Below, in pieces: positions 1 to 59,859 of a DNA stretch of 59,859 nucleotides. Below the pieces are notes generated by a model. The model was given only the letters and a program-made list of their open reading frames with translations. It searched no databases and had not been told where the DNA came from. The position numbers and the translations under genes are program-made. The stretch's first letter is position 1. Each line of letters begins with the position of its first letter. This DNA is from an uncultured delta proteobacterium (lineage in GTDB: Bacteria; Desulfobacterota; Desulfomonilia; UBA1062): NCBI GenBank assembly GCA_963752595.1, contig CAVVYZ010000029.1:1-59859 (forward strand), read 5' to 3'.

Positions 1-327
1 ATTCCCGAGCTTGAAGAATTCAAATGGGACACTGTCCTGGGATACAATGGCAGCCCATGAACTGGCAGCGAGTCTTGAACGGGCAGTTGGTTTTCTGAGG
101 AAGATCATCGACCAGCCCGAGCGCCGGGTTATCCGGAGGGAGAAGGTTCCTGCCGTAAAGAAGATCGTGCCCTTCTTTGAGGAGCATACGTACATTATCG
201 TAAAGGGAGGACGGTATACCGAGTATAATGTACCCCGTTTATCAGACAACCCCGTAAGGTGGATTAATGGGGGTAAGAAAGAGGTTTTGGTCGAAGAGGC
301 CGAGACGGATATGATAATGGGGAATGC

Positions 328-1574
328 ATGAAGAAACGAAAGAGCTACAGCAATGAGTACAAGGCGAAGATAGCGTTGGAGGCGATCAAGGGAGGAAAGA
401 CAATCAACGAGATAGCCTCCGAGTATAAAGTTCATTCCGATATGATCACGAAGTGGAAGAAGCATTTGTTGGAGAACATGGCCGCAGCCTTTGATCGCAG
501 CTCTTCAGAGAAGTCTGATGACACGGAGAAAGAGGAGCTCTACAAGCAGATTGGGAAAATCACTTAATCTGTAGCAAGCTACGGGGTATCAAAAAGTCTT
601 TTAATTTTACCCCCTCTCCTTTATCCTCTCCCGCGAGGGGGAGAGGAAGACGGCAATCCGCCTGCAAGCAACGGGGGTACTTTGAAATGAAGGTCGAGTT
701 GGACTGGTTGAAAAAAAAGTTGGTTTTGCCGGTTGAGGACAAGCGGAGAATGATCGAGCCGATGCATCCGAAGATATCGATCAGCAGGCAGTGTGAGCTT
801 ATCGGTCTGAACATATCCTTGGTACTACCGGCCTGTGGAGGAATCTCAGGCAGATTTCCTTGGGACGAGGCTCATAGACGAGCAATACACAAGAACTCCG
901 TTTTATGGAGCACGGAGAATGACAGTATGTCTGCAGGGCCAGGGAATAGATATCAATCACAAGAGGGTCACGAGGCTGATGCAGAGATGGGTATCCAGGC
1001 CGTTTATCCGAAGCCTAATCTGAGCAAGGCAGACAGTGAGCACAAGATCTATCCGTATCTTCTGAGGGGCTTGAGCATCAACAGGTCTGAGCAGGTGTGG
1101 TCGAGCGATATCACCTATATTCGCATGAGCAAAGGATTTGTGTATCTGGTAGCGATCATGGACCGGTACAGCCGGTAGGTGCTGTCGTGGTCTGTATCCA
1201 ACACGATGGATACGTATTTCTGTCTTGAGGCTCTTCATAAGGCGCTTTTGAAGGGTAAGCCCGAGATATTCAATACAGACCAGGGATCACAGTTTACGAG
1301 CAATGCATTTACAAAAGTGCTCATCGATAACGGCATCCGGATCAGCATGGACTCCCGAGGCAGGGCCTTTGACAATATCTTCATATAGAGGTTGTGGAGA
1401 TCACTGAAGTATGAGGAGGTCTATCTCAACGAATACGAGACGGTGAAAAATACCCGAGAGGGCATTTTCCGGTATTTCGGGTTCTACAACAAGGAGAGGC
1501 CTCATCAATCACTGGGTTATAAAACACCATATGAGGTGCATTATGGTCAACCGCCATTGGCTGTCAATTTTTAG
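328..1574 (+). pseudogene. IS3 transposase orfA/orfB, disrupted
   Basis: orfA HTH (KAKIALEAIKGGKTINEIASEY). orfB DDE motifs WSSDITYI, FNTDQGSQFTS and DNIFI*RLWRSLKYE. Broken by the 124-bp insertion, frameshifts and two in-frame TAG codons (1176-1178, 1386-1388). Confidence 0.9.
561..684. repeat. 124-bp non-coding palindromic (REP/MITE-like) insertion
   Basis: Flanked by AAAT direct repeats (557-560, 685-688). Removing it restores orfA as YKQIGKMKVELDWLKKK. Contains hairpins CTGTAGCAAGCTACGG and CCTCTCCCGCGAGGGGGAGAGG. Confidence 0.8.
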
Positions 1575-2059
1575 CATGTCCGGAAGTGGCGTCAAGGCCA
1601 AGCCCTACGGGTTCCCTTCGGGAAGCCTTGACCCCACTTCTTCAAGCCATGCTCACAGGGAATCATGGCCGACGACGAAGGGATGGTTGGGAAAGGAGGT
1701 GCAACATCGGATGACCTGAGTTATCACTTACCGGTTCGAAGGATCATCCACCTTATTCCGGTCACTCTTTTGTCTGGACAATGGGGTACACCTTAGAGTA
1801 TGGCCGCACGATTTTTATGACCGGAGGTCATTCCACCTTGATTCTGGATTGTATGATAGAGTGGGTCAACCCCTTTGGATAGCGAGAGGTGCAAGGTTCT
1901 ACGCAGTTTCCGCCGCTGTCGAGGCCGGCATCTCGGCACTGAAGGAAGCCTTCGGGCTTGATCGCTGCACACGGTCCGGATGGGAGGGATCCAAGCAATA
2001 TTTATGGAGCGCATTGTATCCTATAACCTGCTGGGGCTTGCCCGGATCAACCAGTCACT

Positions 2060-2240
2060 GGCGTAAAGAGAGGTGGTCGTAGAGGAATGTGTGGAGAATC
2101 CCCACCGGCAGTACTTCTGTGGCGGTATTTTCTTTGAGCATCGGTTCCCGTTCGACCCGTCGAGCATGACGAGGTGGAGAGAGAGGCTGGAAAGTGCCGG
2201 TCTCGAGGAGTTGCTTAAGAAGACGATCCGCAAGGGGCTT
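2060..2240 (+). pseudogene. IS5-family transposase fragment
   Basis: CVENPHRQYFCG..F..RFPFDPSSMTRWRER matches the WxENPYWQYFCG/DPSSMTRWR motif of IS5-type transposases. Confidence 0.7.
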
Positions 2241-2368
2241 CGAGGAGGGCACAAACAATATAATCAAAACGCTCCCAAAACAGGCTTACAGATTCAGAGA
2301 TAAAGAATTCTTCAAACTCAAAATCTATTGCTCTTCATGAATCAAAATATGCTTTATCCGGATGAACT
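2241..2368 (+). mobile_element. 3' end of an ISL3 element (transposase C-terminus plus right IR)
   Basis: Translates as EGTNNIIKTLPKQAYRFRDKEFFKLKIY..LHESKYALSG*, the typical ISL3 tail. Its end (reverse complement AGTTCATCCGGATAAAGCAT) matches the left IR GGTTCATCCGGGTTGAGCAC at 24501. Confidence 0.8.
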
Positions 2369-2660
2369 ACATTTTTGCTTAAGAAGACTCTTGCAGAAGA
2401 TACCTACTTAGCTTATTCTTGGTCACACAGTATCTTGAGATATTTGGTGATGTTGTATTTGGGTGGCAGTATCTATGGCGGGCAATGATAGCGCAGGAAA
2501 AGTTGGTAACGGCCACAACCGAACGAAGATTTTATGAGAGCAACCTCATGACGGCCAAATATTATATCGGTTCGGTGTAACCTACCATTTATGAAAGGTG
2601 GAGGCTATAAGGATGAATGATAAAACAGTGCATGAGATAACATCGGAACTTTTGATCTAG
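2369..2660 (+). pseudogene. C-terminal remnant of an acyl-CoA dehydrogenase paralogous to 22573-24369
   Basis: TFLLKK..YLA.SW..QYLEIFGDVVFGWQYLWRAMIAQ..ATTERRFYES aligns with the C-terminus of the intact gene. It begins at the ISL3 right end and contains a frameshift and a TAA at 2578-2580. Confidence 0.85.
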
Positions 2661-2662
2661 CC

Positions 2663-3280
2663 ATGAATAAATTGAAAAAGGAGCCAAACAGCATAAGTCC
2701 GCGAAGAGAACAAATAGTAGATAAGGCTAGTACTATTTTTTGGAAAAAGGGATATAGCGGTGCATCCATGAGGGATATAGCCAAAGCCTGTAAATGCAAG
2801 CCTGCTAATATCTATAACTTTTTCCATGGTAAGGAAGAAATACTATTTGAGTATCTTTATGCACAAAACATGCGCTTATTTGAAATGATAAAGCATTTTG
2901 AAAATGACCGGGATACAAAGTCCAGTGAGCAATTACGAGAGTTTATTCTTATTCATGTCAAACATGTTCTGAAATATCAAAAAACCTCCCGAACTTTGTT
3001 CGATACAGGTTTAGAAAGGCTTTCCAAAAATAATCGAGAAAAAGTAATTTTTTTACGAGATGAATATGATCGAATTCTTATTGGAATAATTCAAAGAGGA
3101 ATTGAAGCAAAGGAATTCAGTGAAATTGATCCCAAGTTGGCCGCACGATACATCGCTTCCATGATTACTCGAACGATTATCTGGTATTCACCCAAAGGAC
3201 AACTGTCAATCGATGATGTTGCTGAATTTATATTCAACTTCTCCGTCAATGGTCTGAAAAGTGTAATAAATAGTAAGTAA
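2663..3280 (+). CDS. TetR/AcrR-family transcriptional regulator (paralog of 21947-22570)
   Basis: N-terminal HTH KGYSGASMRDIAKACKCKPANIYNFF; C-terminal WYSPKG motif. Confidence 0.92.
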   Translation: MNKLKKEPNSISPRREQIVDKASTIFWKKGYSGASMRDIAKACKCKPANIYNFFHGKEEILFEYLYAQNMRLFEMIKHFENDRDTKSSEQLREFILIHVKHVLKYQKTSRTLFDTGLERLSKNNREKVIFLRDEYDRILIGIIQRGIEAKEFSEIDPKLAARYIASMITRTIIWYSPKGQLSIDDVAEFIFNFSVNGLKSVINSK

Positions 3281-4033
3281 AGTATTCCATATTAAGGAAA
3301 AGAAAAAGTATATTTTCAGTGTTCCGATCAAATCGATAAAATGGCAACGGAGGAGGATGTGGCCTGCGTTGCGCTATATCTGTAAGCGCCAATTTAACAA
3401 CACTTTGACAGAATAGATTGAAGTTGAGCCTGAAACCTTTTCGGTAAAAAATCAGAATGTTTCCGCTCCCTTGGTGGGGCAAAAATGTTCTGCCGAATAC
3501 GATGCTATCTGTCTACCTGCCGAAAACAGGGACTCGCGACATCGAAATCCATGCACCTGCTATATGAAGGCAAACGCCCTTCCTTCATGATGAAAGCTTA
3601 ATTTGTATTAGTCACGATCTGATCTGGCAGTGATTGCCAGCAAGTGGTAGTCATGGTTAACCTTTCTGAAGTTTGGCGAAAACTAAGGAAAGGAGAAGAG
3701 AACCATGACCACCGATCAAAAGCTTATCAGAAACAAATTGGGATTACTAGATCTGGCCAGTTACCTGAAGAACGTATCCGAAGCATGTCGTGTAATGGGC
3801 TATAGCAGGGACACGTTTTACCGGGTGTTCTTGGGCGTGATAAATCTTACCAAAAATGGGCACGTGAAAGTTTACCACCCGGAGAGTCTTTAGGGTTTTC
3901 ATTTTCAGGAGTGTAGAACGGTTTTCAAAGGGGTCGAGGGGGAATGTGTCCCCCTCGAAGTAGTCAGCCGCCCCGACGTGGTTTCCGAGGAGCACTTAAT
4001 GGAGTGCAGAAGCGGAAGCATGAGGGGGCGTGG

Positions 4034-5308
4034 GTGAAGAGACTGGGAGATGTGATGGACATCGTGGCGCTCAAGAGGCAGGGGTTGTCAGAGAGGCAGA
4101 TAGCGAAGAGGTTGGGGATCTCCCGGCCGACGGTGCATAAGTACCTCGATGCCCCCGAAACATGCGAGCGGGGACGGCGGCCAGTGGTGAGGGAAAGCAA
4201 GCTCGACCCCTATGAGGGCAACATCCGGGCATGGCTGAGCGAAGACCCCGAGTACAAAGCGACCTGGATATACGACCATCTCAGGCCGCTGGGGTATGCC
4301 GGGAGCTACGATCCTGTGAAGCGCAAGGTTCATGAGCTCAAGGTGGAAACGCAGCGCATTGCTTATATGCGGTTTGAGAGTGAGCCGGGCTGCCAGGCGC
4401 AGGTAGACTTCGGTGAGTTCCAGGTGGTGCGTGAAGACGGCACGGTTCTGAAGTACTACCTGTTCTCCATGATCCTGGGATATTCGAGGAAGCTCTACGG
4501 GGAGCTCATCGAGCGTTGTGACCTGCCCACCTTCCTGGATTGCCACATCCGAGCCTTTGATTCCTTCGGGGGCGTGCCCGGGGAGATTCTCTACGACCGG
4601 ATGAGGAACGTCTACATCGGCAAGGTCGGTGGCAAGGCCAGGTTCAACGCCACGCTCCAGGGCTTTGCCGTCCACTATGGATTCAAGCCGAGGGTGGCGC
4701 CAGCCTATGCCGCCTGGGTGAAGGGCAAGGTGGAGAGGCCGTATTCGTACATCCGGGAAGGGTTCTGGAGAGGGTACGGGTTCACCTGCATTGAGACTGC
4801 CAACCGGGATCTGGCCCAATGGCTGAAGATCAAGGATGAGCGAGTGCACGGCACGACCCATGAGGTGGTGCGAGTTCGGTACGAGCGCGAGCTGCCATAC
4901 CTGAAGCCCGTGCCTCTCAGGGAGTTCGATACCTCGTACCGGGTGTACCGGAAGGTGCACAAGGACTGCACGGTGCGCTTCGAGGGCAACAGCTACGTTG
5001 TTCCCCATACCCTGGTGGGCAAAGGGGTTGTGCTTCGCGTGAAGGACAAGGTCATGCGGGTGTTTGCCGACGACCGGCTTATCGTTGCCTATGTAATCCC
5101 TGAAGGCTCTGGCCACCTGGTGCAGGACAGGCGATTCTACGAGGCTCTGCGCAAGGACCGGGCGATGAATGCACGGAAGTATCATCACGCCAGACCGGCA
5201 AAGGGACGGGCGAAGCTCACCATCTCTCCGGTAAAGCCTTTATACGACATGGACGTGCAGATCAGGCCGCTCTCGGTTTATGACCATGCGGCGGGGGCTT
5301 CGCTATGA
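4034..5308 (+). CDS. istA: IS21 transposase IstA
   Basis: HTH, QAQVDFGE, YDRM and KGKVERP motifs. Likely GTG start at 4034 after GAGGGG (alternative ATG at 4055). Confidence 0.93.
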   Translation: MKRLGDVMDIVALKRQGLSERQIAKRLGISRPTVHKYLDAPETCERGRRPVVRESKLDPYEGNIRAWLSEDPEYKATWIYDHLRPLGYAGSYDPVKRKVHELKVETQRIAYMRFESEPGCQAQVDFGEFQVVREDGTVLKYYLFSMILGYSRKLYGELIERCDLPTFLDCHIRAFDSFGGVPGEILYDRMRNVYIGKVGGKARFNATLQGFAVHYGFKPRVAPAYAAWVKGKVERPYSYIREGFWRGYGFTCIETANRDLAQWLKIKDERVHGTTHEVVRVRYERELPYLKPVPLREFDTSYRVYRKVHKDCTVRFEGNSYVVPHTLVGKGVVLRVKDKVMRVFADDRLIVAYVIPEGSGHLVQDRRFYEALRKDRAMNARKYHHARPAKGRAKLTISPVKPLYDMDVQIRPLSVYDHAAGASL

Positions 5309-6081
5309 GCGATATCCTGGTGTACGAACGGATCGAAGCCAACCTCGCACGCTTAAGGCTCCCGAGGATCCGGGAGGTCCTCGACGGCACCATCCATGCT
5401 GCCGAGGAGCAGAGCAAGAGCTATCTCTCCTTCCTTGACGACCTCCTCGAAGAGGAAGTGGCCCAGAAGGAGCAGCGAAGAGTGGAGACCACGCTCAAGA
5501 TCTCGGGCCTGCCCTTCATCAAGTCCATCGACGAGTTCGACTTCACCTTCCAGCCTGGGCTCGACCGGCAGAAAGTGATGTCGCTGTTCGACCTGACCTT
5601 CATCCGGCAGAAGGGCAACGTGATCTTCTTAGGCCCTCCGGGGGTGGGAAAGACCCACCTGGCCGTGGCTTTGGCGGTGAAAGCCTGCCAGTCGGGCCTG
5701 AGCGTGTACTTCACCACCATGGAGGACCTCATCGGGAAGCTCAAGAAAGATCACGAGACGGGCCGTTCCGGCAGGGGGAGAAGCTATTACAAATCCGCTC
5801 TCGTGGTCGTTGACGAGGTGGGCTACACGCCCATCGACCGGCAGGAGTGCAATCTCTTTTACCGCTTCGTTGCCAACCGCTACGAGAAGGCCAGCACCAT
5901 CCTGACCTCCAACAAGGCGTTCACCGACTGGACTGAGCTCTTCCATGACCAGATCATCGTCACGGCGATCCTTGATCGGCTTCTGCATCACAGCGTCGTG
6001 ATCAACATCAGAGGCAACAGTTTCCGTTTACGGGGGAAAATCTCAAAGGATGGGGTCGATTCTCATGGCAGTATTGCATAA
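5305..6081 (+). CDS. istB: IS21 AAA+ helper ATPase IstB
   Basis: Walker A GPPGVGKTHLA, Walker B VVVDEVGY, AILDRLLHH; 4-bp overlap with istA. Confidence 0.95.
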   Translation: MSDILVYERIEANLARLRLPRIREVLDGTIHAAEEQSKSYLSFLDDLLEEEVAQKEQRRVETTLKISGLPFIKSIDEFDFTFQPGLDRQKVMSLFDLTFIRQKGNVIFLGPPGVGKTHLAVALAVKACQSGLSVYFTTMEDLIGKLKKDHETGRSGRGRSYYKSALVVVDEVGYTPIDRQECNLFYRFVANRYEKASTILTSNKAFTDWTELFHDQIIVTAILDRLLHHSVVINIRGNSFRLRGKISKDGVDSHGSIA

Positions 6082-6966
6082 GGGTGGTAAACTTCTCACG
6101 CCCAGAATTGGTAAACTTTTATACGCCCATTGACACCGGGTGAAGAATGCGTATGATGATGGGGTCTTTAAGCACTCAAGGAGAAGAACAAGCGCATTCC
6201 AAATCTCAGAAACCGCATTCCGGAAGATGTTGAAGCAGCAGTACTGGATATCACTCTTGAAGATCCTTCCCTGGGGCAAAAGCGAGTGAGTGATGAGTTG
6301 AGGAGACGAGGAGTTTTCGTCTCCGCTGCAGGTGTTAGGTGTGTATGGCTTCGCCATGGCCTGGAACTCTTTCAGAAGCGTCTTAAGGCCTTGGAGGTTC
6401 ATGCAGCAAAGACCGGTGAAGTTCTCACCGAGGCTCAGATCAAAGCCATGGAGAGAGCCCAGGAAGAGAAGATTGCTCTGGGTGAGATTGAGACCGAGCA
6501 TGTGGGTTATCTGGGAGCTCAGGATACCTACTATGTGGGCAACATCAAAGGAGTGGGGCGCATCTACCAGCAGACCTTTATCGATACGTTTGCCTCTGTA
6601 GCCATGGCAAAGCTCTATACCAGTAAGCATCCCATCAATTCCGCTGATTTCCTCAATGACCGGGTTATCCCGTTCTTCGATGATAGGGGTATCCCCTTGT
6701 TGAGGATCCTGACGGACCGGGGCACAGAATACTGTGGGAAGCCTACGACCCATGAATACCAGCTCTTCCTTGCTCTCAATGATATCGAGCATACAAAAAC
6801 AAAAGTACGGTCTCCTCAAACGAATGGAATCTGTGAGCGGTTCCACAAAACAATCAAAAACGAGTTCTACAGCATCGCCTTCAGAAGGAAGATTTATCTC
6901 TCACTAGATGATTGTCAATGGGAAGATAAAAGTATACCAATTCTGAGAATGAAAAGTATACCACCC

Positions 6967-7743
6967 TTACCCGATCGTGCCATGAGAATCGACCCCGTCC
7001 TTTGAGATTTTTCCCCTTAAGCGGAAGCTGTTGCCTCTGATGTTGATTACGACGCTATGATGAAGCAAGCGATCAAGGATCGCCGTGACGACGACCCGGT
7101 CGTGAAAGAGCTCGGTCCAATCGGTGAATGCCTTGTTGGATGTCAGGATAGTGCTGGCCTTCTCATAGCGGTTGGCAACGAACCGGAAAAAAAGATTGCA
7201 TTCCTGCCGGTCGATGGGCGTGTAGCCGACTTCGTCAACGACCACAAGCGCCGATTTGTAATAGCTTCTCCCTCTGCCGGAGCGGCCTGTCTCGTGGTCT
7301 TTCCTGAGTTTCCCGATGAGGTCCTCCATGGTAGTGAAGTACACGCTTAATCCCGACTGGCAGGCTTTCACCGCTAAAGCTACGGCCAGATGAGTCTTGC
7401 CCACCCCAGGAGGACCCAGGAAGATCACGTTCCCCCTCTGGCGGATGAAGGTCAGGTCGAACAGCGACATGACTTTCTGCCGGTCAAGGCCAGGCTGGAA
7501 GGTGAAGTCGAACTCGTCGATGGACTTGATGAAGGGAAGCCCCGAGATCTTCAGCGTGGTTTCCACCCGGCGCTGCTCTTTCTGGGCCACTTCCTCTTCG
7601 AGCAGGTCATCGAGGAAGGAGAGATAGCTTTTCCCCTGTTCCTGGGCTGTATGAATAACGCCATCGAGAATTTCCCGAATCCGTGGGAGCCTCAACCGGG
7701 TGAGGTTGGCTTCGATCCTCTCGAATACCAGGGTATCGCTCAT
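6967..7743 (-). CDS. istB: IS21 helper ATPase IstB
   Basis: Nearly identical protein to 5305-6081; Walker A and B motifs present. Confidence 0.95.
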   Translation of the reverse strand: MSDTLVFERIEANLTRLRLPRIREILDGVIHTAQEQGKSYLSFLDDLLEEEVAQKEQRRVETTLKISGLPFIKSIDEFDFTFQPGLDRQKVMSLFDLTFIRQRGNVIFLGPPGVGKTHLAVALAVKACQSGLSVYFTTMEDLIGKLRKDHETGRSGRGRSYYKSALVVVDEVGYTPIDRQECNLFFRFVANRYEKASTILTSNKAFTDWTELFHDRVVVTAILDRLLHHSVVINIRGNSFRLRGKISKDGVDSHGTIG

Positions 7744-9014
7744 ATCGTACACCCCGCTGCATGGGCATAGGCGGACACAGGCCTGGTCTCAACATCCATA
7801 TCATACCGGGGTTTCATCGGTGAGATGGTCAGCTTTGCCCGACCCTTTGCCGGTCTGCCATGATGGTATTTCCTGGCGTTCATTGCCGGATCCTTGCGAA
7901 GGGCCTCATAGAAGCTCTTGTCCTGCACCAGGTGGCCTCTCCCTGTAGGTATCTCGTAGGTGACGATGTGCCGGTTGTCGGCAAACACTCTCATGGTCTT
8001 ATCCTTTACCCGAAGCACGATCTCTTTGCCCACAAGAGTATGGGGAACAACAAAGCTGTTGCCTTCAAAGCGTACCGTGCAGTCTTTGTGCACCTTCCGG
8101 TATACCCGGTACGAGGTGTTGAATGGACGCGTGGGCAAGGACTTCAAGTAAGGCTGCTCACGCTCGAACCGTACCCGCACCACTTCATGGGTTGTCCCAT
8201 GCACCCTCTCATCCTTGATGGCAAGCCACTCTCGCAGATCCCGGTTTGCCGTCTCAAGGCAAGTGAATCCATATCCTCTCCAGAATCCTTCCCGGATGAA
8301 GGAATACGGCCTCTCTACCTTGCCCTTTACCCAGGCGGCATAGGCAGGAGCCACCCTGAGGTTGAACCCGTAATGTATGGCAAACCCCTCAAGCGTTGCA
8401 TTGAACCTGGTCTTGCCCGCAAGCTTTCCGATGTAGACGTTCCTCATCCGGTCATAGAGGATCTCTCCGGGAACTCCTCCAAAGAAGGCAAATGCCCGGA
8501 TATGGCAATCCAGAAAGGTCGGCAGGTCACAGTGCTCGATGAACTCGGCATAGAGTTTGCGCGAGTATCCCAGAATCATGCAGAACAGATAGTACTTCTT
8601 AATCGAGCCATCATCATGCTCCACTTGAAACTCGCCGAAATCTACCTGCGCCTGGAATCCGGGCTCGCTCTCGAACCGCATATAGGCTATGCGCTGCGAT
8701 TCCTCCTTGAGCTTATGGACCTTCAGCTTCACCAGGTCATAGCTACCTGTATATCCAAGCGGTTTAAGGTGATCATAAATCCAGGTAGCCTTGTATTCGG
8801 GATCTTCATCAAGCCAGACCTTGATGTTCCCCATATAAGGGTCAAGCTTGCTCTCCCTCACAACCACTCGCCGTTCACGCTCACAGATTTCGGGGTCTTC
8901 AAGGTACTTGTGCACTGTCTTCCGGGACATCCCAAGCCGCTTGGCAATCTGCCTTTCGGATAATCCCTGCCGTTTAAGCGCCACGATGTCCATCACATCT
9001 CCCATTCTCTTCAC
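7740..9014 (-). CDS. istA: IS21 transposase IstA
   Basis: Same length and motifs as copy A with many substitutions; GTG start at 9014 inferred by analogy. Confidence 0.93.
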   Translation of the reverse strand: MKRMGDVMDIVALKRQGLSERQIAKRLGMSRKTVHKYLEDPEICERERRVVVRESKLDPYMGNIKVWLDEDPEYKATWIYDHLKPLGYTGSYDLVKLKVHKLKEESQRIAYMRFESEPGFQAQVDFGEFQVEHDDGSIKKYYLFCMILGYSRKLYAEFIEHCDLPTFLDCHIRAFAFFGGVPGEILYDRMRNVYIGKLAGKTRFNATLEGFAIHYGFNLRVAPAYAAWVKGKVERPYSFIREGFWRGYGFTCLETANRDLREWLAIKDERVHGTTHEVVRVRFEREQPYLKSLPTRPFNTSYRVYRKVHKDCTVRFEGNSFVVPHTLVGKEIVLRVKDKTMRVFADNRHIVTYEIPTGRGHLVQDKSFYEALRKDPAMNARKYHHGRPAKGRAKLTISPMKPRYDMDVETRPVSAYAHAAGCTI

Positions 9015-9540
9015 CCGAGCCCCCTCATGGTTCCGTTTCTGCACTCCATCAAGTGCTCCTCGGAAACCATGTCGGGGCGGCTGACTACTTCCCGGGGGAC
9101 ACATTCCCCCCGGCCCCTTTGAAAAACTCCTTTAATCTCCTTAAAACGAAAAACCTAAAAACCCTCTGGGTGGTATACTTTCACTTTCCCATTTTGGGTC
9201 CCTTTTATCATTCCCAGAGACAATGATCTCCAAAAGGACCTCGATTTATGGCTATACAAGTACAACAACCAGAGGACTCACCAGGGTAAACGGTGCCAGG
9301 GGAGAACACCCATGGATACTTTTAATGATAACCTTCCTCTGGCGAAAGAAAAATGGATCAGTTATATGGATGAAGGGCATGCTGATGGTTTTCTCGCTGA
9401 TGACCATCTGACAGCTCATATCTGATCAGACAACAACCCTCAGAAAGGGGGCCACCTGTCAGATCGGATTGTAGCTACTACACTTAATTATATCCTGTGC
9501 TATTCATTTCCTGTGGCACAGAATGGTGCTGAATAGTTAC

Positions 9541-10320
9541 TCATACTTTACCATATATTTTAAGAGCATTTTCTATTTGTTCTCTCGATGGTGCTTCATA
9601 GTAACCTTTTCTACTGATTTTTGTTCCCGATACATCTTTTAAAATAATCATCATTTCAGTCATTTTCATTAATGCTCCCGATACATCTAAAACAGTGGCT
9701 CCATCAATTTGAGTCATTCCTCCATTAACCATTATTAAATTTAAACAACCACATCCAGGAAGTAAAACCTCAGCCCCATTATTAACTGCTTCTTTCCCAG
9801 CCTTTTCAAATCTCTCTAGTACAGGCTTTGCATCAGTGAAGCCTTTTTCCAGTTCTGTTAACGGGAGATTAAAGCTAGTGAATTTAACTGTTCTACTGGA
9901 CAAACCATATTTATGGGGCAATTCACGATAAACTTTATTATTACTTTGTGGTACATACGAAATAACCGAAAAATACTTGCCCAGCATACTAGCAGTAAGC
10001 ATACCTGCTTCACCTAAGCTCAAAACCGGTATATCAACGATCTCCCTCAGTTCATCTAAAATCGGATCTAAGAAACATCCTATTGCAACTGCATCAAAGC
10101 CTTCCTTTTCTGCTTTTATAACACTATCAAATACATTTGAATTATTTAAAAAATCAAATGACATGAAATGAAGATCGGATGTTCCACTTTGAACACCTCT
10201 GACTGATATTTCAAATTCCGAACTAAGGATCCTGTTAGCATGTTCCATAATAGCTTTTTCATATGCAGGGAATCCTTTTATTGCGGTGCTACTTTGCCAT
10301 AATATTTTATATTTACTCAT
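9541..10320 (-). CDS. Asp/Glu/hydantoin racemase-family protein
   Basis: AEKEGFDAVAIGCFLDP and GAEVLLPGCG contain both catalytic cysteines; strong RBS. Confidence 0.85.
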   Translation of the reverse strand: MSKYKILWQSSTAIKGFPAYEKAIMEHANRILSSEFEISVRGVQSGTSDLHFMSFDFLNNSNVFDSVIKAEKEGFDAVAIGCFLDPILDELREIVDIPVLSLGEAGMLTASMLGKYFSVISYVPQSNNKVYRELPHKYGLSSRTVKFTSFNLPLTELEKGFTDAKPVLERFEKAGKEAVNNGAEVLLPGCGCLNLIMVNGGMTQIDGATVLDVSGALMKMTEMMIILKDVSGTKISRKGYYEAPSREQIENALKIYGKV

Positions 10321-10435
10321 TCACTTCCTCCTTCTAATAATTGATTTACTTTTTTCGACCATTACTCCGGCAAATCAGTATAGTGAAACGCTTACGGAAT
10401 TTCGGCCTAAAGATGGAGCAAAGCTGGCTGATATC

Positions 10436-10466
10436 AAAAAAGGAACCGGGGTGTTCCCCGGTTCCC
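10436..10466 (-). terminator. Intrinsic terminator after the porin gene
   Basis: Minus strand GGGAACCGGGG-AACA-CCCCGGTTCC-TTTTTT. Confidence 0.8.
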
Positions 10467-10496
10467 ACGAGGTGGGATCTTGTAACGGGTAATTCT

Positions 10497-11627
10497 TTAG
10501 AAGCTGATCTGCCACTTGGCACCGAAGTAGGTCGTATCCTTTTTCTCGTCTTTGCCGTCGGAACCGTCACCGTAATCAAGCACGCCAACCTCAGGCACTA
10601 CGATGAACGGTCCATATACAGGCACTGTAACATTCATGTAGTATGCCATCGCCGTGTTCTTATCGGAACCGCTTTCATCATACTCAGAGGAAACATAACC
10701 TACCCCTGCTTCCACCGTGTACTTGTCGATCTTCGTCCCGGCCACAAAATGAGCACCGAAGTTCTCCTCATCCACCAGATCTCCTGTTGCATCAAATTTC
10801 GCACCTGTTCCATCGGTGTGGGCAAGATTGAAGTTCCTCGCATTCTGTGCATAATAAACCTGTGCCCTGATGAATATCGGATCCAGCTTGAGGCCGCCTC
10901 CGATACCTGCTGTCCAGGCATTCACGGTCTTATCGCCGTAGTTGACCCCCCCCATAACGATGTCCTCAACACCGTAAGAGAAAAATCCACCGAACACATC
11001 CGCAAAAAACTTCTCCTGATCGACGTGGTAACGAACTTCGAACTTGGGCATGAGCACGTCCACATCTCCTGTGTCCGCATTCAGATCCGATGATGCCTTG
11101 TCCTCAACAAGTGCGATCTCAAGACCCTTCATTTTGAACTTGATCTGGGGGGTCCTGGTTTCGTAGATCGCTCCCCATCCCAACAAATCAGTGTCATCAA
11201 GAACAACCTGATTGCTGTAGAACATGCTCCCGATCGGCGTCCAGTCCTGCCCAAAGGTGACGGTACCGGCACCAAAGTCGTAAGTCCCATAGATCAACCT
11301 TGTATACACTCCTGAACCGCCGCTTGCTGTCGAATCGTCATCCAACCCAACCTCATACACACCCGTGATCTTGTCCTTGATCATCTTGCCGCCTAACCTG
11401 GCATTGGCCGCCGAATCCCATCTGAGATCCTTATCGTCGCTGTCGGCATTAAGATCCCTGTCATTATAAAAGGTCTGATACCGCGCACTGCCGTAAATCG
11501 TCCAGCTCCCAATAGTCTGTTCCAGCGCCTTTACACGATCTTCAATCGTCTTGTCCTCTGCCGTAACCGGAACAGTGAAAACAAAAACTAAACCAACCGC
11601 AACTAGTAAAATCGTTAGCCTCTTCAT
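10497..11627 (-). CDS. Outer-membrane porin-like beta-barrel protein
   Basis: Signal peptide, short coiled coil, amphipathic beta strands and C-terminal aromatic signature YFGAKWQISF. Confidence 0.8.
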   Translation of the reverse strand: MKRLTILLVAVGLVFVFTVPVTAEDKTIEDRVKALEQTIGSWTIYGSARYQTFYNDRDLNADSDDKDLRWDSAANARLGGKMIKDKITGVYEVGLDDDSTASGGSGVYTRLIYGTYDFGAGTVTFGQDWTPIGSMFYSNQVVLDDTDLLGWGAIYETRTPQIKFKMKGLEIALVEDKASSDLNADTGDVDVLMPKFEVRYHVDQEKFFADVFGGFFSYGVEDIVMGGVNYGDKTVNAWTAGIGGGLKLDPIFIRAQVYYAQNARNFNLAHTDGTGAKFDATGDLVDEENFGAHFVAGTKIDKYTVEAGVGYVSSEYDESGSDKNTAMAYYMNVTVPVYGPFIVVPEVGVLDYGDGSDGKDEKKDTTYFGAKWQISF

Positions 11628-11845
11628 GTTGATTCTCCTCTTTATGTATTACATTTTTTTACTTCCCAGTAAGTAGTTTGGAGAAAACAAGGGTTAGCGC
11701 GGCAAATGCCCCATCCATCTCAATACTTCAATACTGAGATCAGCCCTGTTCAAATCATCTCATTCTTCTTTTATGGATAGCTCGCCTGCACTATTCGCTC
11801 CTTATGTCCTTGAACTCCTGTTCCTGAATTCACCCGGTTAACTAG

Positions 11846-11918
11846 AAAAAGGCACTTTTGTAGGATTTCGTGCCCATGAGCGTATCCTTCGGTTCAGCTC
11901 AAACCAAAGGATACGCCC
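11846..11918 (-). terminator. Tandem hairpins after the dehydratase gene (stabiliser and/or terminator)
   Basis: Long stem GAGCGTATCCTTCGGTT/AACCAAAGGATACGCCC, followed on the minus strand by GGCAC..GTGCC-TTTTT. Confidence 0.55.
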
Positions 11919-11942
11919 CTTCTTCCTAAACAAAATCCTTGC

Positions 11943-13415
11943 TTAATACCAAGAACGCTTCTCCCGGAATATACCCTTCGTTGAACCTTCAAATTTTATC
12001 CCGGCAAGCTTCTTGACAATGTTTTTCGAATGCTCAAAATTATGATCCCGGTAAATGGCTACCTTCTCGATCACCGGGGATCCGCCACCATGAAGCGCAT
12101 CGATGAGTTTATGCCCCCCCCATACCGAGGACATCATGTCCTGGAAGAGCCGGAAGGCACGGTGCTGGTTTTCGGCCGAGATGTCGGGATTGCGCATGAT
12201 GTACTTTTCCAGATAGGGTCCTGTCTTTTCATTATAGAAGTCTTCCTCATGAGGCAGCGTCGCTGACAAACCGCCCGCAATGGCTGCCAGGGCTTCATAT
12301 TCCCCGTAAATTGCCTCTCCTGCCAGCATGCGTCCGGCATTACAGTAATTTGTATCGGGTATGCAGGTGCCGCAACCGGCCTTTGTACTGTTCATGGCTG
12401 CCCCAAGGCCTGATGCATAAATCAGGTCGACAACCTGGATCATTTCAGCCAGCTTATGGCGCACATGCTGGGCTTTCTCGATGCCGTTGTATTCGGCCGC
12501 AAGGGCTGTCGCCCCGGTGTATATTTCTGAAACAGCTGCTTTGCAGCCTGTGTAACTGTGCCGATGATACAGGGCAAAGAAGAGGGCCGCTTTCCCTGCC
12601 TGTTCCGTTTCACCGCAGAGGAAGACACGATCCCAGGGAACGAAGACGTGGTCAAAAATCGTCATGGAGTGAGATTCACCCTGTCTGTTGTAAGGTGCGT
12701 CAAGGCGTTTGCGTTGCGGCGGATTGAAGGCGCCGTTGATGAGCGTGACGCCCTCGGTATCGGCGGGGATCGAGAAGGCCACGGCCCAGTCTGCCTCGTC
12801 GGAAACCATGTTTCGGGTGGGCAAAACAACGATCTCGTCAGCATAAGCTGAGCAAGAATTGTGGGCTTTGGCGCCGTTGACGATGATGCCGTCAGCGCGT
12901 TTCTCCACGACCCGCAGATAGAGGTCAGGGTCTTTCTGCTTACCGGGGCGCCAGACACGGTTTCCCTTGACATCGGTCTGTGCGCAGACCAGAGAAAGAT
13001 CCTCCGCCTGTACCTTTTTCATGAATTCGATGAAATTTTTGTAATAACTCGTGCCATGCTGCTGATCCGCATCATAGCTGGCGATGGACAGGGCATTCAG
13101 GGCGTCGATGCCCATGCAACGCTGGACACAGCCGCCGATCTCCTGACAATACAGTCGCGTCATCTTCTGCTTGTTCAACAGATCTTCCATATTCTGATGA
13201 ATATGGGTAAAACGGTTGATCTTTTCCCCCGTGATATGGGAAGTGGCGACACCGACCCCGTCGTACTCCGGGTCAACCGCGAAATCATACGTGGCGGCAA
13301 TGACATTGATGCCGCCGATGATACTCTGGTCAAAGCGGTCAACCAACTTTCCCCCTTGATAAATATTTGGCTTAAGTTTCGCCATCCTATCCTTATACTC
13401 TTTACTTGAAATCAT
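11943..13415 (-). CDS. 4-hydroxybutyryl-CoA dehydratase / vinylacetyl-CoA isomerase-like protein (AbfD/HpaB family; FAD and 4Fe-4S)
   Basis: GGCVQRC and YHRHSYTGCK retain the Cys/Cys/His/Cys cluster ligands of AbfD; QTDVKGNR, DPDLYLRVVE and LHGGGSP motifs. Confidence 0.85.
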   Translation of the reverse strand: MISSKEYKDRMAKLKPNIYQGGKLVDRFDQSIIGGINVIAATYDFAVDPEYDGVGVATSHITGEKINRFTHIHQNMEDLLNKQKMTRLYCQEIGGCVQRCMGIDALNALSIASYDADQQHGTSYYKNFIEFMKKVQAEDLSLVCAQTDVKGNRVWRPGKQKDPDLYLRVVEKRADGIIVNGAKAHNSCSAYADEIVVLPTRNMVSDEADWAVAFSIPADTEGVTLINGAFNPPQRKRLDAPYNRQGESHSMTIFDHVFVPWDRVFLCGETEQAGKAALFFALYHRHSYTGCKAAVSEIYTGATALAAEYNGIEKAQHVRHKLAEMIQVVDLIYASGLGAAMNSTKAGCGTCIPDTNYCNAGRMLAGEAIYGEYEALAAIAGGLSATLPHEEDFYNEKTGPYLEKYIMRNPDISAENQHRAFRLFQDMMSSVWGGHKLIDALHGGGSPVIEKVAIYRDHNFEHSKNIVKKLAGIKFEGSTKGIFREKRSWY

Positions 13416-13431
13416 TTTCGTATCCTCCGTT

Positions 13432-15180
13432 CTATTTTATTCCCAGTTCCTGTTTGATTAGCTCGCGCAACTTGTATTTTTCGATTTTACTGGTTGGGGT
13501 TTCCGGCAGCTGCTCAACGAAGCGTATATATTTGGGCCACATAAATTTCGGCATTGCTTTCTTAATCCATTCCCTCATTTCCTCTTCACCCAGTTTCTCT
13601 CCCGGATTGGGCACAATGAACGTAACGATGTCCTGCTCACCTCCGACCTCGGCAGGAATCGGGAAGGCACCGCAAATGTTCACTTTAGGGTGCCCATTTA
13701 TAATATCTTCCACCTGGTAAGAAGAAACAAACTCACCCTTTACCCGAATTACACTTCCCATCCTATCCACGAAGAAATAAACGCCCTCGTTGTTTTTGAA
13801 ACAGGCATCTCCCGTATGGAACCAAAGATTTCTAAAGGCTTTCACCGTGGCTTCCGGTTTATTGAAATACTCTTTCACAAACAGGCTCGGGAATCTGGGT
13901 CTGAAAACCAATTCTCCGGCTTCCCCAGGGGCGCATTCTTCATCCAGATCATTCAATATATTGGCTTCAAACAAAAGGGAGGGCTTCCCCAAAATTCCCT
14001 TTGTCTCTTCTTTTTTTGCATCCACGATGCAAATATTGAATTTGTTCGCTATGCTGAAAATTTCTTCCTTTGACATCCCCTTATACAGATCCGGAGGTGT
14101 TCCCTGTTCATCTTTCAGCTCATCGATGATACAGATAGATCCACTCCCCGTTTCTGTCTGCCCGAACCCTGTAATAACGAAATCGAAGCCGAATCGTTTT
14201 GCAACATCATGATGATACTGGGGCATAGGAGCCATATAGACTTTATTCAAAGTGTTCTTGTAGTCATCAGGGGTTTCCGGCGTATTCATCAACCAGGGAA
14301 CCATGACATCCAGCAAGACAGCTGATGTGGACCCACTCTTTTTGACTCGTGCCCAGAAATCCTTGATGCTGAATTTATCCCAAACAGCACATTCACATCC
14401 TACCCAAAGTGCTCTGACAAGGTTGAAAAATGCCCCGGCCACATGATAGAGGGGAAGATCGCTGTATATGACATCTTCCTGATTAAATATTCGCCTCCAG
14501 TTGAAGACATAATTGTTTAACCAACGATAAGTTTGGACAACTCCCTTTGGTGAGCCTGTGGTCCCGGAGGTGTAGATGATATTCGCCGTATCCATATAAC
14601 ATAATTCAGTATCTAAATTGGACGTTTCCCCCTTGGTCATTTCCTCAAAAGAAATCTCTGAATAAAATTTGTCCAAAAATATATTTCCAAGATCCGGTTT
14701 GTAATCGTGATCCTTTTCTTTTGGGGTGTACACAATGACATTGGATGTATCGAACTCCCCCTTCACGTCATTCAATAAGGGGATTAATTCTCGTTCGATG
14801 AAAATTGCTTTAGGACTTGAATCTTTGATTTGGTAGGCTAGAAGCCGACCCTTATAATTAAAATTGATCGGACAAAATACTGCTCCTGTTTTCCATATTC
14901 CGAACATAACCGTTGCAGTAATCAAAGGGTTTTTCAAAAAAACACAAATTCTATCGCCCTTATTTATGCCCAAAGATCTGAGGTTATGACCGATACTGTT
15001 AGCGATCTGATTGAATTCGTTAAAAGTCAGCTTAAGATCTTCTTCTCCATAATAAATAAACGTTCGATCTTTTGCTTCCAGAGCCCATTTCTCCAATATA
15101 TGGGTTACGATTTCTCCGTCTTTCGTCAATTCATTCTTGATATCGTTGTAATTCATAATCACCTCTCTCGTTGCTATCAT
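13432..15180 (-). CDS. ATP-dependent acyl-CoA ligase (CaiC-like)
   Basis: YTSGTTGSPKG, GFGQTE, NLWFHTGD and LPETPTSKI motifs. Confidence 0.9.
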   Translation of the reverse strand: MIATREVIMNYNDIKNELTKDGEIVTHILEKWALEAKDRTFIYYGEEDLKLTFNEFNQIANSIGHNLRSLGINKGDRICVFLKNPLITATVMFGIWKTGAVFCPINFNYKGRLLAYQIKDSSPKAIFIERELIPLLNDVKGEFDTSNVIVYTPKEKDHDYKPDLGNIFLDKFYSEISFEEMTKGETSNLDTELCYMDTANIIYTSGTTGSPKGVVQTYRWLNNYVFNWRRIFNQEDVIYSDLPLYHVAGAFFNLVRALWVGCECAVWDKFSIKDFWARVKKSGSTSAVLLDVMVPWLMNTPETPDDYKNTLNKVYMAPMPQYHHDVAKRFGFDFVITGFGQTETGSGSICIIDELKDEQGTPPDLYKGMSKEEIFSIANKFNICIVDAKKEETKGILGKPSLLFEANILNDLDEECAPGEAGELVFRPRFPSLFVKEYFNKPEATVKAFRNLWFHTGDACFKNNEGVYFFVDRMGSVIRVKGEFVSSYQVEDIINGHPKVNICGAFPIPAEVGGEQDIVTFIVPNPGEKLGEEEMREWIKKAMPKFMWPKYIRFVEQLPETPTSKIEKYKLRELIKQELGIK

Positions 15181-15202
15181 GAATTTTAATCTCGGCCGGG
15201 TC

Positions 15203-15272
15203 TATTCCTCGCAGCTTGCTGCGTTCCTTGAACTTGCTTTTGATACCTCGCATTTTGCTTCCGGGTAATTCT
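15203..15272. repeat. Degenerate REP-like palindrome pair
   Basis: CCTCGCAGCTTGCTGCG and TTTGATACCTCGCATTTTGCTTCCGGG resemble the reverse complement of the 561-684 insertion (TTTGATACCCCGTAGCTTGCTACAG). Confidence 0.5.
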
Positions 15273-15343
15273 TTCAACGATGCCAAAGTTTAACAACTCG
15301 TGGCTTTCTTTCATAAAACTCAATTATTTTTTATTCTGAGATA

Positions 15344-15766
15344 TCATTTTTCTCTTGCCCGCATCATAGCCTTCATTTCCCCTTCCGCAACAGTTTCATT
15401 TCTTTGATTATAGGTTCTGATTTTAAAGACAATGATGCCTTTATCTCTTCTTTTAGTAAGGGATGCTTCAGTGACGACATATTTTATTTTCAGAGTGTCG
15501 CCTGACAACACCGGGGTTTCATACCGCCAAGAATTATTTATAATTCCCATCAGAGTTCCCTCATAGAATCCTTGCCTTGTCATGAGCCCGGCGGAAATCA
15601 TTGTAATAAGCATCTCAGGTGCTGATTGTTCTCCCGAGATAAAATAATCCGGCCAACCTGACATCTCGTTAAATAGTTTAATATCTGTGAGAGTGATTGT
15701 CTTGCCTACACTGCCATCTGATTTTCCGATCGGAAAATCTTCAAAATACAAACCTAATGTTTCCAA
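15344..15766 (-). CDS. MaoC-like (hot-dog) dehydratase subunit
   Basis: LYFEDFPIG, ITLTDI..F..SG, PVLSGDTL and NQRNETV; no clear D-x4-H motif. Confidence 0.8.
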   Translation of the reverse strand: METLGLYFEDFPIGKSDGSVGKTITLTDIKLFNEMSGWPDYFISGEQSAPEMLITMISAGLMTRQGFYEGTLMGIINNSWRYETPVLSGDTLKIKYVVTEASLTKRRDKGIIVFKIRTYNQRNETVAEGEMKAMMRAREK

Positions 15767-15825
15767 GCTTCACTCCTTTTCCCAAAAATATTATTTTTTA
15801 TATATTCGTATTCTCGGTTTGCCTT

Positions 15826-16260
15826 TCACTTTGTTCCTTCTATTTCAATTGTCATTTTTCCCTTAGAGACAGCGTTTTCTTTGTTTTTCTTGACTTCAAA
15901 ATTCATTTTCAATGACTCCAAATTGTTTGAAAGACTGGCCCTCTTTTCAATATTAAAAAATCCCTTTATAACATCTCCGACGTGTACGGCCCCGAGATAA
16001 CTTACATTTATCTCGCTTACTTTTACTTTGCTCGCTGCTCCGAAGTGCATTTTCAGAAGTTGACCGATGGCCATGGATGTTACAGAGTTTCCATGGACGA
16101 TCGTTGTGCCGAAGGGAGACTTTTCCATGCCTGGTTTATTTGTATGAAGTTGAGCATCCCCTTCCCACAAAATGCCCAAAATCAGATTCCTTTCGCTGAA
16201 TAATTGTTCTTCAGTCTCTAAAGTCGTTCCAACTTCAATCTGTTCGAATTTTTTATTCAT
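15826..16260 (-). CDS. MaoC-like (hot-dog) dehydratase subunit
   Basis: GDAQLH..SPFG..IVHG..AVHVGD. Confidence 0.8.
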   Translation of the reverse strand: MNKKFEQIEVGTTLETEEQLFSERNLILGILWEGDAQLHTNKPGMEKSPFGTTIVHGNSVTSMAIGQLLKMHFGAASKVKVSEINVSYLGAVHVGDVIKGFFNIEKRASLSNNLESLKMNFEVKKNKENAVSKGKMTIEIEGTK

Positions 16261-16272
16261 ATATTCTCACCA

Positions 16273-17052
16273 TCACTTTAATTTTTTAAAATCCGGATTC
16301 CTTTTTTCGACAAAAGCCTGCATGCTTTCAATTTGCTCAGGAGTTCCAAAGCACAAGGAGTTTGCCTCTAATTCATAAAAATCAGCCACTGATTCAGGAG
16401 ACTCACTTTGCATGCGCAATACCTGCTTTGCCATCATTAACGCCTTGGGAGACTTCTCAATCAATTTCTTTGCTATCTCATTAGCCTTGTTCATGAGTAA
16501 GTCGTTCGGTACGACCCAGTTAACCAACCCCATCAAATAAGCCTCTTGTGCTTTAATCGTTTCACCGAGCATGACGATTTGGGCTGCTCGAAAGCGTCCC
16601 ACCACCCTTGGAAGATAGGAAGCCCCCTTGATGTGTCCTACATTGATCTCTTGCTGCCCGAATTTTGCTCCCTCAGCAGCAACAATGAGATCAGTAGAAA
16701 AGGCAATCACAGCCCCTCCGCCGAAGGCAAATCCGTTGACAGCTCCGATGATGGGCTTGCTTAAGCCTAACATTTGTTCCCGAACTTCGTGATACCATGT
16801 TGCATACTCTCGATACTGGAACGAATTTTGGTCGGCCATTAAAGAAATATCCGCACCGGCAATGAAAGCCCGCCCGATCCCCGACATTATAATTACCCTG
16901 ATGTCCTGATCTTTTTCTGCATGTTTTAAGGCTTCCGTAATCTCACTTTGCATTTCCGGGATTAAAGAATTCAGCTTTTCCGGACGGTTAAAAAATATGC
17001 TGCAAATCCCTTCAATGGATTCAACTTTTATATAGGTAAATTCTTTTTTCAT
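16273..17052 (-). CDS. Enoyl-CoA hydratase/isomerase (crotonase) family protein
   Basis: NRPEKLNS, AFIAGADI, AVNGFAFGGG, KFGQQEINVG and AFVEKRNPDF. Confidence 0.92.
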   Translation of the reverse strand: MKKEFTYIKVESIEGICSIFFNRPEKLNSLIPEMQSEITEALKHAEKDQDIRVIIMSGIGRAFIAGADISLMADQNSFQYREYATWYHEVREQMLGLSKPIIGAVNGFAFGGGAVIAFSTDLIVAAEGAKFGQQEINVGHIKGASYLPRVVGRFRAAQIVMLGETIKAQEAYLMGLVNWVVPNDLLMNKANEIAKKLIEKSPKALMMAKQVLRMQSESPESVADFYELEANSLCFGTPEQIESMQAFVEKRNPDFKKLK

Positions 17053-17075
17053 TTTATCTCCGATGCGTAAAAACT

Positions 17076-17780
17076 TTATATGCCCAAATACGCTTTTCTG
17101 ACATGATCGTTGTCCAAAAGCTCTTTTCCTTCCCCTTGCATCACGACTTGACCGTTTTCCAATACGTAAGCTCTATGTGCAACGCTTAAGGACCTGTTGA
17201 CGTCTTGTTCCACCAACAATATAGAAACACCGGTTTCATTGATCTTTTGTATTGTTTCAAAAACCTCATTCACTATCTTAGGAGCCAACCCGAACGAAGG
17301 CTCGTCGAGCATCAGCATTTTAGGCTCAGCCATTAATGCCCGAGCTATTGCAAGCATTTGCTGCTCTCCTCCGCTCAGAGTTCCTGCCATCTGATTTTTT
17401 CTTTCCTTTAAGATAGGAAACATATCCATAACTTTATCGAGCAAATTCTTTACTTTTGTTTTATCTTTCTGTACCCATGCACCAAGTAAGAGGTTATCGC
17501 TGACGGACATTTTTGTAAAAATTGACCGTTCACCAGAAACAATCGATAAACCCATTTCTACGATACGATGAGCGGGGGCATTTTGAATTTCGTTACTTAG
17601 TAATTTGATGGTCCCAGACTTCGATGGGATAAAACCACCTATCGAATTTAAGAGAGTTGATTTGCCAGAACCATTTCCTCCAATGACTGAGACGAATTCC
17701 CGGTCTTGGACTACAATGGAAATATCTTTTAATACATGTAACTCGCTGTAATATACATTGATCGATTCTATCTCTAACAT
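17076..17780 (-). CDS. Branched-chain-amino-acid-type ABC transporter ATPase (LivF-like)
   Basis: GGNGSGKST, LSGGEQQM, LDEPS. Confidence 0.93.
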   Translation of the reverse strand: MLEIESINVYYSELHVLKDISIVVQDREFVSVIGGNGSGKSTLLNSIGGFIPSKSGTIKLLSNEIQNAPAHRIVEMGLSIVSGERSIFTKMSVSDNLLLGAWVQKDKTKVKNLLDKVMDMFPILKERKNQMAGTLSGGEQQMLAIARALMAEPKMLMLDEPSFGLAPKIVNEVFETIQKINETGVSILLVEQDVNRSLSVAHRAYVLENGQVVMQGEGKELLDNDHVRKAYLGI

Positions 17781-18527
17781 TGTAATTCCTTCTTTCCCAG
17801 ATAGGCGTCTATTACAGTCTCGTTCCTGACGATTTCTTCCGGTGAGCCTTCTGCGATTTTTTCACCATGGTTCAGGACTATCAACCATTGAGACACATTC
17901 ATTATGAACTTCATGACGTGTTCGATGATCAGTACGGTAAGCCCTTTTGCAGAAAGCTTTTCTATTAAATCTATCATTTCGAGAGTTTCTTTTGGAGTCA
18001 GACCGGATATTGCCTCATCCAAGAGTAAAAGCTTGGGGGAAGTTGCCAATGCTCGACATATTTCCAATTTCTTTCTACTGGCAATAGGCAGCTCTCCGGG
18101 AGTAGAAGCAGCAAAATTATCAAGATCCACTTCCTTTAATAATTCCATTGCCTTATCTTTACACTTATCACAATCATATGAATGTTGCAGCGCACCTATA
18201 ACGACATTTTCTAACACACTCATGTTTGTAAATATTTTCGGTAACTGAAAGGTTCGCCCGATTCGCAAGTGTCGCCCTTTTATATGGATAGAGATTATTT
18301 ATTTCTTTTTGGTTGAATTTTATTACCCCCTTGTCCAAAGGTATGAAACCGCTGATCATATTAAATAATGTAGTCTTGCCCGCTCCATTCGGCCCTATAA
18401 GCCCTATTATTGCACCTCGCTTAATGTTCAGAGTTACTCCCTGCAACGCATGGATGCCGCCAAAACTTTTTGTAATATCTTTGAGTTCAAGAATATTTTC
18501 ACTTTTCTCATTATTAATATTCAACAT
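17774..18527 (-). CDS. ABC ATPase (LivG-like), frameshifted near 18265
   Basis: GPNGAGKTT in 18174-18527 continues as IGRTFQ..LLLLDE..IEH in 17774-18268. Confidence 0.88.
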
Positions 18528-18627
18528 ATTAATATCCTTTTTATAACTGGTTTTATCGTTAACTATCCTGTTTTTTCATATTCTTACAATTTATCGCGTT
18601 TTATTTCCTTTACCAGTTAATTTATCT

Positions 18628-19617
18628 TCAGGGATTAGAAGTTTTTTTAATAAATTTTTCATTTATCAGTGATATCCCTTTCATCATTCCGCCGGGCAAG
18701 AAAAGGATGATAACGATTAAAATTATGCCATAAGCAAAGAAACCAACGGGTGTAAACAATCCACCGATCCAACTACGGAAGAAAGTACTTAATGGAACAA
18801 GTAGACCTGCGCCCAGAATCGGCCCTGCAATTGTCCCCATACCTCCGACAATTGCGAAAACGGCAAACTGAACGGAAAAATCCACGGAAAAAACCATCGC
18901 AGGCTCGATATACCGAGTGTACATGCAATAAAAACCACCGCCGATAGCCGTAAAGAACCCACTTACCGCAAACACGGCAAGTTTTATCCGGAAGGTGTTA
19001 ACCCCCAAACTCTTGGCTGCTTCTTCGTCTCCGCCGGTTGCAAGCAAATAATAGCCAATTCTGGATTTTGTTATCTTAAGGACAACGAAGACCATCAACA
19101 AAAGAAGAATATACGCCAAATAGGTGTAATAAATTTCATTAGTAAAGGTTAAATATTTAAATCCCGGTGTATCAGGAATTGTCGTTCCCAATCCCGAAGA
19201 ACCGAGTCGCCAGTATGTGACGAGAACTCGAAGCGCCTCTGCACAAGCAATCGTGGAAAGCGTAAAAAAGAAAGCTCTTAGTTTGAATGTCGCAAAACCT
19301 ATCAAAAGCGACAATATGAGGCCAAAGATCCCACCCAGAAACATGCCGATCCAGGGCGATACCCCATAGTCGGCATAAAGAATACCTGTTATGTATGCCC
19401 CGATACCAAAGAAAGCCACGTGACCAAGTGAGAATTGTTTCCCAAAACCGGAAATGAGATTCCATGCCTCTGAAAAGAAAGCAAAAATAAACACTAAAGT
19501 CAGCATGTGTAAATAAAAATGTCCTGACGATAAGAGTGGAAGAATACCCAGTACAATCAATAAAATAATTAAAGGGTCCTTGATATATTTTTTCAAGCGA
19601 TTGTATGTTACTATCAC
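18628..19617 (-). CDS. ABC permease (LivM-like)
   Basis: WNLISGFG.QFSLGH.AFFGIGAY, DEEAAKSLGV, GGMGTIAGP. Confidence 0.92.
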   Translation of the reverse strand: MIVTYNRLKKYIKDPLIILLIVLGILPLLSSGHFYLHMLTLVFIFAFFSEAWNLISGFGKQFSLGHVAFFGIGAYITGILYADYGVSPWIGMFLGGIFGLILSLLIGFATFKLRAFFFTLSTIACAEALRVLVTYWRLGSSGLGTTIPDTPGFKYLTFTNEIYYTYLAYILLLLMVFVVLKITKSRIGYYLLATGGDEEAAKSLGVNTFRIKLAVFAVSGFFTAIGGGFYCMYTRYIEPAMVFSVDFSVQFAVFAIVGGMGTIAGPILGAGLLVPLSTFFRSWIGGLFTPVGFFAYGIILIVIILFLPGGMMKGISLINEKFIKKTSNP

Positions 19618-20489
19618 TACGCTCTCCTCTCTTTGATCCCAAATATTCCATTTGGACGGATCATTAAAATTGCCAGGAACATTGCGAAATAAGCAAAGGT
19701 AGTCAGGGTTGAATCAAAATAATATCCCACAAGCATTTCCATCATTGCGATAACGATAGCTCCCACAATGGTGCCCATCAGGCTCCCTATCCCCCCGAGA
19801 ACAACAATAATCCAGCAAAGCAGATTCAAATGAGTACCGATAGTTGGATGAACGCTTTCAAAAGTGACAAGGGAAGTGCCGCTTACTGCGATGCAGCATA
19901 ACCCCAGTCCTGCGGCAATTGCATAAATTTTATGAACATTGATTCCAATCATCATGGCTCCTTTTCGTTGTTCCGAAACGGCTCTGATGGCTCTACCCGT
20001 ATTTGTATAATTTAAGAATAAGAGCAGAACTATTATTAAGATTACGGCAGTTAACGAGCTGTATATATGAGAATAATCTATATACTGACCCCAAATTTGG
20101 AACACGTCTGCACTATAACTTGTGGAAGCACTTTTATAATCCGTTGAGAATAAAAGCATCGCTCCATACTGAAATACAAAGGAAAGACCGAATGTGGCGA
20201 TAATTTGTGATTCTTCGGGAGCATCCAACAATCTTTTAAATAATCCTTTATATACTACTATCCCGAAGATAAAAAATAATGGCACCATTATGATAAGGCC
20301 TACATAGGGGTCAGCCCCAATGAAAAGGCTCACGAAGAGGCCTCCATACATCGCCAGCATAATAAAGTCACCGTGTGCAAAATTAATCAACCCGAGTGTT
20401 CCGAAAACGATCGATAACCCTAACGCCATGAGGGCGTAGGTTGTACCGGTAAGGCAACCATTAATTATCAATTGAACAAAGATTTCCAC
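19617..20489 (-). CDS. ABC permease (LivH-like)
   Basis: YALMALGLSIVFG..INFAHG, GRAIRAVSE, VVLGGIGS; GTG start at 20489 has an RBS. Confidence 0.9.
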   Translation of the reverse strand: MEIFVQLIINGCLTGTTYALMALGLSIVFGTLGLINFAHGDFIMLAMYGGLFVSLFIGADPYVGLIIMVPLFFIFGIVVYKGLFKRLLDAPEESQIIATFGLSFVFQYGAMLLFSTDYKSASTSYSADVFQIWGQYIDYSHIYSSLTAVILIIVLLLFLNYTNTGRAIRAVSEQRKGAMMIGINVHKIYAIAAGLGLCCIAVSGTSLVTFESVHPTIGTHLNLLCWIIVVLGGIGSLMGTIVGAIVIAMMEMLVGYYFDSTLTTFAYFAMFLAILMIRPNGIFGIKERRA

Positions 20490-20508
20490 GGCCTTATCCT
20501 CTACTTTC

Positions 20509-20535
20509 AAAAGGGGGGGAGCACCCCCCCTTTTT
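20509..20535. terminator. Hairpin with U-tracts between the binding-protein and permease genes
   Basis: AAAAGGGGGGG-AGCA-CCCCCCCTTTTT; typical position for tuning binding-protein stoichiometry. Confidence 0.65.
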
Positions 20536-20564
20536 GATAAAAAATCATTTAATGAACGGTTGCC

Positions 20565-21890
20565 TTACTTAATAAGCAATTTATTGACCTCTTTCTGGTC
20601 GATAGCCCTTTTGCCGAAATCAGGTATTGGAAATACTGCATTAAGTTCTGCTGCATCTTTTGGCCAGACTGCATAGTACTGCCCGTTAAATATCTGTCTC
20701 GCAACTATGCCGGCTTTGATATTCTGCCCAGCCCGCACTGGATCCGTGCTTGGGGCAAATTTAATTCCACCGGGTCGGACTGTTGCCGAGGTAGGCAAAT
20801 CTAAACCTGCGACCGCTTTGGCTATCCTTGCCGGATCTAAAGAGCCGGCTTCCGGAAGAACATATTCATAAAGCGCTATAGCAGACGTAAATCCTATAGC
20901 CACATCCGAGGCACCTGATACGGTTTTATTGTACTTTTTCTGGTACCTGTTAAGAAATTCTTGGTACTGAGACCGGACTCCCGGACTCGCTTTTTGGATT
21001 CCGCCCCCTACCTGGTTAATATCCAAAACGTAATTCATATCTGTTCCAAACTTCTGGAAAGCCTCATCAACATAAGCCCACGGGCATCCATCAGCTACCC
21101 ATATTTTAGGATTAAGGCCATTCTTTCTCGCATCACGAAATAGCCGGTAGCCATCATCCAAATAATTCTGTGTATGGACGATATCCGGTTTTGTCCTCTT
21201 TATTTTTAGAATCAAGGATGAGAAATCCATGGTATTCGGGTCATAAGGAGCATCAATTACTATATTAAGTCCTAATTCTTTTGCCCTTTTGATGAAACCA
21301 TCATGACTTAAAGACTTCCCCCACTCTGTACCTTGATAGACGACTGCTATCCTTAAATCCTTTGGTTTCATCTTTAATTTTGGGGCCATCAATTCAACAA
21401 CACAATCTGCAGCTTGCTCCCCCCAACCGCTAGCCATTGGTCCGCAGAAATAGGTATTCTTGTGACCCATCTGCCGTAATCTGTCGGCTATCGCATTTGT
21501 CTCCCAAAAAACTACGTTGTATTTGTTAGCAATCGGGTGAACAACAAAAGCAAGCGAGCTCGAATATACGCCAATTAAAAGTTTTACTTTTTCTACCGTA
21601 ATCAGCCGTTCAGTCTCAGTTCTCGCAGATTCTGAATTTGCTGCATCTCCGGTCACCAAATAAATTTTTTGTCCATTCCAAATCCCGCCCTTTTCATTAA
21701 CCATATCAGTTGCTATTTCTATTCCCCTTAAAACTTCCCTTCCGATGGGAGCCTGCGGGCCGGTAAGCGGAAGAATGACACCGATTTTGACACCTGCGGA
21801 AGCTGGGGCAGCCATCGCACGATCTCCTAATGGAATCAATAAAAGACAAAACATTGAAACAATCACGAAACTTCCCAATAACCTCTTCAT
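20565..21890 (-). CDS. Periplasmic substrate-binding protein (LivJ/K-type fold)
   Basis: Signal peptide; KIGVILPLTG, NEKGGI, ERLITVEKV..IG.YSS, DFSSLILKIK. Confidence 0.92.
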   Translation of the reverse strand: MKRLLGSFVIVSMFCLLLIPLGDRAMAAPASAGVKIGVILPLTGPQAPIGREVLRGIEIATDMVNEKGGIWNGQKIYLVTGDAANSESARTETERLITVEKVKLLIGVYSSSLAFVVHPIANKYNVVFWETNAIADRLRQMGHKNTYFCGPMASGWGEQAADCVVELMAPKLKMKPKDLRIAVVYQGTEWGKSLSHDGFIKRAKELGLNIVIDAPYDPNTMDFSSLILKIKRTKPDIVHTQNYLDDGYRLFRDARKNGLNPKIWVADGCPWAYVDEAFQKFGTDMNYVLDINQVGGGIQKASPGVRSQYQEFLNRYQKKYNKTVSGASDVAIGFTSAIALYEYVLPEAGSLDPARIAKAVAGLDLPTSATVRPGGIKFAPSTDPVRAGQNIKAGIVARQIFNGQYYAVWPKDAAELNAVFPIPDFGKRAIDQKEVNKLLIK

Positions 21891-21946
21891 TATTTATCTC
21901 CTTCTCTCTTTGATGCTTTATGGTATTTTTTCTCCAAGCCACCTTA

Positions 21947-22570
21947 TCAATAAAGAATATCTAGCCTAGTCAGTTTCAAGCCATTGATGGAGAAGTTGAA
22001 TATAAATTCAGCAACATCATCGATTGACAGCTGTCCTCTGGGTGAATACCAGATAATCGTTCGAGTAATCATGGAAGCGATGTATCGTGCGGCCATCTTT
22101 GCATCTATTTCGTTAAATTCCTTTGCTTCTATTCCTTTTTGAATTATTCCAGCAAGGATTCGATCATATTTATCTCGTAAAAGAATCACTTTTTCTCGGT
22201 TATTTTTGGAAAGCCTTTCTAAACCCGTATCAAACAAAAATCGGGATGTTTTCTGGTAATTTAAAACATGTTTGATATGGATAAGAATAAACTCTCGTAA
22301 TTGCTCACTGGGCTTGCTAGTGCGGTCATTTTCCAAATAGCATATCCTTTCAAGTAACCGCATGTTTTGTGCATAAAGATACTCAAATAGTATTTCTTCC
22401 TTGCTATGGAAAAAGTTATAGATATTAGCAGGCTTGCATTTACAGGCTTTGGCTATATCCCTCATGGATGCACCGCTATATCCCTTCTTCCAAAAAATAG
22501 TACTGGCTTTATCTAGTATTTGTTCTCTTCGTGGACTTATACTTTTTGGTTCCTGCTTCATTTTGCTCAT
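21947..22570 (-). CDS. TetR/AcrR-family regulator
   Basis: HTH nearly identical to that of 2663-3280; lies within the catabolic operon. Confidence 0.92.
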   Translation of the reverse strand: MSKMKQEPKSISPRREQILDKASTIFWKKGYSGASMRDIAKACKCKPANIYNFFHSKEEILFEYLYAQNMRLLERICYLENDRTSKPSEQLREFILIHIKHVLNYQKTSRFLFDTGLERLSKNNREKVILLRDKYDRILAGIIQKGIEAKEFNEIDAKMAARYIASMITRTIIWYSPRGQLSIDDVAEFIFNFSINGLKLTRLDILY

Positions 22571-22572
22571 GT

Positions 22573-24369
22573 CTAGATTAAGAGATCCGAGGTTATCTCA
22601 AGCACGGTTTTGTCACTCGTTCTCATGGCCTCCACCTTTCCATAGATGGTAGGCAGCACCGAACTGATATAATATTTGGCCGTCATGAGGGTGCTCTCAT
22701 AAAATCTTCGTTCGGTTGTGGCCGTTGCCAACTTTCCCTGCGCTATCATTGCCCGCCATAGATGCTGCCACCCAAATACAACATCGCCAAATATCTCAAG
22801 ATACTGGGTGGCCCAGGAAGTAGCCAGGTAGGCTTCTTCCGATGCATTCTTCTTGAGCAGAAACGTCGTGACCTCCTCGAGGGTAAAGACCGCCTTGGAT
22901 AATTCCTCTGCATACCATGTCAGCCCTTCAACCTTTGAGGCTTCCGATATCGTTTCTTTGACCTTCCCTAAAAGGGTCTGATAGACTTCCCCTTTTCTCA
23001 TCTTTAACTTCCGGCCAAACAAATCCAATGCCTGTATCCCGTTCGTCCCTTCGTAAATGGCGGTTATCCTTGTATCCCTTGCAAATTGCTCAACTTCATT
23101 ATCTTCGCAATACCCGTAACCCCCTAAAATCTGCATCGCCCTGCTGCACACTTCAAACGATTTGTCGGTCGAACAGGCTTTGCATACGGGAGTCAGAATA
23201 TCGACCATGTCTTGCCATTTCTGCTTTTCGTTTGCATCTTCGCAGACCATTTCCATGTCCATGCAAAACATAGTATAAAGGATTAGTGATCTCATCCCTT
23301 CCACATATGATTTCATCCACAGAAGATGCCTTTTTATATCGGGATGCTCGATAATGGGGACCTGCTCATAACTTTTGCTTGCGAATCCCCTCCCCTGCAT
23401 TCGCTCTTTTGCATAATCCAAAGCATCGAAATACGCTCTCGCCGCTTGCGCCAGTCCTTCCAGCCCAACTAATATCCTTTGCTCGTTGAGCATATGGAAC
23501 ATTACCGAAATTCCCATTCCCCGAGGACCAAGCAACTCTCCCTCACATTGCCCATTTTCTCCAAAAGTTAATGAGCATGTCGAAGAAGCTTTTAACCCCA
23601 TTTTATGCTCTATTCCCGTGCAAACGACATCGTTCCGTTCGCCTAAGGACCCATCTTTATTTACTTTTACATTCGGAACAATAAAACAGGAGAGCCCTTT
23701 TGTCCCATCAGGATCCCCTTCAATTCTTCCTAATAAAATATGAATAACATTGTTGGACAGGTCATGTTCTCCCGCCGTTATAAATATTTTTTGTCCCGTA
23801 ATTGAGCAGATGTTCCCATCACGAACAATTCCCTTGGTTCTGATATTGCCTAAATCGCTTCCTGCTTGGGGCTCGGTCAAAGTCATTGTCCCTGCGAATC
23901 GACATGCATAAAGGGGAACCATGTACTTTTCCTTTTGTTCAGGAGTCCCGTAAGCCTTGATTACTCTTGCAGCGCTGTGTGTATTACCAAGGTATATCTG
24001 CAGAGACATATTTGCGGCGTAAAACATTTCACAACAGGCAAAATGCAATGTGTAGGGCGCATTCTGGCCTCCCACGTCCTCAGCTTCGGGCAGGGCAAGC
24101 CATCCCCCTTCAACATACTTCGAAAACGGTTTATGAAAGGATTCCGGCACCTTTACGGAATTATCTTTCCAAACACAGCCGGCCTTGTCCCCCAATTTAT
24201 TCGTAGGCGCAAATTCATTTACTGCCAATTTCTCGGCCGCGGCCAATATCATTTCAACCGTTTCCCGTGAATGACCGCTAAACCGATCATAACTGAACAA
24301 TTTCTCAACGCCCAACTGGTCAAAAAGTACAAATCGTGTGTCCCCTATTCCAATTACCTTTTTACTCAT
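22573..24369 (-). CDS. Acyl-CoA dehydrogenase (~600-aa DmdC/FadE5-like type)
   Basis: GTMTLTEPQAGSDL, ITGQKIFIT, IEHKMG, QILGGYGY and IYEGTNGIQALDL (catalytic Glu). Confidence 0.93.
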   Translation of the reverse strand: MSKKVIGIGDTRFVLFDQLGVEKLFSYDRFSGHSRETVEMILAAAEKLAVNEFAPTNKLGDKAGCVWKDNSVKVPESFHKPFSKYVEGGWLALPEAEDVGGQNAPYTLHFACCEMFYAANMSLQIYLGNTHSAARVIKAYGTPEQKEKYMVPLYACRFAGTMTLTEPQAGSDLGNIRTKGIVRDGNICSITGQKIFITAGEHDLSNNVIHILLGRIEGDPDGTKGLSCFIVPNVKVNKDGSLGERNDVVCTGIEHKMGLKASSTCSLTFGENGQCEGELLGPRGMGISVMFHMLNEQRILVGLEGLAQAARAYFDALDYAKERMQGRGFASKSYEQVPIIEHPDIKRHLLWMKSYVEGMRSLILYTMFCMDMEMVCEDANEKQKWQDMVDILTPVCKACSTDKSFEVCSRAMQILGGYGYCEDNEVEQFARDTRITAIYEGTNGIQALDLFGRKLKMRKGEVYQTLLGKVKETISEASKVEGLTWYAEELSKAVFTLEEVTTFLLKKNASEEAYLATSWATQYLEIFGDVVFGWQHLWRAMIAQGKLATATTERRFYESTLMTAKYYISSVLPTIYGKVEAMRTSDKTVLEITSDLLI

Positions 24370-24442
24370 TTGAAATGCCCTCTCAGATCCTCAGCATCTT
24401 AGATGTTTTTCTTTTATTAACGATCGCCCATCAATTTGATTA

Positions 24443-24458
24443 ATTAACATTCGTTAAT
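24443..24458. promoter_or_regulatory. Putative TetR operator palindrome upstream of the catabolic operon
   Basis: ATTAAC-ATTC-GTTAAT; half-site ATTAACGATCG at 24416-24426; TTGACA on the minus strand at 24486-24491. Confidence 0.55.
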
Positions 24459-24500
24459 ATTTCTCCTAGAGTATTTTGTAGATGGTGTCAAGATTTTTTT

Positions 24501-25300
24501 GGTTCATCCGGGTTGAGCACACTTTTGAGTTGAAAGAGTGGATACACATGACCTATCCGATTTTTGGGAAAAAATCAGGAGGGGGTCAGAGCATATCCAC
24601 TAGTCTGCAATATCATGCACTTGGGATTAAGGGTTACCAGTATGTGCATACCAAATATACAGAGGGAGAGCACTCTTCCGAGTGAATCAGGACAGAAGGG
24701 TATGACATGTCCTTTGTGCACCTCTCGTCATGTAAATCTGAGAGGATCTTTTCTTCGAGCTTATCGATGTTTGCCTATTGGGAAGAAACCGGTGATGATT
24801 GGATTGCCTGAGAGACGATTCAGGCATATCAGACTCAAGGATCTTCGCCTGATAGCCATTGACGAGATATCGATCGGGAGAGGACATCGTTACCTGACTG
24901 TAGTTCTTGATCTTGAATCCGGTGCGGTCGTATTCGTGGGTGATGGCAAGGGAACCGAAGCCCTTGAGCCGTTCCGGAAAAAGCTGAGACGCTCCAGGGC
25001 ACGCATAGATGCAGTTGCCATGGATATGTCTCCTTTATATATCCTTTCTGCCCATAAGAATCTTCCTGAATCTACCGTGGTCTTTGACCATTTCCATATC
25101 ATCAAGATGTTCAAAGAAAAGCTCCCCGAACTCAGGCGGTACATCCGGAGGGAAGCGGAAGGACCCCTCCAGAAGAAGGTTTTTAAAGGAACCCGCTGGC
25201 TGCCGCTAAAGGCTCATGAAAACCTTACCAAGAACAACACCGAACGACAGCATTTTGAGGAAGTTCTCCAGACCAATAAACCCCTTGCCGCTGCATACTA
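24501..25300 (+). mobile_element. 5' part of a decayed ISL3 element
   Basis: Left IR GGTTCATCCGG; N-terminus (ATA)STSLQYHALGIKGYQY; IAIDEISIGRGHRYLTVVLDLESG, VAMDMS, FDHFH. Internal deletions; truncated at the tRNA fragment. Confidence 0.85.
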
Positions 25301-25341
25301 CATTCAAGAGGTCGAGAGTTCGATTCTCTTCGGCTCCACCA
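25301..25341 (+). other. 3' half of tRNA-Ala (att-site-like island border)
   Basis: CAT-TCAAG-AGGTC-GAGAG-TTCGATT-CTCTT-CGGCTCC-A-CCA gives the 3' anticodon stem, T-arm, acceptor strand with U70 and CCA. No 5' half is present. Confidence 0.8.
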
Positions 25342-25377
25342 ATTTTTTAATCCGGCAAACCTGTCAAATGACCCGTT

Positions 25378-25830
25378 TCATCCTATGAGATTCAGGCACT
25401 CCACCTTAATGCACTTGGACTGTACCACCTCGAGCCCGGCATCGCGCGCCTTACAGGCTGCATTGTTGTCGGCAAGGCCGAGCTGCATCCACACCACCTT
25501 TGCCCCGATGTCGATCGCATCATCGACGATCTTAGGGATGGCATCCGGCTTTCTGAAGATGTCTACGATGTCTACCGGCGAGGGAATGGATTTCAGATCA
25601 GGGTACGACGTTTCGCCGAGCACCTCCTTCGTTGCAGGATTGACGGGAATGATACGGTACCCGTGATCCTTCAGGCACTTCGCCACATGGTAGCTGTCCT
25701 TTTCAGGATTGTCCGACAGTCCCACGACGGCGATGGTTTTATATTTCGTAAGGATCGTGCGGATCTCTTCCTCCGGAGGATTCCTGTCCGGGAAAGAGCA
25801 ATTATTTGAATCACTCATGGGAATTACCAC
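25378..25830 (-). CDS. CoA-binding domain protein (YccU-like)
   Basis: IAVVGLSDNP, GYRIIPVNP, VDIVDIFR, VVWMQLG. Confidence 0.9.
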   Translation of the reverse strand: MVIPMSDSNNCSFPDRNPPEEEIRTILTKYKTIAVVGLSDNPEKDSYHVAKCLKDHGYRIIPVNPATKEVLGETSYPDLKSIPSPVDIVDIFRKPDAIPKIVDDAIDIGAKVVWMQLGLADNNAACKARDAGLEVVQSKCIKVECLNLIG

Positions 25831-26015
25831 CCTATAGTCGTTCTTTCAATAATCATATAGATCTATTATACGAATGAATGAAAGATAATTGAAGAAGCCG
25901 ATCAGCGGTCTTACCCGCTTCAACGGCGCCGTGCCGGCAGCGTTCGGGCTCGTCGGCAGCGCCGTGCATTTCCGGGTCATATACGGGTATGTCACCGCAT
26001 TCGATTAACCGCACG

Positions 26016-26651
26016 TTATGCCAGATGCTTTCTGAACCATCTGCCCGCAAGGTCTGCAACCTCGTCAAGCTTGCCCGGCTCTTCAAACAGGTGTGTGGCG
26101 CCTTCAATGATTACCAGATCTTTTTCGGACGGTATTGTATTGTATGCCTGCTTATTCATCTCGATGACAATCGGATCCCATCGCCCGACAATGAGCAGTA
26201 TGGGAGATGAAACCTGCGGCAGTATCTCATTGACGAGGTCCGGTCTTCCTCCGCGTGACACGATGGCATCGATTTTCACAATGCCGATGACAGAAGCAGC
26301 AATGGCAGCTGCCGATCCCGTACTTGCACCAAAATATCCGATGGGTAAGCTTTTCGCTTGCGTATTGGTCTTTACCCAGAGGGTCGTGTCGATCATGCGT
26401 TGGGAAATGAGGTCGATATCAAAGCGGTTCTCATATATCATATCTTCCTCGGCGGTCAAGAGATCGAGGAGAAGCGTCCCCAGGCCTTGTTCCTGCAGGA
26501 GCCCGGCTACATAGTTGTTCCTGGGGCTCAACCTGCTGCTCCCGGCACCATGGGCAAAGATCACGAGACCCAATGGATTGTCGGGCAAGGCAATTTCTCC
26601 TTCAAGGAAGATATTGTCTACCGGGATTCGGAGGAGTTCTTTGGTTTTCAT
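26016..26651 (-). CDS. Alpha/beta hydrolase (dienelactone-hydrolase-like, PRTase-associated type)
   Basis: FAHGAGSSRLSPRN, GYFGASTG, VSRGGRPDL, GATHLFEEPG. Confidence 0.88.
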   Translation of the reverse strand: MKTKELLRIPVDNIFLEGEIALPDNPLGLVIFAHGAGSSRLSPRNNYVAGLLQEQGLGTLLLDLLTAEEDMIYENRFDIDLISQRMIDTTLWVKTNTQAKSLPIGYFGASTGSAAAIAASVIGIVKIDAIVSRGGRPDLVNEILPQVSSPILLIVGRWDPIVIEMNKQAYNTIPSEKDLVIIEGATHLFEEPGKLDEVADLAGRWFRKHLA

Positions 26652-26919
26652 TGTTTTTCTCTTTGAGATTCATCAATCCGGGAAGAGTTTCTTCAATGAA
26701 GGTTATAATGGTAAGATTACATCTATACACAAGCCCTCCTGGATGACGGCACAGCTTCTCCCGCCAGGCATGCAGGCAAAATGAGAAGAGCTGACAAGGC
26801 AAATCTCCCGACCGGTAATAAATCCAAAAACCTGCTCGATACTTCACGCAGGCAGTTTAAAACATGTTGACAATCGATGATTCGGCATTAAAGAAGAAAG
26901 GAGAGAAGGAGAAGAGCAC

Positions 26920-27288
26920 ATGGATGATATGACGAAATTGAGCGAGCTCAAAGTAGACCAGAAAAATCTCTACCGTGAGGAAGTGTATTCCGACCTTAAG
27001 TTTGCAACGATCAGACAGCTTATCCCGGTCTTGCCTGACGGGCAGAAAGACGACAGGCGCAGCACCCTGTTCTTCGGCCAGACGCAGATGATGACACCCG
27101 CAGGGTCATTGCCGCTTCAGTTTGAGATCGAGGCCAAGACCCTCAAGCAGGCAATGGATAAATTCCCCGATGCTGTCGAAGGGGCGGTCGCAGAATTCGT
27201 TGAAGCTGCAAAAGAGGCCCAGCGCCAGTCTGAGTCACGCATTGTCGTGCCGGGAGCTGCACCTACAAGCAAAATCATGATGCCGTAA
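26920..27288 (+). CDS. Conserved hypothetical cytoplasmic protein
   Basis: Strong RBS, 122-aa ORF with normal composition, followed by a hairpin. Confidence 0.75.
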   Translation: MDDMTKLSELKVDQKNLYREEVYSDLKFATIRQLIPVLPDGQKDDRRSTLFFGQTQMMTPAGSLPLQFEIEAKTLKQAMDKFPDAVEGAVAEFVEAAKEAQRQSESRIVVPGAAPTSKIMMP

Positions 27289-27352
27289 AGATATCCCTCT
27301 CCTGCTCCGGAGCAAGGTGCTTAAGAGCAGGGGAGGAATTTCATCGGGATAT

Positions 27353-28038
27353 CTACAGCTTATCCATCTCTTCACTTTCCATGAAGCTGTAGTATCCTTT
27401 TCTGTTGAAGATGATATGATCAAGGAGCCTGATGCCTGATGTTTCACCGGCATCCCTGATTCTTTTCGTTATTTCCCGGTCTTCTTCACTCGGCACCAGC
27501 GGCCCGATGGGGTGGTTGTGAGCAATGATGGCCGCTGAGGCGCGGTCCGTGATGGGATCTGCAAAAACTTCTCTCGGATGGACCTGTGTCCTGTCCACCA
27601 GGCCGATGGTGACGACCCGTGAGTCAATGATCTCACAGCCCCGTTGAGCGACACGCACACAAAATACTCCTGCTCCCGGTCCGCATAGAACTGGATAAGG
27701 GGCAGGACGTCGAGTGGGAATGTCACCCGTATGCCTACGGGCCTGATCCGGCGCCCGGCAAACTCAAGCGCTGCCGAGACGGCGGTTGCCTTGGCAGGCC
27801 CGATTCCATCGATCGCGAGCATCTTATCGAGCTCCGGGTTTCCCTTATTCTGATCGATTACCTTGATGACCTTTCCCGAGAGATCCATCACATCGGTCTT
27901 CCTGGAACCGGTCCGCAGGAGTACTGCCATGAGTTCCAAATCAGAAAGCGTCTGAACACCTAGAAATTGCAGCTTTTCGCGCGGACGTTCCGATTCAGGT
28001 ATTTCGGATATCCTCTTCACGCTAAAAACCCTCCCCAA
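27353..28038 (-). CDS. radC: RadC (JAB domain) protein, frameshifted near 27640
   Basis: ERPREKL, DGIGPAKA, VHPREVF, AHNHP.G...PS.ED, LLDHII. Confidence 0.88.
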
Positions 28039-28311
28039 AGCATTTCATGGCATGCAAATAAATTATTAATCCGCTCAAAGATACTCCTGATTATACCTCC
28101 CTACAAGTTTTTCCTCTCTGCAGAATATCACAAATGCACGGGCGAAAAGGGCGACCGCTTTAAGGGTTGCCCCTACGATGTGACCCATCCTCCAAATCTT
28201 TTTGACATCAAAACCTGCTTCCCTTATACTTTTCTATAGTATAACAATATTTACAAAAATCGGATATGTCCGCACTATAATACATTCAGAATATGCAACA
28301 AGGAGGATACA

Positions 28312-29199
28312 TTGTTTAAAAGGATAATGCTCTTCGTCGTTACCAACCTGGCAATCATGCTCGTACTCAGCATCGTGCTCAACCTGCTCGGAGTCGGCCG
28401 CATTCTGGATGCTCAGGGAGTAGGGCTCGATATGTACAACCTTATCGTCTTTGCCGCTGTTCTGGGTTTCGGCGGTTCGCTCATCTCGCTTGCCATATCG
28501 AAGTGGACTGCCAAGCGCATGACCGGTGCCCAAGTCATCACCTCGCCCCGGAATGAGATGGAGTCATGGCTGGTGAATACCGTGGCCAGGCAGGCTCAGT
28601 CAGCAGGCATCGGGATGCCCGAGGTGGCAATTTACGACTCGCCGGACATGAACGCCTTTGCCACGGGCATGAGGCGCAACAACGCCCTGGTAGCGGTGAG
28701 CACCGGACTGCTGCGCTCGATGAGCCGCGACGAGGCCGAAGCGGTCCTGGCGCACGAGGTCAGCCACGTGGCCAACGGCGACATGATCACGCTGACCTTG
28801 ATCCAGGGAGTGGTCAACACCTTCGTGATCGTACTTTCGCGCGTGGTGGGGCACCTGATCGACCGCGTGGTGTTCAAGACCGAGCGCGGCCACGGCCCGG
28901 CCTTCTTTATCACCTCGATCATTGCCCAGATAGTCTTCGGCATACTCGCAAGCTCCATCGTCTTCTGGTTCAGCCGCAAGCGGGAATACAGGGCCGATGC
29001 CGGAGGAGCAAGCCTGGCAAGTCGCCAGAAAATGGTGGCAGCCCTTGAGAGGCTGCAGCGCTCGGCAAATCAGCCCCACCTGCCCGAACAGATGGCGGCC
29101 TTCGGTATCTCCGGCGGGACCAAGAAAGGCCTGGCGCGCCTGTTCATGACCCATCCTCCGCTCGAAGAGCGCATCGAAACGCTTAAACGCGGCTTGTAA
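28312..29199 (+). CDS. htpX: Membrane zinc metalloprotease HtpX
   Basis: [31 protein letters not shown]; TTG start after AGGAGG. Confidence 0.95.
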
Positions 29200-29221
29200 G
29201 CCGGCAAAAGTCTTTAATGAG

Positions 29222-29260
29222 AGGCCGGGCCCGGAAAGGACCCGGCCTTTTGTCTTTTTT
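29222..29260 (+). terminator. Intrinsic terminator after htpX
   Basis: AGGCCGGGCCC-GGAA-AGGACCCGGCCT-TTTGTCTTTTTT. Confidence 0.75.
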
Positions 29261-29334
29261 GCTATCCCTTGAATTATCTTGCGGACAGAACTTTGCCATG
29301 ATACCACAGCGGCACTTTTTATGGAGATCACAGC

Positions 29335-30970
29335 ATGATTCACCTGACGAACATCAGCAAGCAGTACGGTTCGCAGGTCCTGTTCAAGGACGCCAGCTTC
29401 CAGATTCTGCCCGGCACCCGCACCGGCCTCGTGGGCCCCAACGGTGCGGGAAAGACGAGCATTTTCCGACTGATCACGGGCGAGGAAGAGTGTGATTCCG
29501 GCGAGATTACAAAGGCCAGGAAGACAGAGATCGGCTACTTCTCCCAGGACGTGGGCGAGATGTCCGGCCGGTCTGCGCTGGAAGAGGTGATGTCCTCTTC
29601 CGCCAGGATCATGCACCTTGCGGAAGAGATCAAGGAAATGGAAGCTTCCATGTGCGAGTCTTTGGACGATGACGAGATGGCCGACCTGCTCGACCGCTAC
29701 GGAGACGTCCAGGCAGAGTTCGAGCACGGCGGCGGCTACGACCTGGAGAACACGGGCCCAGACCGTGCTCACCGGCCTCGGCATCGGCCCGGACGAGTAT
29801 CATCTCCCGGTGGAATCGTTCAGCGGAGGCTGGAAGATGCGCATCGCCCTGGCAAAGATTCTCACTCTGAACCCCGACGTACTGCTCCTCGACGAGCCGA
29901 CCAATCACCTCGACGTGGAATCCATCATCTGGCTCGAAGACTGGATCGCAACCGTGTACAAGGGCGCTCTGCTCATGACCTGTCACGACCGCGAATTCAT
30001 GAACCGCATCTGCACCCGTATCGTGGAGGTGGCAAACAAGGGCATCACCACCTACAGCGGAAACTATGAATTTTACCTTCGCGAGCGTGAGATCCGCCGC
30101 GAGCAGCTCCTGGCCAGCTTTAACCGCCAGCAGGAGATGCTCGCCAAGGAAGAGGAATTCATCGCCCGCTTTGCGGCCCGTGCATCGCACGCATCACAGG
30201 TACAGTCACGGGTAAAGAAGATCGACAAGATCGAGCGCATCGAGATCCCTCCCGAGCAAAAGCGGGTCAGGTTCGAGTTCAGCGAGCCTCCACGCAGCGG
30301 AGATGATGTTTTCAGACTGGAGAACCTCGGCAAAACCTGGCCCAGGCCGGACGGCGGCAAGAAGACCGTGTTCGGCGGCGTTTCCGGCATGATCCGTCGC
30401 CTGGACAAGATCGCTGTAGTCGGCGTCAACGGTGCGGGCAAGTCGACCTTTTTGAAAGTGCTTTCCTCCCAGACCGAACCCACCATGGGCAGCGTTACTG
30501 TCGGAGCGAACGTCAACATCGGCTATTTCAGCCAGCACTCCATGGACCTTCTCGACCCGGGCAAAACCGTGTTCGAAACCATGCAGGATGCCATGCCCAA
30601 TGCTACCATCGGCGTGGTGCGGAACCTGTGCGCGGCATTTCTCTTCCAGGGCGATGACGTGGAAAAGCGCATCAATAACCTCTCGGGAGGAGAAAAGAGC
30701 CGGGTGGTGCTCGCAACCCTGATGGCACGGCCCATCAATGTACTCATCCTCGACGAGCCCACCAACCACCTCGATATCCTTACCCGGGAAATCCTGCTCG
30801 AAACAATGCAGGGTTTCACCGGAACCCTCCTGCTGGTCAGCCACGATCGCCATTTCTTACGCTGCCTGGTAAACCGCGTCTTCGAGATCGACCATGGGGA
30901 GATGCGCATCTACGAGGGCGACTACGAGTATTACCTTCATAAGACCGGCCGCGACCACCACATGCTCTGA
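29335..30970 (+). CDS. ABC-F family ATPase, frameshifted near 29750
   Basis: Two nucleotide-binding domains (GPNGAGKT..FSGGWKMR..LDEPTNHLD; GVNGAGKST..LSGGEK..LDEPTNHLD) with a linker and no transmembrane segments. Confidence 0.9.
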
Positions 30971-31125
30971 GATCAGAATATTTCAATTATACAATCTGTA
31001 AGCCTCTATTTCCTGTGTGTAAACTATCCTGATGCCCGGCTCGTCTGTTGGGTTATGAAACATATGGTGCAAAGTATACAGACGGTTAAAAATCAGTCTT
31101 CGCCTGAGAGAAAGGAGATCACAAA

Positions 31126-31866
31126 ATGAGCGGTAAAAAGGTCGGGGCATATATGAGGAGTCTTGCAATAGCTACTGGTTTCGTTGCGTGCTTCATGGTC
31201 GCATCTTCGCCTGCATCTGCCGGTACCCAGTGGAATGTGGGAGTTTCCGGTGGAAAAGACGGGATAGACGGGTTCCATGTTTCCGTAGGTGAATACTACC
31301 GGGTTCCTGAAAAAGAAGTCGTTGTCGTTCATGAACGGGGCATCTGCGATGAAGAGCTGCCTGTCGTATTCTTCATTGCACAGAGGGCGCACGTGCATCC
31401 CGACTCCATTGTCATGCTCCGGAACCGGGGCATGAGCTGGATGAATATCACACTGCACTTCGGTCTGAGCCCGGAAATCTACTATGTACCGGTCAGGTAC
31501 GGCTACCCTCATGGGAATGCCTATGGGTATTACCAGCATAACCCGCGTAGCGAGTGGAGAAGGATAGCACTAAAGGACCGGGATATCGTGAATCAGGTAA
31601 ATTTGAGGTTCATGTCCGAGCACCACGGATATTCTCCGGAAAGGGTCATGCAATATAGATCGCAAGGAAGGAGCTTCACTACGATCAATCGCGACATCAC
31701 CCATGAAAGACACGGCCGGGTCGCATACAATGACCGGAAAGAAGGCAGGGATAACGGGAGAACATTGAGAGAAAACAGGCATCAAGGCAATGTACAGGCA
31801 AACTCCGGGGAGTGGAAGGAAAACCGGCATCAGAAACCGGGCCGGGAAAACGGCAAAGACAAGTAG
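31126..31866 (+). CDS. Hypothetical secreted protein with charged low-complexity C-terminus
   Basis: RBS AAGGAG, signal peptide ending ASA, helical repeat-like segments. Confidence 0.75.
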   Translation: MSGKKVGAYMRSLAIATGFVACFMVASSPASAGTQWNVGVSGGKDGIDGFHVSVGEYYRVPEKEVVVVHERGICDEELPVVFFIAQRAHVHPDSIVMLRNRGMSWMNITLHFGLSPEIYYVPVRYGYPHGNAYGYYQHNPRSEWRRIALKDRDIVNQVNLRFMSEHHGYSPERVMQYRSQGRSFTTINRDITHERHGRVAYNDRKEGRDNGRTLRENRHQGNVQANSGEWKENRHQKPGRENGKDK

Positions 31867-31973
31867 CGGGAAGAAGATGAATCATCGTATGCCCATGAAC
31901 AGCGATCTGAATTTGCCGGCAAAGCAGTCAGGTCCGAGCAGAGACAATTCCCGGTGATTTGGGAAAAAGACTA

Positions 31974-32007
31974 CGGGCGGAAGCACAGTGCTTCCGCCCG
32001 TTTTTTG
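31974..32007 (+). terminator. Intrinsic terminator
   Basis: CGGGCGGAAGCAC-A-GTGCTTCCGCCCG-TTTTTT. Confidence 0.7.
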
Positions 32008-32123
32008 ATTTTCTCCACGAGGACCGCTCCATCCATTGATTTTCCCCTTCCCCCCTGGATTCCTGATATCTTGCACGTATTATTTCTTTTTCTATGACGT
32101 GATGATGTGTGAAAGGAGATCAT

Positions 32124-32318
32124 ATGAGCAGGGTTGTCTATATCGACGAAGATGAGTGCATTGCATGCGGTTTGTGCCAGGACATCTGTCCGGAGGTCTT
32201 CAAACTGGATGATGATCAAATGGTGGCAAAAGTGCTCAAACCGCAGGGAAGCCCTGAGGAACTCATCCAGGAGGCCATCGATTCCTGCCCGGTCACGTGC
32301 ATCCACTGGAAAGAATGA
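32124..32318 (+). CDS. Single-cluster [4Fe-4S] ferredoxin
   Basis: CIACGLC..CPEVF...AIDSCPVTCI; RBS AAGGAG. Confidence 0.93.
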   Translation: MSRVVYIDEDECIACGLCQDICPEVFKLDDDQMVAKVLKPQGSPEELIQEAIDSCPVTCIHWKE

Positions 32319-32449
32319 GTCCTGATTGCCGCATATGGTATGTACAGCACACCGATTCTCACACTGGGAAAGTATATTTATTTCGAGGAAGCTTTTTGCC
32401 GAAACAGTTAAGGTATTGACCTGATAAAACTAATCGCAAGACTTTAGTT

Positions 32450-35400
32450 TTGTATGGTTATATGGAAGGAGCGGCGGATCGAACCAAGATCCGTCTGGCG
32501 GTCATGAAGGAGGATGAGGGCAGAGATCAGAGACTGGAACTTTCCCGGCTTGCCGTTGATCATGCATCCATAAGCGCAATATGGATGGATCCCGGAGGCA
32601 GGCTGATCTATGTAAACAACGCTGCGTGCATATCTCTCGGCTATACCGAGGATGATCTTCTTGCCCGATCCATATCCGACATCGATATTTGCCTCACGCC
32701 GGAGACATGGAAGAATCTCTGGAACGGGCTCAAGAAAGACGGCTCAGAAATCCTTGAATCAGTATACCGCAAGGCTGATGGAAGCTCATTTCCCGTCAGG
32801 GTTTCAGCAAGCTATATCCGCAACGGAGGGCTTGAATATGCCTGCACCTTCGTTCATGACATCCACCCGCGCGAAGACGGCCAAGAAAAAATTCCTACTA
32901 AGGATGATAAATCGCCCGACATTTTCGAGGGCGTCTCTGATGCCTGGTACTTTCATGATCTGAATGGGAGATTCACGGAAACAAATCCGGCATTCCGGAG
33001 GATCTTTGGCTATCCCGAAGATAAACCGCTGCCTGACGATTTCCGTATTCAAGATCTCCTGCCCGAAAAACTGAAGGCTTCTGCCCGCAGTTACCTTGAC
33101 TCCGTCACCCGTGATAAGAAGAATGAAGGATTAATAAAAGTATTGTGCAGGGACGGGTTGGAAAGGATCATCGAGTATAAAAATTCCCTGGTTTTCGGAA
33201 ACGACGGCAAGGCAATAGGCGTCCGCGGAACAGGCCGCGATATAACCGAACGTTACCTGTACCGGAAGGAGATGAAGGAGATCGAGCAGAGATACCGGGA
33301 TATCTTTGACAATGTAACCGACCTCCTCTTCTTCCATGACCTGGACGGCAATTTCGACCTGAAGCAGTGCAATCCTGCCGTCAGACAGCAGCTTGTGGGA
33401 GGGAATCCCGACATAGCAACCGTGAACATCAGGAAGTACATGCCTGAACCTTATCGCTCGGGTTTTGATTCATACCTTGAACGGGTGAAGAAAAAGGGCA
33501 AGGACGAAGGCCTGTTCACGATTATCAACTTCGCCGGCCATGAGGTGGTCATGGAGTACAGGAACTCCCTCGTGACCGATAAAACCGGGCCGATCGGTAT
33601 ACGCGGTTCTGCAAGAGACATATCCGAACGGATAGTCTACGAGCGTGCCTTGAGAAAGAGCGAGGAAAAATACCGCACCATCCTCGAAAATATTGAGCAT
33701 GGCTACTATGAGGTAGATATCTCCGGTAGCTTCACCTTTGTGAATGATTCCCTGTGCAGAATCTTCGGCATCCCAAAGGATGAGTTATTCGGGACGAACT
33801 TCAGCAAGTTTGCTGATGAAGAGATGGCAAAGAAGGTCTATGAAACCTTTCACACCATGGATAAAACCGGGAATGACCTGAAGTCGACCGAATGGGAATT
33901 CATCACGAGAGACGGCCGGAGGATCCACATCGAGGGATCAATCTCCCGTATTCTTTCCAGAAGCGGTAAGTGCAGGGGATTCCGGGGTATTATCAGCGAT
34001 GTCACCAACCGGGTGCAGACCGAGCATGCCCTGAAAGAAAGCGAGCTGAAATACCGCTCCATCCTCGAAGGCATGGAGGAAGGCTACTACGAGACCGACC
34101 TCAAAGGCGGGTTCACTTTTTTCAACAACTCAATGTGCCGGATCATCGGCCTCAGCCGGAGAGAAATGCAGGGCATGGACTTCAGGGAATATACGGACGA
34201 CAAGAACGCCGACAAAGTCTTCCAGGCATTTCACCGGGCATTCGAAACCGGAAAGCCGCAGAAGGGCGTTCAGTGGGATTTCATCAGAAAGGACGGCAGC
34301 CTCGTACATGTGGAATCCTCTATTCTGCTCATCAGAGATTTAGATGGCAGAGCCATGGGTTTCAGAGGGGTTCTTCAGGATATTACGAGCAGGAAGAAGG
34401 CTGAAGAAGAGACGAGACTGCTTGAGGAAAAGCTGAAGAATGCGCAAAAGATGGAGGCGCTCGGAACGTTGGCCGGAGGTGTGGCTCACGACCTTAACAA
34501 CATACTCTCCGGGGTCGTGAGTTATCCGGAGATGCTCCTGATGACCCTGAATGAAGAAAGTCCCTTAAAGGAGCCCATCAAGAAGATACAGAAGTCCGGA
34601 GAAAGGGCTGCAGCAGTCGTTCAGGACCTCCTTACCCTGGCAAGGAGAGGAGTTGCAATCAAGGAAGTGGTAAATGTGAACGACATCATCAGGGAATATC
34701 TCAATTCACCGGAATATGCACGGCTTATATCCCTGTATCCCGCTATCAAGCTCGATTTCCTATCCGGCGAATCCCTTTTTAATATTGTCGGATCACCGGC
34801 ACATCTCTCCAAGAGCATCATGAATCTCATTTTCAATGCAGTGGAGGCTATGCCGGAAGGCGGCATCGTCACCCTGAAGACGTACAATGTCATCATCAAA
34901 GGCCGGGGGGAATACATCGAAGGGCTTCCCCACGGGGAATACGTGTGCTTGCGGGTAACCGATACCGGTATAGGCATCTCCGCTGAAGACATATCGAGGA
35001 TATTCGAGCCCTTCTATACCAAGAAGAAGATGGGCAGGAGCGGCACGGGCCTGGGCCTGGCCGTGGTATGGGGAACTGTCCAGGATCACGGGGGCCATAT
35101 CGATGTCGCCTGCAGAGAAGGAAAGACTGTTTTTACCCTCCATTTCCCCTCCACCCGCAAAGAACTGCCCGAGACCAAATCGCAGAAACCGCTGAAAGAT
35201 TATATGGGCAACGGGGAAAGGATACTGGTTGTGGACGACAATGAAGAGCAGTGCGAGGTGGCTTCCGACATGCTTGAATTCCTCGGTTATGAGGTCACAA
35301 CGGTATCGAGCGGTGAAGATGCCGTCTCTTACATGAAAGACCATTCTACCGATCTCATTCTCCTGGATATGATCCTGGAACAGGGCATCGACGGGCTGGA

Positions 35401-35590
35401 AACCTTTGAGAGAATTCTCCAGATACACCCTTCTCAGAAAGCAGTCATTGCAAGCGGTTACTCTGAAACCGACCGGGTTAAAAAAGCGCAGAACTTAGGC
35501 GCCGGCAGATACATCAAAAAGCCTTACCTCATAGAAGATCTCGGCATGGCGGTAATGCTGGAACTCCGGAAAAAAGAAGGCACATCTTGA
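32450..35590 (+). CDS. Cytoplasmic hybrid histidine kinase (five PAS domains + HisKA + HATPase + receiver)
   Basis: LAGGVAHDLNN, NAVEAM, DTGIG, GTGLGL, ILVVDD..LLDM; start codon uncertain. Confidence 0.92.
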   Translation: MYGYMEGAADRTKIRLAVMKEDEGRDQRLELSRLAVDHASISAIWMDPGGRLIYVNNAACISLGYTEDDLLARSISDIDICLTPETWKNLWNGLKKDGSEILESVYRKADGSSFPVRVSASYIRNGGLEYACTFVHDIHPREDGQEKIPTKDDKSPDIFEGVSDAWYFHDLNGRFTETNPAFRRIFGYPEDKPLPDDFRIQDLLPEKLKASARSYLDSVTRDKKNEGLIKVLCRDGLERIIEYKNSLVFGNDGKAIGVRGTGRDITERYLYRKEMKEIEQRYRDIFDNVTDLLFFHDLDGNFDLKQCNPAVRQQLVGGNPDIATVNIRKYMPEPYRSGFDSYLERVKKKGKDEGLFTIINFAGHEVVMEYRNSLVTDKTGPIGIRGSARDISERIVYERALRKSEEKYRTILENIEHGYYEVDISGSFTFVNDSLCRIFGIPKDELFGTNFSKFADEEMAKKVYETFHTMDKTGNDLKSTEWEFITRDGRRIHIEGSISRILSRSGKCRGFRGIISDVTNRVQTEHALKESELKYRSILEGMEEGYYETDLKGGFTFFNNSMCRIIGLSRREMQGMDFREYTDDKNADKVFQAFHRAFETGKPQKGVQWDFIRKDGSLVHVESSILLIRDLDGRAMGFRGVLQDITSRKKAEEETRLLEEKLKNAQKMEALGTLAGGVAHDLNNILSGVVSYPEMLLMTLNEESPLKEPIKKIQKSGERAAAVVQDLLTLARRGVAIKEVVNVNDIIREYLNSPEYARLISLYPAIKLDFLSGESLFNIVGSPAHLSKSIMNLIFNAVEAMPEGGIVTLKTYNVIIKGRGEYIEGLPHGEYVCLRVTDTGIGISAEDISRIFEPFYTKKKMGRSGTGLGLAVVWGTVQDHGGHIDVACREGKTVFTLHFPSTRKELPETKSQKPLKDYMGNGERILVVDDNEEQCEVASDMLEFLGYEVTTVSSGEDAVSYMKDHSTDLILLDMILEQGIDGLETFERILQIHPSQKAVIASGYSETDRVKKAQNLGAGRYIKKPYLIEDLGMAVMLELRKKEGTS

Positions 35591-35619
35591 GGCGAAGGAT
35601 CAATCAGTAGCCCTCCTCC

Positions 35620-36051
35620 TTATACATCCAGCACTACGGTCGTTTTCCATCCTTCCCGGTCGTGCTTGACCTGGAAGCGGTGGAGGGTAACAGCCTTTAC
35701 GTCGGCATTGAGCTCGTGCGTCTTGGGATTGATTTTTTCTCCCGAAGCCTCTGCCTTGAGAACCAGGCTGTCGTCCTTCTCGGTGATGGAAATCCTGGGG
35801 ACCCTCAACAGGAGCTGCTCGGCGTCCTTGTAGAAGATGAGTACCTGGAGAAATTCGAAAAGCAGCCTCTCCACATCCCTCGCTTTAATATGGAAATTAC
35901 GGTGTTCTACAGGGTGAATGCTTTTCAGATCTTCCACCATAACATTCGTCAAAGCATCGCCTGCCTCAATGAACAGATCTTCTCTCGTATTGGCTTGCGC
36001 CTCAAAGGCAATATCTGCAATTGCGATGTCTCCCAGATACCGGTAGGGCAT
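35620..36051 (-). CDS. Archease
   Basis: N-terminal ADIAF, C-terminal DVKAVTLH..VLDV; directly downstream of rtcB. Confidence 0.9.
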   Translation of the reverse strand: MPYRYLGDIAIADIAFEAQANTREDLFIEAGDALTNVMVEDLKSIHPVEHRNFHIKARDVERLLFEFLQVLIFYKDAEQLLLRVPRISITEKDDSLVLKAEASGEKINPKTHELNADVKAVTLHRFQVKHDREGWKTTVVLDV

Positions 36052-36072
36052 TTCTCTCTTCTTTCCTGATTA

Positions 36073-37530
36073 TCAGCCCTTAATATTTCCGATCGGAACA
36101 AACCTGGCAACCCTTCTGCTGATTCCGGCCAGCTCGGTCGCCCTCACCACTTCATCAATATCTTTGTAGGCTCCCCCTGCCTCTTCGGCAAGTCCTCTAT
36201 AGGAAACGGTACGGACATAGATTCCCCGCTCCTTCATATCCCTGGCCAGGCTTTTCCCATGATATTTCTTCCTGGCACTATGGCGGCTCATGGTCCGGCC
36301 GCTGCCGTGGGCTGTGGAGTAAAATGTCTGAGCCCCGCTTTCAACCCCTGCAAGGAGGTATGAGCCGGTCTCCATACTCCCGCCGATGATGACGGGCTGG
36401 CCGGTTTTTCTGAAGTCCTTCGGCAGCTCTCCCATGCCCGGGCCAAAGGCACGGGTGGAGCCTTTCCGGTGGACGAGGATCTGTTTTGTGCGGCCGCCTA
36501 CTGAATGGTCCTCCAGCTTGGCCGTGTTGTGGGTAACGTCATAGATCTGCCGGATGCCGAGGTCTTCGGGGCTTTTGCCGAATACCTCGGAGAAGACCTC
36601 GCGAATGCGGTGAAGAATCACCTGACGGTTGGCAAAGGACATATTCACGGCACACTTCATTGCAGCGAAGTAGTTCTGCCCTTCGGGAGACTTGAACGGG
36701 GCACACGCAAGCTCTGAATCAATGATCCTGATCCCGTATTTTCTCTCCATAACATCGAGCAGGACATGCAGGTAATCGGTCGCCACCTGGTGTCCGAATC
36801 CCCTGCTCCCGCAGTGATACATCACCACGATCTGGTCCGGCAGGGTGATGCCGAAGGCTTGGGCAAGCTCTTGATCATAGATATTCTCCCTCTTCGCCAC
36901 CTGGATTTCCAGGTAATGGTTCCCTGAACCGAGTGTTCCGATCTGGTTAAACCCCCGCTGGACTGCCCTTTTGCTTACCTTTGACGGGTCGGCGCCCTCC
37001 ATGCAGCCGCCTTCTTCGGTACGCTCAAGATCATCGGCCAGGGCATAGCCGTTTTTCAGGCACCACCGTGCGCCATCCCGGGCTACCGTGAGGAACTCAT
37101 CCGGGGTCAGCTTCACAAACCCTGTGCTGCCGACCCCTGCGGGGATCCTCTCGAAGAGACGGTCTACGAGCTTTTCGAGACGGGGCTTTACCTCCCCATA
37201 GGTAAGATTCGTAGAGACAAGGCGCATGCCGCAGTTGATGTCGAACCCGATCCCGCCCGGCGAGATTACCCCATTGTCGGGTTCAAAGGCCGCCACGCCT
37301 CCGATGGGGAAACCGTAACCCCAGTGGCCGTCGGGCATGCAGAGCGAGTACTCCACGATACCGGGAAGAGTTGCCACATTGGTAACCTGATCCAATACCC
37401 CTGCATCGAATTGATCGACCAGTTCTTTTGTGCCGTAGAGGCGAGCCGGTACCCGCATACCGTGTTTATAGGATCGGGGAATCTCCCATACACCGGGTGA
37501 TATGCTGATGAGGGTACCCGATGCGGTCAT
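36073..37530 (-). CDS. rtcB: RtcB RNA ligase
   Basis: MPDGHWGYGFPIGG, GFDINCG, GTLGSGNHYLE, HCGSRG, HRKG and STAHGSGR; no intein. Confidence 0.96.
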   Translation of the reverse strand: MTASGTLISISPGVWEIPRSYKHGMRVPARLYGTKELVDQFDAGVLDQVTNVATLPGIVEYSLCMPDGHWGYGFPIGGVAAFEPDNGVISPGGIGFDINCGMRLVSTNLTYGEVKPRLEKLVDRLFERIPAGVGSTGFVKLTPDEFLTVARDGARWCLKNGYALADDLERTEEGGCMEGADPSKVSKRAVQRGFNQIGTLGSGNHYLEIQVAKRENIYDQELAQAFGITLPDQIVVMYHCGSRGFGHQVATDYLHVLLDVMERKYGIRIIDSELACAPFKSPEGQNYFAAMKCAVNMSFANRQVILHRIREVFSEVFGKSPEDLGIRQIYDVTHNTAKLEDHSVGGRTKQILVHRKGSTRAFGPGMGELPKDFRKTGQPVIIGGSMETGSYLLAGVESGAQTFYSTAHGSGRTMSRHSARKKYHGKSLARDMKERGIYVRTVSYRGLAEEAGGAYKDIDEVVRATELAGISRRVARFVPIGNIKG

Positions 37531-38219
37531 TATTCCTCTTTCCCCTTCATGCTCCCCCGAAGTATGGCAATAACCTCATCATCCGTTGTCTGTTCAAACT
37601 GGGAATAGAATTGTCCGACCGCATAGAAAAAAGGAGGCACCTTCAGCGCAATGGTCTCGTCTGCAAAGTCGGCTATCCGTTTTACGGCATCGGAGGTAGC
37701 GACGGGAACGGCAGCAATGAGCTTTGCAGGACTCTCCTTCCGGGCAGCCCAGAGAGAAGCCTGCATGGTAGCGCCGGTTGCTATCCCGTCATCGGTTATG
37801 ATGACCGTGCGCCCCTTCAGCGGCACCTTCGGCCTCACCTCACGGTATTTTGTGACGCGCTTCTGTATTTCGCCTATTTGCTTTGCCTTCTGCTCCTCCA
37901 CGTACCCTTTTATCTCTTCGTATCTCCCCAGCCCGCTGATGACATCCTGGATCAGGAAGAGCTTGCCGTCTTCGTTCAGGGCGCCGATTGCCAATTCCGG
38001 GTTGCCCGGAGCACCGAGCTTCCGGGAGAGGACCACATCGAGCTCCGCATGGAGAAGGAGAGACAGCTGCATCGCCACAACCACCCCGCCCCTCGGGATA
38101 CCGAGAATAACCGGATCTTCGCTCGATAAGTTCAGGATTTCATTACCCAGGAGACGACCGGCTTCTATCCTGTTCGCAAATGGCTCTGAACCGTGAGATA
38201 TAGTCCGTAAAATCCCCAT
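37530..38219 (-). CDS. Putative phosphoribosyltransferase
   Basis: LGIPRGGV, RKLGAPGNPELAIGA, PRPP motif IITDDGIATG; stop codon overlaps the rtcB start (TAATG). Confidence 0.88.
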   Translation of the reverse strand: MGILRTISHGSEPFANRIEAGRLLGNEILNLSSEDPVILGIPRGGVVVAMQLSLLLHAELDVVLSRKLGAPGNPELAIGALNEDGKLFLIQDVISGLGRYEEIKGYVEEQKAKQIGEIQKRVTKYREVRPKVPLKGRTVIITDDGIATGATMQASLWAARKESPAKLIAAVPVATSDAVKRIADFADETIALKVPPFFYAVGQFYSQFEQTTDDEVIAILRGSMKGKEE

Positions 38220-38625
38220 AGGAAGACATTGACCTCGCTTTACAAAAGGTTTGCTGCCGCCCAAAAAAAGAAGAAGGTCCGGTTTTTGATCAGGGCCCTT
38301 CTTGAATGTCACTTATCATTCATAAAATAACGTCTGATCCCGCTCTCTCAACAGACGCTCTGAAGCACCGGGACGCATCTTTGCCGTGCACCTCCCGGTT
38401 TCATGCGTGCCTTGTAATACCCGGAACAGGAAGGCCCTGTCACGATCCATAGACGTGTACTTGTCCGGCTCACCTTTTCAGATTATTCTTCTTCTCTAGA
38501 AGCTTGAATTGATCCTTACAAAAGAGATCACCTTCCCCGCCGGAGAAACACCCTTCCAAGAAACAGGGAAGCGCCTGCAAACTCATCAGCCCGGTGAAAC
38601 GATTCTTCCAAAGAAGGAGGCGGAT

Positions 38626-39600
38626 ATGAAAAAAATCATTCGCACAGAGCCCCCATGGGCAGGTTTTGCACTCATTGTTTTTTTTCTCTTCACGGTCACA
38701 GTCGAGGCGGGTTGCGGCATCGAAAGCAGCAACCCGCCTCAAAATGAAACCGGGGCAGAAGCAGAGGAAATATCGGCACCGATATTAAGAGCCCCGGCAG
38801 ACGGGTCGATTGTCAATACAACAAACCCTGTCTTCGATTGGGATGATGTACCTTTGGCTACGGCATTTCAGATTCAGATAAGCTCGACTAATGATTTCAG
38901 TACCCTCGAGATCGACAGGGAGGTTTCCACCTCATCGTTTACGGCATCCGATTTTATTTTAAGCCGTGGGGTGCATTTCTTGAGGGTCAGGGCAAAGGAC
39001 AGCTCGGGCCAATTGAGCCCATGGAGCACGGTTTTTTCCTTCACGGTGGCAAGCGTCCGAAGCAAAGAGCGGCCCGCTGCAGTGATTACCTATCCTGCAG
39101 CCGATACGACCATATTCAAAGGAGGCTACATCGATTGTGCAGGGTCAATGACGGATGGAAACAATCCTTCCGGATGTCTCTGGAAATTCGGCGATATGGG
39201 CACCTGTGAGAACAATCCTGCACCTGCAGCCGTAAGGTTCAATGAGGCCGGAACCTACCTTGTCCGGTTCACCGCTTTCACTGCAGACGGGCAAGGATCG
39301 AGCGATGAGGTAACCATCACGGTCATCGACGGAAGCCCGGTCCCGGTCGCTCCGGATGACGGATATGCAGCAACGGACCATACCCTTGAGTTTTCCTGGG
39401 AACCCATGGAGGGAGCCGACTCTTATATCCTCTTCATGCCGGGAACAAGTGAAGAAAGCGAACTCAATTTCCCGGAGGAGGACGTCTCGAGGGAGGTAAG
39501 CTTTGCCTGTCCCGGTGAATATTCCTGGTGCGTGTACGCCCTCGACTCGCAGGGCAATGCCAGTGCGTGTTCTCCATTACGAACCTTTACGGTTCCATAA
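38626..39600 (+). CDS. Exported Ig-like/PKD-domain protein
   Basis: RBS AGGAGG, N-terminal hydrophobic segment with AGC, FN3-like segments (FDW..VRA..SPWS) and a PKD-like WKFGD..GTYLV segment. Confidence 0.7.
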   Translation: MKKIIRTEPPWAGFALIVFFLFTVTVEAGCGIESSNPPQNETGAEAEEISAPILRAPADGSIVNTTNPVFDWDDVPLATAFQIQISSTNDFSTLEIDREVSTSSFTASDFILSRGVHFLRVRAKDSSGQLSPWSTVFSFTVASVRSKERPAAVITYPAADTTIFKGGYIDCAGSMTDGNNPSGCLWKFGDMGTCENNPAPAAVRFNEAGTYLVRFTAFTADGQGSSDEVTITVIDGSPVPVAPDDGYAATDHTLEFSWEPMEGADSYILFMPGTSEESELNFPEEDVSREVSFACPGEYSWCVYALDSQGNASACSPLRTFTVP

Positions 39601-39605
39601 ATGAA

Positions 39606-40112
39606 TTACAGCACGTTTCCGATCAGAAACCTCGAGGTAGTCTCATAAAGCGCTTGGGGCAGATTCTCCACGTATGTATTGCACTGCGGGCACATCCAGA
39701 CGATACCCTTACTCTGCTGGACATCAGTAAATCTGATGGTTGTACCGCACATATCACAATAATATGTGAGGCTCTCCAGATCCTTCAAATCATCCATCAT
39801 GTCGGGGTAGTAAAGTTTCAAACCGGCTCCGAACAGATGATGGCCTTCCTGCTCCATGTATCTGGTCCACCTGATGATCCCTACGTTGTCCTCAAGCTCC
39901 TTACAGGTTACTTCTTTCGGCACTTCCTGCGCGGTATGGATGAGGATATTTTCACCCGGCCTGAGTTCACGGTCGGCCTCCAGGTACACGCCGTCATCGC
40001 TGACATTGAAAACCGTTGCCTGAAACGACTGGTCCGACTGCTTGGACAGACACTCCAGCGGTATCCTGCAGTACATTCGTGAATGCATCCTGTTTTCTCT
40101 TATCTGGGCCAT
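39606..40112 (-). CDS. PilZ-domain protein with C-terminal zinc ribbon
   Basis: RMHSR (RxxxR) and NVSDDG (NxSxxG); CDMC..CPQC. Confidence 0.75.
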   Translation of the reverse strand: MAQIRENRMHSRMYCRIPLECLSKQSDQSFQATVFNVSDDGVYLEADRELRPGENILIHTAQEVPKEVTCKELEDNVGIIRWTRYMEQEGHHLFGAGLKLYYPDMMDDLKDLESLTYYCDMCGTTIRFTDVQQSKGIVWMCPQCNTYVENLPQALYETTSRFLIGNVL

Positions 40113-40405
40113 GTCCCTCTCCTTTGTAAAGGTTCTCGTGCCCTGGCTTTAAGTTAACCGGTGTCTCCATGCTATTTTCTTTCGTACAGGATTATCATAA
40201 TAGAAAATATATTCCGGGTATCAAGTGTGTGGAGAAGGTTATTATTTGTGACAGGTGAAATATTTTACCGTTGAAATACCAGGAGATATGATCGGGACAG
40301 CCCAACGTATGACAGGGCACGTACGGCACCTGTCTCTTCCGGCCGGCATTCCCGAACGCTTATGGAGCTCCCAGGCATCTGAATCCGGTGAGCACCGGGA
40401 AAGCC

Positions 40406-42016
40406 TCATGCTGCCAATATCTGCTGCAGTTCCTCCTGAATGTACTTGAGCCGGTCGATCTCTTCCTCTGTGATCTTTTCCCTGTTTTCGACCCTCTGGA
40501 TGCGCCATTTGAGGCGTTCCAGCTCGCTGAGGACCTCTGCATGGATCTGAAGCATGTCCTCGCCGATGGTGGGCTTCTCTTCCTTGGGACGCCCCACCTC
40601 GATTGGGTACTCCCTAGGCTTGAGGAACAAGGTCTCGCGCCAGCCGGGCACATAGCTCTTCAGGCCGAATCTCTCGTGTATGACATGTGCGAACTCCACG
40701 CTTGCGGAGCTCTCGCCGTGCACCACGAACACGTGGGGATTGGACTCCGTGAAATTGCCCACCCACTGCAGCAGGGCCTTCTGGTCGGCATGGGCAGAGA
40801 ACCCGCCTATGGTAAAGACCTTGGCTCTGACCGCGACTTCTTCGCGTAAGATTTTTATGGTCTTCTTTCCCTCGACGATCTGCCTGCCCGGAGAGCCTTG
40901 GGCCTGGAAGCCGACGATCACGATGCTCGCCCCTTCCTTCCAGATATTGTGCTTCAGGTGGTGCTTGATCCTTCCTGCCGTGCACATGCCGCTTCCTGCT
41001 ATGATTATGGCGGAACCATCCTGCTCATTTATTGCCGTCGACTCCGCAGGGGTCTGAGTACAGCGAAGGTTCGGCATATCGAAGGGATCAAAGCCCTGAT
41101 TCACGATGGCCATGGCTTCGTCGTCGAAGTATTTCCTGTTCTGCTTGAAAATCTCTGTCGCCTTGATAGCCAGAGGGCTGTCGAGGTATATGGGGATATC
41201 CGGGAGCCTGCCCGCCCTGTAGAACTCGTTTAAGATATAAATGATCTCCTGGGTACGCTCTACCGCGAAGGCCGGGATGATCACTTTTTCCTTGTTCGTT
41301 ACTGCGTAGTTAATTGCCTGCAGCAGCTCTTCCTTACTCGACTCAAGATCTTTGTGCTCCCTGTTTCCATAGGTGGATTCCACAAAGAGGTAATCTGCAT
41401 TGAAGATCTCCTGCGGGTGTTTGATGATGAGCTGGTTGTTCATGCCGATATCGCCGGAAAATACGAACTTGATCTCTTTACTCCCATCCTGGATCCAGAG
41501 TTCGAGGATGGAAGCACCCAGGATATGCCCTGAATTCCTCAAGCGTGCCCGGATGCCTTCCTCGACGATGATCATTTCATCACCTTCGACCGGATTGAGA
41601 TATTGCAGGCTCTTATATGCGTCTTCCGTCGTATAGAGGGGTTTGATATCCTTGAAGGCCTTGCGCCGGTTTTTTCTGGACTGCCACTGGGCATCCATTT
41701 CCTGCACATGGGCTGCATCGAGCAGCATGATCTCGCAGAGCTGGGCAGTGGGGGGAGAGGTGATGATCCGACCCTTGAACCCGTCTCTCACCAGCTTCGG
41801 AATTCTTCCGCAGTGGTCTATATGGGCATGGGTAAGAAAGAGCGTACCGACCTGCGAGGGGACGAAATCCCACTCCCTCATGTTCCGCAGCTCCATCTGC
41901 TTTCCGCCCTGGAAAAGACCGCAATCCACCAATACCTTCTTGCCCTCGGTATTCTCCACGAGAAAGCATGAACCGGTTACGCAACCTGCTGCTCCAAGGC
42001 ATGTCACCTTTATCAT
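40406..42016 (-). CDS. Metallo-beta-lactamase/beta-CASP ribonuclease
   Basis: THAHIDHCG, SGHILG, FSGDIG, ESTYG, PAFAVERTQE, GFSAHAD, VHGE. Confidence 0.93.
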   Translation of the reverse strand: MIKVTCLGAAGCVTGSCFLVENTEGKKVLVDCGLFQGGKQMELRNMREWDFVPSQVGTLFLTHAHIDHCGRIPKLVRDGFKGRIITSPPTAQLCEIMLLDAAHVQEMDAQWQSRKNRRKAFKDIKPLYTTEDAYKSLQYLNPVEGDEMIIVEEGIRARLRNSGHILGASILELWIQDGSKEIKFVFSGDIGMNNQLIIKHPQEIFNADYLFVESTYGNREHKDLESSKEELLQAINYAVTNKEKVIIPAFAVERTQEIIYILNEFYRAGRLPDIPIYLDSPLAIKATEIFKQNRKYFDDEAMAIVNQGFDPFDMPNLRCTQTPAESTAINEQDGSAIIIAGSGMCTAGRIKHHLKHNIWKEGASIVIVGFQAQGSPGRQIVEGKKTIKILREEVAVRAKVFTIGGFSAHADQKALLQWVGNFTESNPHVFVVHGESSASVEFAHVIHERFGLKSYVPGWRETLFLKPREYPIEVGRPKEEKPTIGEDMLQIHAEVLSELERLKWRIQRVENREKITEEEIDRLKYIQEELQQILAA

Positions 42017-42182
42017 AGCAAAACTCCTCTTATGATGATCGTACCCGGCAACTTAAAACGTTGCCGGAAGGTTACCTCATACACGGTATCGGGACGGGAG
42101 AGCCCGCCCTTGAATTCTAAAACCGGCTCCGGATGCCTGCTCGACAACTCCTGGAACCTTTTCGAAACTTCGCATGATGCTC

Positions 42183-42211
42183 TTGACATATAACCCGCGT
42201 TGATATTACAT
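42183..42211 (+). promoter_or_regulatory. Probable sigma70 promoter of tRNA-Leu
   Basis: TTGACA at 42183-42188 and a TGATATTACAT -10 region shortly upstream of the tRNA. Confidence 0.5.
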
Positions 42212-42223
42212 CCTCCGTTACCT

Positions 42224-42308
42224 GCCCGGGTGGCGGAATTGGTAGACGCAAGGGACTTAAAATCCCTCGGTACCTGGTACCGTGCCGGTTCGATTCCGGC
42301 CCCGGGCA
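42224..42308 (+). tRNA. tRNA-Leu (TAA), CCA not encoded
   Basis: GCCCGGG/CCCGGGC acceptor stem, D-loop TGGTAGAC, anticodon arm AGGGA-CTTAAAA-TCCCT, long variable arm, GTTCGATTC. Confidence 0.96.
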
Positions 42309-42537
42309 CATCGGTTGCCGCCTCCGGGGCAATGATCACTATACGCGAACGGCCCTGGAATGTATATGCATTTTCTCCGTGGAATGGAGGTCAACCTGCC
42401 CAAGATGCCGTCTCTTTCCTTCAACGGCCGGCACGATGTGCAGCCGGTTTGCGGCGTGCATGATATGATCTTTGGTGCTCATCTTTCCATAAATGTCGGG
42501 TACGCTGATTGGTCCGAACCGATGGGGAGAAAAAGAC

Positions 42538-43119
42538 ATGAAAAAAGTGCTTATCCTGCTTGCGAACGGATTTGAGACATACGAGGCATCGGCTTTCACC
42601 GATGTCCTGGGCTGGGCGGACTCCTTCGGGAATCACCCGATCAGCATTGTCACTGCAGGTCTCCACGAGGTTCTGGGGTGTACCTTCGGGTTCCGGGTCT
42701 TGCCGAATGAACTGGTTCACAATCTGGATCTCGATACGTTCGATGCCCTGGCCATACCAGGCGGGTTCGGAACAGCAGGCTTTTATGAAGACGCCTTTGC
42801 TGAAGAATTTCTGGATGCCATCCGTTCCTTCGATGTGAAGAAAAAGCCGATTGCATCCGTCTGTGTTGCGTCTCTGAGCCTGGGTAAGAGCGGTATTCTC
42901 AAAGGAAGGCCTGCCGTGACATACCACCTGGAAGAGCGCAAGAGAGAACAGCTCGCCCGGATGGGCGCTCATGTGCAGGACAAGATGATCGTCCGGGATG
43001 ATAACGTCATTACCTCGACATCCCCGGGCACTGCCGTCGAGGTGGCCTTCATGCTCCTTGAGATCCTAACCTCGCAGGAGAACGCCGACCATATCAAAAA
43101 GCTCATGGGCTTTCTCTAA
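42538..43119 (+). CDS. DJ-1/PfpI family protein
   Basis: GFETYE, DALAIPGG, IASVCVA, VITSTSPGTA. Confidence 0.9.
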   Translation: MKKVLILLANGFETYEASAFTDVLGWADSFGNHPISIVTAGLHEVLGCTFGFRVLPNELVHNLDLDTFDALAIPGGFGTAGFYEDAFAEEFLDAIRSFDVKKKPIASVCVASLSLGKSGILKGRPAVTYHLEERKREQLARMGAHVQDKMIVRDDNVITSTSPGTAVEVAFMLLEILTSQENADHIKKLMGFL

Positions 43120-43161
43120 GGCAGCGTCAGGAGCCATTAACGAAGTCTGAAGGACAAATGC

Positions 43162-43200
43162 AAAACCGTCACCCCATTTTCACGGGAGCGACGGTTTTTT
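43162..43200. terminator. Bidirectional terminator between convergent genes
   Basis: AAAACCGTCACCCC..GGGAGCGACGGTTTTT. Confidence 0.6.
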
Positions 43201-43231
43201 CTTCGTTATCGGATCGGCGCTGTGTTCCTTT

Positions 43232-45024
43232 CTATCCCAGCCGTTTCTTGAGCGCTTCGAACTGTGCTTCATCCTCGCGGCAGGCGGTCTCCGAACTGGG
43301 CGAAATGCTTTTCCAGGCTCGGTATCTCCGCTGTCCATGCCTCGGCATCCACGTTCAGGAGCTCCTTCATATTCTCGGTCCTTGATATTCAGACCCTTGA
43401 GATCGAGACCGGCTTCCTCGGGCAGCAGGCCAATGGCGGTTTCCCGGGCGCCGGCCTTGCCTTCAATGCGCTCGCACATCCATTTCAGCACGCGGCTGTT
43501 TTCTCCGAACCCGGGCCAGAGGAATTTTCCATCCGCGTTTTTCTGAACCAGTTCACATAGAAGATCTTCGGGGCCTTGTCTGCCCAGTTTGTCGCCCATA
43601 TCCAGCCAGTGCTGGAAATAGTCGCCCATGTTGTAGCCGCAGAAAGGCTGCATGGCAAAAGGATCGCGCCTGAGATTGCCCACGCGCCGATATTGGCGGC
43701 CGTGGTTTCCGAGGATGCCGTCGCGCCCAGAAATACGCCGTGATCCCAATTGTATGCCTCGTTCACCAGGGGAACGACACCGGCGCGCCTTCCGCCGAAG
43801 ACAAAAATATCAATGGGCACGCCTTCCGGCTTTTCCCAGTCGCTGCAGATGACCGGGCACTGCGAGGCAGGCGCGGTAAAACGGGCATTGGCATGCGCTG
43901 CGACTTCCTTGCTCTCCGGGGGCCAGTCACGGCCTTTCCAGTCAATGGCATGTGCCGGCGGCTTGCCGTCCATCCCTTCCCACCAGATATCGCCTTCATC
44001 GGTCAGGGCGCAGTTGGTGAAGATGATATTTTCCTGAAGGGTATCCATGGCCATGGGATTGGAATCATAGGATGTGCCCGGCGCCACGCCGAAGAATCCG
44101 GCTTCGGGGTTGATGGCATAGAGCCTGCCGTCCGGACCGATCTTCATCCAGGCGATATCATCGCCGATGGATTCGCACTTCCAGCCTTCGATCGTGGGCT
44201 GCAGCATGGCCAGATTGGTCTTGCCGCAGGCGGAAGGAAATGCGGCCGCGATATGATATTGCTTTCCCTTCGGGACTGGTCAGCCGCAGGATGAGCATGT
44301 GCTCGGCCATCCAGCCTTCCCGTCTTGGCCATGGCCGAGGCGATGCGCAGAGCCAGGCATTTCTTGCCGAGAAGCGCGTTGCCGCCGTAACCGGAACCGT
44401 AGGACCAGATCAGGTTTTCATCCGGGAAATGGCTGATGTATTTTTTCTCTATCGGCGCGCAGGGCCAGGAGACATCCTTCTGCCCGTGCTCAAGGGGAGC
44501 GCCGATGGAATGCAGGCAGGGAATGAACTCGCCGTTTTTCCCCGAGGCTTCCGAGAACTTTTGTCCCCACCCGGGTCATGATGTGCATGTTGCAGACAAC
44601 GTAGGGGCTGTCGGTTATCTCGATGCCGATTTTGGCAATGGGCGAGCCGATGGGCCCCATGGAAAAGGGAATCACATACATCGTGCGGCCCTTCATGCAG
44701 CCCTTGTACAGATCTTTCATGGTGGCTTTGAGTTCATCGGGCGCACCCAGTTATTCGTGGGGCCGGCATCTGTCTGCTTCAGGCGTGCTGATATAGGTCC
44801 GGTCCTCCACCCGGGCCACATCGCTCGGATCGGAACGGAACAGGAAACTGTTCGGGCCGCTTCTTCAGAGGAGTGGCGCATGCCGCTCTTGACCATCAGT
44901 GCCATCAGCCGGTCGTATTCTTCCTTGCTGCCGTCGCACCAGTAGACTCGTATCAGGCCGGCACATCTCCGGCTACTTCCTGAACCCATTGTTGAAGCTT
45001 TTCATGTTTGCTTATTGCACTCAT
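43232..45024 (-). CDS. pckG: GTP-dependent phosphoenolpyruvate carboxykinase with multiple frameshifts
   Basis: [61 protein letters not shown] and WPGFGEN.RVL are spread over several frames; about full length. Confidence 0.88.
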
Positions 45025-45145
45025 AACCCAATCGTTCCCCTTTCATCAGAAATCGAGTGCCGTATTATAACGAATGAATAGCCAATTTTCAATACAAGTT
45101 TTCGAGTCTTAGAGAAATACTCTTCTATTAAGGAATCGTTTCATA

Positions 45146-45257
45146 GTCATTCCTCATGCCGGCATGGCAACATATGAGCGAATCCCGCCATTTCAAGACA
45201 TGGTCCGAGTATTTTTACGGCAACAATATTTAGTTTTGCCGTTTCAGACGGAATGAC
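45146..45257. repeat. Degenerate GTCATTCC...GGAATGAC palindromic intergenic element
   Basis: 8-bp terminal inverted repeat and internal hairpin ACGGCAAC..TTTGCCGT. Confidence 0.4.
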
Positions 45258-45343
45258 CGAGCGAGGAATACAATGGATCGACCGGTAAAAGGCCCTCAAC
45301 CCTTTCCGGGGATCTTACGGGGAAAGGCACGGAGCATGCCTGG

Positions 45344-46021
45344 TTACGTCTGCTCACCTGATGCAAGGGATTCCAGGGCCGGCCTGTCCAGGACCCTTAT
45401 GGTTCTGCCGTCCAATGCCAGGATGCCGTCATCGGAAAGCTTGCGGAGGACCCGGGAAAGGGTCTCTGGCGTGGCACCGATGATCTTCGCCAGTTCCCTC
45501 TGGGAGAAGCGCAGCTCGATGAGCTCTTCCTGCCCATCTTTCACCAGGGAATGCGAGAGAAAGACGGCCAGCCGCTGGGGGATCTCCTTCAGAGAGAGGG
45601 TCTCGATGAGGGTCAGTGATTCTTTGAGCCGCCTGGAGAGTGCCAGCAGGAGGCCGAAGAGCATCGACGGCTCCTTCCTGGCCACTTCGGCCATCACTTC
45701 AGCCGGGAAAAAGAGGATGCGGGTATCCTCCAGGGCCATGGCGCTTGCGGGGGCTAATTCTTCTGAAAGGGCGGTAAGACAGAAGAGCTCGCCCGGCCCG
45801 AAGATGAAGATGGTCTGCTCCCTGCCTTCCGGAGAGCTCTTGAAGATCTTCACACTCCCCCACACCATAAGATAAATGCCTTCCGAGTGCTGCATGTCTT
45901 CAAAGAGCATCCTGCCCGGTCGCAGGCTCTTCTCCCTGCCGCATCCGGCCAGAATTCCTACCTGCTCGTCCGGCAGGCCTGCAAACAACGGGATATGCCG
46001 CAATACCTCAAATGTATCCAT
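45344..46021 (-). CDS. Crp/Fnr-family regulator (lacks FNR N-terminal cysteines; Dnr/HcpR-like)
   Basis: cNMP-binding fold (GSVKIFK..EGREQ..GPGELF) and HTH LAKIIGATPETLSR. Confidence 0.92.
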   Translation of the reverse strand: MDTFEVLRHIPLFAGLPDEQVGILAGCGREKSLRPGRMLFEDMQHSEGIYLMVWGSVKIFKSSPEGREQTIFIFGPGELFCLTALSEELAPASAMALEDTRILFFPAEVMAEVARKEPSMLFGLLLALSRRLKESLTLIETLSLKEIPQRLAVFLSHSLVKDGQEELIELRFSQRELAKIIGATPETLSRVLRKLSDDGILALDGRTIRVLDRPALESLASGEQT

Positions 46022-46044
46022 TCATTCCTTTTTCTCTCTTTTTC

Positions 46045-46058
46045 TTGATATAGATCAA
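46045..46058. promoter_or_regulatory. Perfect FNR/Dnr-type box
   Basis: TTGAT-ATAG-ATCAA between the divergent regulator and selenoprotein genes. Confidence 0.8.
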
Positions 46059-46139
46059 TGTATTTTTATTGCGACCGGCCGAAATATGATACTACAAGTC
46101 TTACCAGTAAGAGAACCTCTATGAAAGGAGATAACATTG

Positions 46140-46433
46140 ATGGTTACGATAACCGAAGCCGGCAGGAAGCAGCTGAATAAGCTTTTCAAGAGCAAGACGA
46201 ACCCGACTTTACGGATATACATGACTTATGGCTGAGGCGGCCCGCAACTGCGGCTGGCTCAGGATGAGCCAAAAGACGGCGATCACCGGTACGAGATCGA
46301 CGGGTACAGCTTCATCATCGCGCAGGACCTTCAGCCCCTTGCAGGCAACGTTACCATTGACGGCTCGCTCATCGGGATCAAGGTGAATTCGGACCTGAAC
46401 CCGAAAGATGCAAAAGGCTGTTGCTCTCATTAG
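46140..46433 (+). CDS. HesB/IscA-like selenoprotein (Sec at codon 32); absent from the ORF track
   Basis: RBS AAGGAG; MVTITEAG..LRIYMTYG-TGA(46233-46235)-GGPQLRLAQDEPKDGD..IDGYSFII..GCCSH*; SECIS-like hairpin TGGCTCA-GGA-TGAGCCA downstream of the UGA. Confidence 0.88.
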
Positions 46434-46537
46434 ATTTAATCAGGAAAGACACGGGTGGCTCCTCTTAGGATAAACCCGTGTCGCCATTGAACGCGTAAGG
46501 ACTTGAGATTTCTTCGCCCTGAAGTATTGATAATGCA

Positions 46538-47572
46538 TTGATGGGTGAAGAAAAAAGACCGGTTCTCCTGCGGATCATCCTTTCTCTCACAATCCCTTCC
46601 CTCGTTCTTGTAGCTCTGTATTTTACAAGCCTCTCCAGCTATCTTCTTTTCCACAGTCTTGCCGAGATCTTCAGCATTATCGCGGCCGCAGGCATATTCA
46701 CCATTGCCTGGAACTCGAAGGAGCTCACCTCGAACGGATACATCCTCATTCTCGGAGTTGCCTACCTGTTCGTGGGAGTGCTGGACGTCTTCCATACCCT
46801 CACCTATAAGGGGATGGGGATTTTCGAGAGTACCGGCTCCAATCAGACAACCCAGCTATGGATTGCTGCACGGTATATGCAGGGCATAACGCTCCTCATC
46901 GCTGCATTCTTCACCCGAAGAATCATACAGAGGCCCTACGTCCTGTTCTCCCTCTACTTGTTCATCACCGCTGCACTGATCGGAAGCATCTTCATCTGGA
47001 GGATCTTCCCGGACAGCTTCATCGAGCCCGGCGGCTTCACACCATTCAAGATGGTCAGCGAGTACATCATCTCCTTCGTGCTCATGGCTGCCATATTCGT
47101 GATGTACAAAAGACGCTCGGATTTCGAGCCCCTGGTCATGGCAATGATCATTGCATCCATTGCCGCCATGATCGCCTCTGAGCTCTTTTTCACCCTTTAT
47201 GCAGACAACGTGTACGGTGAAGCCAACCTCATCGGGCATTTCTTAAAGATCATCTCGTTCTTCTTCATCTACAAGGCGATGATAGAGGTAAGCCTGAAGC
47301 GTCCCTACACCATGCTTTTCAGGGATCTGAAAAACTCTGAAGAAGAGCTCATCAGAGAAAAAAAGATGCTTGAAGAAGCGCTGGGCCATATAAAAACACT
47401 CAAAGGCATGCTCCCTATCTGTGCAGGCTGCAAGAAAATCCGGGACGACAGCGGCTACTGGAACCAGATCGAGTCCTATATCAGCGATCACTCGGAGGCC
47501 GAATTCAGCCACAGCATCTGTCCGGAGTGCGCTAACAAGCTCTATACCAAATTCCTCAAGATCGAAGCATAG
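46538..47572 (+). CDS. MASE3 membrane-sensor protein with C-terminal Cys-rich domain
   Basis: YLLFHSLAEIFS, DVFHTLTYKGM, QLWIAARY, NLIGHFLK; tail LPICAGCKKIRDDSGYW..FSHSICPEC. Confidence 0.85.
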   Translation: MMGEEKRPVLLRIILSLTIPSLVLVALYFTSLSSYLLFHSLAEIFSIIAAAGIFTIAWNSKELTSNGYILILGVAYLFVGVLDVFHTLTYKGMGIFESTGSNQTTQLWIAARYMQGITLLIAAFFTRRIIQRPYVLFSLYLFITAALIGSIFIWRIFPDSFIEPGGFTPFKMVSEYIISFVLMAAIFVMYKRRSDFEPLVMAMIIASIAAMIASELFFTLYADNVYGEANLIGHFLKIISFFFIYKAMIEVSLKRPYTMLFRDLKNSEEELIREKKMLEEALGHIKTLKGMLPICAGCKKIRDDSGYWNQIESYISDHSEAEFSHSICPECANKLYTKFLKIEA

Positions 47573-47755
47573 CGAAGCCTCCAAGAAAACCAGAGCGCCG
47601 GCGATGGAAGCTTGGGTGATTTTTCATGAGGTCTGTCTATTGTTTCCCGATCCCATCTCATGTAAATACGTACCCATGAGGCCATGGCCTGCTTTGTGGC
47701 GAGGACAATGAAGGCGTAACAGCGCCAAGAGTTTATTTCATAAGGGAGCGGTCGA

Positions 47756-48301
47756 ATGTCATTGGATGTATCCGGTGCAAAAGCGAGTGGCATGATCCGG
47801 CCCTGCACCGCCGCGGACATCGATGCCGTGTATGAGATCATCAATGACGGGGCTTCGGCATACCGGGGTATCATCCCTGCGGACCGGCTGCACGAGCCGT
47901 ACATGGACATGGATGAACTCCGTTTCGAGATCAGAGACGGGGTAGTATTCTTCGGATATGAAGAAGCCTCCGGACTCCTTGGTGTCATGGGGCTGCAGGA
48001 CAAGGGAGAAGTCTGCCTCATCCGCCATGCCTATGTCAGAAGCGCGTGGAGAAGAAAAGGCATCGGTGCCGAGCTTCTCGGATATCTGGAAAAGCTCACC
48101 TCAAAGCCGGTGCTGATGGGCACCTGGAAGGATGCCCACTGGGCGGTCCGGTTCTATGAGAAATACGGGTACAGGCTGGTTGAACCTAAAACGAAAGACC
48201 GGCTGCTCCGCACGTACTGGAAAATCCCGGAGAGGCAGGTGGAGACGTCGGTGGTCCTTGCAAATGACGCTGGGTTCAAGTCGCTTCAGGCAGGCCGGTA
48301 A
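47756..48301 (+). CDS. GNAT N-acetyltransferase
   Basis: HAYV..RRKGIG, AVRFYEKYGY. Confidence 0.88.
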   Translation: MSLDVSGAKASGMIRPCTAADIDAVYEIINDGASAYRGIIPADRLHEPYMDMDELRFEIRDGVVFFGYEEASGLLGVMGLQDKGEVCLIRHAYVRSAWRRKGIGAELLGYLEKLTSKPVLMGTWKDAHWAVRFYEKYGYRLVEPKTKDRLLRTYWKIPERQVETSVVLANDAGFKSLQAGR

Positions 48302-48355
48302 GATCCCTTCGAGCTTGAAACATTCCTCTGCTCTGGTGTATGGAGAGACGAGCTT

Positions 48356-48844
48356 ATGTCGAAGGTCGAGCATCCCATAACGAGTGCTGTTCGGTTCTTG
48401 CGGGCGAACAGGATAGAGTTCATCCCCCGCCTCTACCCGTACGCGGATCATGGAGGGACCGCCCGTGCTGCAGAAATGCTTGGAGTCCCGGAGCACCGGA
48501 TCATAAAGACCCTCGTGATGGAGATCGACCAGAGGCACCCCATCATCATCCTGATGCATGGTGACTGTGAGGTGTCTACCAAAGGGCTTGCCAGGCAGAT
48601 CGGCGTCAAGCAGGTAAGCCCGTGCGATATGAAGACGGCCGAGAGACATACCGGCTACCAGGTGGGAGGCATCAGTCCCTTCGGCACAAGGGTCAGGTTT
48701 AAGGTTTATGTGGAGTCTTCCATCCTCGATCTTGATAGAATCTATATTAACGGCGGGAAAAGGGGCTTTCTGGTTGAAATGACTCCCGGAGACATGGAAA
48801 AGGCCCTCGCCCCTGAAAAAGTCCACGTTGCCATACTGTCATGA
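48356..48844 (+). CDS. ybaK: YbaK/EbsC Cys-tRNA(Pro) deacylase
   Basis: IIKTLV, TGYQVGGISPFG, INGGKRG. Confidence 0.9.
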   Translation: MSKVEHPITSAVRFLRANRIEFIPRLYPYADHGGTARAAEMLGVPEHRIIKTLVMEIDQRHPIIILMHGDCEVSTKGLARQIGVKQVSPCDMKTAERHTGYQVGGISPFGTRVRFKVYVESSILDLDRIYINGGKRGFLVEMTPGDMEKALAPEKVHVAILS

Positions 48845-48930
48845 AGAGGTGAACCAATGTCAACCCCACACATCCTTCATGTCTGCATCTCCTGCTGCCG
48901 GGATAGAGAAAAGCTCCATGCGGAAGGCCG

Positions 48931-50424
48931 TTGATGAAACGTTTGCGGCACGCCCACCCCAACCTGCTTGAGATCAATACCTTTCTGTTCATGACGAGGA
49001 TGCGACAGAAGTACGATGCTCAGACCACCCTGGGGACCGTCCCCCGCCGCGAATGGGAAGAGCTCGCTGCCAAGGGTTTTGCACTGATCTGGCTTATGGG
49101 GGTATGGGAGCGCAGCCCGGGCTCCAGGGAATGCGCCCTCAGTGAAAACGGATTGAGGAAGGCATACGGTACTGCACTTCCCGGGTGGACCGATAGCGAT
49201 GTGAAAGGCTCACCCTATGCCGTACACTCCTATAGGCTTGACAAAAGCCTCGGAAGCGAACAGGACCTCCTCCAGCTCAAATATACACTGAACGAGCTCG
49301 GCATGGGTCTTATCCTCGATTTCATACCGAACCATACGGCGCTGGACCATCCCTGGGTACAGAGCAATCCGGAGATGTTCATCCAGGGGACGGTTCAGGA
49401 TCTTGCACAGGACCCGACGCTATTTTTCGAGACCGGAAGCGGAACTATTTTCGCCCATGGAAGAGATCCCCACTTTCCGGCCTGGCAGGATACGGCCCAG
49501 ATCAATTATTTTTCATCCTCTGCGCGCGCAGCGCTCCTGAGGGAACTCAAGAGGATTGCACGGTACGCGGACGGTGTCAGATGCGACATGTCCATGCTCG
49601 TGCTGAATGAGGTCTTCGAAAAGACCTGGGGTACGTACATTCACGGGCATGTTCAGCCTGAGAGAGAATTCTGGGCCGATGCCATACAGGAGGTCAAGGG
49701 AGCATGTCCTGCGTTCCTCTTCACGGCAGAAGCCTACTGGGATCTTGAATACAGCCTCCAGCAGCTCGGGTTTGACTACACATACGATAAGCGGCTCTAC
49801 GATCTCATGCTCAACACTTCGACACGGGAGATCAGACGCCACCTCCTGGGCGACATGAATTACCAGAAAAAATGCATCCGTTTCATCGAAAACCATGACG
49901 AGCCGAGGGCCGCAGCGGTATTCGGCAAGGAGCGATCGTGTGCGGCTGCCGTCATTATGGCAACAATCCCGGGGCTTCACCTTTTCCATGAAGGACAGCT
50001 TGAGGGCAATACCCTCCGCGTGCCGGTCCAACTGTCTGATAAGGAAGAAGAATCGACAGATCCGGATATAAAAGACTTCTACGAGCGTCTGCTCGCCTTT
50101 ACCTCGGGCGAACCCCTTGCGACAGGGATATGGATCCCTCTGGACATCCGGCCTGCCTGGGAAGGAAACTGGAGCTGTGAAAACCTCATCGCGTGGATAT
50201 GGCATGACGAAAACATGCTGAAGCTCGTATGCGTCAACTATTCCGGGTCCGTTTCACAGGGCAGGCTTCGCATTCCTCTCAGACATATCCAGGCAGGACC
50301 TCTTACCTTCCGCGACGTACTCACTGAGGAAATCTATGTGCGCACCACGGATGAGGTCATCGGAGGCGGTCTTTTTGTCGAGCTCGGCCCCTGGAAATCC
50401 CACCTCCTGGACCTCCTTGCCTGA
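48931..50424 (+). CDS. Alpha-amylase family (GH13) glycoside hydrolase
   Basis: GSPYA, LDFIPNH, DGVRCDM, AEAY and ENHD catalytic regions. Confidence 0.9.
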   Translation: MMKRLRHAHPNLLEINTFLFMTRMRQKYDAQTTLGTVPRREWEELAAKGFALIWLMGVWERSPGSRECALSENGLRKAYGTALPGWTDSDVKGSPYAVHSYRLDKSLGSEQDLLQLKYTLNELGMGLILDFIPNHTALDHPWVQSNPEMFIQGTVQDLAQDPTLFFETGSGTIFAHGRDPHFPAWQDTAQINYFSSSARAALLRELKRIARYADGVRCDMSMLVLNEVFEKTWGTYIHGHVQPEREFWADAIQEVKGACPAFLFTAEAYWDLEYSLQQLGFDYTYDKRLYDLMLNTSTREIRRHLLGDMNYQKKCIRFIENHDEPRAAAVFGKERSCAAAVIMATIPGLHLFHEGQLEGNTLRVPVQLSDKEEESTDPDIKDFYERLLAFTSGEPLATGIWIPLDIRPAWEGNWSCENLIAWIWHDENMLKLVCVNYSGSVSQGRLRIPLRHIQAGPLTFRDVLTEEIYVRTTDEVIGGGLFVELGPWKSHLLDLLA

Positions 50425-50561
50425 TCATCATCCAAGGTACCATTTTGTTTTATATTGATAACTTGGAATGATAATGATAGTGAATTTTCAATACTATACT
50501 TTTGCTTTGCTGCAAATGATCCGAATGGACTCATGTAAGGCATGCATTCGGGGCTGATCCG

Positions 50562-53500
50562 ATGAAGAAAGACCACAACCTTGGTTCCCTTGAAAAAACC
50601 GATCCCGCTTCGGACAAGAAACGTCCTGAGGATACAGCAGGCAAGGGTGCCTTTGATGCCCATGCCTCAGAGGTATTTGAAGCAGTAAGAAAAACCGAGG
50701 AGAAGTACAGCAGACTCCTCGAGGCAATCGATTCTGCCTATTACGAGTTGGACAGCTCCGGAAACTTTCTCTTTGTAAACGGCGCCCTGCGCAGAGGCCT
50801 TGGCTACCGGGAGGAAGAAATCAGAGGCTCGCACTACAGCACGTTTATGAATAAGGAAAATGCCGAGATGGCCAAGGCGCTTTTTCAGCAGCTGTATGAG
50901 GGCACTGCTCCCTCGCTCAATTTCGAAGTGGAGATGATCAGAAAAGACGGTTCACGGGCATTTATTAAAACATGGGTTTCAATCCTCAGCAATGAATCAG
51001 GAGCAGTGGTCGGGATCCAGGGCATCGGCCGGGAAATGACAGACCAGAGGCGCGCCCAGGATGCCTTGAGAAAGAACGAGGAAAAATACGGCAGGCTCCT
51101 TGAGACCATAGAAGCATCCTATTTCGAGCTGGATATCTCCGGCAAACTCACCTTCTTCAACGGGGCGTTGTGCAAGGATATCGGCTACCATGATGAAGAG
51201 CTCACGGGCATGAGCTACCGCAAGCTCGTGGAGAAACATGATGCGGAAAGACTCTTCGATCTGTTCAGGGATCTATATACCTCCGGCAGGACCTCGCTCA
51301 ATTTCGAAGTGGAGATGATCCGGAAAGACGCAGAAAGAATATGCGTTGAGGCCTGGGTCTCCGTATTGCGGGATAAGACGGGAAAACCGGTCGGCGTCCA
51401 GGGAATCGGACACGATATAACCGAACGCAAGCGCGCCCAGAAGGCCCTGGAGGAGAGCGAGGAGAAGTACAGGTCTCATTTCACGACCATATCGGATGTC
51501 ATTTACACCGTTGACCGGAATTATTGTGTCTTAAGCGTCTCGCCCAGTATTGAAAGGATCCTGGGCTACACACCTGAGGAGATCGTGGGCAGGAATTTTG
51601 CCGAATTGGATATCATGCCCATGGAATACACGGAACAGGCCTATAGGAATGCCCAGATCCTCTTTTCCGGAAGACAAACCCATTCATCCCTCTACGAGTT
51701 CATCGCACATGACGGCACGAAGAAATATGGAGAGATAAGCGGCTCCCCTGTTTCCCGTGACGGGAAAGTAGTCGGCGCACTGTGCGTAGCACGCGACGTG
51801 ACGGAGCGGATACGGGCCGAGATTGCAGTGGCCGAGAGTGAGCGGAGGTTCCGGGATATCGTTGATAACGTATCCGATGTCCTCTTTTTCCATGACCTGG
51901 AAGGCTACCTTAATGTCGACCAGATCAACAATGCCGGACGAACCATGTGGGGGATCGGCTTTGATCAGGACGCCAGGATAAATATCAAGGATGTTATCAC
52001 GCCTCAGTACCGGCATGATTTTGAAAGATATATCCAGAGGGTACGCTCCAAGGGAAAGGATGAAGGCTATGTAACCATCCTTGACAGCAAAGGCAGTGAG
52101 CGGGTGCTGGAGTACCGGAACTCCCTGGTCTATGAGGGGGGCGAGCCCATCGGCGTGCGTGGCTCTGCCCGGGATATTTCGGACCGCATCCGTGCAGAAA
52201 CCGCCTTGAAGAGGAGTGAGGAAAAGTACCGGAACATCCTCAAGGAGATCGAAGACGGGTATTATGAGGTAGATATAGGCGGCACCTTCACCTTTTTCAA
52301 TGACTCCATGTGTACCCTGCTCGGATATTCCAGAGATGAAATGACGGGCATGAACAATCGTCAGTTCGCGGATAATGAGAACGCAAACAACATATACAAG
52401 ACATTCAACAGGGTCTTCAGAACCGGCAAATCAGACAGGGGATTTGTTTGGGAACTCGTAAAAAAAGACGGAGTGAGAATCCATGTGGAGACTTCCGTCT
52501 CACTGATCCGGGACAACGAGGGTAATGTGGCCGGCTTCAGGGGGATCTGCCGGGATGTCACCAGGAGAGTGCAGGAAGAGGAAGAGCGGAAGAAACTTGA
52601 ACACCGGCTCCAGCAGGCAAAGAAGATGGAAGCCATAGGGACATTGGCCGGGGGAGTGGCCCATGATCTCAACAACATCTTGAGCGGTCTCGTGAGCTAT
52701 CCCGAGCTCATCCTCATGGATCTGCCCGATAATGATCCCTTAAGAAAGCCCATTTCCACTATCCGGCAATCCGGAGAAAAGGCAGCTGCGATTGTCCAGG
52801 ATCTCCTGACATTAGCCCGGAGGGGGGTATCTACTACCGAGGTGATAAGCCCATACTCCATCATCTCGGAGTACATGAAATCCCCCGAACTCATTAAACT
52901 CAAAGCCGACTATCCAGGTGTACGGATTGATGTGCACTGCGAACCTGACCTGCTTCCCATCCTGGGGTCTCCCTTCCATCTCGGTAAAACCATCACGAAC
53001 CTGGTCACTAATGCTGCAGAAGCCATCTATGACGAAGGCTCAATCATCATTACGGCGCGGAATGTGTATCTGGACAGACCTCCCAGGGGATATGACAAGG
53101 TGAAAGAGGGAGAATATGTTGCAATCACGATCTCGGACACCGGGGTAGGCATATCCGACGAAGATCGGAGAGGATATTCGAGCCCTTCTATACCAAGAAG
53201 GTTATGGGCAGGAGCGGAACCGGGCTCGGAATGACCGTGGTATGGGGAACCGTTCAGGATCATCACGGATACATCGAGATCGGGAGCAGAGAAGTGGAAG
53301 GCACTGTGCTCACCCTCTATCTCCCTGTCACCAGGGCCGCAATCAAAGACCGCCCGACCAGGGATATTAAGGATTTTATGGGCCGGGGAGAGACCATTAT
53401 CGTGGTTGACGATGTCGACCTCCAGAGAGATATAGCGACGAGAATCCTCACCCGGCTCGGGTACAGCGTCCTCTCGTTCGCAAGCGGGGAGGAGGCTGTC

Positions 53501-53893
53501 GAGTATATGAAGGATCATTCCGCAGACCTCATGGTCCTCGATATGATCATGGACCCGGGCATTGACGGCCTGGAAACCTACAGGAGGGTCCTGGAATACC
53601 ATCCCGGCCAGAAAGTGATCATTGCAAGCGGATACTCCGAGACAAAGCAGGTGAGGGAATTGCAGAAGCTCGGAGCCGGCGCATACATAAAGAAACCCTA
53701 CCTTATCGAGACGCTCGGCCTGGCCATACGGACCGAGATGGACAAGCCTAACGCCGGCGCATCTGATCGCTGCCCTGACCGGAATCAGGCCCTCCCGGAA
53801 GAGGGTTGCATCGAAAAAGTCGATCAGGGGATTCCCCGGGAAAAATTGAACCTGCAGATACCTTATGATAATCACAAGGAATGTTACACGTGA
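50562..53893 (+). CDS. Multi-PAS hybrid histidine kinase, frameshifted near 53168
   Basis: PAS repeats, LAGGVAHDLNN and NAAEA; continues in another frame as IFEPFYTKK.MGRSGTGLG and a receiver domain. Paralog of 32450-35590. Confidence 0.9.
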
Positions 53894-53951
53894 GGAGCAA
53901 GGCTTCAACATCTCACGACATACGATAAAATTATCATCATGAAAGGGAGAA

Positions 53952-55499
53952 ATGTGTATGGGCAGCTACCAGGAATCTTCAATGGCGTCAATCTTTCAGA
54001 ATAGGATCAAGGAGTTGGGAAACAAGGCCTGCGTCGCCTATAAAAATGCCCAGGGAGTCTATGTTGATATTTCATGGAATCAGATGAACGAGATGGTGAG
54101 GAATACGGCATGTTATCTTATCTCCAAGGGGATAAAGCCCGGTGAAAAGGTTGCTCTTTTTTCTCCAAACCGGTACGAATAGTGGGTTGCGGACCTTGCG
54201 ATACTTTCGGTAGGAGCGGTGAATGTCCCGGTCTATGCCACCAATTCTGCCCTGGAAACCAGATATATCATCGATAACTCCGACTCCGTCATGTGCTTCG
54301 TGGGGGGAAAGGACCACCGGGACAAGGTGCTCGAGGTCAAAGACCTGCTCCCCGGTTTGAGGGAGATCGTCATATTCGATGATCTCAAGGAAGCCCCGGG
54401 CAAGGCCATAGACCTGAAAACAGCGATGGCTGAAGGAAGCAAGGCGGGCAGGAAAGAGGAATTCGAAAAGAGGATCAGCGGCATCCGGCCTGCAGACCTG
54501 GCGATCATCATCTATACCTCCGGCACGACCGGCGACCCGAAAGGCGTGATGCTTTCACACAACAATTTCATTTCCAACGTCAACCAGATCTACTCGGTAG
54601 ATCCCGAACTCTTCAAGGAAGAACGCACCCTCCTGTCATTCCTGCCCCTGTCCCATTCGTTCGAGCGGGCCGTCGGGTACTACTCGGCCCTCAATGCAGG
54701 AAAGACAGTGGTGTTTGCACAGGATTTCTCGAAAATACTCCAGAATCTCCAGGAGGTAAAACCGACCCTGATCGTCAGCGTGCCCAGGCTCTACGAGAAG
54801 ATCCATGCAGGCATTCTTGCCAAGATTTCCGATGCGCCGCCTCTCAGGAAGGCCATCTTCACCTAGGGCCATGTCCGTTGCCGGGAAAAACCTTCCCTAT
54901 ACCTGCAATGATGTGCCCAGAACGGGCCTTTTTGCCCTCCAGTATGCCATTGCCGACAAAATCGTATTCTCCAAGCTTAAATCGGCGCTGGGCATGGACA
55001 GGCTGCGTTTCGCCCTCCCGGAAGGGGGGCGCTGTCCGTTTCCGATGCAGAGTTCTTTCCTCGGCATGGGCATCAAGTGTCAACACGGCTAACGAACCCT
55101 CAAAAAACCATCAAGATCGGCGAGGGCGGGGAGGTACTCATCAAGGGGCCCCAGGTCATGATTGGCTACTACAAGAACGAGGCTGCCACGAAAGAGGTCT
55201 TTACCGATGACGGGTTCTTCAGGACAGGCGAGATCGACAGTGATGGGTACCTCAAGATCACGGGCAGGATCAAGGATCTCATCGAACGCGCAGAGGTGCA
55301 AAAGCTTTTTGCGGCAGAGATTGCCGAAAGCACCAGGCATTTCGCACGCGTGGAGCAGATCCGGAAGTTCAGGCTCCTCGACAGCGAATGGTCCCAGGAA
55401 ACTGACGAACTTACGCCAACGCTCAAGATCAAGCGCAGGGTCATCAATGCCAAGTATGCAAAAGAGATCGAGAGCATGTATTCCTGGGAGAAGGAGTAA
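53952..55499 (+). pseudogene. Long-chain fatty-acid-CoA ligase pseudogene
   Basis: YTSGTTGDPKG, FLPLSH, VPRLYEK and LTPTLKIKR are present, but so are an in-frame TAG (54180-54182), frameshifts and internal deletions (no GxGxTE motif; no GGKNI segment after RIKDLI). Confidence 0.85.
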
Positions 55500-55598
55500 G
55501 ATTAAATAAAAAAAGAAAAAAATACGAAATAGACAAATAAAGGAACTAAAAGCATTGGATACTGCTCTCATGCATAATAGAGCCTTTAGGGATGACAG

Positions 55599-56505
55599 AT
55601 GAGCAATCCGCAGCCTTCGATCCTCGTCGTAGACGATGAGTTGCTGAATATCAAACTCATTGTCCAGATCCTCCAGAAGGAGGATTATAAAATTTCTGTG
55701 GCCATGAACGGCGAAGAGGCATGGGATCTCCTGCAGAAGTCCCCCCTTGCATTCGATGCAGTGCTTCTCGACAGAATGATGCCGGATATCGAAGGGCTCG
55801 AAGTCCTCAGACGCATGAAGGAACACGACGAGCTGAAAAGCATCCCTGTCATTTTTCAGACCGCCATGACCCAGGAGGATGAGATCCTCGAAGGCATACA
55901 GGCAGGTGCTTATTACTACCTCACCAAGCCCTACCGGAAAGAGCGGCTTCTCGCCGTAGTAAAAACCGCAGTAGCAGACCACATCCAGTACAAGACCCTC
56001 CAGGAAGAAGCCCATCACACGGTCGATGCCCTCAATCTCCTGGTAAAGGGAGATTTCACGATCCAACGCCTCGATGAAGTCGACAACCTCGCAACACTCC
56101 TTGCCAAAATGTGCCCCGAGCCGGACAAAGTCGTTCTCGGGCTGTGGGAGCTCCTTATCAATGCAGTCGAGCACGGGAATCTCGGCATCACCTATGAGGA
56201 AAAGTCCGAGCTCCTGCAGCTCAATATCTGGCGTGAGGAGATCGACCGCAGGACGAGGATGCCCGAATACTCGGGCAAGAAGGTGCTGATCCATTTCGAG
56301 AAAACACCTGAAGAGATAATCTTCCTCATTGAAGACATGGGTCCAGGTTTTGACTGGAAGCCCTTCCTTGAATTCAGCCCCGACCGCGTCTTCGACTCCC
56401 ACGGCAGAGGCATTGCGATTGCAGGAAATTACAGCTTCCTGCACATCGAGTCTCGGCAACGGGAATAAGGTCAGGGCCGTAATCAAACCCTCCACCGATG
56501 CGTAA
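55599..56505 (+). CDS. Response regulator with HATPase_c (anti-sigma-kinase-like) output; frameshift near 56450
   Basis: Receiver domain (VVDD, LLDRMMP, LTKP) plus ELLINAVEHGN, EDMGPGF and HGRGI; the alternative frame ends GNGNKVRAVI..* at 56505. Confidence 0.82.
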
Positions 56506-56562
56506 GGATCGTCGGATTCATCATAGGGCTCTTTAAAAATCGCACAGGCATTCCTGATCTTC

Positions 56563-58211
56563 TTACATCCCTGCCTGAGCGTACTTTTCAGGACGTAGTC
56601 GTATGCGGAAAGTGCTGCCTTGGCCCGGCCCCTGCAGCGACCACGATCTGTTTTTCCGGTTCGTCGGTGACATCGCCTGCTGCGAAGAAACCCGGGACGT
56701 CGTGGATTGATCGCGCTGTACAGGTATCTCCCCATGCCCGTTGAGCTCTATCAAACCCTTGACGGCATCCGTATTGGGCGCAAGACCTATTTCGAGGAAA
56801 ACGCCCTGCACCAGAAGGTCAAAACGGATCTTGCCGTCATTGGACTCGATGCGGATCCCCTGAAGCTTGTCCTGCCCGAGGAACTCTTTTACCTGCATGC
56901 CCGGATGGAGCTGCACATTGCGGGCATTCGATACTTCATTGATCAGGGGTGGATCTGCCTGGAAGTCATTGAGGATATTGATGATATGGATCTCTTTTGC
57001 CATGGCGATGAGATCCCTTGCCGCGGTAAAGGCCGAGTTCCCTCCCCCTACGACGGCAACCGATTTACCCCGGTAGAGCGGGGCGTCGCAGGTGGCGCAG
57101 AAGGCAATGCCCTTGCCGATAAACCGGTTCTCGCCCGGGACACCCAGCTTCCGGTACTGCTTCCCGGCACAGAAAATCACGCTGCGTGCTTTGAATGTTT
57201 TCCCGTCAGAGGTCTTGAGAAGGAAAAGATCGTTTCCCTTTTCAATGGTTTTTACACTCACATCAAACCCCTCTGCGACCGAATAGCGCTCGACATGATC
57301 TCTGAAGAGTCGGAGAGGTCCTTACCGCTTATGCTCGGCGTCCCCAGCCAGTTCTCAATGCTTGCGGTATCCGTGACCTGTCCGCCGACATGCTCCCCGA
57401 TGAGAGCTATATTCAGGTCTTTCCGCGATGCATATACGGCAGCCGACATGGCGGCAGGTCCTGCGCCCACGATGATTACCTGGTATGTCTCCCGTGGATC
57501 GGCCTCCGATGCAACCATCTCCCCCCGTGACTTGCGCATTTCAGCATCGATCCGGTCGTATACTTTGGGCTTGACGATTTTAAGTACTTCCATGACTGCA
57601 TCCACGGGCGGAAGAGCGCCTTCGAACGCAGCAAGCTCATTGATGACCGTGCGGGGAACCCCCTGTACCGAGTACCGCTGGACGAGCTGGGGGAACTCGG
57701 CGGCATCGACCATGTCTGCGCCGATGTATTCATTGGCCATGGCCATCTGGTGGGCGATATGCACCATGTGGGGGCAGTAGGGGCAGGTGAGAGTAATCAT
57801 GACCTCCAGGTGTACGGGAACATCGATGAGCATCAGGAGGTCTTCGAGTTCGCGGCTCAAACCCGAAGTGCCTCGCGATACCATGAGTATGGCCTCGATC
57901 AGAGAGCTGAACTCATAGCCTGCAGTAATGCCGTAAAAGCGGATCCCGTAGTCCTTTTCACCGATAACGGCAGTGGCGGGGACCTTGTTTATACCATACC
58001 GGTGCGCTATCTGAACGTCTTTTACGAGGTCGTGTATTTCCAAAGTAATTTTATCGGATATCCCGGCTACGCTCTTCAGGAGCTCATCCTGCCTCTGGCA
58101 CGCATCACAGGCAACCTCCTGGGTGAAGAAGACAAGCTTGACCGGGTTCTTCAACCCGGCAAAGATAGCGGTTATATCCTTTCTCAATTTGTCATTGATC
58201 AGTTCTGCCAT
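56563..58211 (-). CDS. Protein-disulfide oxidoreductase / thioredoxin reductase fusion (AhpF-like), frameshifted
   Basis: Two thioredoxin folds (CDAC, CPYC), then GAGPA, CATCD, GGGNSA and AGDV; frame changes near 57310 and ~56580-56700. Confidence 0.85.
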
Positions 58212-58245
58212 ATAGATCTTCCCCCCTTACAGCTCGGCATGAAAA

Positions 58246-58261
58246 GGCAGGCTTTTTGCCA
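58246..58261 (-). promoter_or_regulatory. Possible sigma54 promoter of the AhpF-like gene
   Basis: TGGCAAAAAGCCTGC has GG-N10-GC spacing and lies ~35 nt upstream of the start codon. Confidence 0.4.
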
Positions 58262-58498
58262 TTCCATCACCTGTCTTGGAAGGTACGCCCTTTACATTCT
58301 TTGCCTTGCCCTCTTCATTACATAGTAATGTCATCTTGGCGTTTGCCTACTCTTTAATAAAGACTGTCTGCCTGACATCGAGGAAGGCCATACGGTTGTA
58401 AAGCTGATGCTAGCAAGGCATTGCGGAATATATGGATTAACTTTGTTCAGGCATGAAGCCAAGGCCCATTATTCAGGGCATGCCTCCCCAATGCCCAT

Positions 58499-59621
58499 TC
58501 AGGAGAGAATGGATATGCCGAGCTTCTCCTGCTTGATCCTGGAGACATTGCCGGCAATGCGCATCGAAGAGGTCAGGTCATTGGCCAGGGAGGCAAAACC
58601 TTTGTTAAAAGTTACCCCTGTTTTAACGATGATGTCGTTCAAGCCTGCCTGTATCCCCTGCGCAACCCGACGCATGAAGATCACGAGGGAAACGAGGCCC
58701 GGGTGGTCGATGCCGCTCGAGTCCAGCTTGGCGGCTGCCTCTCGTGCAAGGATCTCAAGGGAATCCGCCGAAGAAACGACTTCACCGAGGCTGGAAGCGA
58801 TGTCTTTGCCCGGCTGTATTCCCTGCTCTTTCAAAGAGGACGCCAGCAGGGTGATCTGAGCCCGATTCCTCCCACGAGCAGACCCATCACCATGACATCC
58901 TCAATCTGCCTGAAGGGGAGCGCCATATCGGTATAGGCATAACCTAAACGTCCAAGAATCCGGCCCCGATCGACCTCGCACCCGTCCAGGATGATCCCGC
59001 CGTGGGGGCACGGCCTGAGGAATCCGAGATCCAGAGGACCGGTCTTCTTGAGCCCGGGAGTCTCCGCATCGACGATGAACGCGGTATAGCTCTTCCTCTG
59101 CCCTTTCTCAGCGGTTATGGCAAGTACGACGAACAGGTCGGCAATGGGGCCGTTGGTGAGGTATGCCTTCTCTCCGGAGAGAAGGTAGGCGCTGCCGTGC
59201 TCCCGGGCAACGGTTGCCAGGCGTTTGGGATGACCGCCCACCCCGGGTTCGGAGATGGCCAGGCAGGGAATCTTCGCCCCTGCCGCAATCCCAGGCAGAA
59301 AGGTGTTCTTCTGCATGTCCGACCCGAAGCCGGGGAAAAGGAACCGGGCGATAGGGGTATGCATGAGCCGAGACCGCATCCGAGGTTGCGGCCGTTTTCC
59401 ACAAGGGCCTGGCCGGTGACGCTCATATGCAGCCACCCTCCCCCCATTCCGCCATGTGCGACAGGGATGCCGATCCCGTACAGGCCTTCTTTTGCCATGG
59501 CCTGCTGCACATCGGGAGGTAGCGACAGCCGGTCGTACAGATCGGCATGCGGGGCAATATGCTGCCCGGCAAACGTCGAGGCCGTTTCTTTCAGAGCGAG
59601 CAGTTGGTCATCGGCCATCAT
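58499..59621 (-). CDS. Acyl-CoA dehydrogenase family protein, frameshifted
   Basis: LAISEPGVGG, LSGEKAYLTNGP.AD.FVV; split across three ORFs. Confidence 0.75.
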
Positions 59622-59640
59622 GGCAAAAAAGTCTCCCCCA

Positions 59641-59859
59641 TTAGAGAATAAGCTCCTCGACAAAGTCCACAAGCTGATTCAGGTTTCTGCACTCCCGGAG
59701 CTCATGGCAGTGGGCTTTATATGCGAACATCTCACTGTCGCCTGTGTTCCACGAACTCTCGGGCTCGGGATTGAGCCAGATCAGCCTCCGGCACTTTTCC
59801 CTCATCTCTTCGAGGGACCCGGTCCTCGGGATGGAAATCGTTGGACCTTGCATCCCCGA
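59641..59859 (-). CDS. C-terminus of a CoxE-like VWA-domain protein (partial)
   Basis: RRLIWLNPEP..WNTGDSEM..Y..ECRNLNQL motif. Confidence 0.75.
   Translation of the reverse strand, partial: SGMQGPTISIPRTGSLEEMREKCRRLIWLNPEPESSWNTGDSEMFAYKAHCHELRECRNLNQLVDFVEELIL

What the first reader, a model, noticed from the sequence alone, without database searches (positions are those of the whole stretch)
9541..24458. Island-borne CoA-dependent catabolic cluster with an unassigned enzyme combination: candidate undescribed pathway
Seen: 14 co-oriented genes form a complete uptake-to-catabolism module. They include a porin, a five-gene Liv-type ABC importer, a CaiC-like ligase, an acyl-CoA dehydrogenase, a crotonase, two MaoC proteins, an AbfD-family Fe-S/FAD dehydratase, a two-Cys racemase and a TetR with a palindromic site. 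Established: AbfD enzymes catalyse radical dehydration of 4-hydroxyacyl-CoA, and TetRs of this type often sense CoA esters. Inference: the cluster imports a chiral, perhaps cyclic or hydroxylated carboxylate, racemises it, activates it to the CoA ester and channels it into beta-oxidation. I do not recognise this combination as a described pathway and cannot name the substrate.
Basis: partly seen in the sequence, partly recalled or inferred. Interest (0 to 1): 0.8.

Follow-up and report, generated by a model that had tools for sequence, protein, structure and literature searches.

The report
Acid-breakdown island with variant radical dehydratase
An anaerobic bacterium carries a horizontally acquired-looking block of 14 genes that likely imports an as yet unidentified organic acid and likely strips a group from its fourth carbon with an unstudied variant of a radical enzyme, so that ordinary fatty-acid-type breakdown can continue.

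Summary
The 14 minus-strand genes are real, sit in a low-GC, IS-flanked island and match no characterised pathway. They are not a complete module: livG is frameshifted, there is no thiolase, and an SDR and a FadH/BaiCD-like flavoenzyme that relatives keep are missing. They are no chance mosaic either: a congeneric genome links 13 of the 14 genes (60-90% identity), ligase and AbfD-like genes are adjacent in five further records, and parts of the core recur in two other families. Outside this lineage the parts separate; the racemase link is the weakest. New details: the AbfD-like protein keeps all Fe-S ligands but belongs to a clade with T190S/E257H/E455D/A460G; the crotonase has one catalytic Glu; the MaoC pair is fused elsewhere; a tandem PaaR-like operator is conserved in 8 loci. 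Best reading (0.5): an auxiliary beta-oxidation module for an acid blocked at C4 and bulkier than 4-hydroxybutyrate. The substrate is not identified. The scan noted AbfD variants before on other DNA, not this cluster.

The parts
24486..24491 (-). TTGACA -35-like hexamer upstream of the operator
   Evidence: sequence; TTGACA also lies a similar distance before the operator at acd and maoC1 in G007 (49), present in 7 of 8 operator regions
24444..24457 (.). operator site 1, TTAACATTCGTTAA
   Evidence: consensus close to T. thermophilus PaaR site CNAACGNNCGTTNG (PMC9493321)
24417..24430 (.). operator site 2 (weaker partner of a tandem pair)
   Evidence: tandem pairs in 8 of 8 regions examined from 6 genomes
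22573..24369 (-). acyl-CoA dehydrogenase, 598 aa, FadE5/DmdC class, IYEGT catalytic Glu kept
   Evidence: 81% orthologue in G007 (32)
21947..22570 (-). TetR repressor, TetR_C_24 (KstR2/PaaR/PfmR-like)
   Evidence: 73-78% orthologues in G002, G005, G007
20565..21890 (-). LivK-type solute-binding protein; nearest solved relative is the L-pyroglutamate binder SAR11_0655 (8WCH), distant
   Evidence: (E 1.8e-27); 78% in G007 (32)
19617..20510 (-). LivH-type permease
   Evidence: 81% in G007 (32)
18628..19617 (-). LivM-type permease
   Evidence: 80% in G007 (32)
17774..18527 (-). LivG-type ATPase, split by one extra base near 18265 (real or assembly error not resolved)
17076..17780 (-). LivF-type ATPase
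   Evidence: 84% in G007 (32)
16273..17052 (-). crotonase-fold protein with one catalytic Glu (E135 kept, V115 in place of the first Glu); likely an isomerase rather than a standard hydratase
   Evidence: (same in 3 of 3 orthologues)
15826..16260 (-). MaoC1, hot-dog subunit with D35-x3-H39 hydratase dyad in a rare WEGD motif
15344..15766 (-). MaoC2, hot-dog subunit without the dyad; partner half of a double hot-dog
   Evidence: fused to MaoC1-like halves in P0417 and P0420
13432..15180 (-). CaiC/PRK06155-like acyl-CoA ligase, 582 aa
11943..13415 (-). AbfD-like Fe-S/FAD enzyme of an uncharacterised clade: C96, C100, H284, C291, Y288 kept; S187, H249, D439, G444 for T190, E257, E455, A460
10497..11627 (-). 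probable outer-membrane porin (DcaP/Porin_2/Porin_4-like), C-terminal Phe
   Evidence: homologue in G006 lies behind the same operator and TetR; folds failed
10441..10466 (-). terminator-like 11-pair hairpin with T run between porin and racemase
   Evidence: such hairpins are not enriched overall: 13 against 13.8 expected
9541..10320 (-). two-Cys racemase/epimerase of the allantoin/hydantoin racemase branch (C82, C190)
3832..9216 (.). left flank: two inverted IS21 elements around an integrase-core transposase remnant
24564..25388 (+). right flank: ISL3 transposase fragment
2366..3280 (+). inverted 88%-identical remnant of the acd 3' end plus an intact second tetR (87%)

Best explanation
The block is a low-GC, IS-flanked, co-oriented gene cluster that likely works as an auxiliary beta-oxidation module for an organic acid whose fourth carbon carries a hydroxyl (or similar) group and which is likely bulkier than 4-hydroxybutyrate. 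Inferred steps: the porin and LivKHMGF import the acid; the ligase makes the CoA ester, which would release the TetR from the tandem operator; the AbfD-like enzyme removes the C4 group by flavin/Fe-S radical chemistry, with S187-H249 standing in for the T190-E257 proton relay and D439 for E455, and with E455D and A460G leaving room for a substituent at C4; the one-Glu crotonase moves a 3-enoyl double bond into conjugation; the MaoC1/MaoC2 heteromer hydrates and the acyl-CoA dehydrogenase desaturates; host thiolases and dehydrogenases finish. The SDR and FadH/BaiCD-like flavoenzyme kept by G007 and G298 would supply 4-oxo/4-hydroxy interconversion and dienoyl-CoA reduction. The racemase is probably an accessory that lets both stereoisomers enter. 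Shown: genes, motifs, synteny, operator conservation. Inferred: every reaction and the substrate class.
For: Synteny: G007 contig C89 has livK-H-M-G-F, ech, maoC1, maoC2, ligase, abfD in the same order at 60-90% identity, and 141-base contig-end overlaps join it to acd (81%) and to tetR-SDR-racemase (78%, 79%). G008 has livF-ech-maoC1-maoC2-ligase on a 3.2-kb contig. Consecutive accession numbers put ligase next to the AbfD-like gene in 5 further records; equal contig lengths tie racemase to ligase in 3 cases (circumstantial). Other families: G298 has SDR-flavoenzyme-maoC1-maoC2-ligase (74%, 68-76% to G007; 66/84/81% to the window), G357 has a deletion remnant joining maoC1 to the AbfD 3' end. 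Fe-S ligands and Tyr are intact in 118 of 120 homologues (2 truncated); S/T-H-D-G in 114 of 120; the 20 H/D proteins in the tree form one clade, support 1.0. T190, E257, Y296, E455 are reported important for AbfD (bioRxiv 2020.02.05.935528). The clade's neighbours elsewhere are Liv importers, CaiB CoA transferases, SDRs, acyl-CoA dehydrogenases, thiolases, hydroxyacyl-CoA dehydrogenases and FadH/BaiCD-like enzymes. The operator recurs before acd and maoC1 in G007, maoC1 in G008 and TetR or porin loci in G002, G005, G006, which argues for one regulon.
Against: No activity or expression data. Outside the lineage the parts come apart: racemase and MaoC1 in 0 of 79 AbfD-like loci, AbfD in 0 of 80 racemase loci (many loci are short); of 23 genomes with this or the sister AbfD clade, 1 has a ligase hit and 2 have racemase hits, all distant and unlinked; G298 lacks this AbfD clade and the racemase. 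Codon GC differs strongly between genes. E257Q-type changes lower activity in canonical enzymes, so E257H may mean another reaction. The pocket argument rests on alignment, not on a model. In this genome the SDR and flavoenzyme orthologues were not found (best 35-41%; 113; genome 84% complete) and livG is split.
Confidence: 0.5

Rival explanations
1. A mosaic of separate cassettes (acd-tetR-Liv-crotonase; MaoC pair-ligase; AbfD-like; porin; racemase) gathered under one TetR, acting on several different acids rather than one pathway.
For: Parts occur apart outside the lineage; GC3 0.23-0.62; gene order of racemase, porin and tetR differs between G000 and G007; terminator before the racemase; the same TetR controls a different Liv importer plus SDR in G002 and G007.
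Against: 13 of 14 genes stay linked in G007 although its copies have host-like GC3 (0.61-0.69); ligase-AbfD adjacency in 5 more records; maoC1-AbfD remnant in a third family; shared operators.
Confidence: 0.2
2. A C5-dicarboxylate route: 2-hydroxyglutarate, its lactone or pyroglutamate is racemised, activated at the distal carboxyl and converted by the AbfD-like enzyme to glutaconyl-CoA, H249 accommodating a carboxylate at C4.
For: Nearest solved LivK relative binds L-pyroglutamate; DcaP-like porin hits; racemase relatives sit with PrpD, PrpF, aconitase-like, CitE-like lyases and mutases; carboxyltransferases lie beside the AbfD clade in 4 Dehalococcoidales loci and beside ligase homologues in G298, G559, G585 and two plasmids.
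Against: LivK likeness is distant (E 1.8e-27) and binding residues were not compared; no lactonase, oxoprolinase or decarboxylase in the block; the carboxyltransferases are 512-535 aa and were not shown to be glutaconyl-CoA decarboxylases; racemase contexts cited are 25-66% relatives.
Confidence: 0.12
3. The AbfD-like protein is an ordinary 4-hydroxybutyryl-CoA dehydratase with functional substitutions, serving 4-hydroxybutyrate or a 6-hydroxy acid shortened once.
For: All cofactor ligands, R87, Y288, K292 kept; S/H and D are chemically plausible replacements; the genome's two more canonical AbfD genes on C19 and C2 appear frameshifted.
Against: The clade is about 40% identical to canonical enzymes and coexists with them (L009, G007); five pocket positions differ together (M149Q, T190S, E257H, E455D, A460G).
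Confidence: 0.1
4. In this genome the island is a decaying copy that no longer works, whatever the intact version does.
For: livG split; SDR and flavoenzyme not found; duplicated remnant and IS on both sides.
Against: 13 genes are intact; 1 of 32 other orthologues tested is also split and several housekeeping-like genes in the window are broken, so the split may be an assembly error; other LivG/F paralogues exist.
Confidence: 0.25

Closest known systems
4-hydroxybutyryl-CoA dehydratase / vinylacetyl-CoA isomerase AbfD (C. aminobutyricum 1U8V; N. maritimus 6VJR)
   Same: Full-length homology (E 6e-101, 5e-96), Fe-S ligands C96/C100/H284/C291, R87, Y288, K292 (12).
   Different: T190S, E257H, E455D, A460G, M149Q, Q294H, conserved across a separate clade (69, 100, 124); sits with a ligase and MaoC pair rather than a 4-hydroxybutyrate CoA transferase and dehydrogenase (canonical context recalled).
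Allantoin/hydantoin racemases (KpAllR 3QVJ, PfAllR 5LFD) and OpaE (9QBX)
   Same: PF01177 above cut-off; both catalytic Cys align (Cys79/Cys184 per PMC12661438).
   Different: Only E 2.5e-14 to KpAllR; no purine or hydantoinase genes nearby; own clade of at least 114 clusters at 44-92% identity.
Carnitine cai operon (CaiABCD) and the DMSP-derived DmdBCD route
   Same: Ligase best matches PRK06155/CaiC models; dehydrogenase's best PDB hit is 6IJC (DmdC type, name recalled); crotonase present.
   Different: All below curated cut-offs; no BCCT transporter or CaiB; crotonase lacks the first Glu; AbfD-like, MaoC and racemase genes are not part of those pathways (recalled).
Auxiliary enzymes of unsaturated fatty-acid beta-oxidation (2,4-dienoyl-CoA reductase, delta3-delta2 isomerase, (R)-hydratase) and the aerobic levulinate lva route
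   Same: One-Glu crotonase, double hot-dog hydratase and, in relatives, a FadH/BaiCD-like flavoenzyme; the lva route solves the same C4-hydroxyl problem (both recalled, no call).
   Different: Here a radical Fe-S/FAD enzyme is proposed in place of lva's phosphorylation step; no lvaA/B-like genes in the block.
PaaR / KstR2 / MbdR-type acyl-CoA-sensing TetR regulators
   Same: TetR_C_24 domain, best PDB hits 3VPR and KstR2; operator matches the PaaR consensus core AACGNNCGTT (122).
   Different: No paa or steroid ring-degradation genes in the block; effector unknown.

Membership tests
4-hydroxybutyryl-CoA dehydratase (AbfD) | HpaB_N + HpaB domains, about 490 aa, best PDB hit AbfD | tested here: met
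4-hydroxybutyryl-CoA dehydratase (AbfD) | [4Fe-4S] ligands C99, C103, H292, C299 | tested here: met
   C96, C100, H284, C291; 118 of 120 homologues
4-hydroxybutyryl-CoA dehydratase (AbfD) | catalytic T190, E257, Y296, E455 | tested here: not met
   S187, H249, Y288, D439: one of four identical, two conservative
4-hydroxybutyryl-CoA dehydratase (AbfD) | activity on 4-hydroxybutyryl-CoA | not testable with these tools
   needs anaerobic assay
4-hydroxyphenylacetate 3-hydroxylase HpaB (database label of many homologues) | TIGR02309/02310 cut-off; no Fe-S cluster | tested here: not met
   174.5 against 480 and 72 against 885 bits; Fe-S ligands present
Asp/Glu/hydantoin racemase superfamily | PF01177 above gathering score and two catalytic Cys | tested here: met
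   83.7 against 31 bits; C82 in 121 of 121, C190 in 118 of 121 (18)
Allantoin racemase proper | high identity to AllR and purine-degradation context | tested here: not met
   E 2.5e-14 only; no such neighbours in the window or in close loci L002, L089, L090, L093 (25)
Crotonobetaine/carnitine-CoA ligase CaiC | NF005947 cut-off 651 (and PRK06155 cut-off 722) | tested here: not met
   240 and 334 bits
Two-Glu enoyl-CoA hydratase (crotonase) | both catalytic glutamates | tested here: not met
   V115 for the first Glu, E135 kept, in 3 of 3 orthologues
(R)-specific double hot-dog hydratase | one subunit with Asp/His dyad plus a partner hot-dog | tested here: met
   D35/H39 invariant in 14 aligned rows; fusions P0417, P0420; activity untested
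DcaP/Porin_2/Porin_4 porins | profile hit or beta-barrel fold | tested here: inconclusive
   no Pfam hit; Atlas 0.95-0.97 with all ten best family hits in one clan; pLDDT about 30
Genomic island | atypical composition, mobile flanks, patchy distribution | tested here: met
   long syntenic matches in 2 of 51 other genomes of the family; no integrase or tRNA junction found

The most novel reading that the evidence does not exclude
The H249/D439 clade is the first AbfD-type enzyme for a C4-substituted substrate, and this cluster encodes an undescribed anaerobic route in which a chiral five-membered lactone or lactam acid (2-hydroxyglutarate lactone or pyroglutamate type) or a related 4-hydroxy acid is racemised by a two-Cys enzyme, activated at the far carboxyl and radically eliminated to an enoyl-CoA without an ATP-dependent activator.
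Probability: 0.2. Interest if true: 0.8.

Novelty: new variant of a known kind. Interest (0 to 1): 0.5.

Why it matters
AbfD is the only characterised member of its radical Fe-S/flavin family that I know of, yet uncultured anaerobes carry many variants (10 AbfD-like matches in G298, 7 in G357) that databases label as AbfD or as aromatic hydroxylases. This cluster puts one well-defined variant clade next to its own binding protein, ligase and repressor, so the substrate can be found by three simple ligand screens and the variant's reaction then tested. Relatives with the ligase-AbfD pair are seen on over 80 contigs, some labelled anaerobic digester, so the substrate may be a common but overlooked intermediate of anoxic carbon turnover. 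A dehydratase for C4-substituted acyl-CoAs would also be useful for bio-based unsaturated acids.

Tried and rejected
Porin structure: single-sequence and 7-row AlphaFold models had pLDDT 32 and 30, so no fold search was run. Sequencing runs: no RNA holder listed; two low-share DNA runs gave only short fragments across racemase, porin, AbfD-like, ligase, maoC and crotonase genes, none bridging them; the livG split could not be checked against reads. Rfam: 0 matches in 1-30000. Promoter and terminator scans are at chance level overall. Operator matrix on the own genome: 7 sites of score 14 or more, only the island site and one on C2 near 20 bits, not followed up; the shuffle test of tandem sites (0-4 of 300) is partly circular because the pattern came from those sites. 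WEGD MaoC profile in 401 genomes of the phylum of G531: only generic MaoC hits. Plasmid searches gave only distant homologues with other gene sets. The benzene 'Magic' cluster (PMC13101534, passages) shares only generic ligase/MaoC genes and has no AbfD gene in the listed table. Levulinate, lipoate and biotin as substrates: chemically attractive C4-blocked acids, but searches (0 papers) gave nothing linking them to such a cluster and no gene-context support was found. Steroid side-chain or bile-acid reading (KstR2-like TetR, MaoC pair, BaiCD-like neighbour): considered, all models below cut-off, not excluded. Zhang et al. 2015 on AbfD mutants was not held; the roles of E455/Y296 and A460 are recalled.


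Full report
Observation. Profile and PDB searches support the family labels, none above a function-specific NCBIfam cut-off. The block has GC 0.43 against 0.53 and is lower than all 258 15-kb windows of the genome; two IS21 elements lie to the left and an ISL3 fragment to the right. It is not complete: livG is split by one extra base near 18265 relative to the intact G007 gene (2 of 33 orthologues tested in this genome are split, livG included, so an assembly error is possible), and there is no thiolase or hydroxyacyl-CoA dehydrogenase in it, though the genome has them elsewhere. The host name is not given; close homologues (84-88%) are labelled Desulfomonilia.

Is the combination conserved? 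Within the lineage, yes. Of 51 other genomes of the family, G007 and G008 have long syntenic matches and G027 has the AbfD-like gene alone. G007 contig C89 carries livK to abfD in the same order at 60-90% protein identity; 141-base overlaps at contig ends join it to acd and to tetR-SDR-racemase, so 13 of 14 genes are linked, with an added SDR and, downstream, a second Liv importer and a FadH/BaiCD-like flavoenzyme. Consecutive accession numbers place ligase beside the AbfD-like gene in five further records, and identical longest-contig lengths (506,769; 19,685; 30,322) tie racemase to ligase contigs (circumstantial). Among 401 genomes of the phylum the rare MaoC motif was strong in two others: G298 has SDR, flavoenzyme, maoC1, maoC2, ligase and a carboxyltransferase; G357 has a deletion remnant that joins maoC1 to the AbfD 3' end. 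Beyond that, no. In the best 79 of 603 AbfD-like loci from genome contigs, the racemase and MaoC1 had no hit and ligase hits were 23-34%; in the best 80 of 307 racemase loci no AbfD-like gene was seen, though many are short. Of 23 genomes chosen for having this or the sister AbfD clade, 1 had a ligase hit and 2 had racemase hits, distant and unlinked. G298 has no member of this AbfD clade and no racemase hit. GC3 runs from 0.23 to 0.62 across the block. The picture is a lineage-level cluster built from a MaoC-pair/ligase core, an AbfD variant and accessories.

The AbfD-like enzyme. Against 1U8V it keeps C99, C103, H292, C299, R90, Y296 and K300 but has S187, H249, D439, G444 and Q146 for T190, E257, E455, A460 and M149. 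Among the 120 best of 4,778 homologues, ligands and Tyr are intact in 118 (2 truncated) and S/T-H-D-G is found in 114. In a tree of 90 proteins from fetched loci (one duplicate of the window protein dropped; loci shorter than 380 aligned residues not included) the 20 H/D proteins form one clade with support 1.0, inside a wider group that has Glu/Asp at 249 and mostly Ala at 439 (the loci were retrieved with clade-biased patterns). T190, E257, Y296 and E455 are reported as important, T/E forming the FAD proton relay (bioRxiv 2020.02.05.935528, passages and section 9). Ser-His can plausibly serve as that relay and Asp as the base for the Tyr (role recalled from Zhang et al. 2015, not held), so I read the clade as active but with a changed pocket. 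Its neighbours elsewhere are Liv importers, SDRs, CaiB CoA transferases, acyl-CoA dehydrogenases, thiolases, hydroxyacyl-CoA dehydrogenases, FadH/BaiCD-like enzymes and carboxyltransferases.

Other enzymes. The crotonase lacks the first catalytic Glu in 3 of 3 orthologues, which from general knowledge points to an isomerase or other non-hydratase role. MaoC1 keeps an Asp/His dyad in a rare WEGD motif (17 representatives at E 1e-10 or better among 1.84 billion); MaoC2 lacks it, and the two are fused in P0417 and P0420: one double hot-dog hydratase. The racemase has both cysteines (PMC12661438 passages); its relatives sit with PrpD, PrpF, aconitase-like, CitE-like and mutase genes, a dicarboxylate flavour. 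LivK's nearest solved relative is the L-pyroglutamate binder 8WCH (PMC11485210 passages), but distant. The porin is supported by the Atlas only.

Regulation. The palindrome alone is not significant, but a tandem pair of TT/GAACGNNCGTT(A/C)A-like sites lies before acd here, before acd and maoC1 in G007, before maoC1 in G008, and at TetR or porin loci in G002, G005, G006 and G007 (8 of 8 regions examined). The core equals the T. thermophilus PaaR site (PMC9493321 passages). This supports one regulon and, by analogy, an acyl-CoA effector.

Mechanism. A C4 leaving group blocks beta-oxidation. An AbfD-type eliminase, a one-Glu isomerase, an (R)-hydratase, a broad acyl-CoA dehydrogenase and, in relatives, an SDR and a dienoyl-reductase-like flavoenzyme are the set one would need to clear such a block. 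I put 0.5 on this, 0.2 on a multi-substrate mosaic, 0.12 on the C5-dicarboxylate/lactam route, 0.1 on plain AbfD; independently about 0.25 that this genome's copy is decaying. All reactions are inferred.

Comparison and novelty. Nine paper searches (open-access library only, listings read unless stated) found no described pathway with this gene set; the one paper holding four of five terms describes an unrelated cluster. The protein is not filed as AbfD because the catalytic-residue test fails, although it probably works like one. Earlier scan notes describe other AbfD variants on other DNA, none this cluster; they are unchecked and not counted as support. Verdict: a real, lineage-conserved, undescribed CoA-dependent catabolic cluster, a new variant of a known kind, with unknown substrate; interest 0.5.

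Noticed in passing
window 2366-3280 (+): Inverted 88%-identical remnant of the acd 3' end with an intact second tetR, left of the IS21 pair: trace of a second, deleted copy of the cluster. G007's assembly graph also implies a duplicated acd.
   Followed up: partly
G000 C19 65-79 kb and C2 55-57 kb: Two more canonical AbfD genes, both apparently frameshifted; the C19 one lies in a beta-oxidation cluster with thiolase, hydroxyacyl-CoA dehydrogenase, crotonase, a 56% acd paralogue, ligase and MaoC.
   Followed up: partly
L245 1741-3980, L249 1615-3854 (G012, G025): A distant HpaB/AbfD-like gene lacking the Fe-S cysteines directly overlaps a 30% racemase paralogue in two other genera: an independent pairing of the same two families.
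   Followed up: partly
L247, L248 (G007, G011): Operon of PrpD, PrpF, aconitase-like large and small subunits, racemase paralogue and an 886-aa aldehyde-dehydrogenase-like protein; looks like an unassigned dicarboxylate pathway.
   Followed up: no
L101, L103, L115: Sister racemase clade (35-38%) recurs with a CitE-like lyase, acyl-CoA dehydrogenase, CaiB CoA transferase, MaoC and Liv or TTT importer, resembling itaconate/methylsuccinate clusters.
   Followed up: partly
G298, G357, G007: Single genomes hold 5-10 AbfD-like paralogues with different catalytic residues.
   Followed up: partly
L239, L241 (G559, G585): Ligase homologues (58-61%) sit with further ligases, two carboxyltransferase genes, a sodium:solute symporter and a 148-aa protein of no Pfam family; in G564 the homologue precedes a 2,4-diaminopentanoate-dehydrogenase-like gene.
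   Followed up: partly
window 15184-15274: About 90-base element between maoC2 and ligase repeated on C5, C23 and in relatives; no Rfam match.
   Followed up: no
window 29335-30970 and 43180-44945: An ABC-F ATPase gene and a PEP-carboxykinase-like gene are also split into overlapping frames, suggesting indel errors in the assembly or local decay.
   Followed up: no
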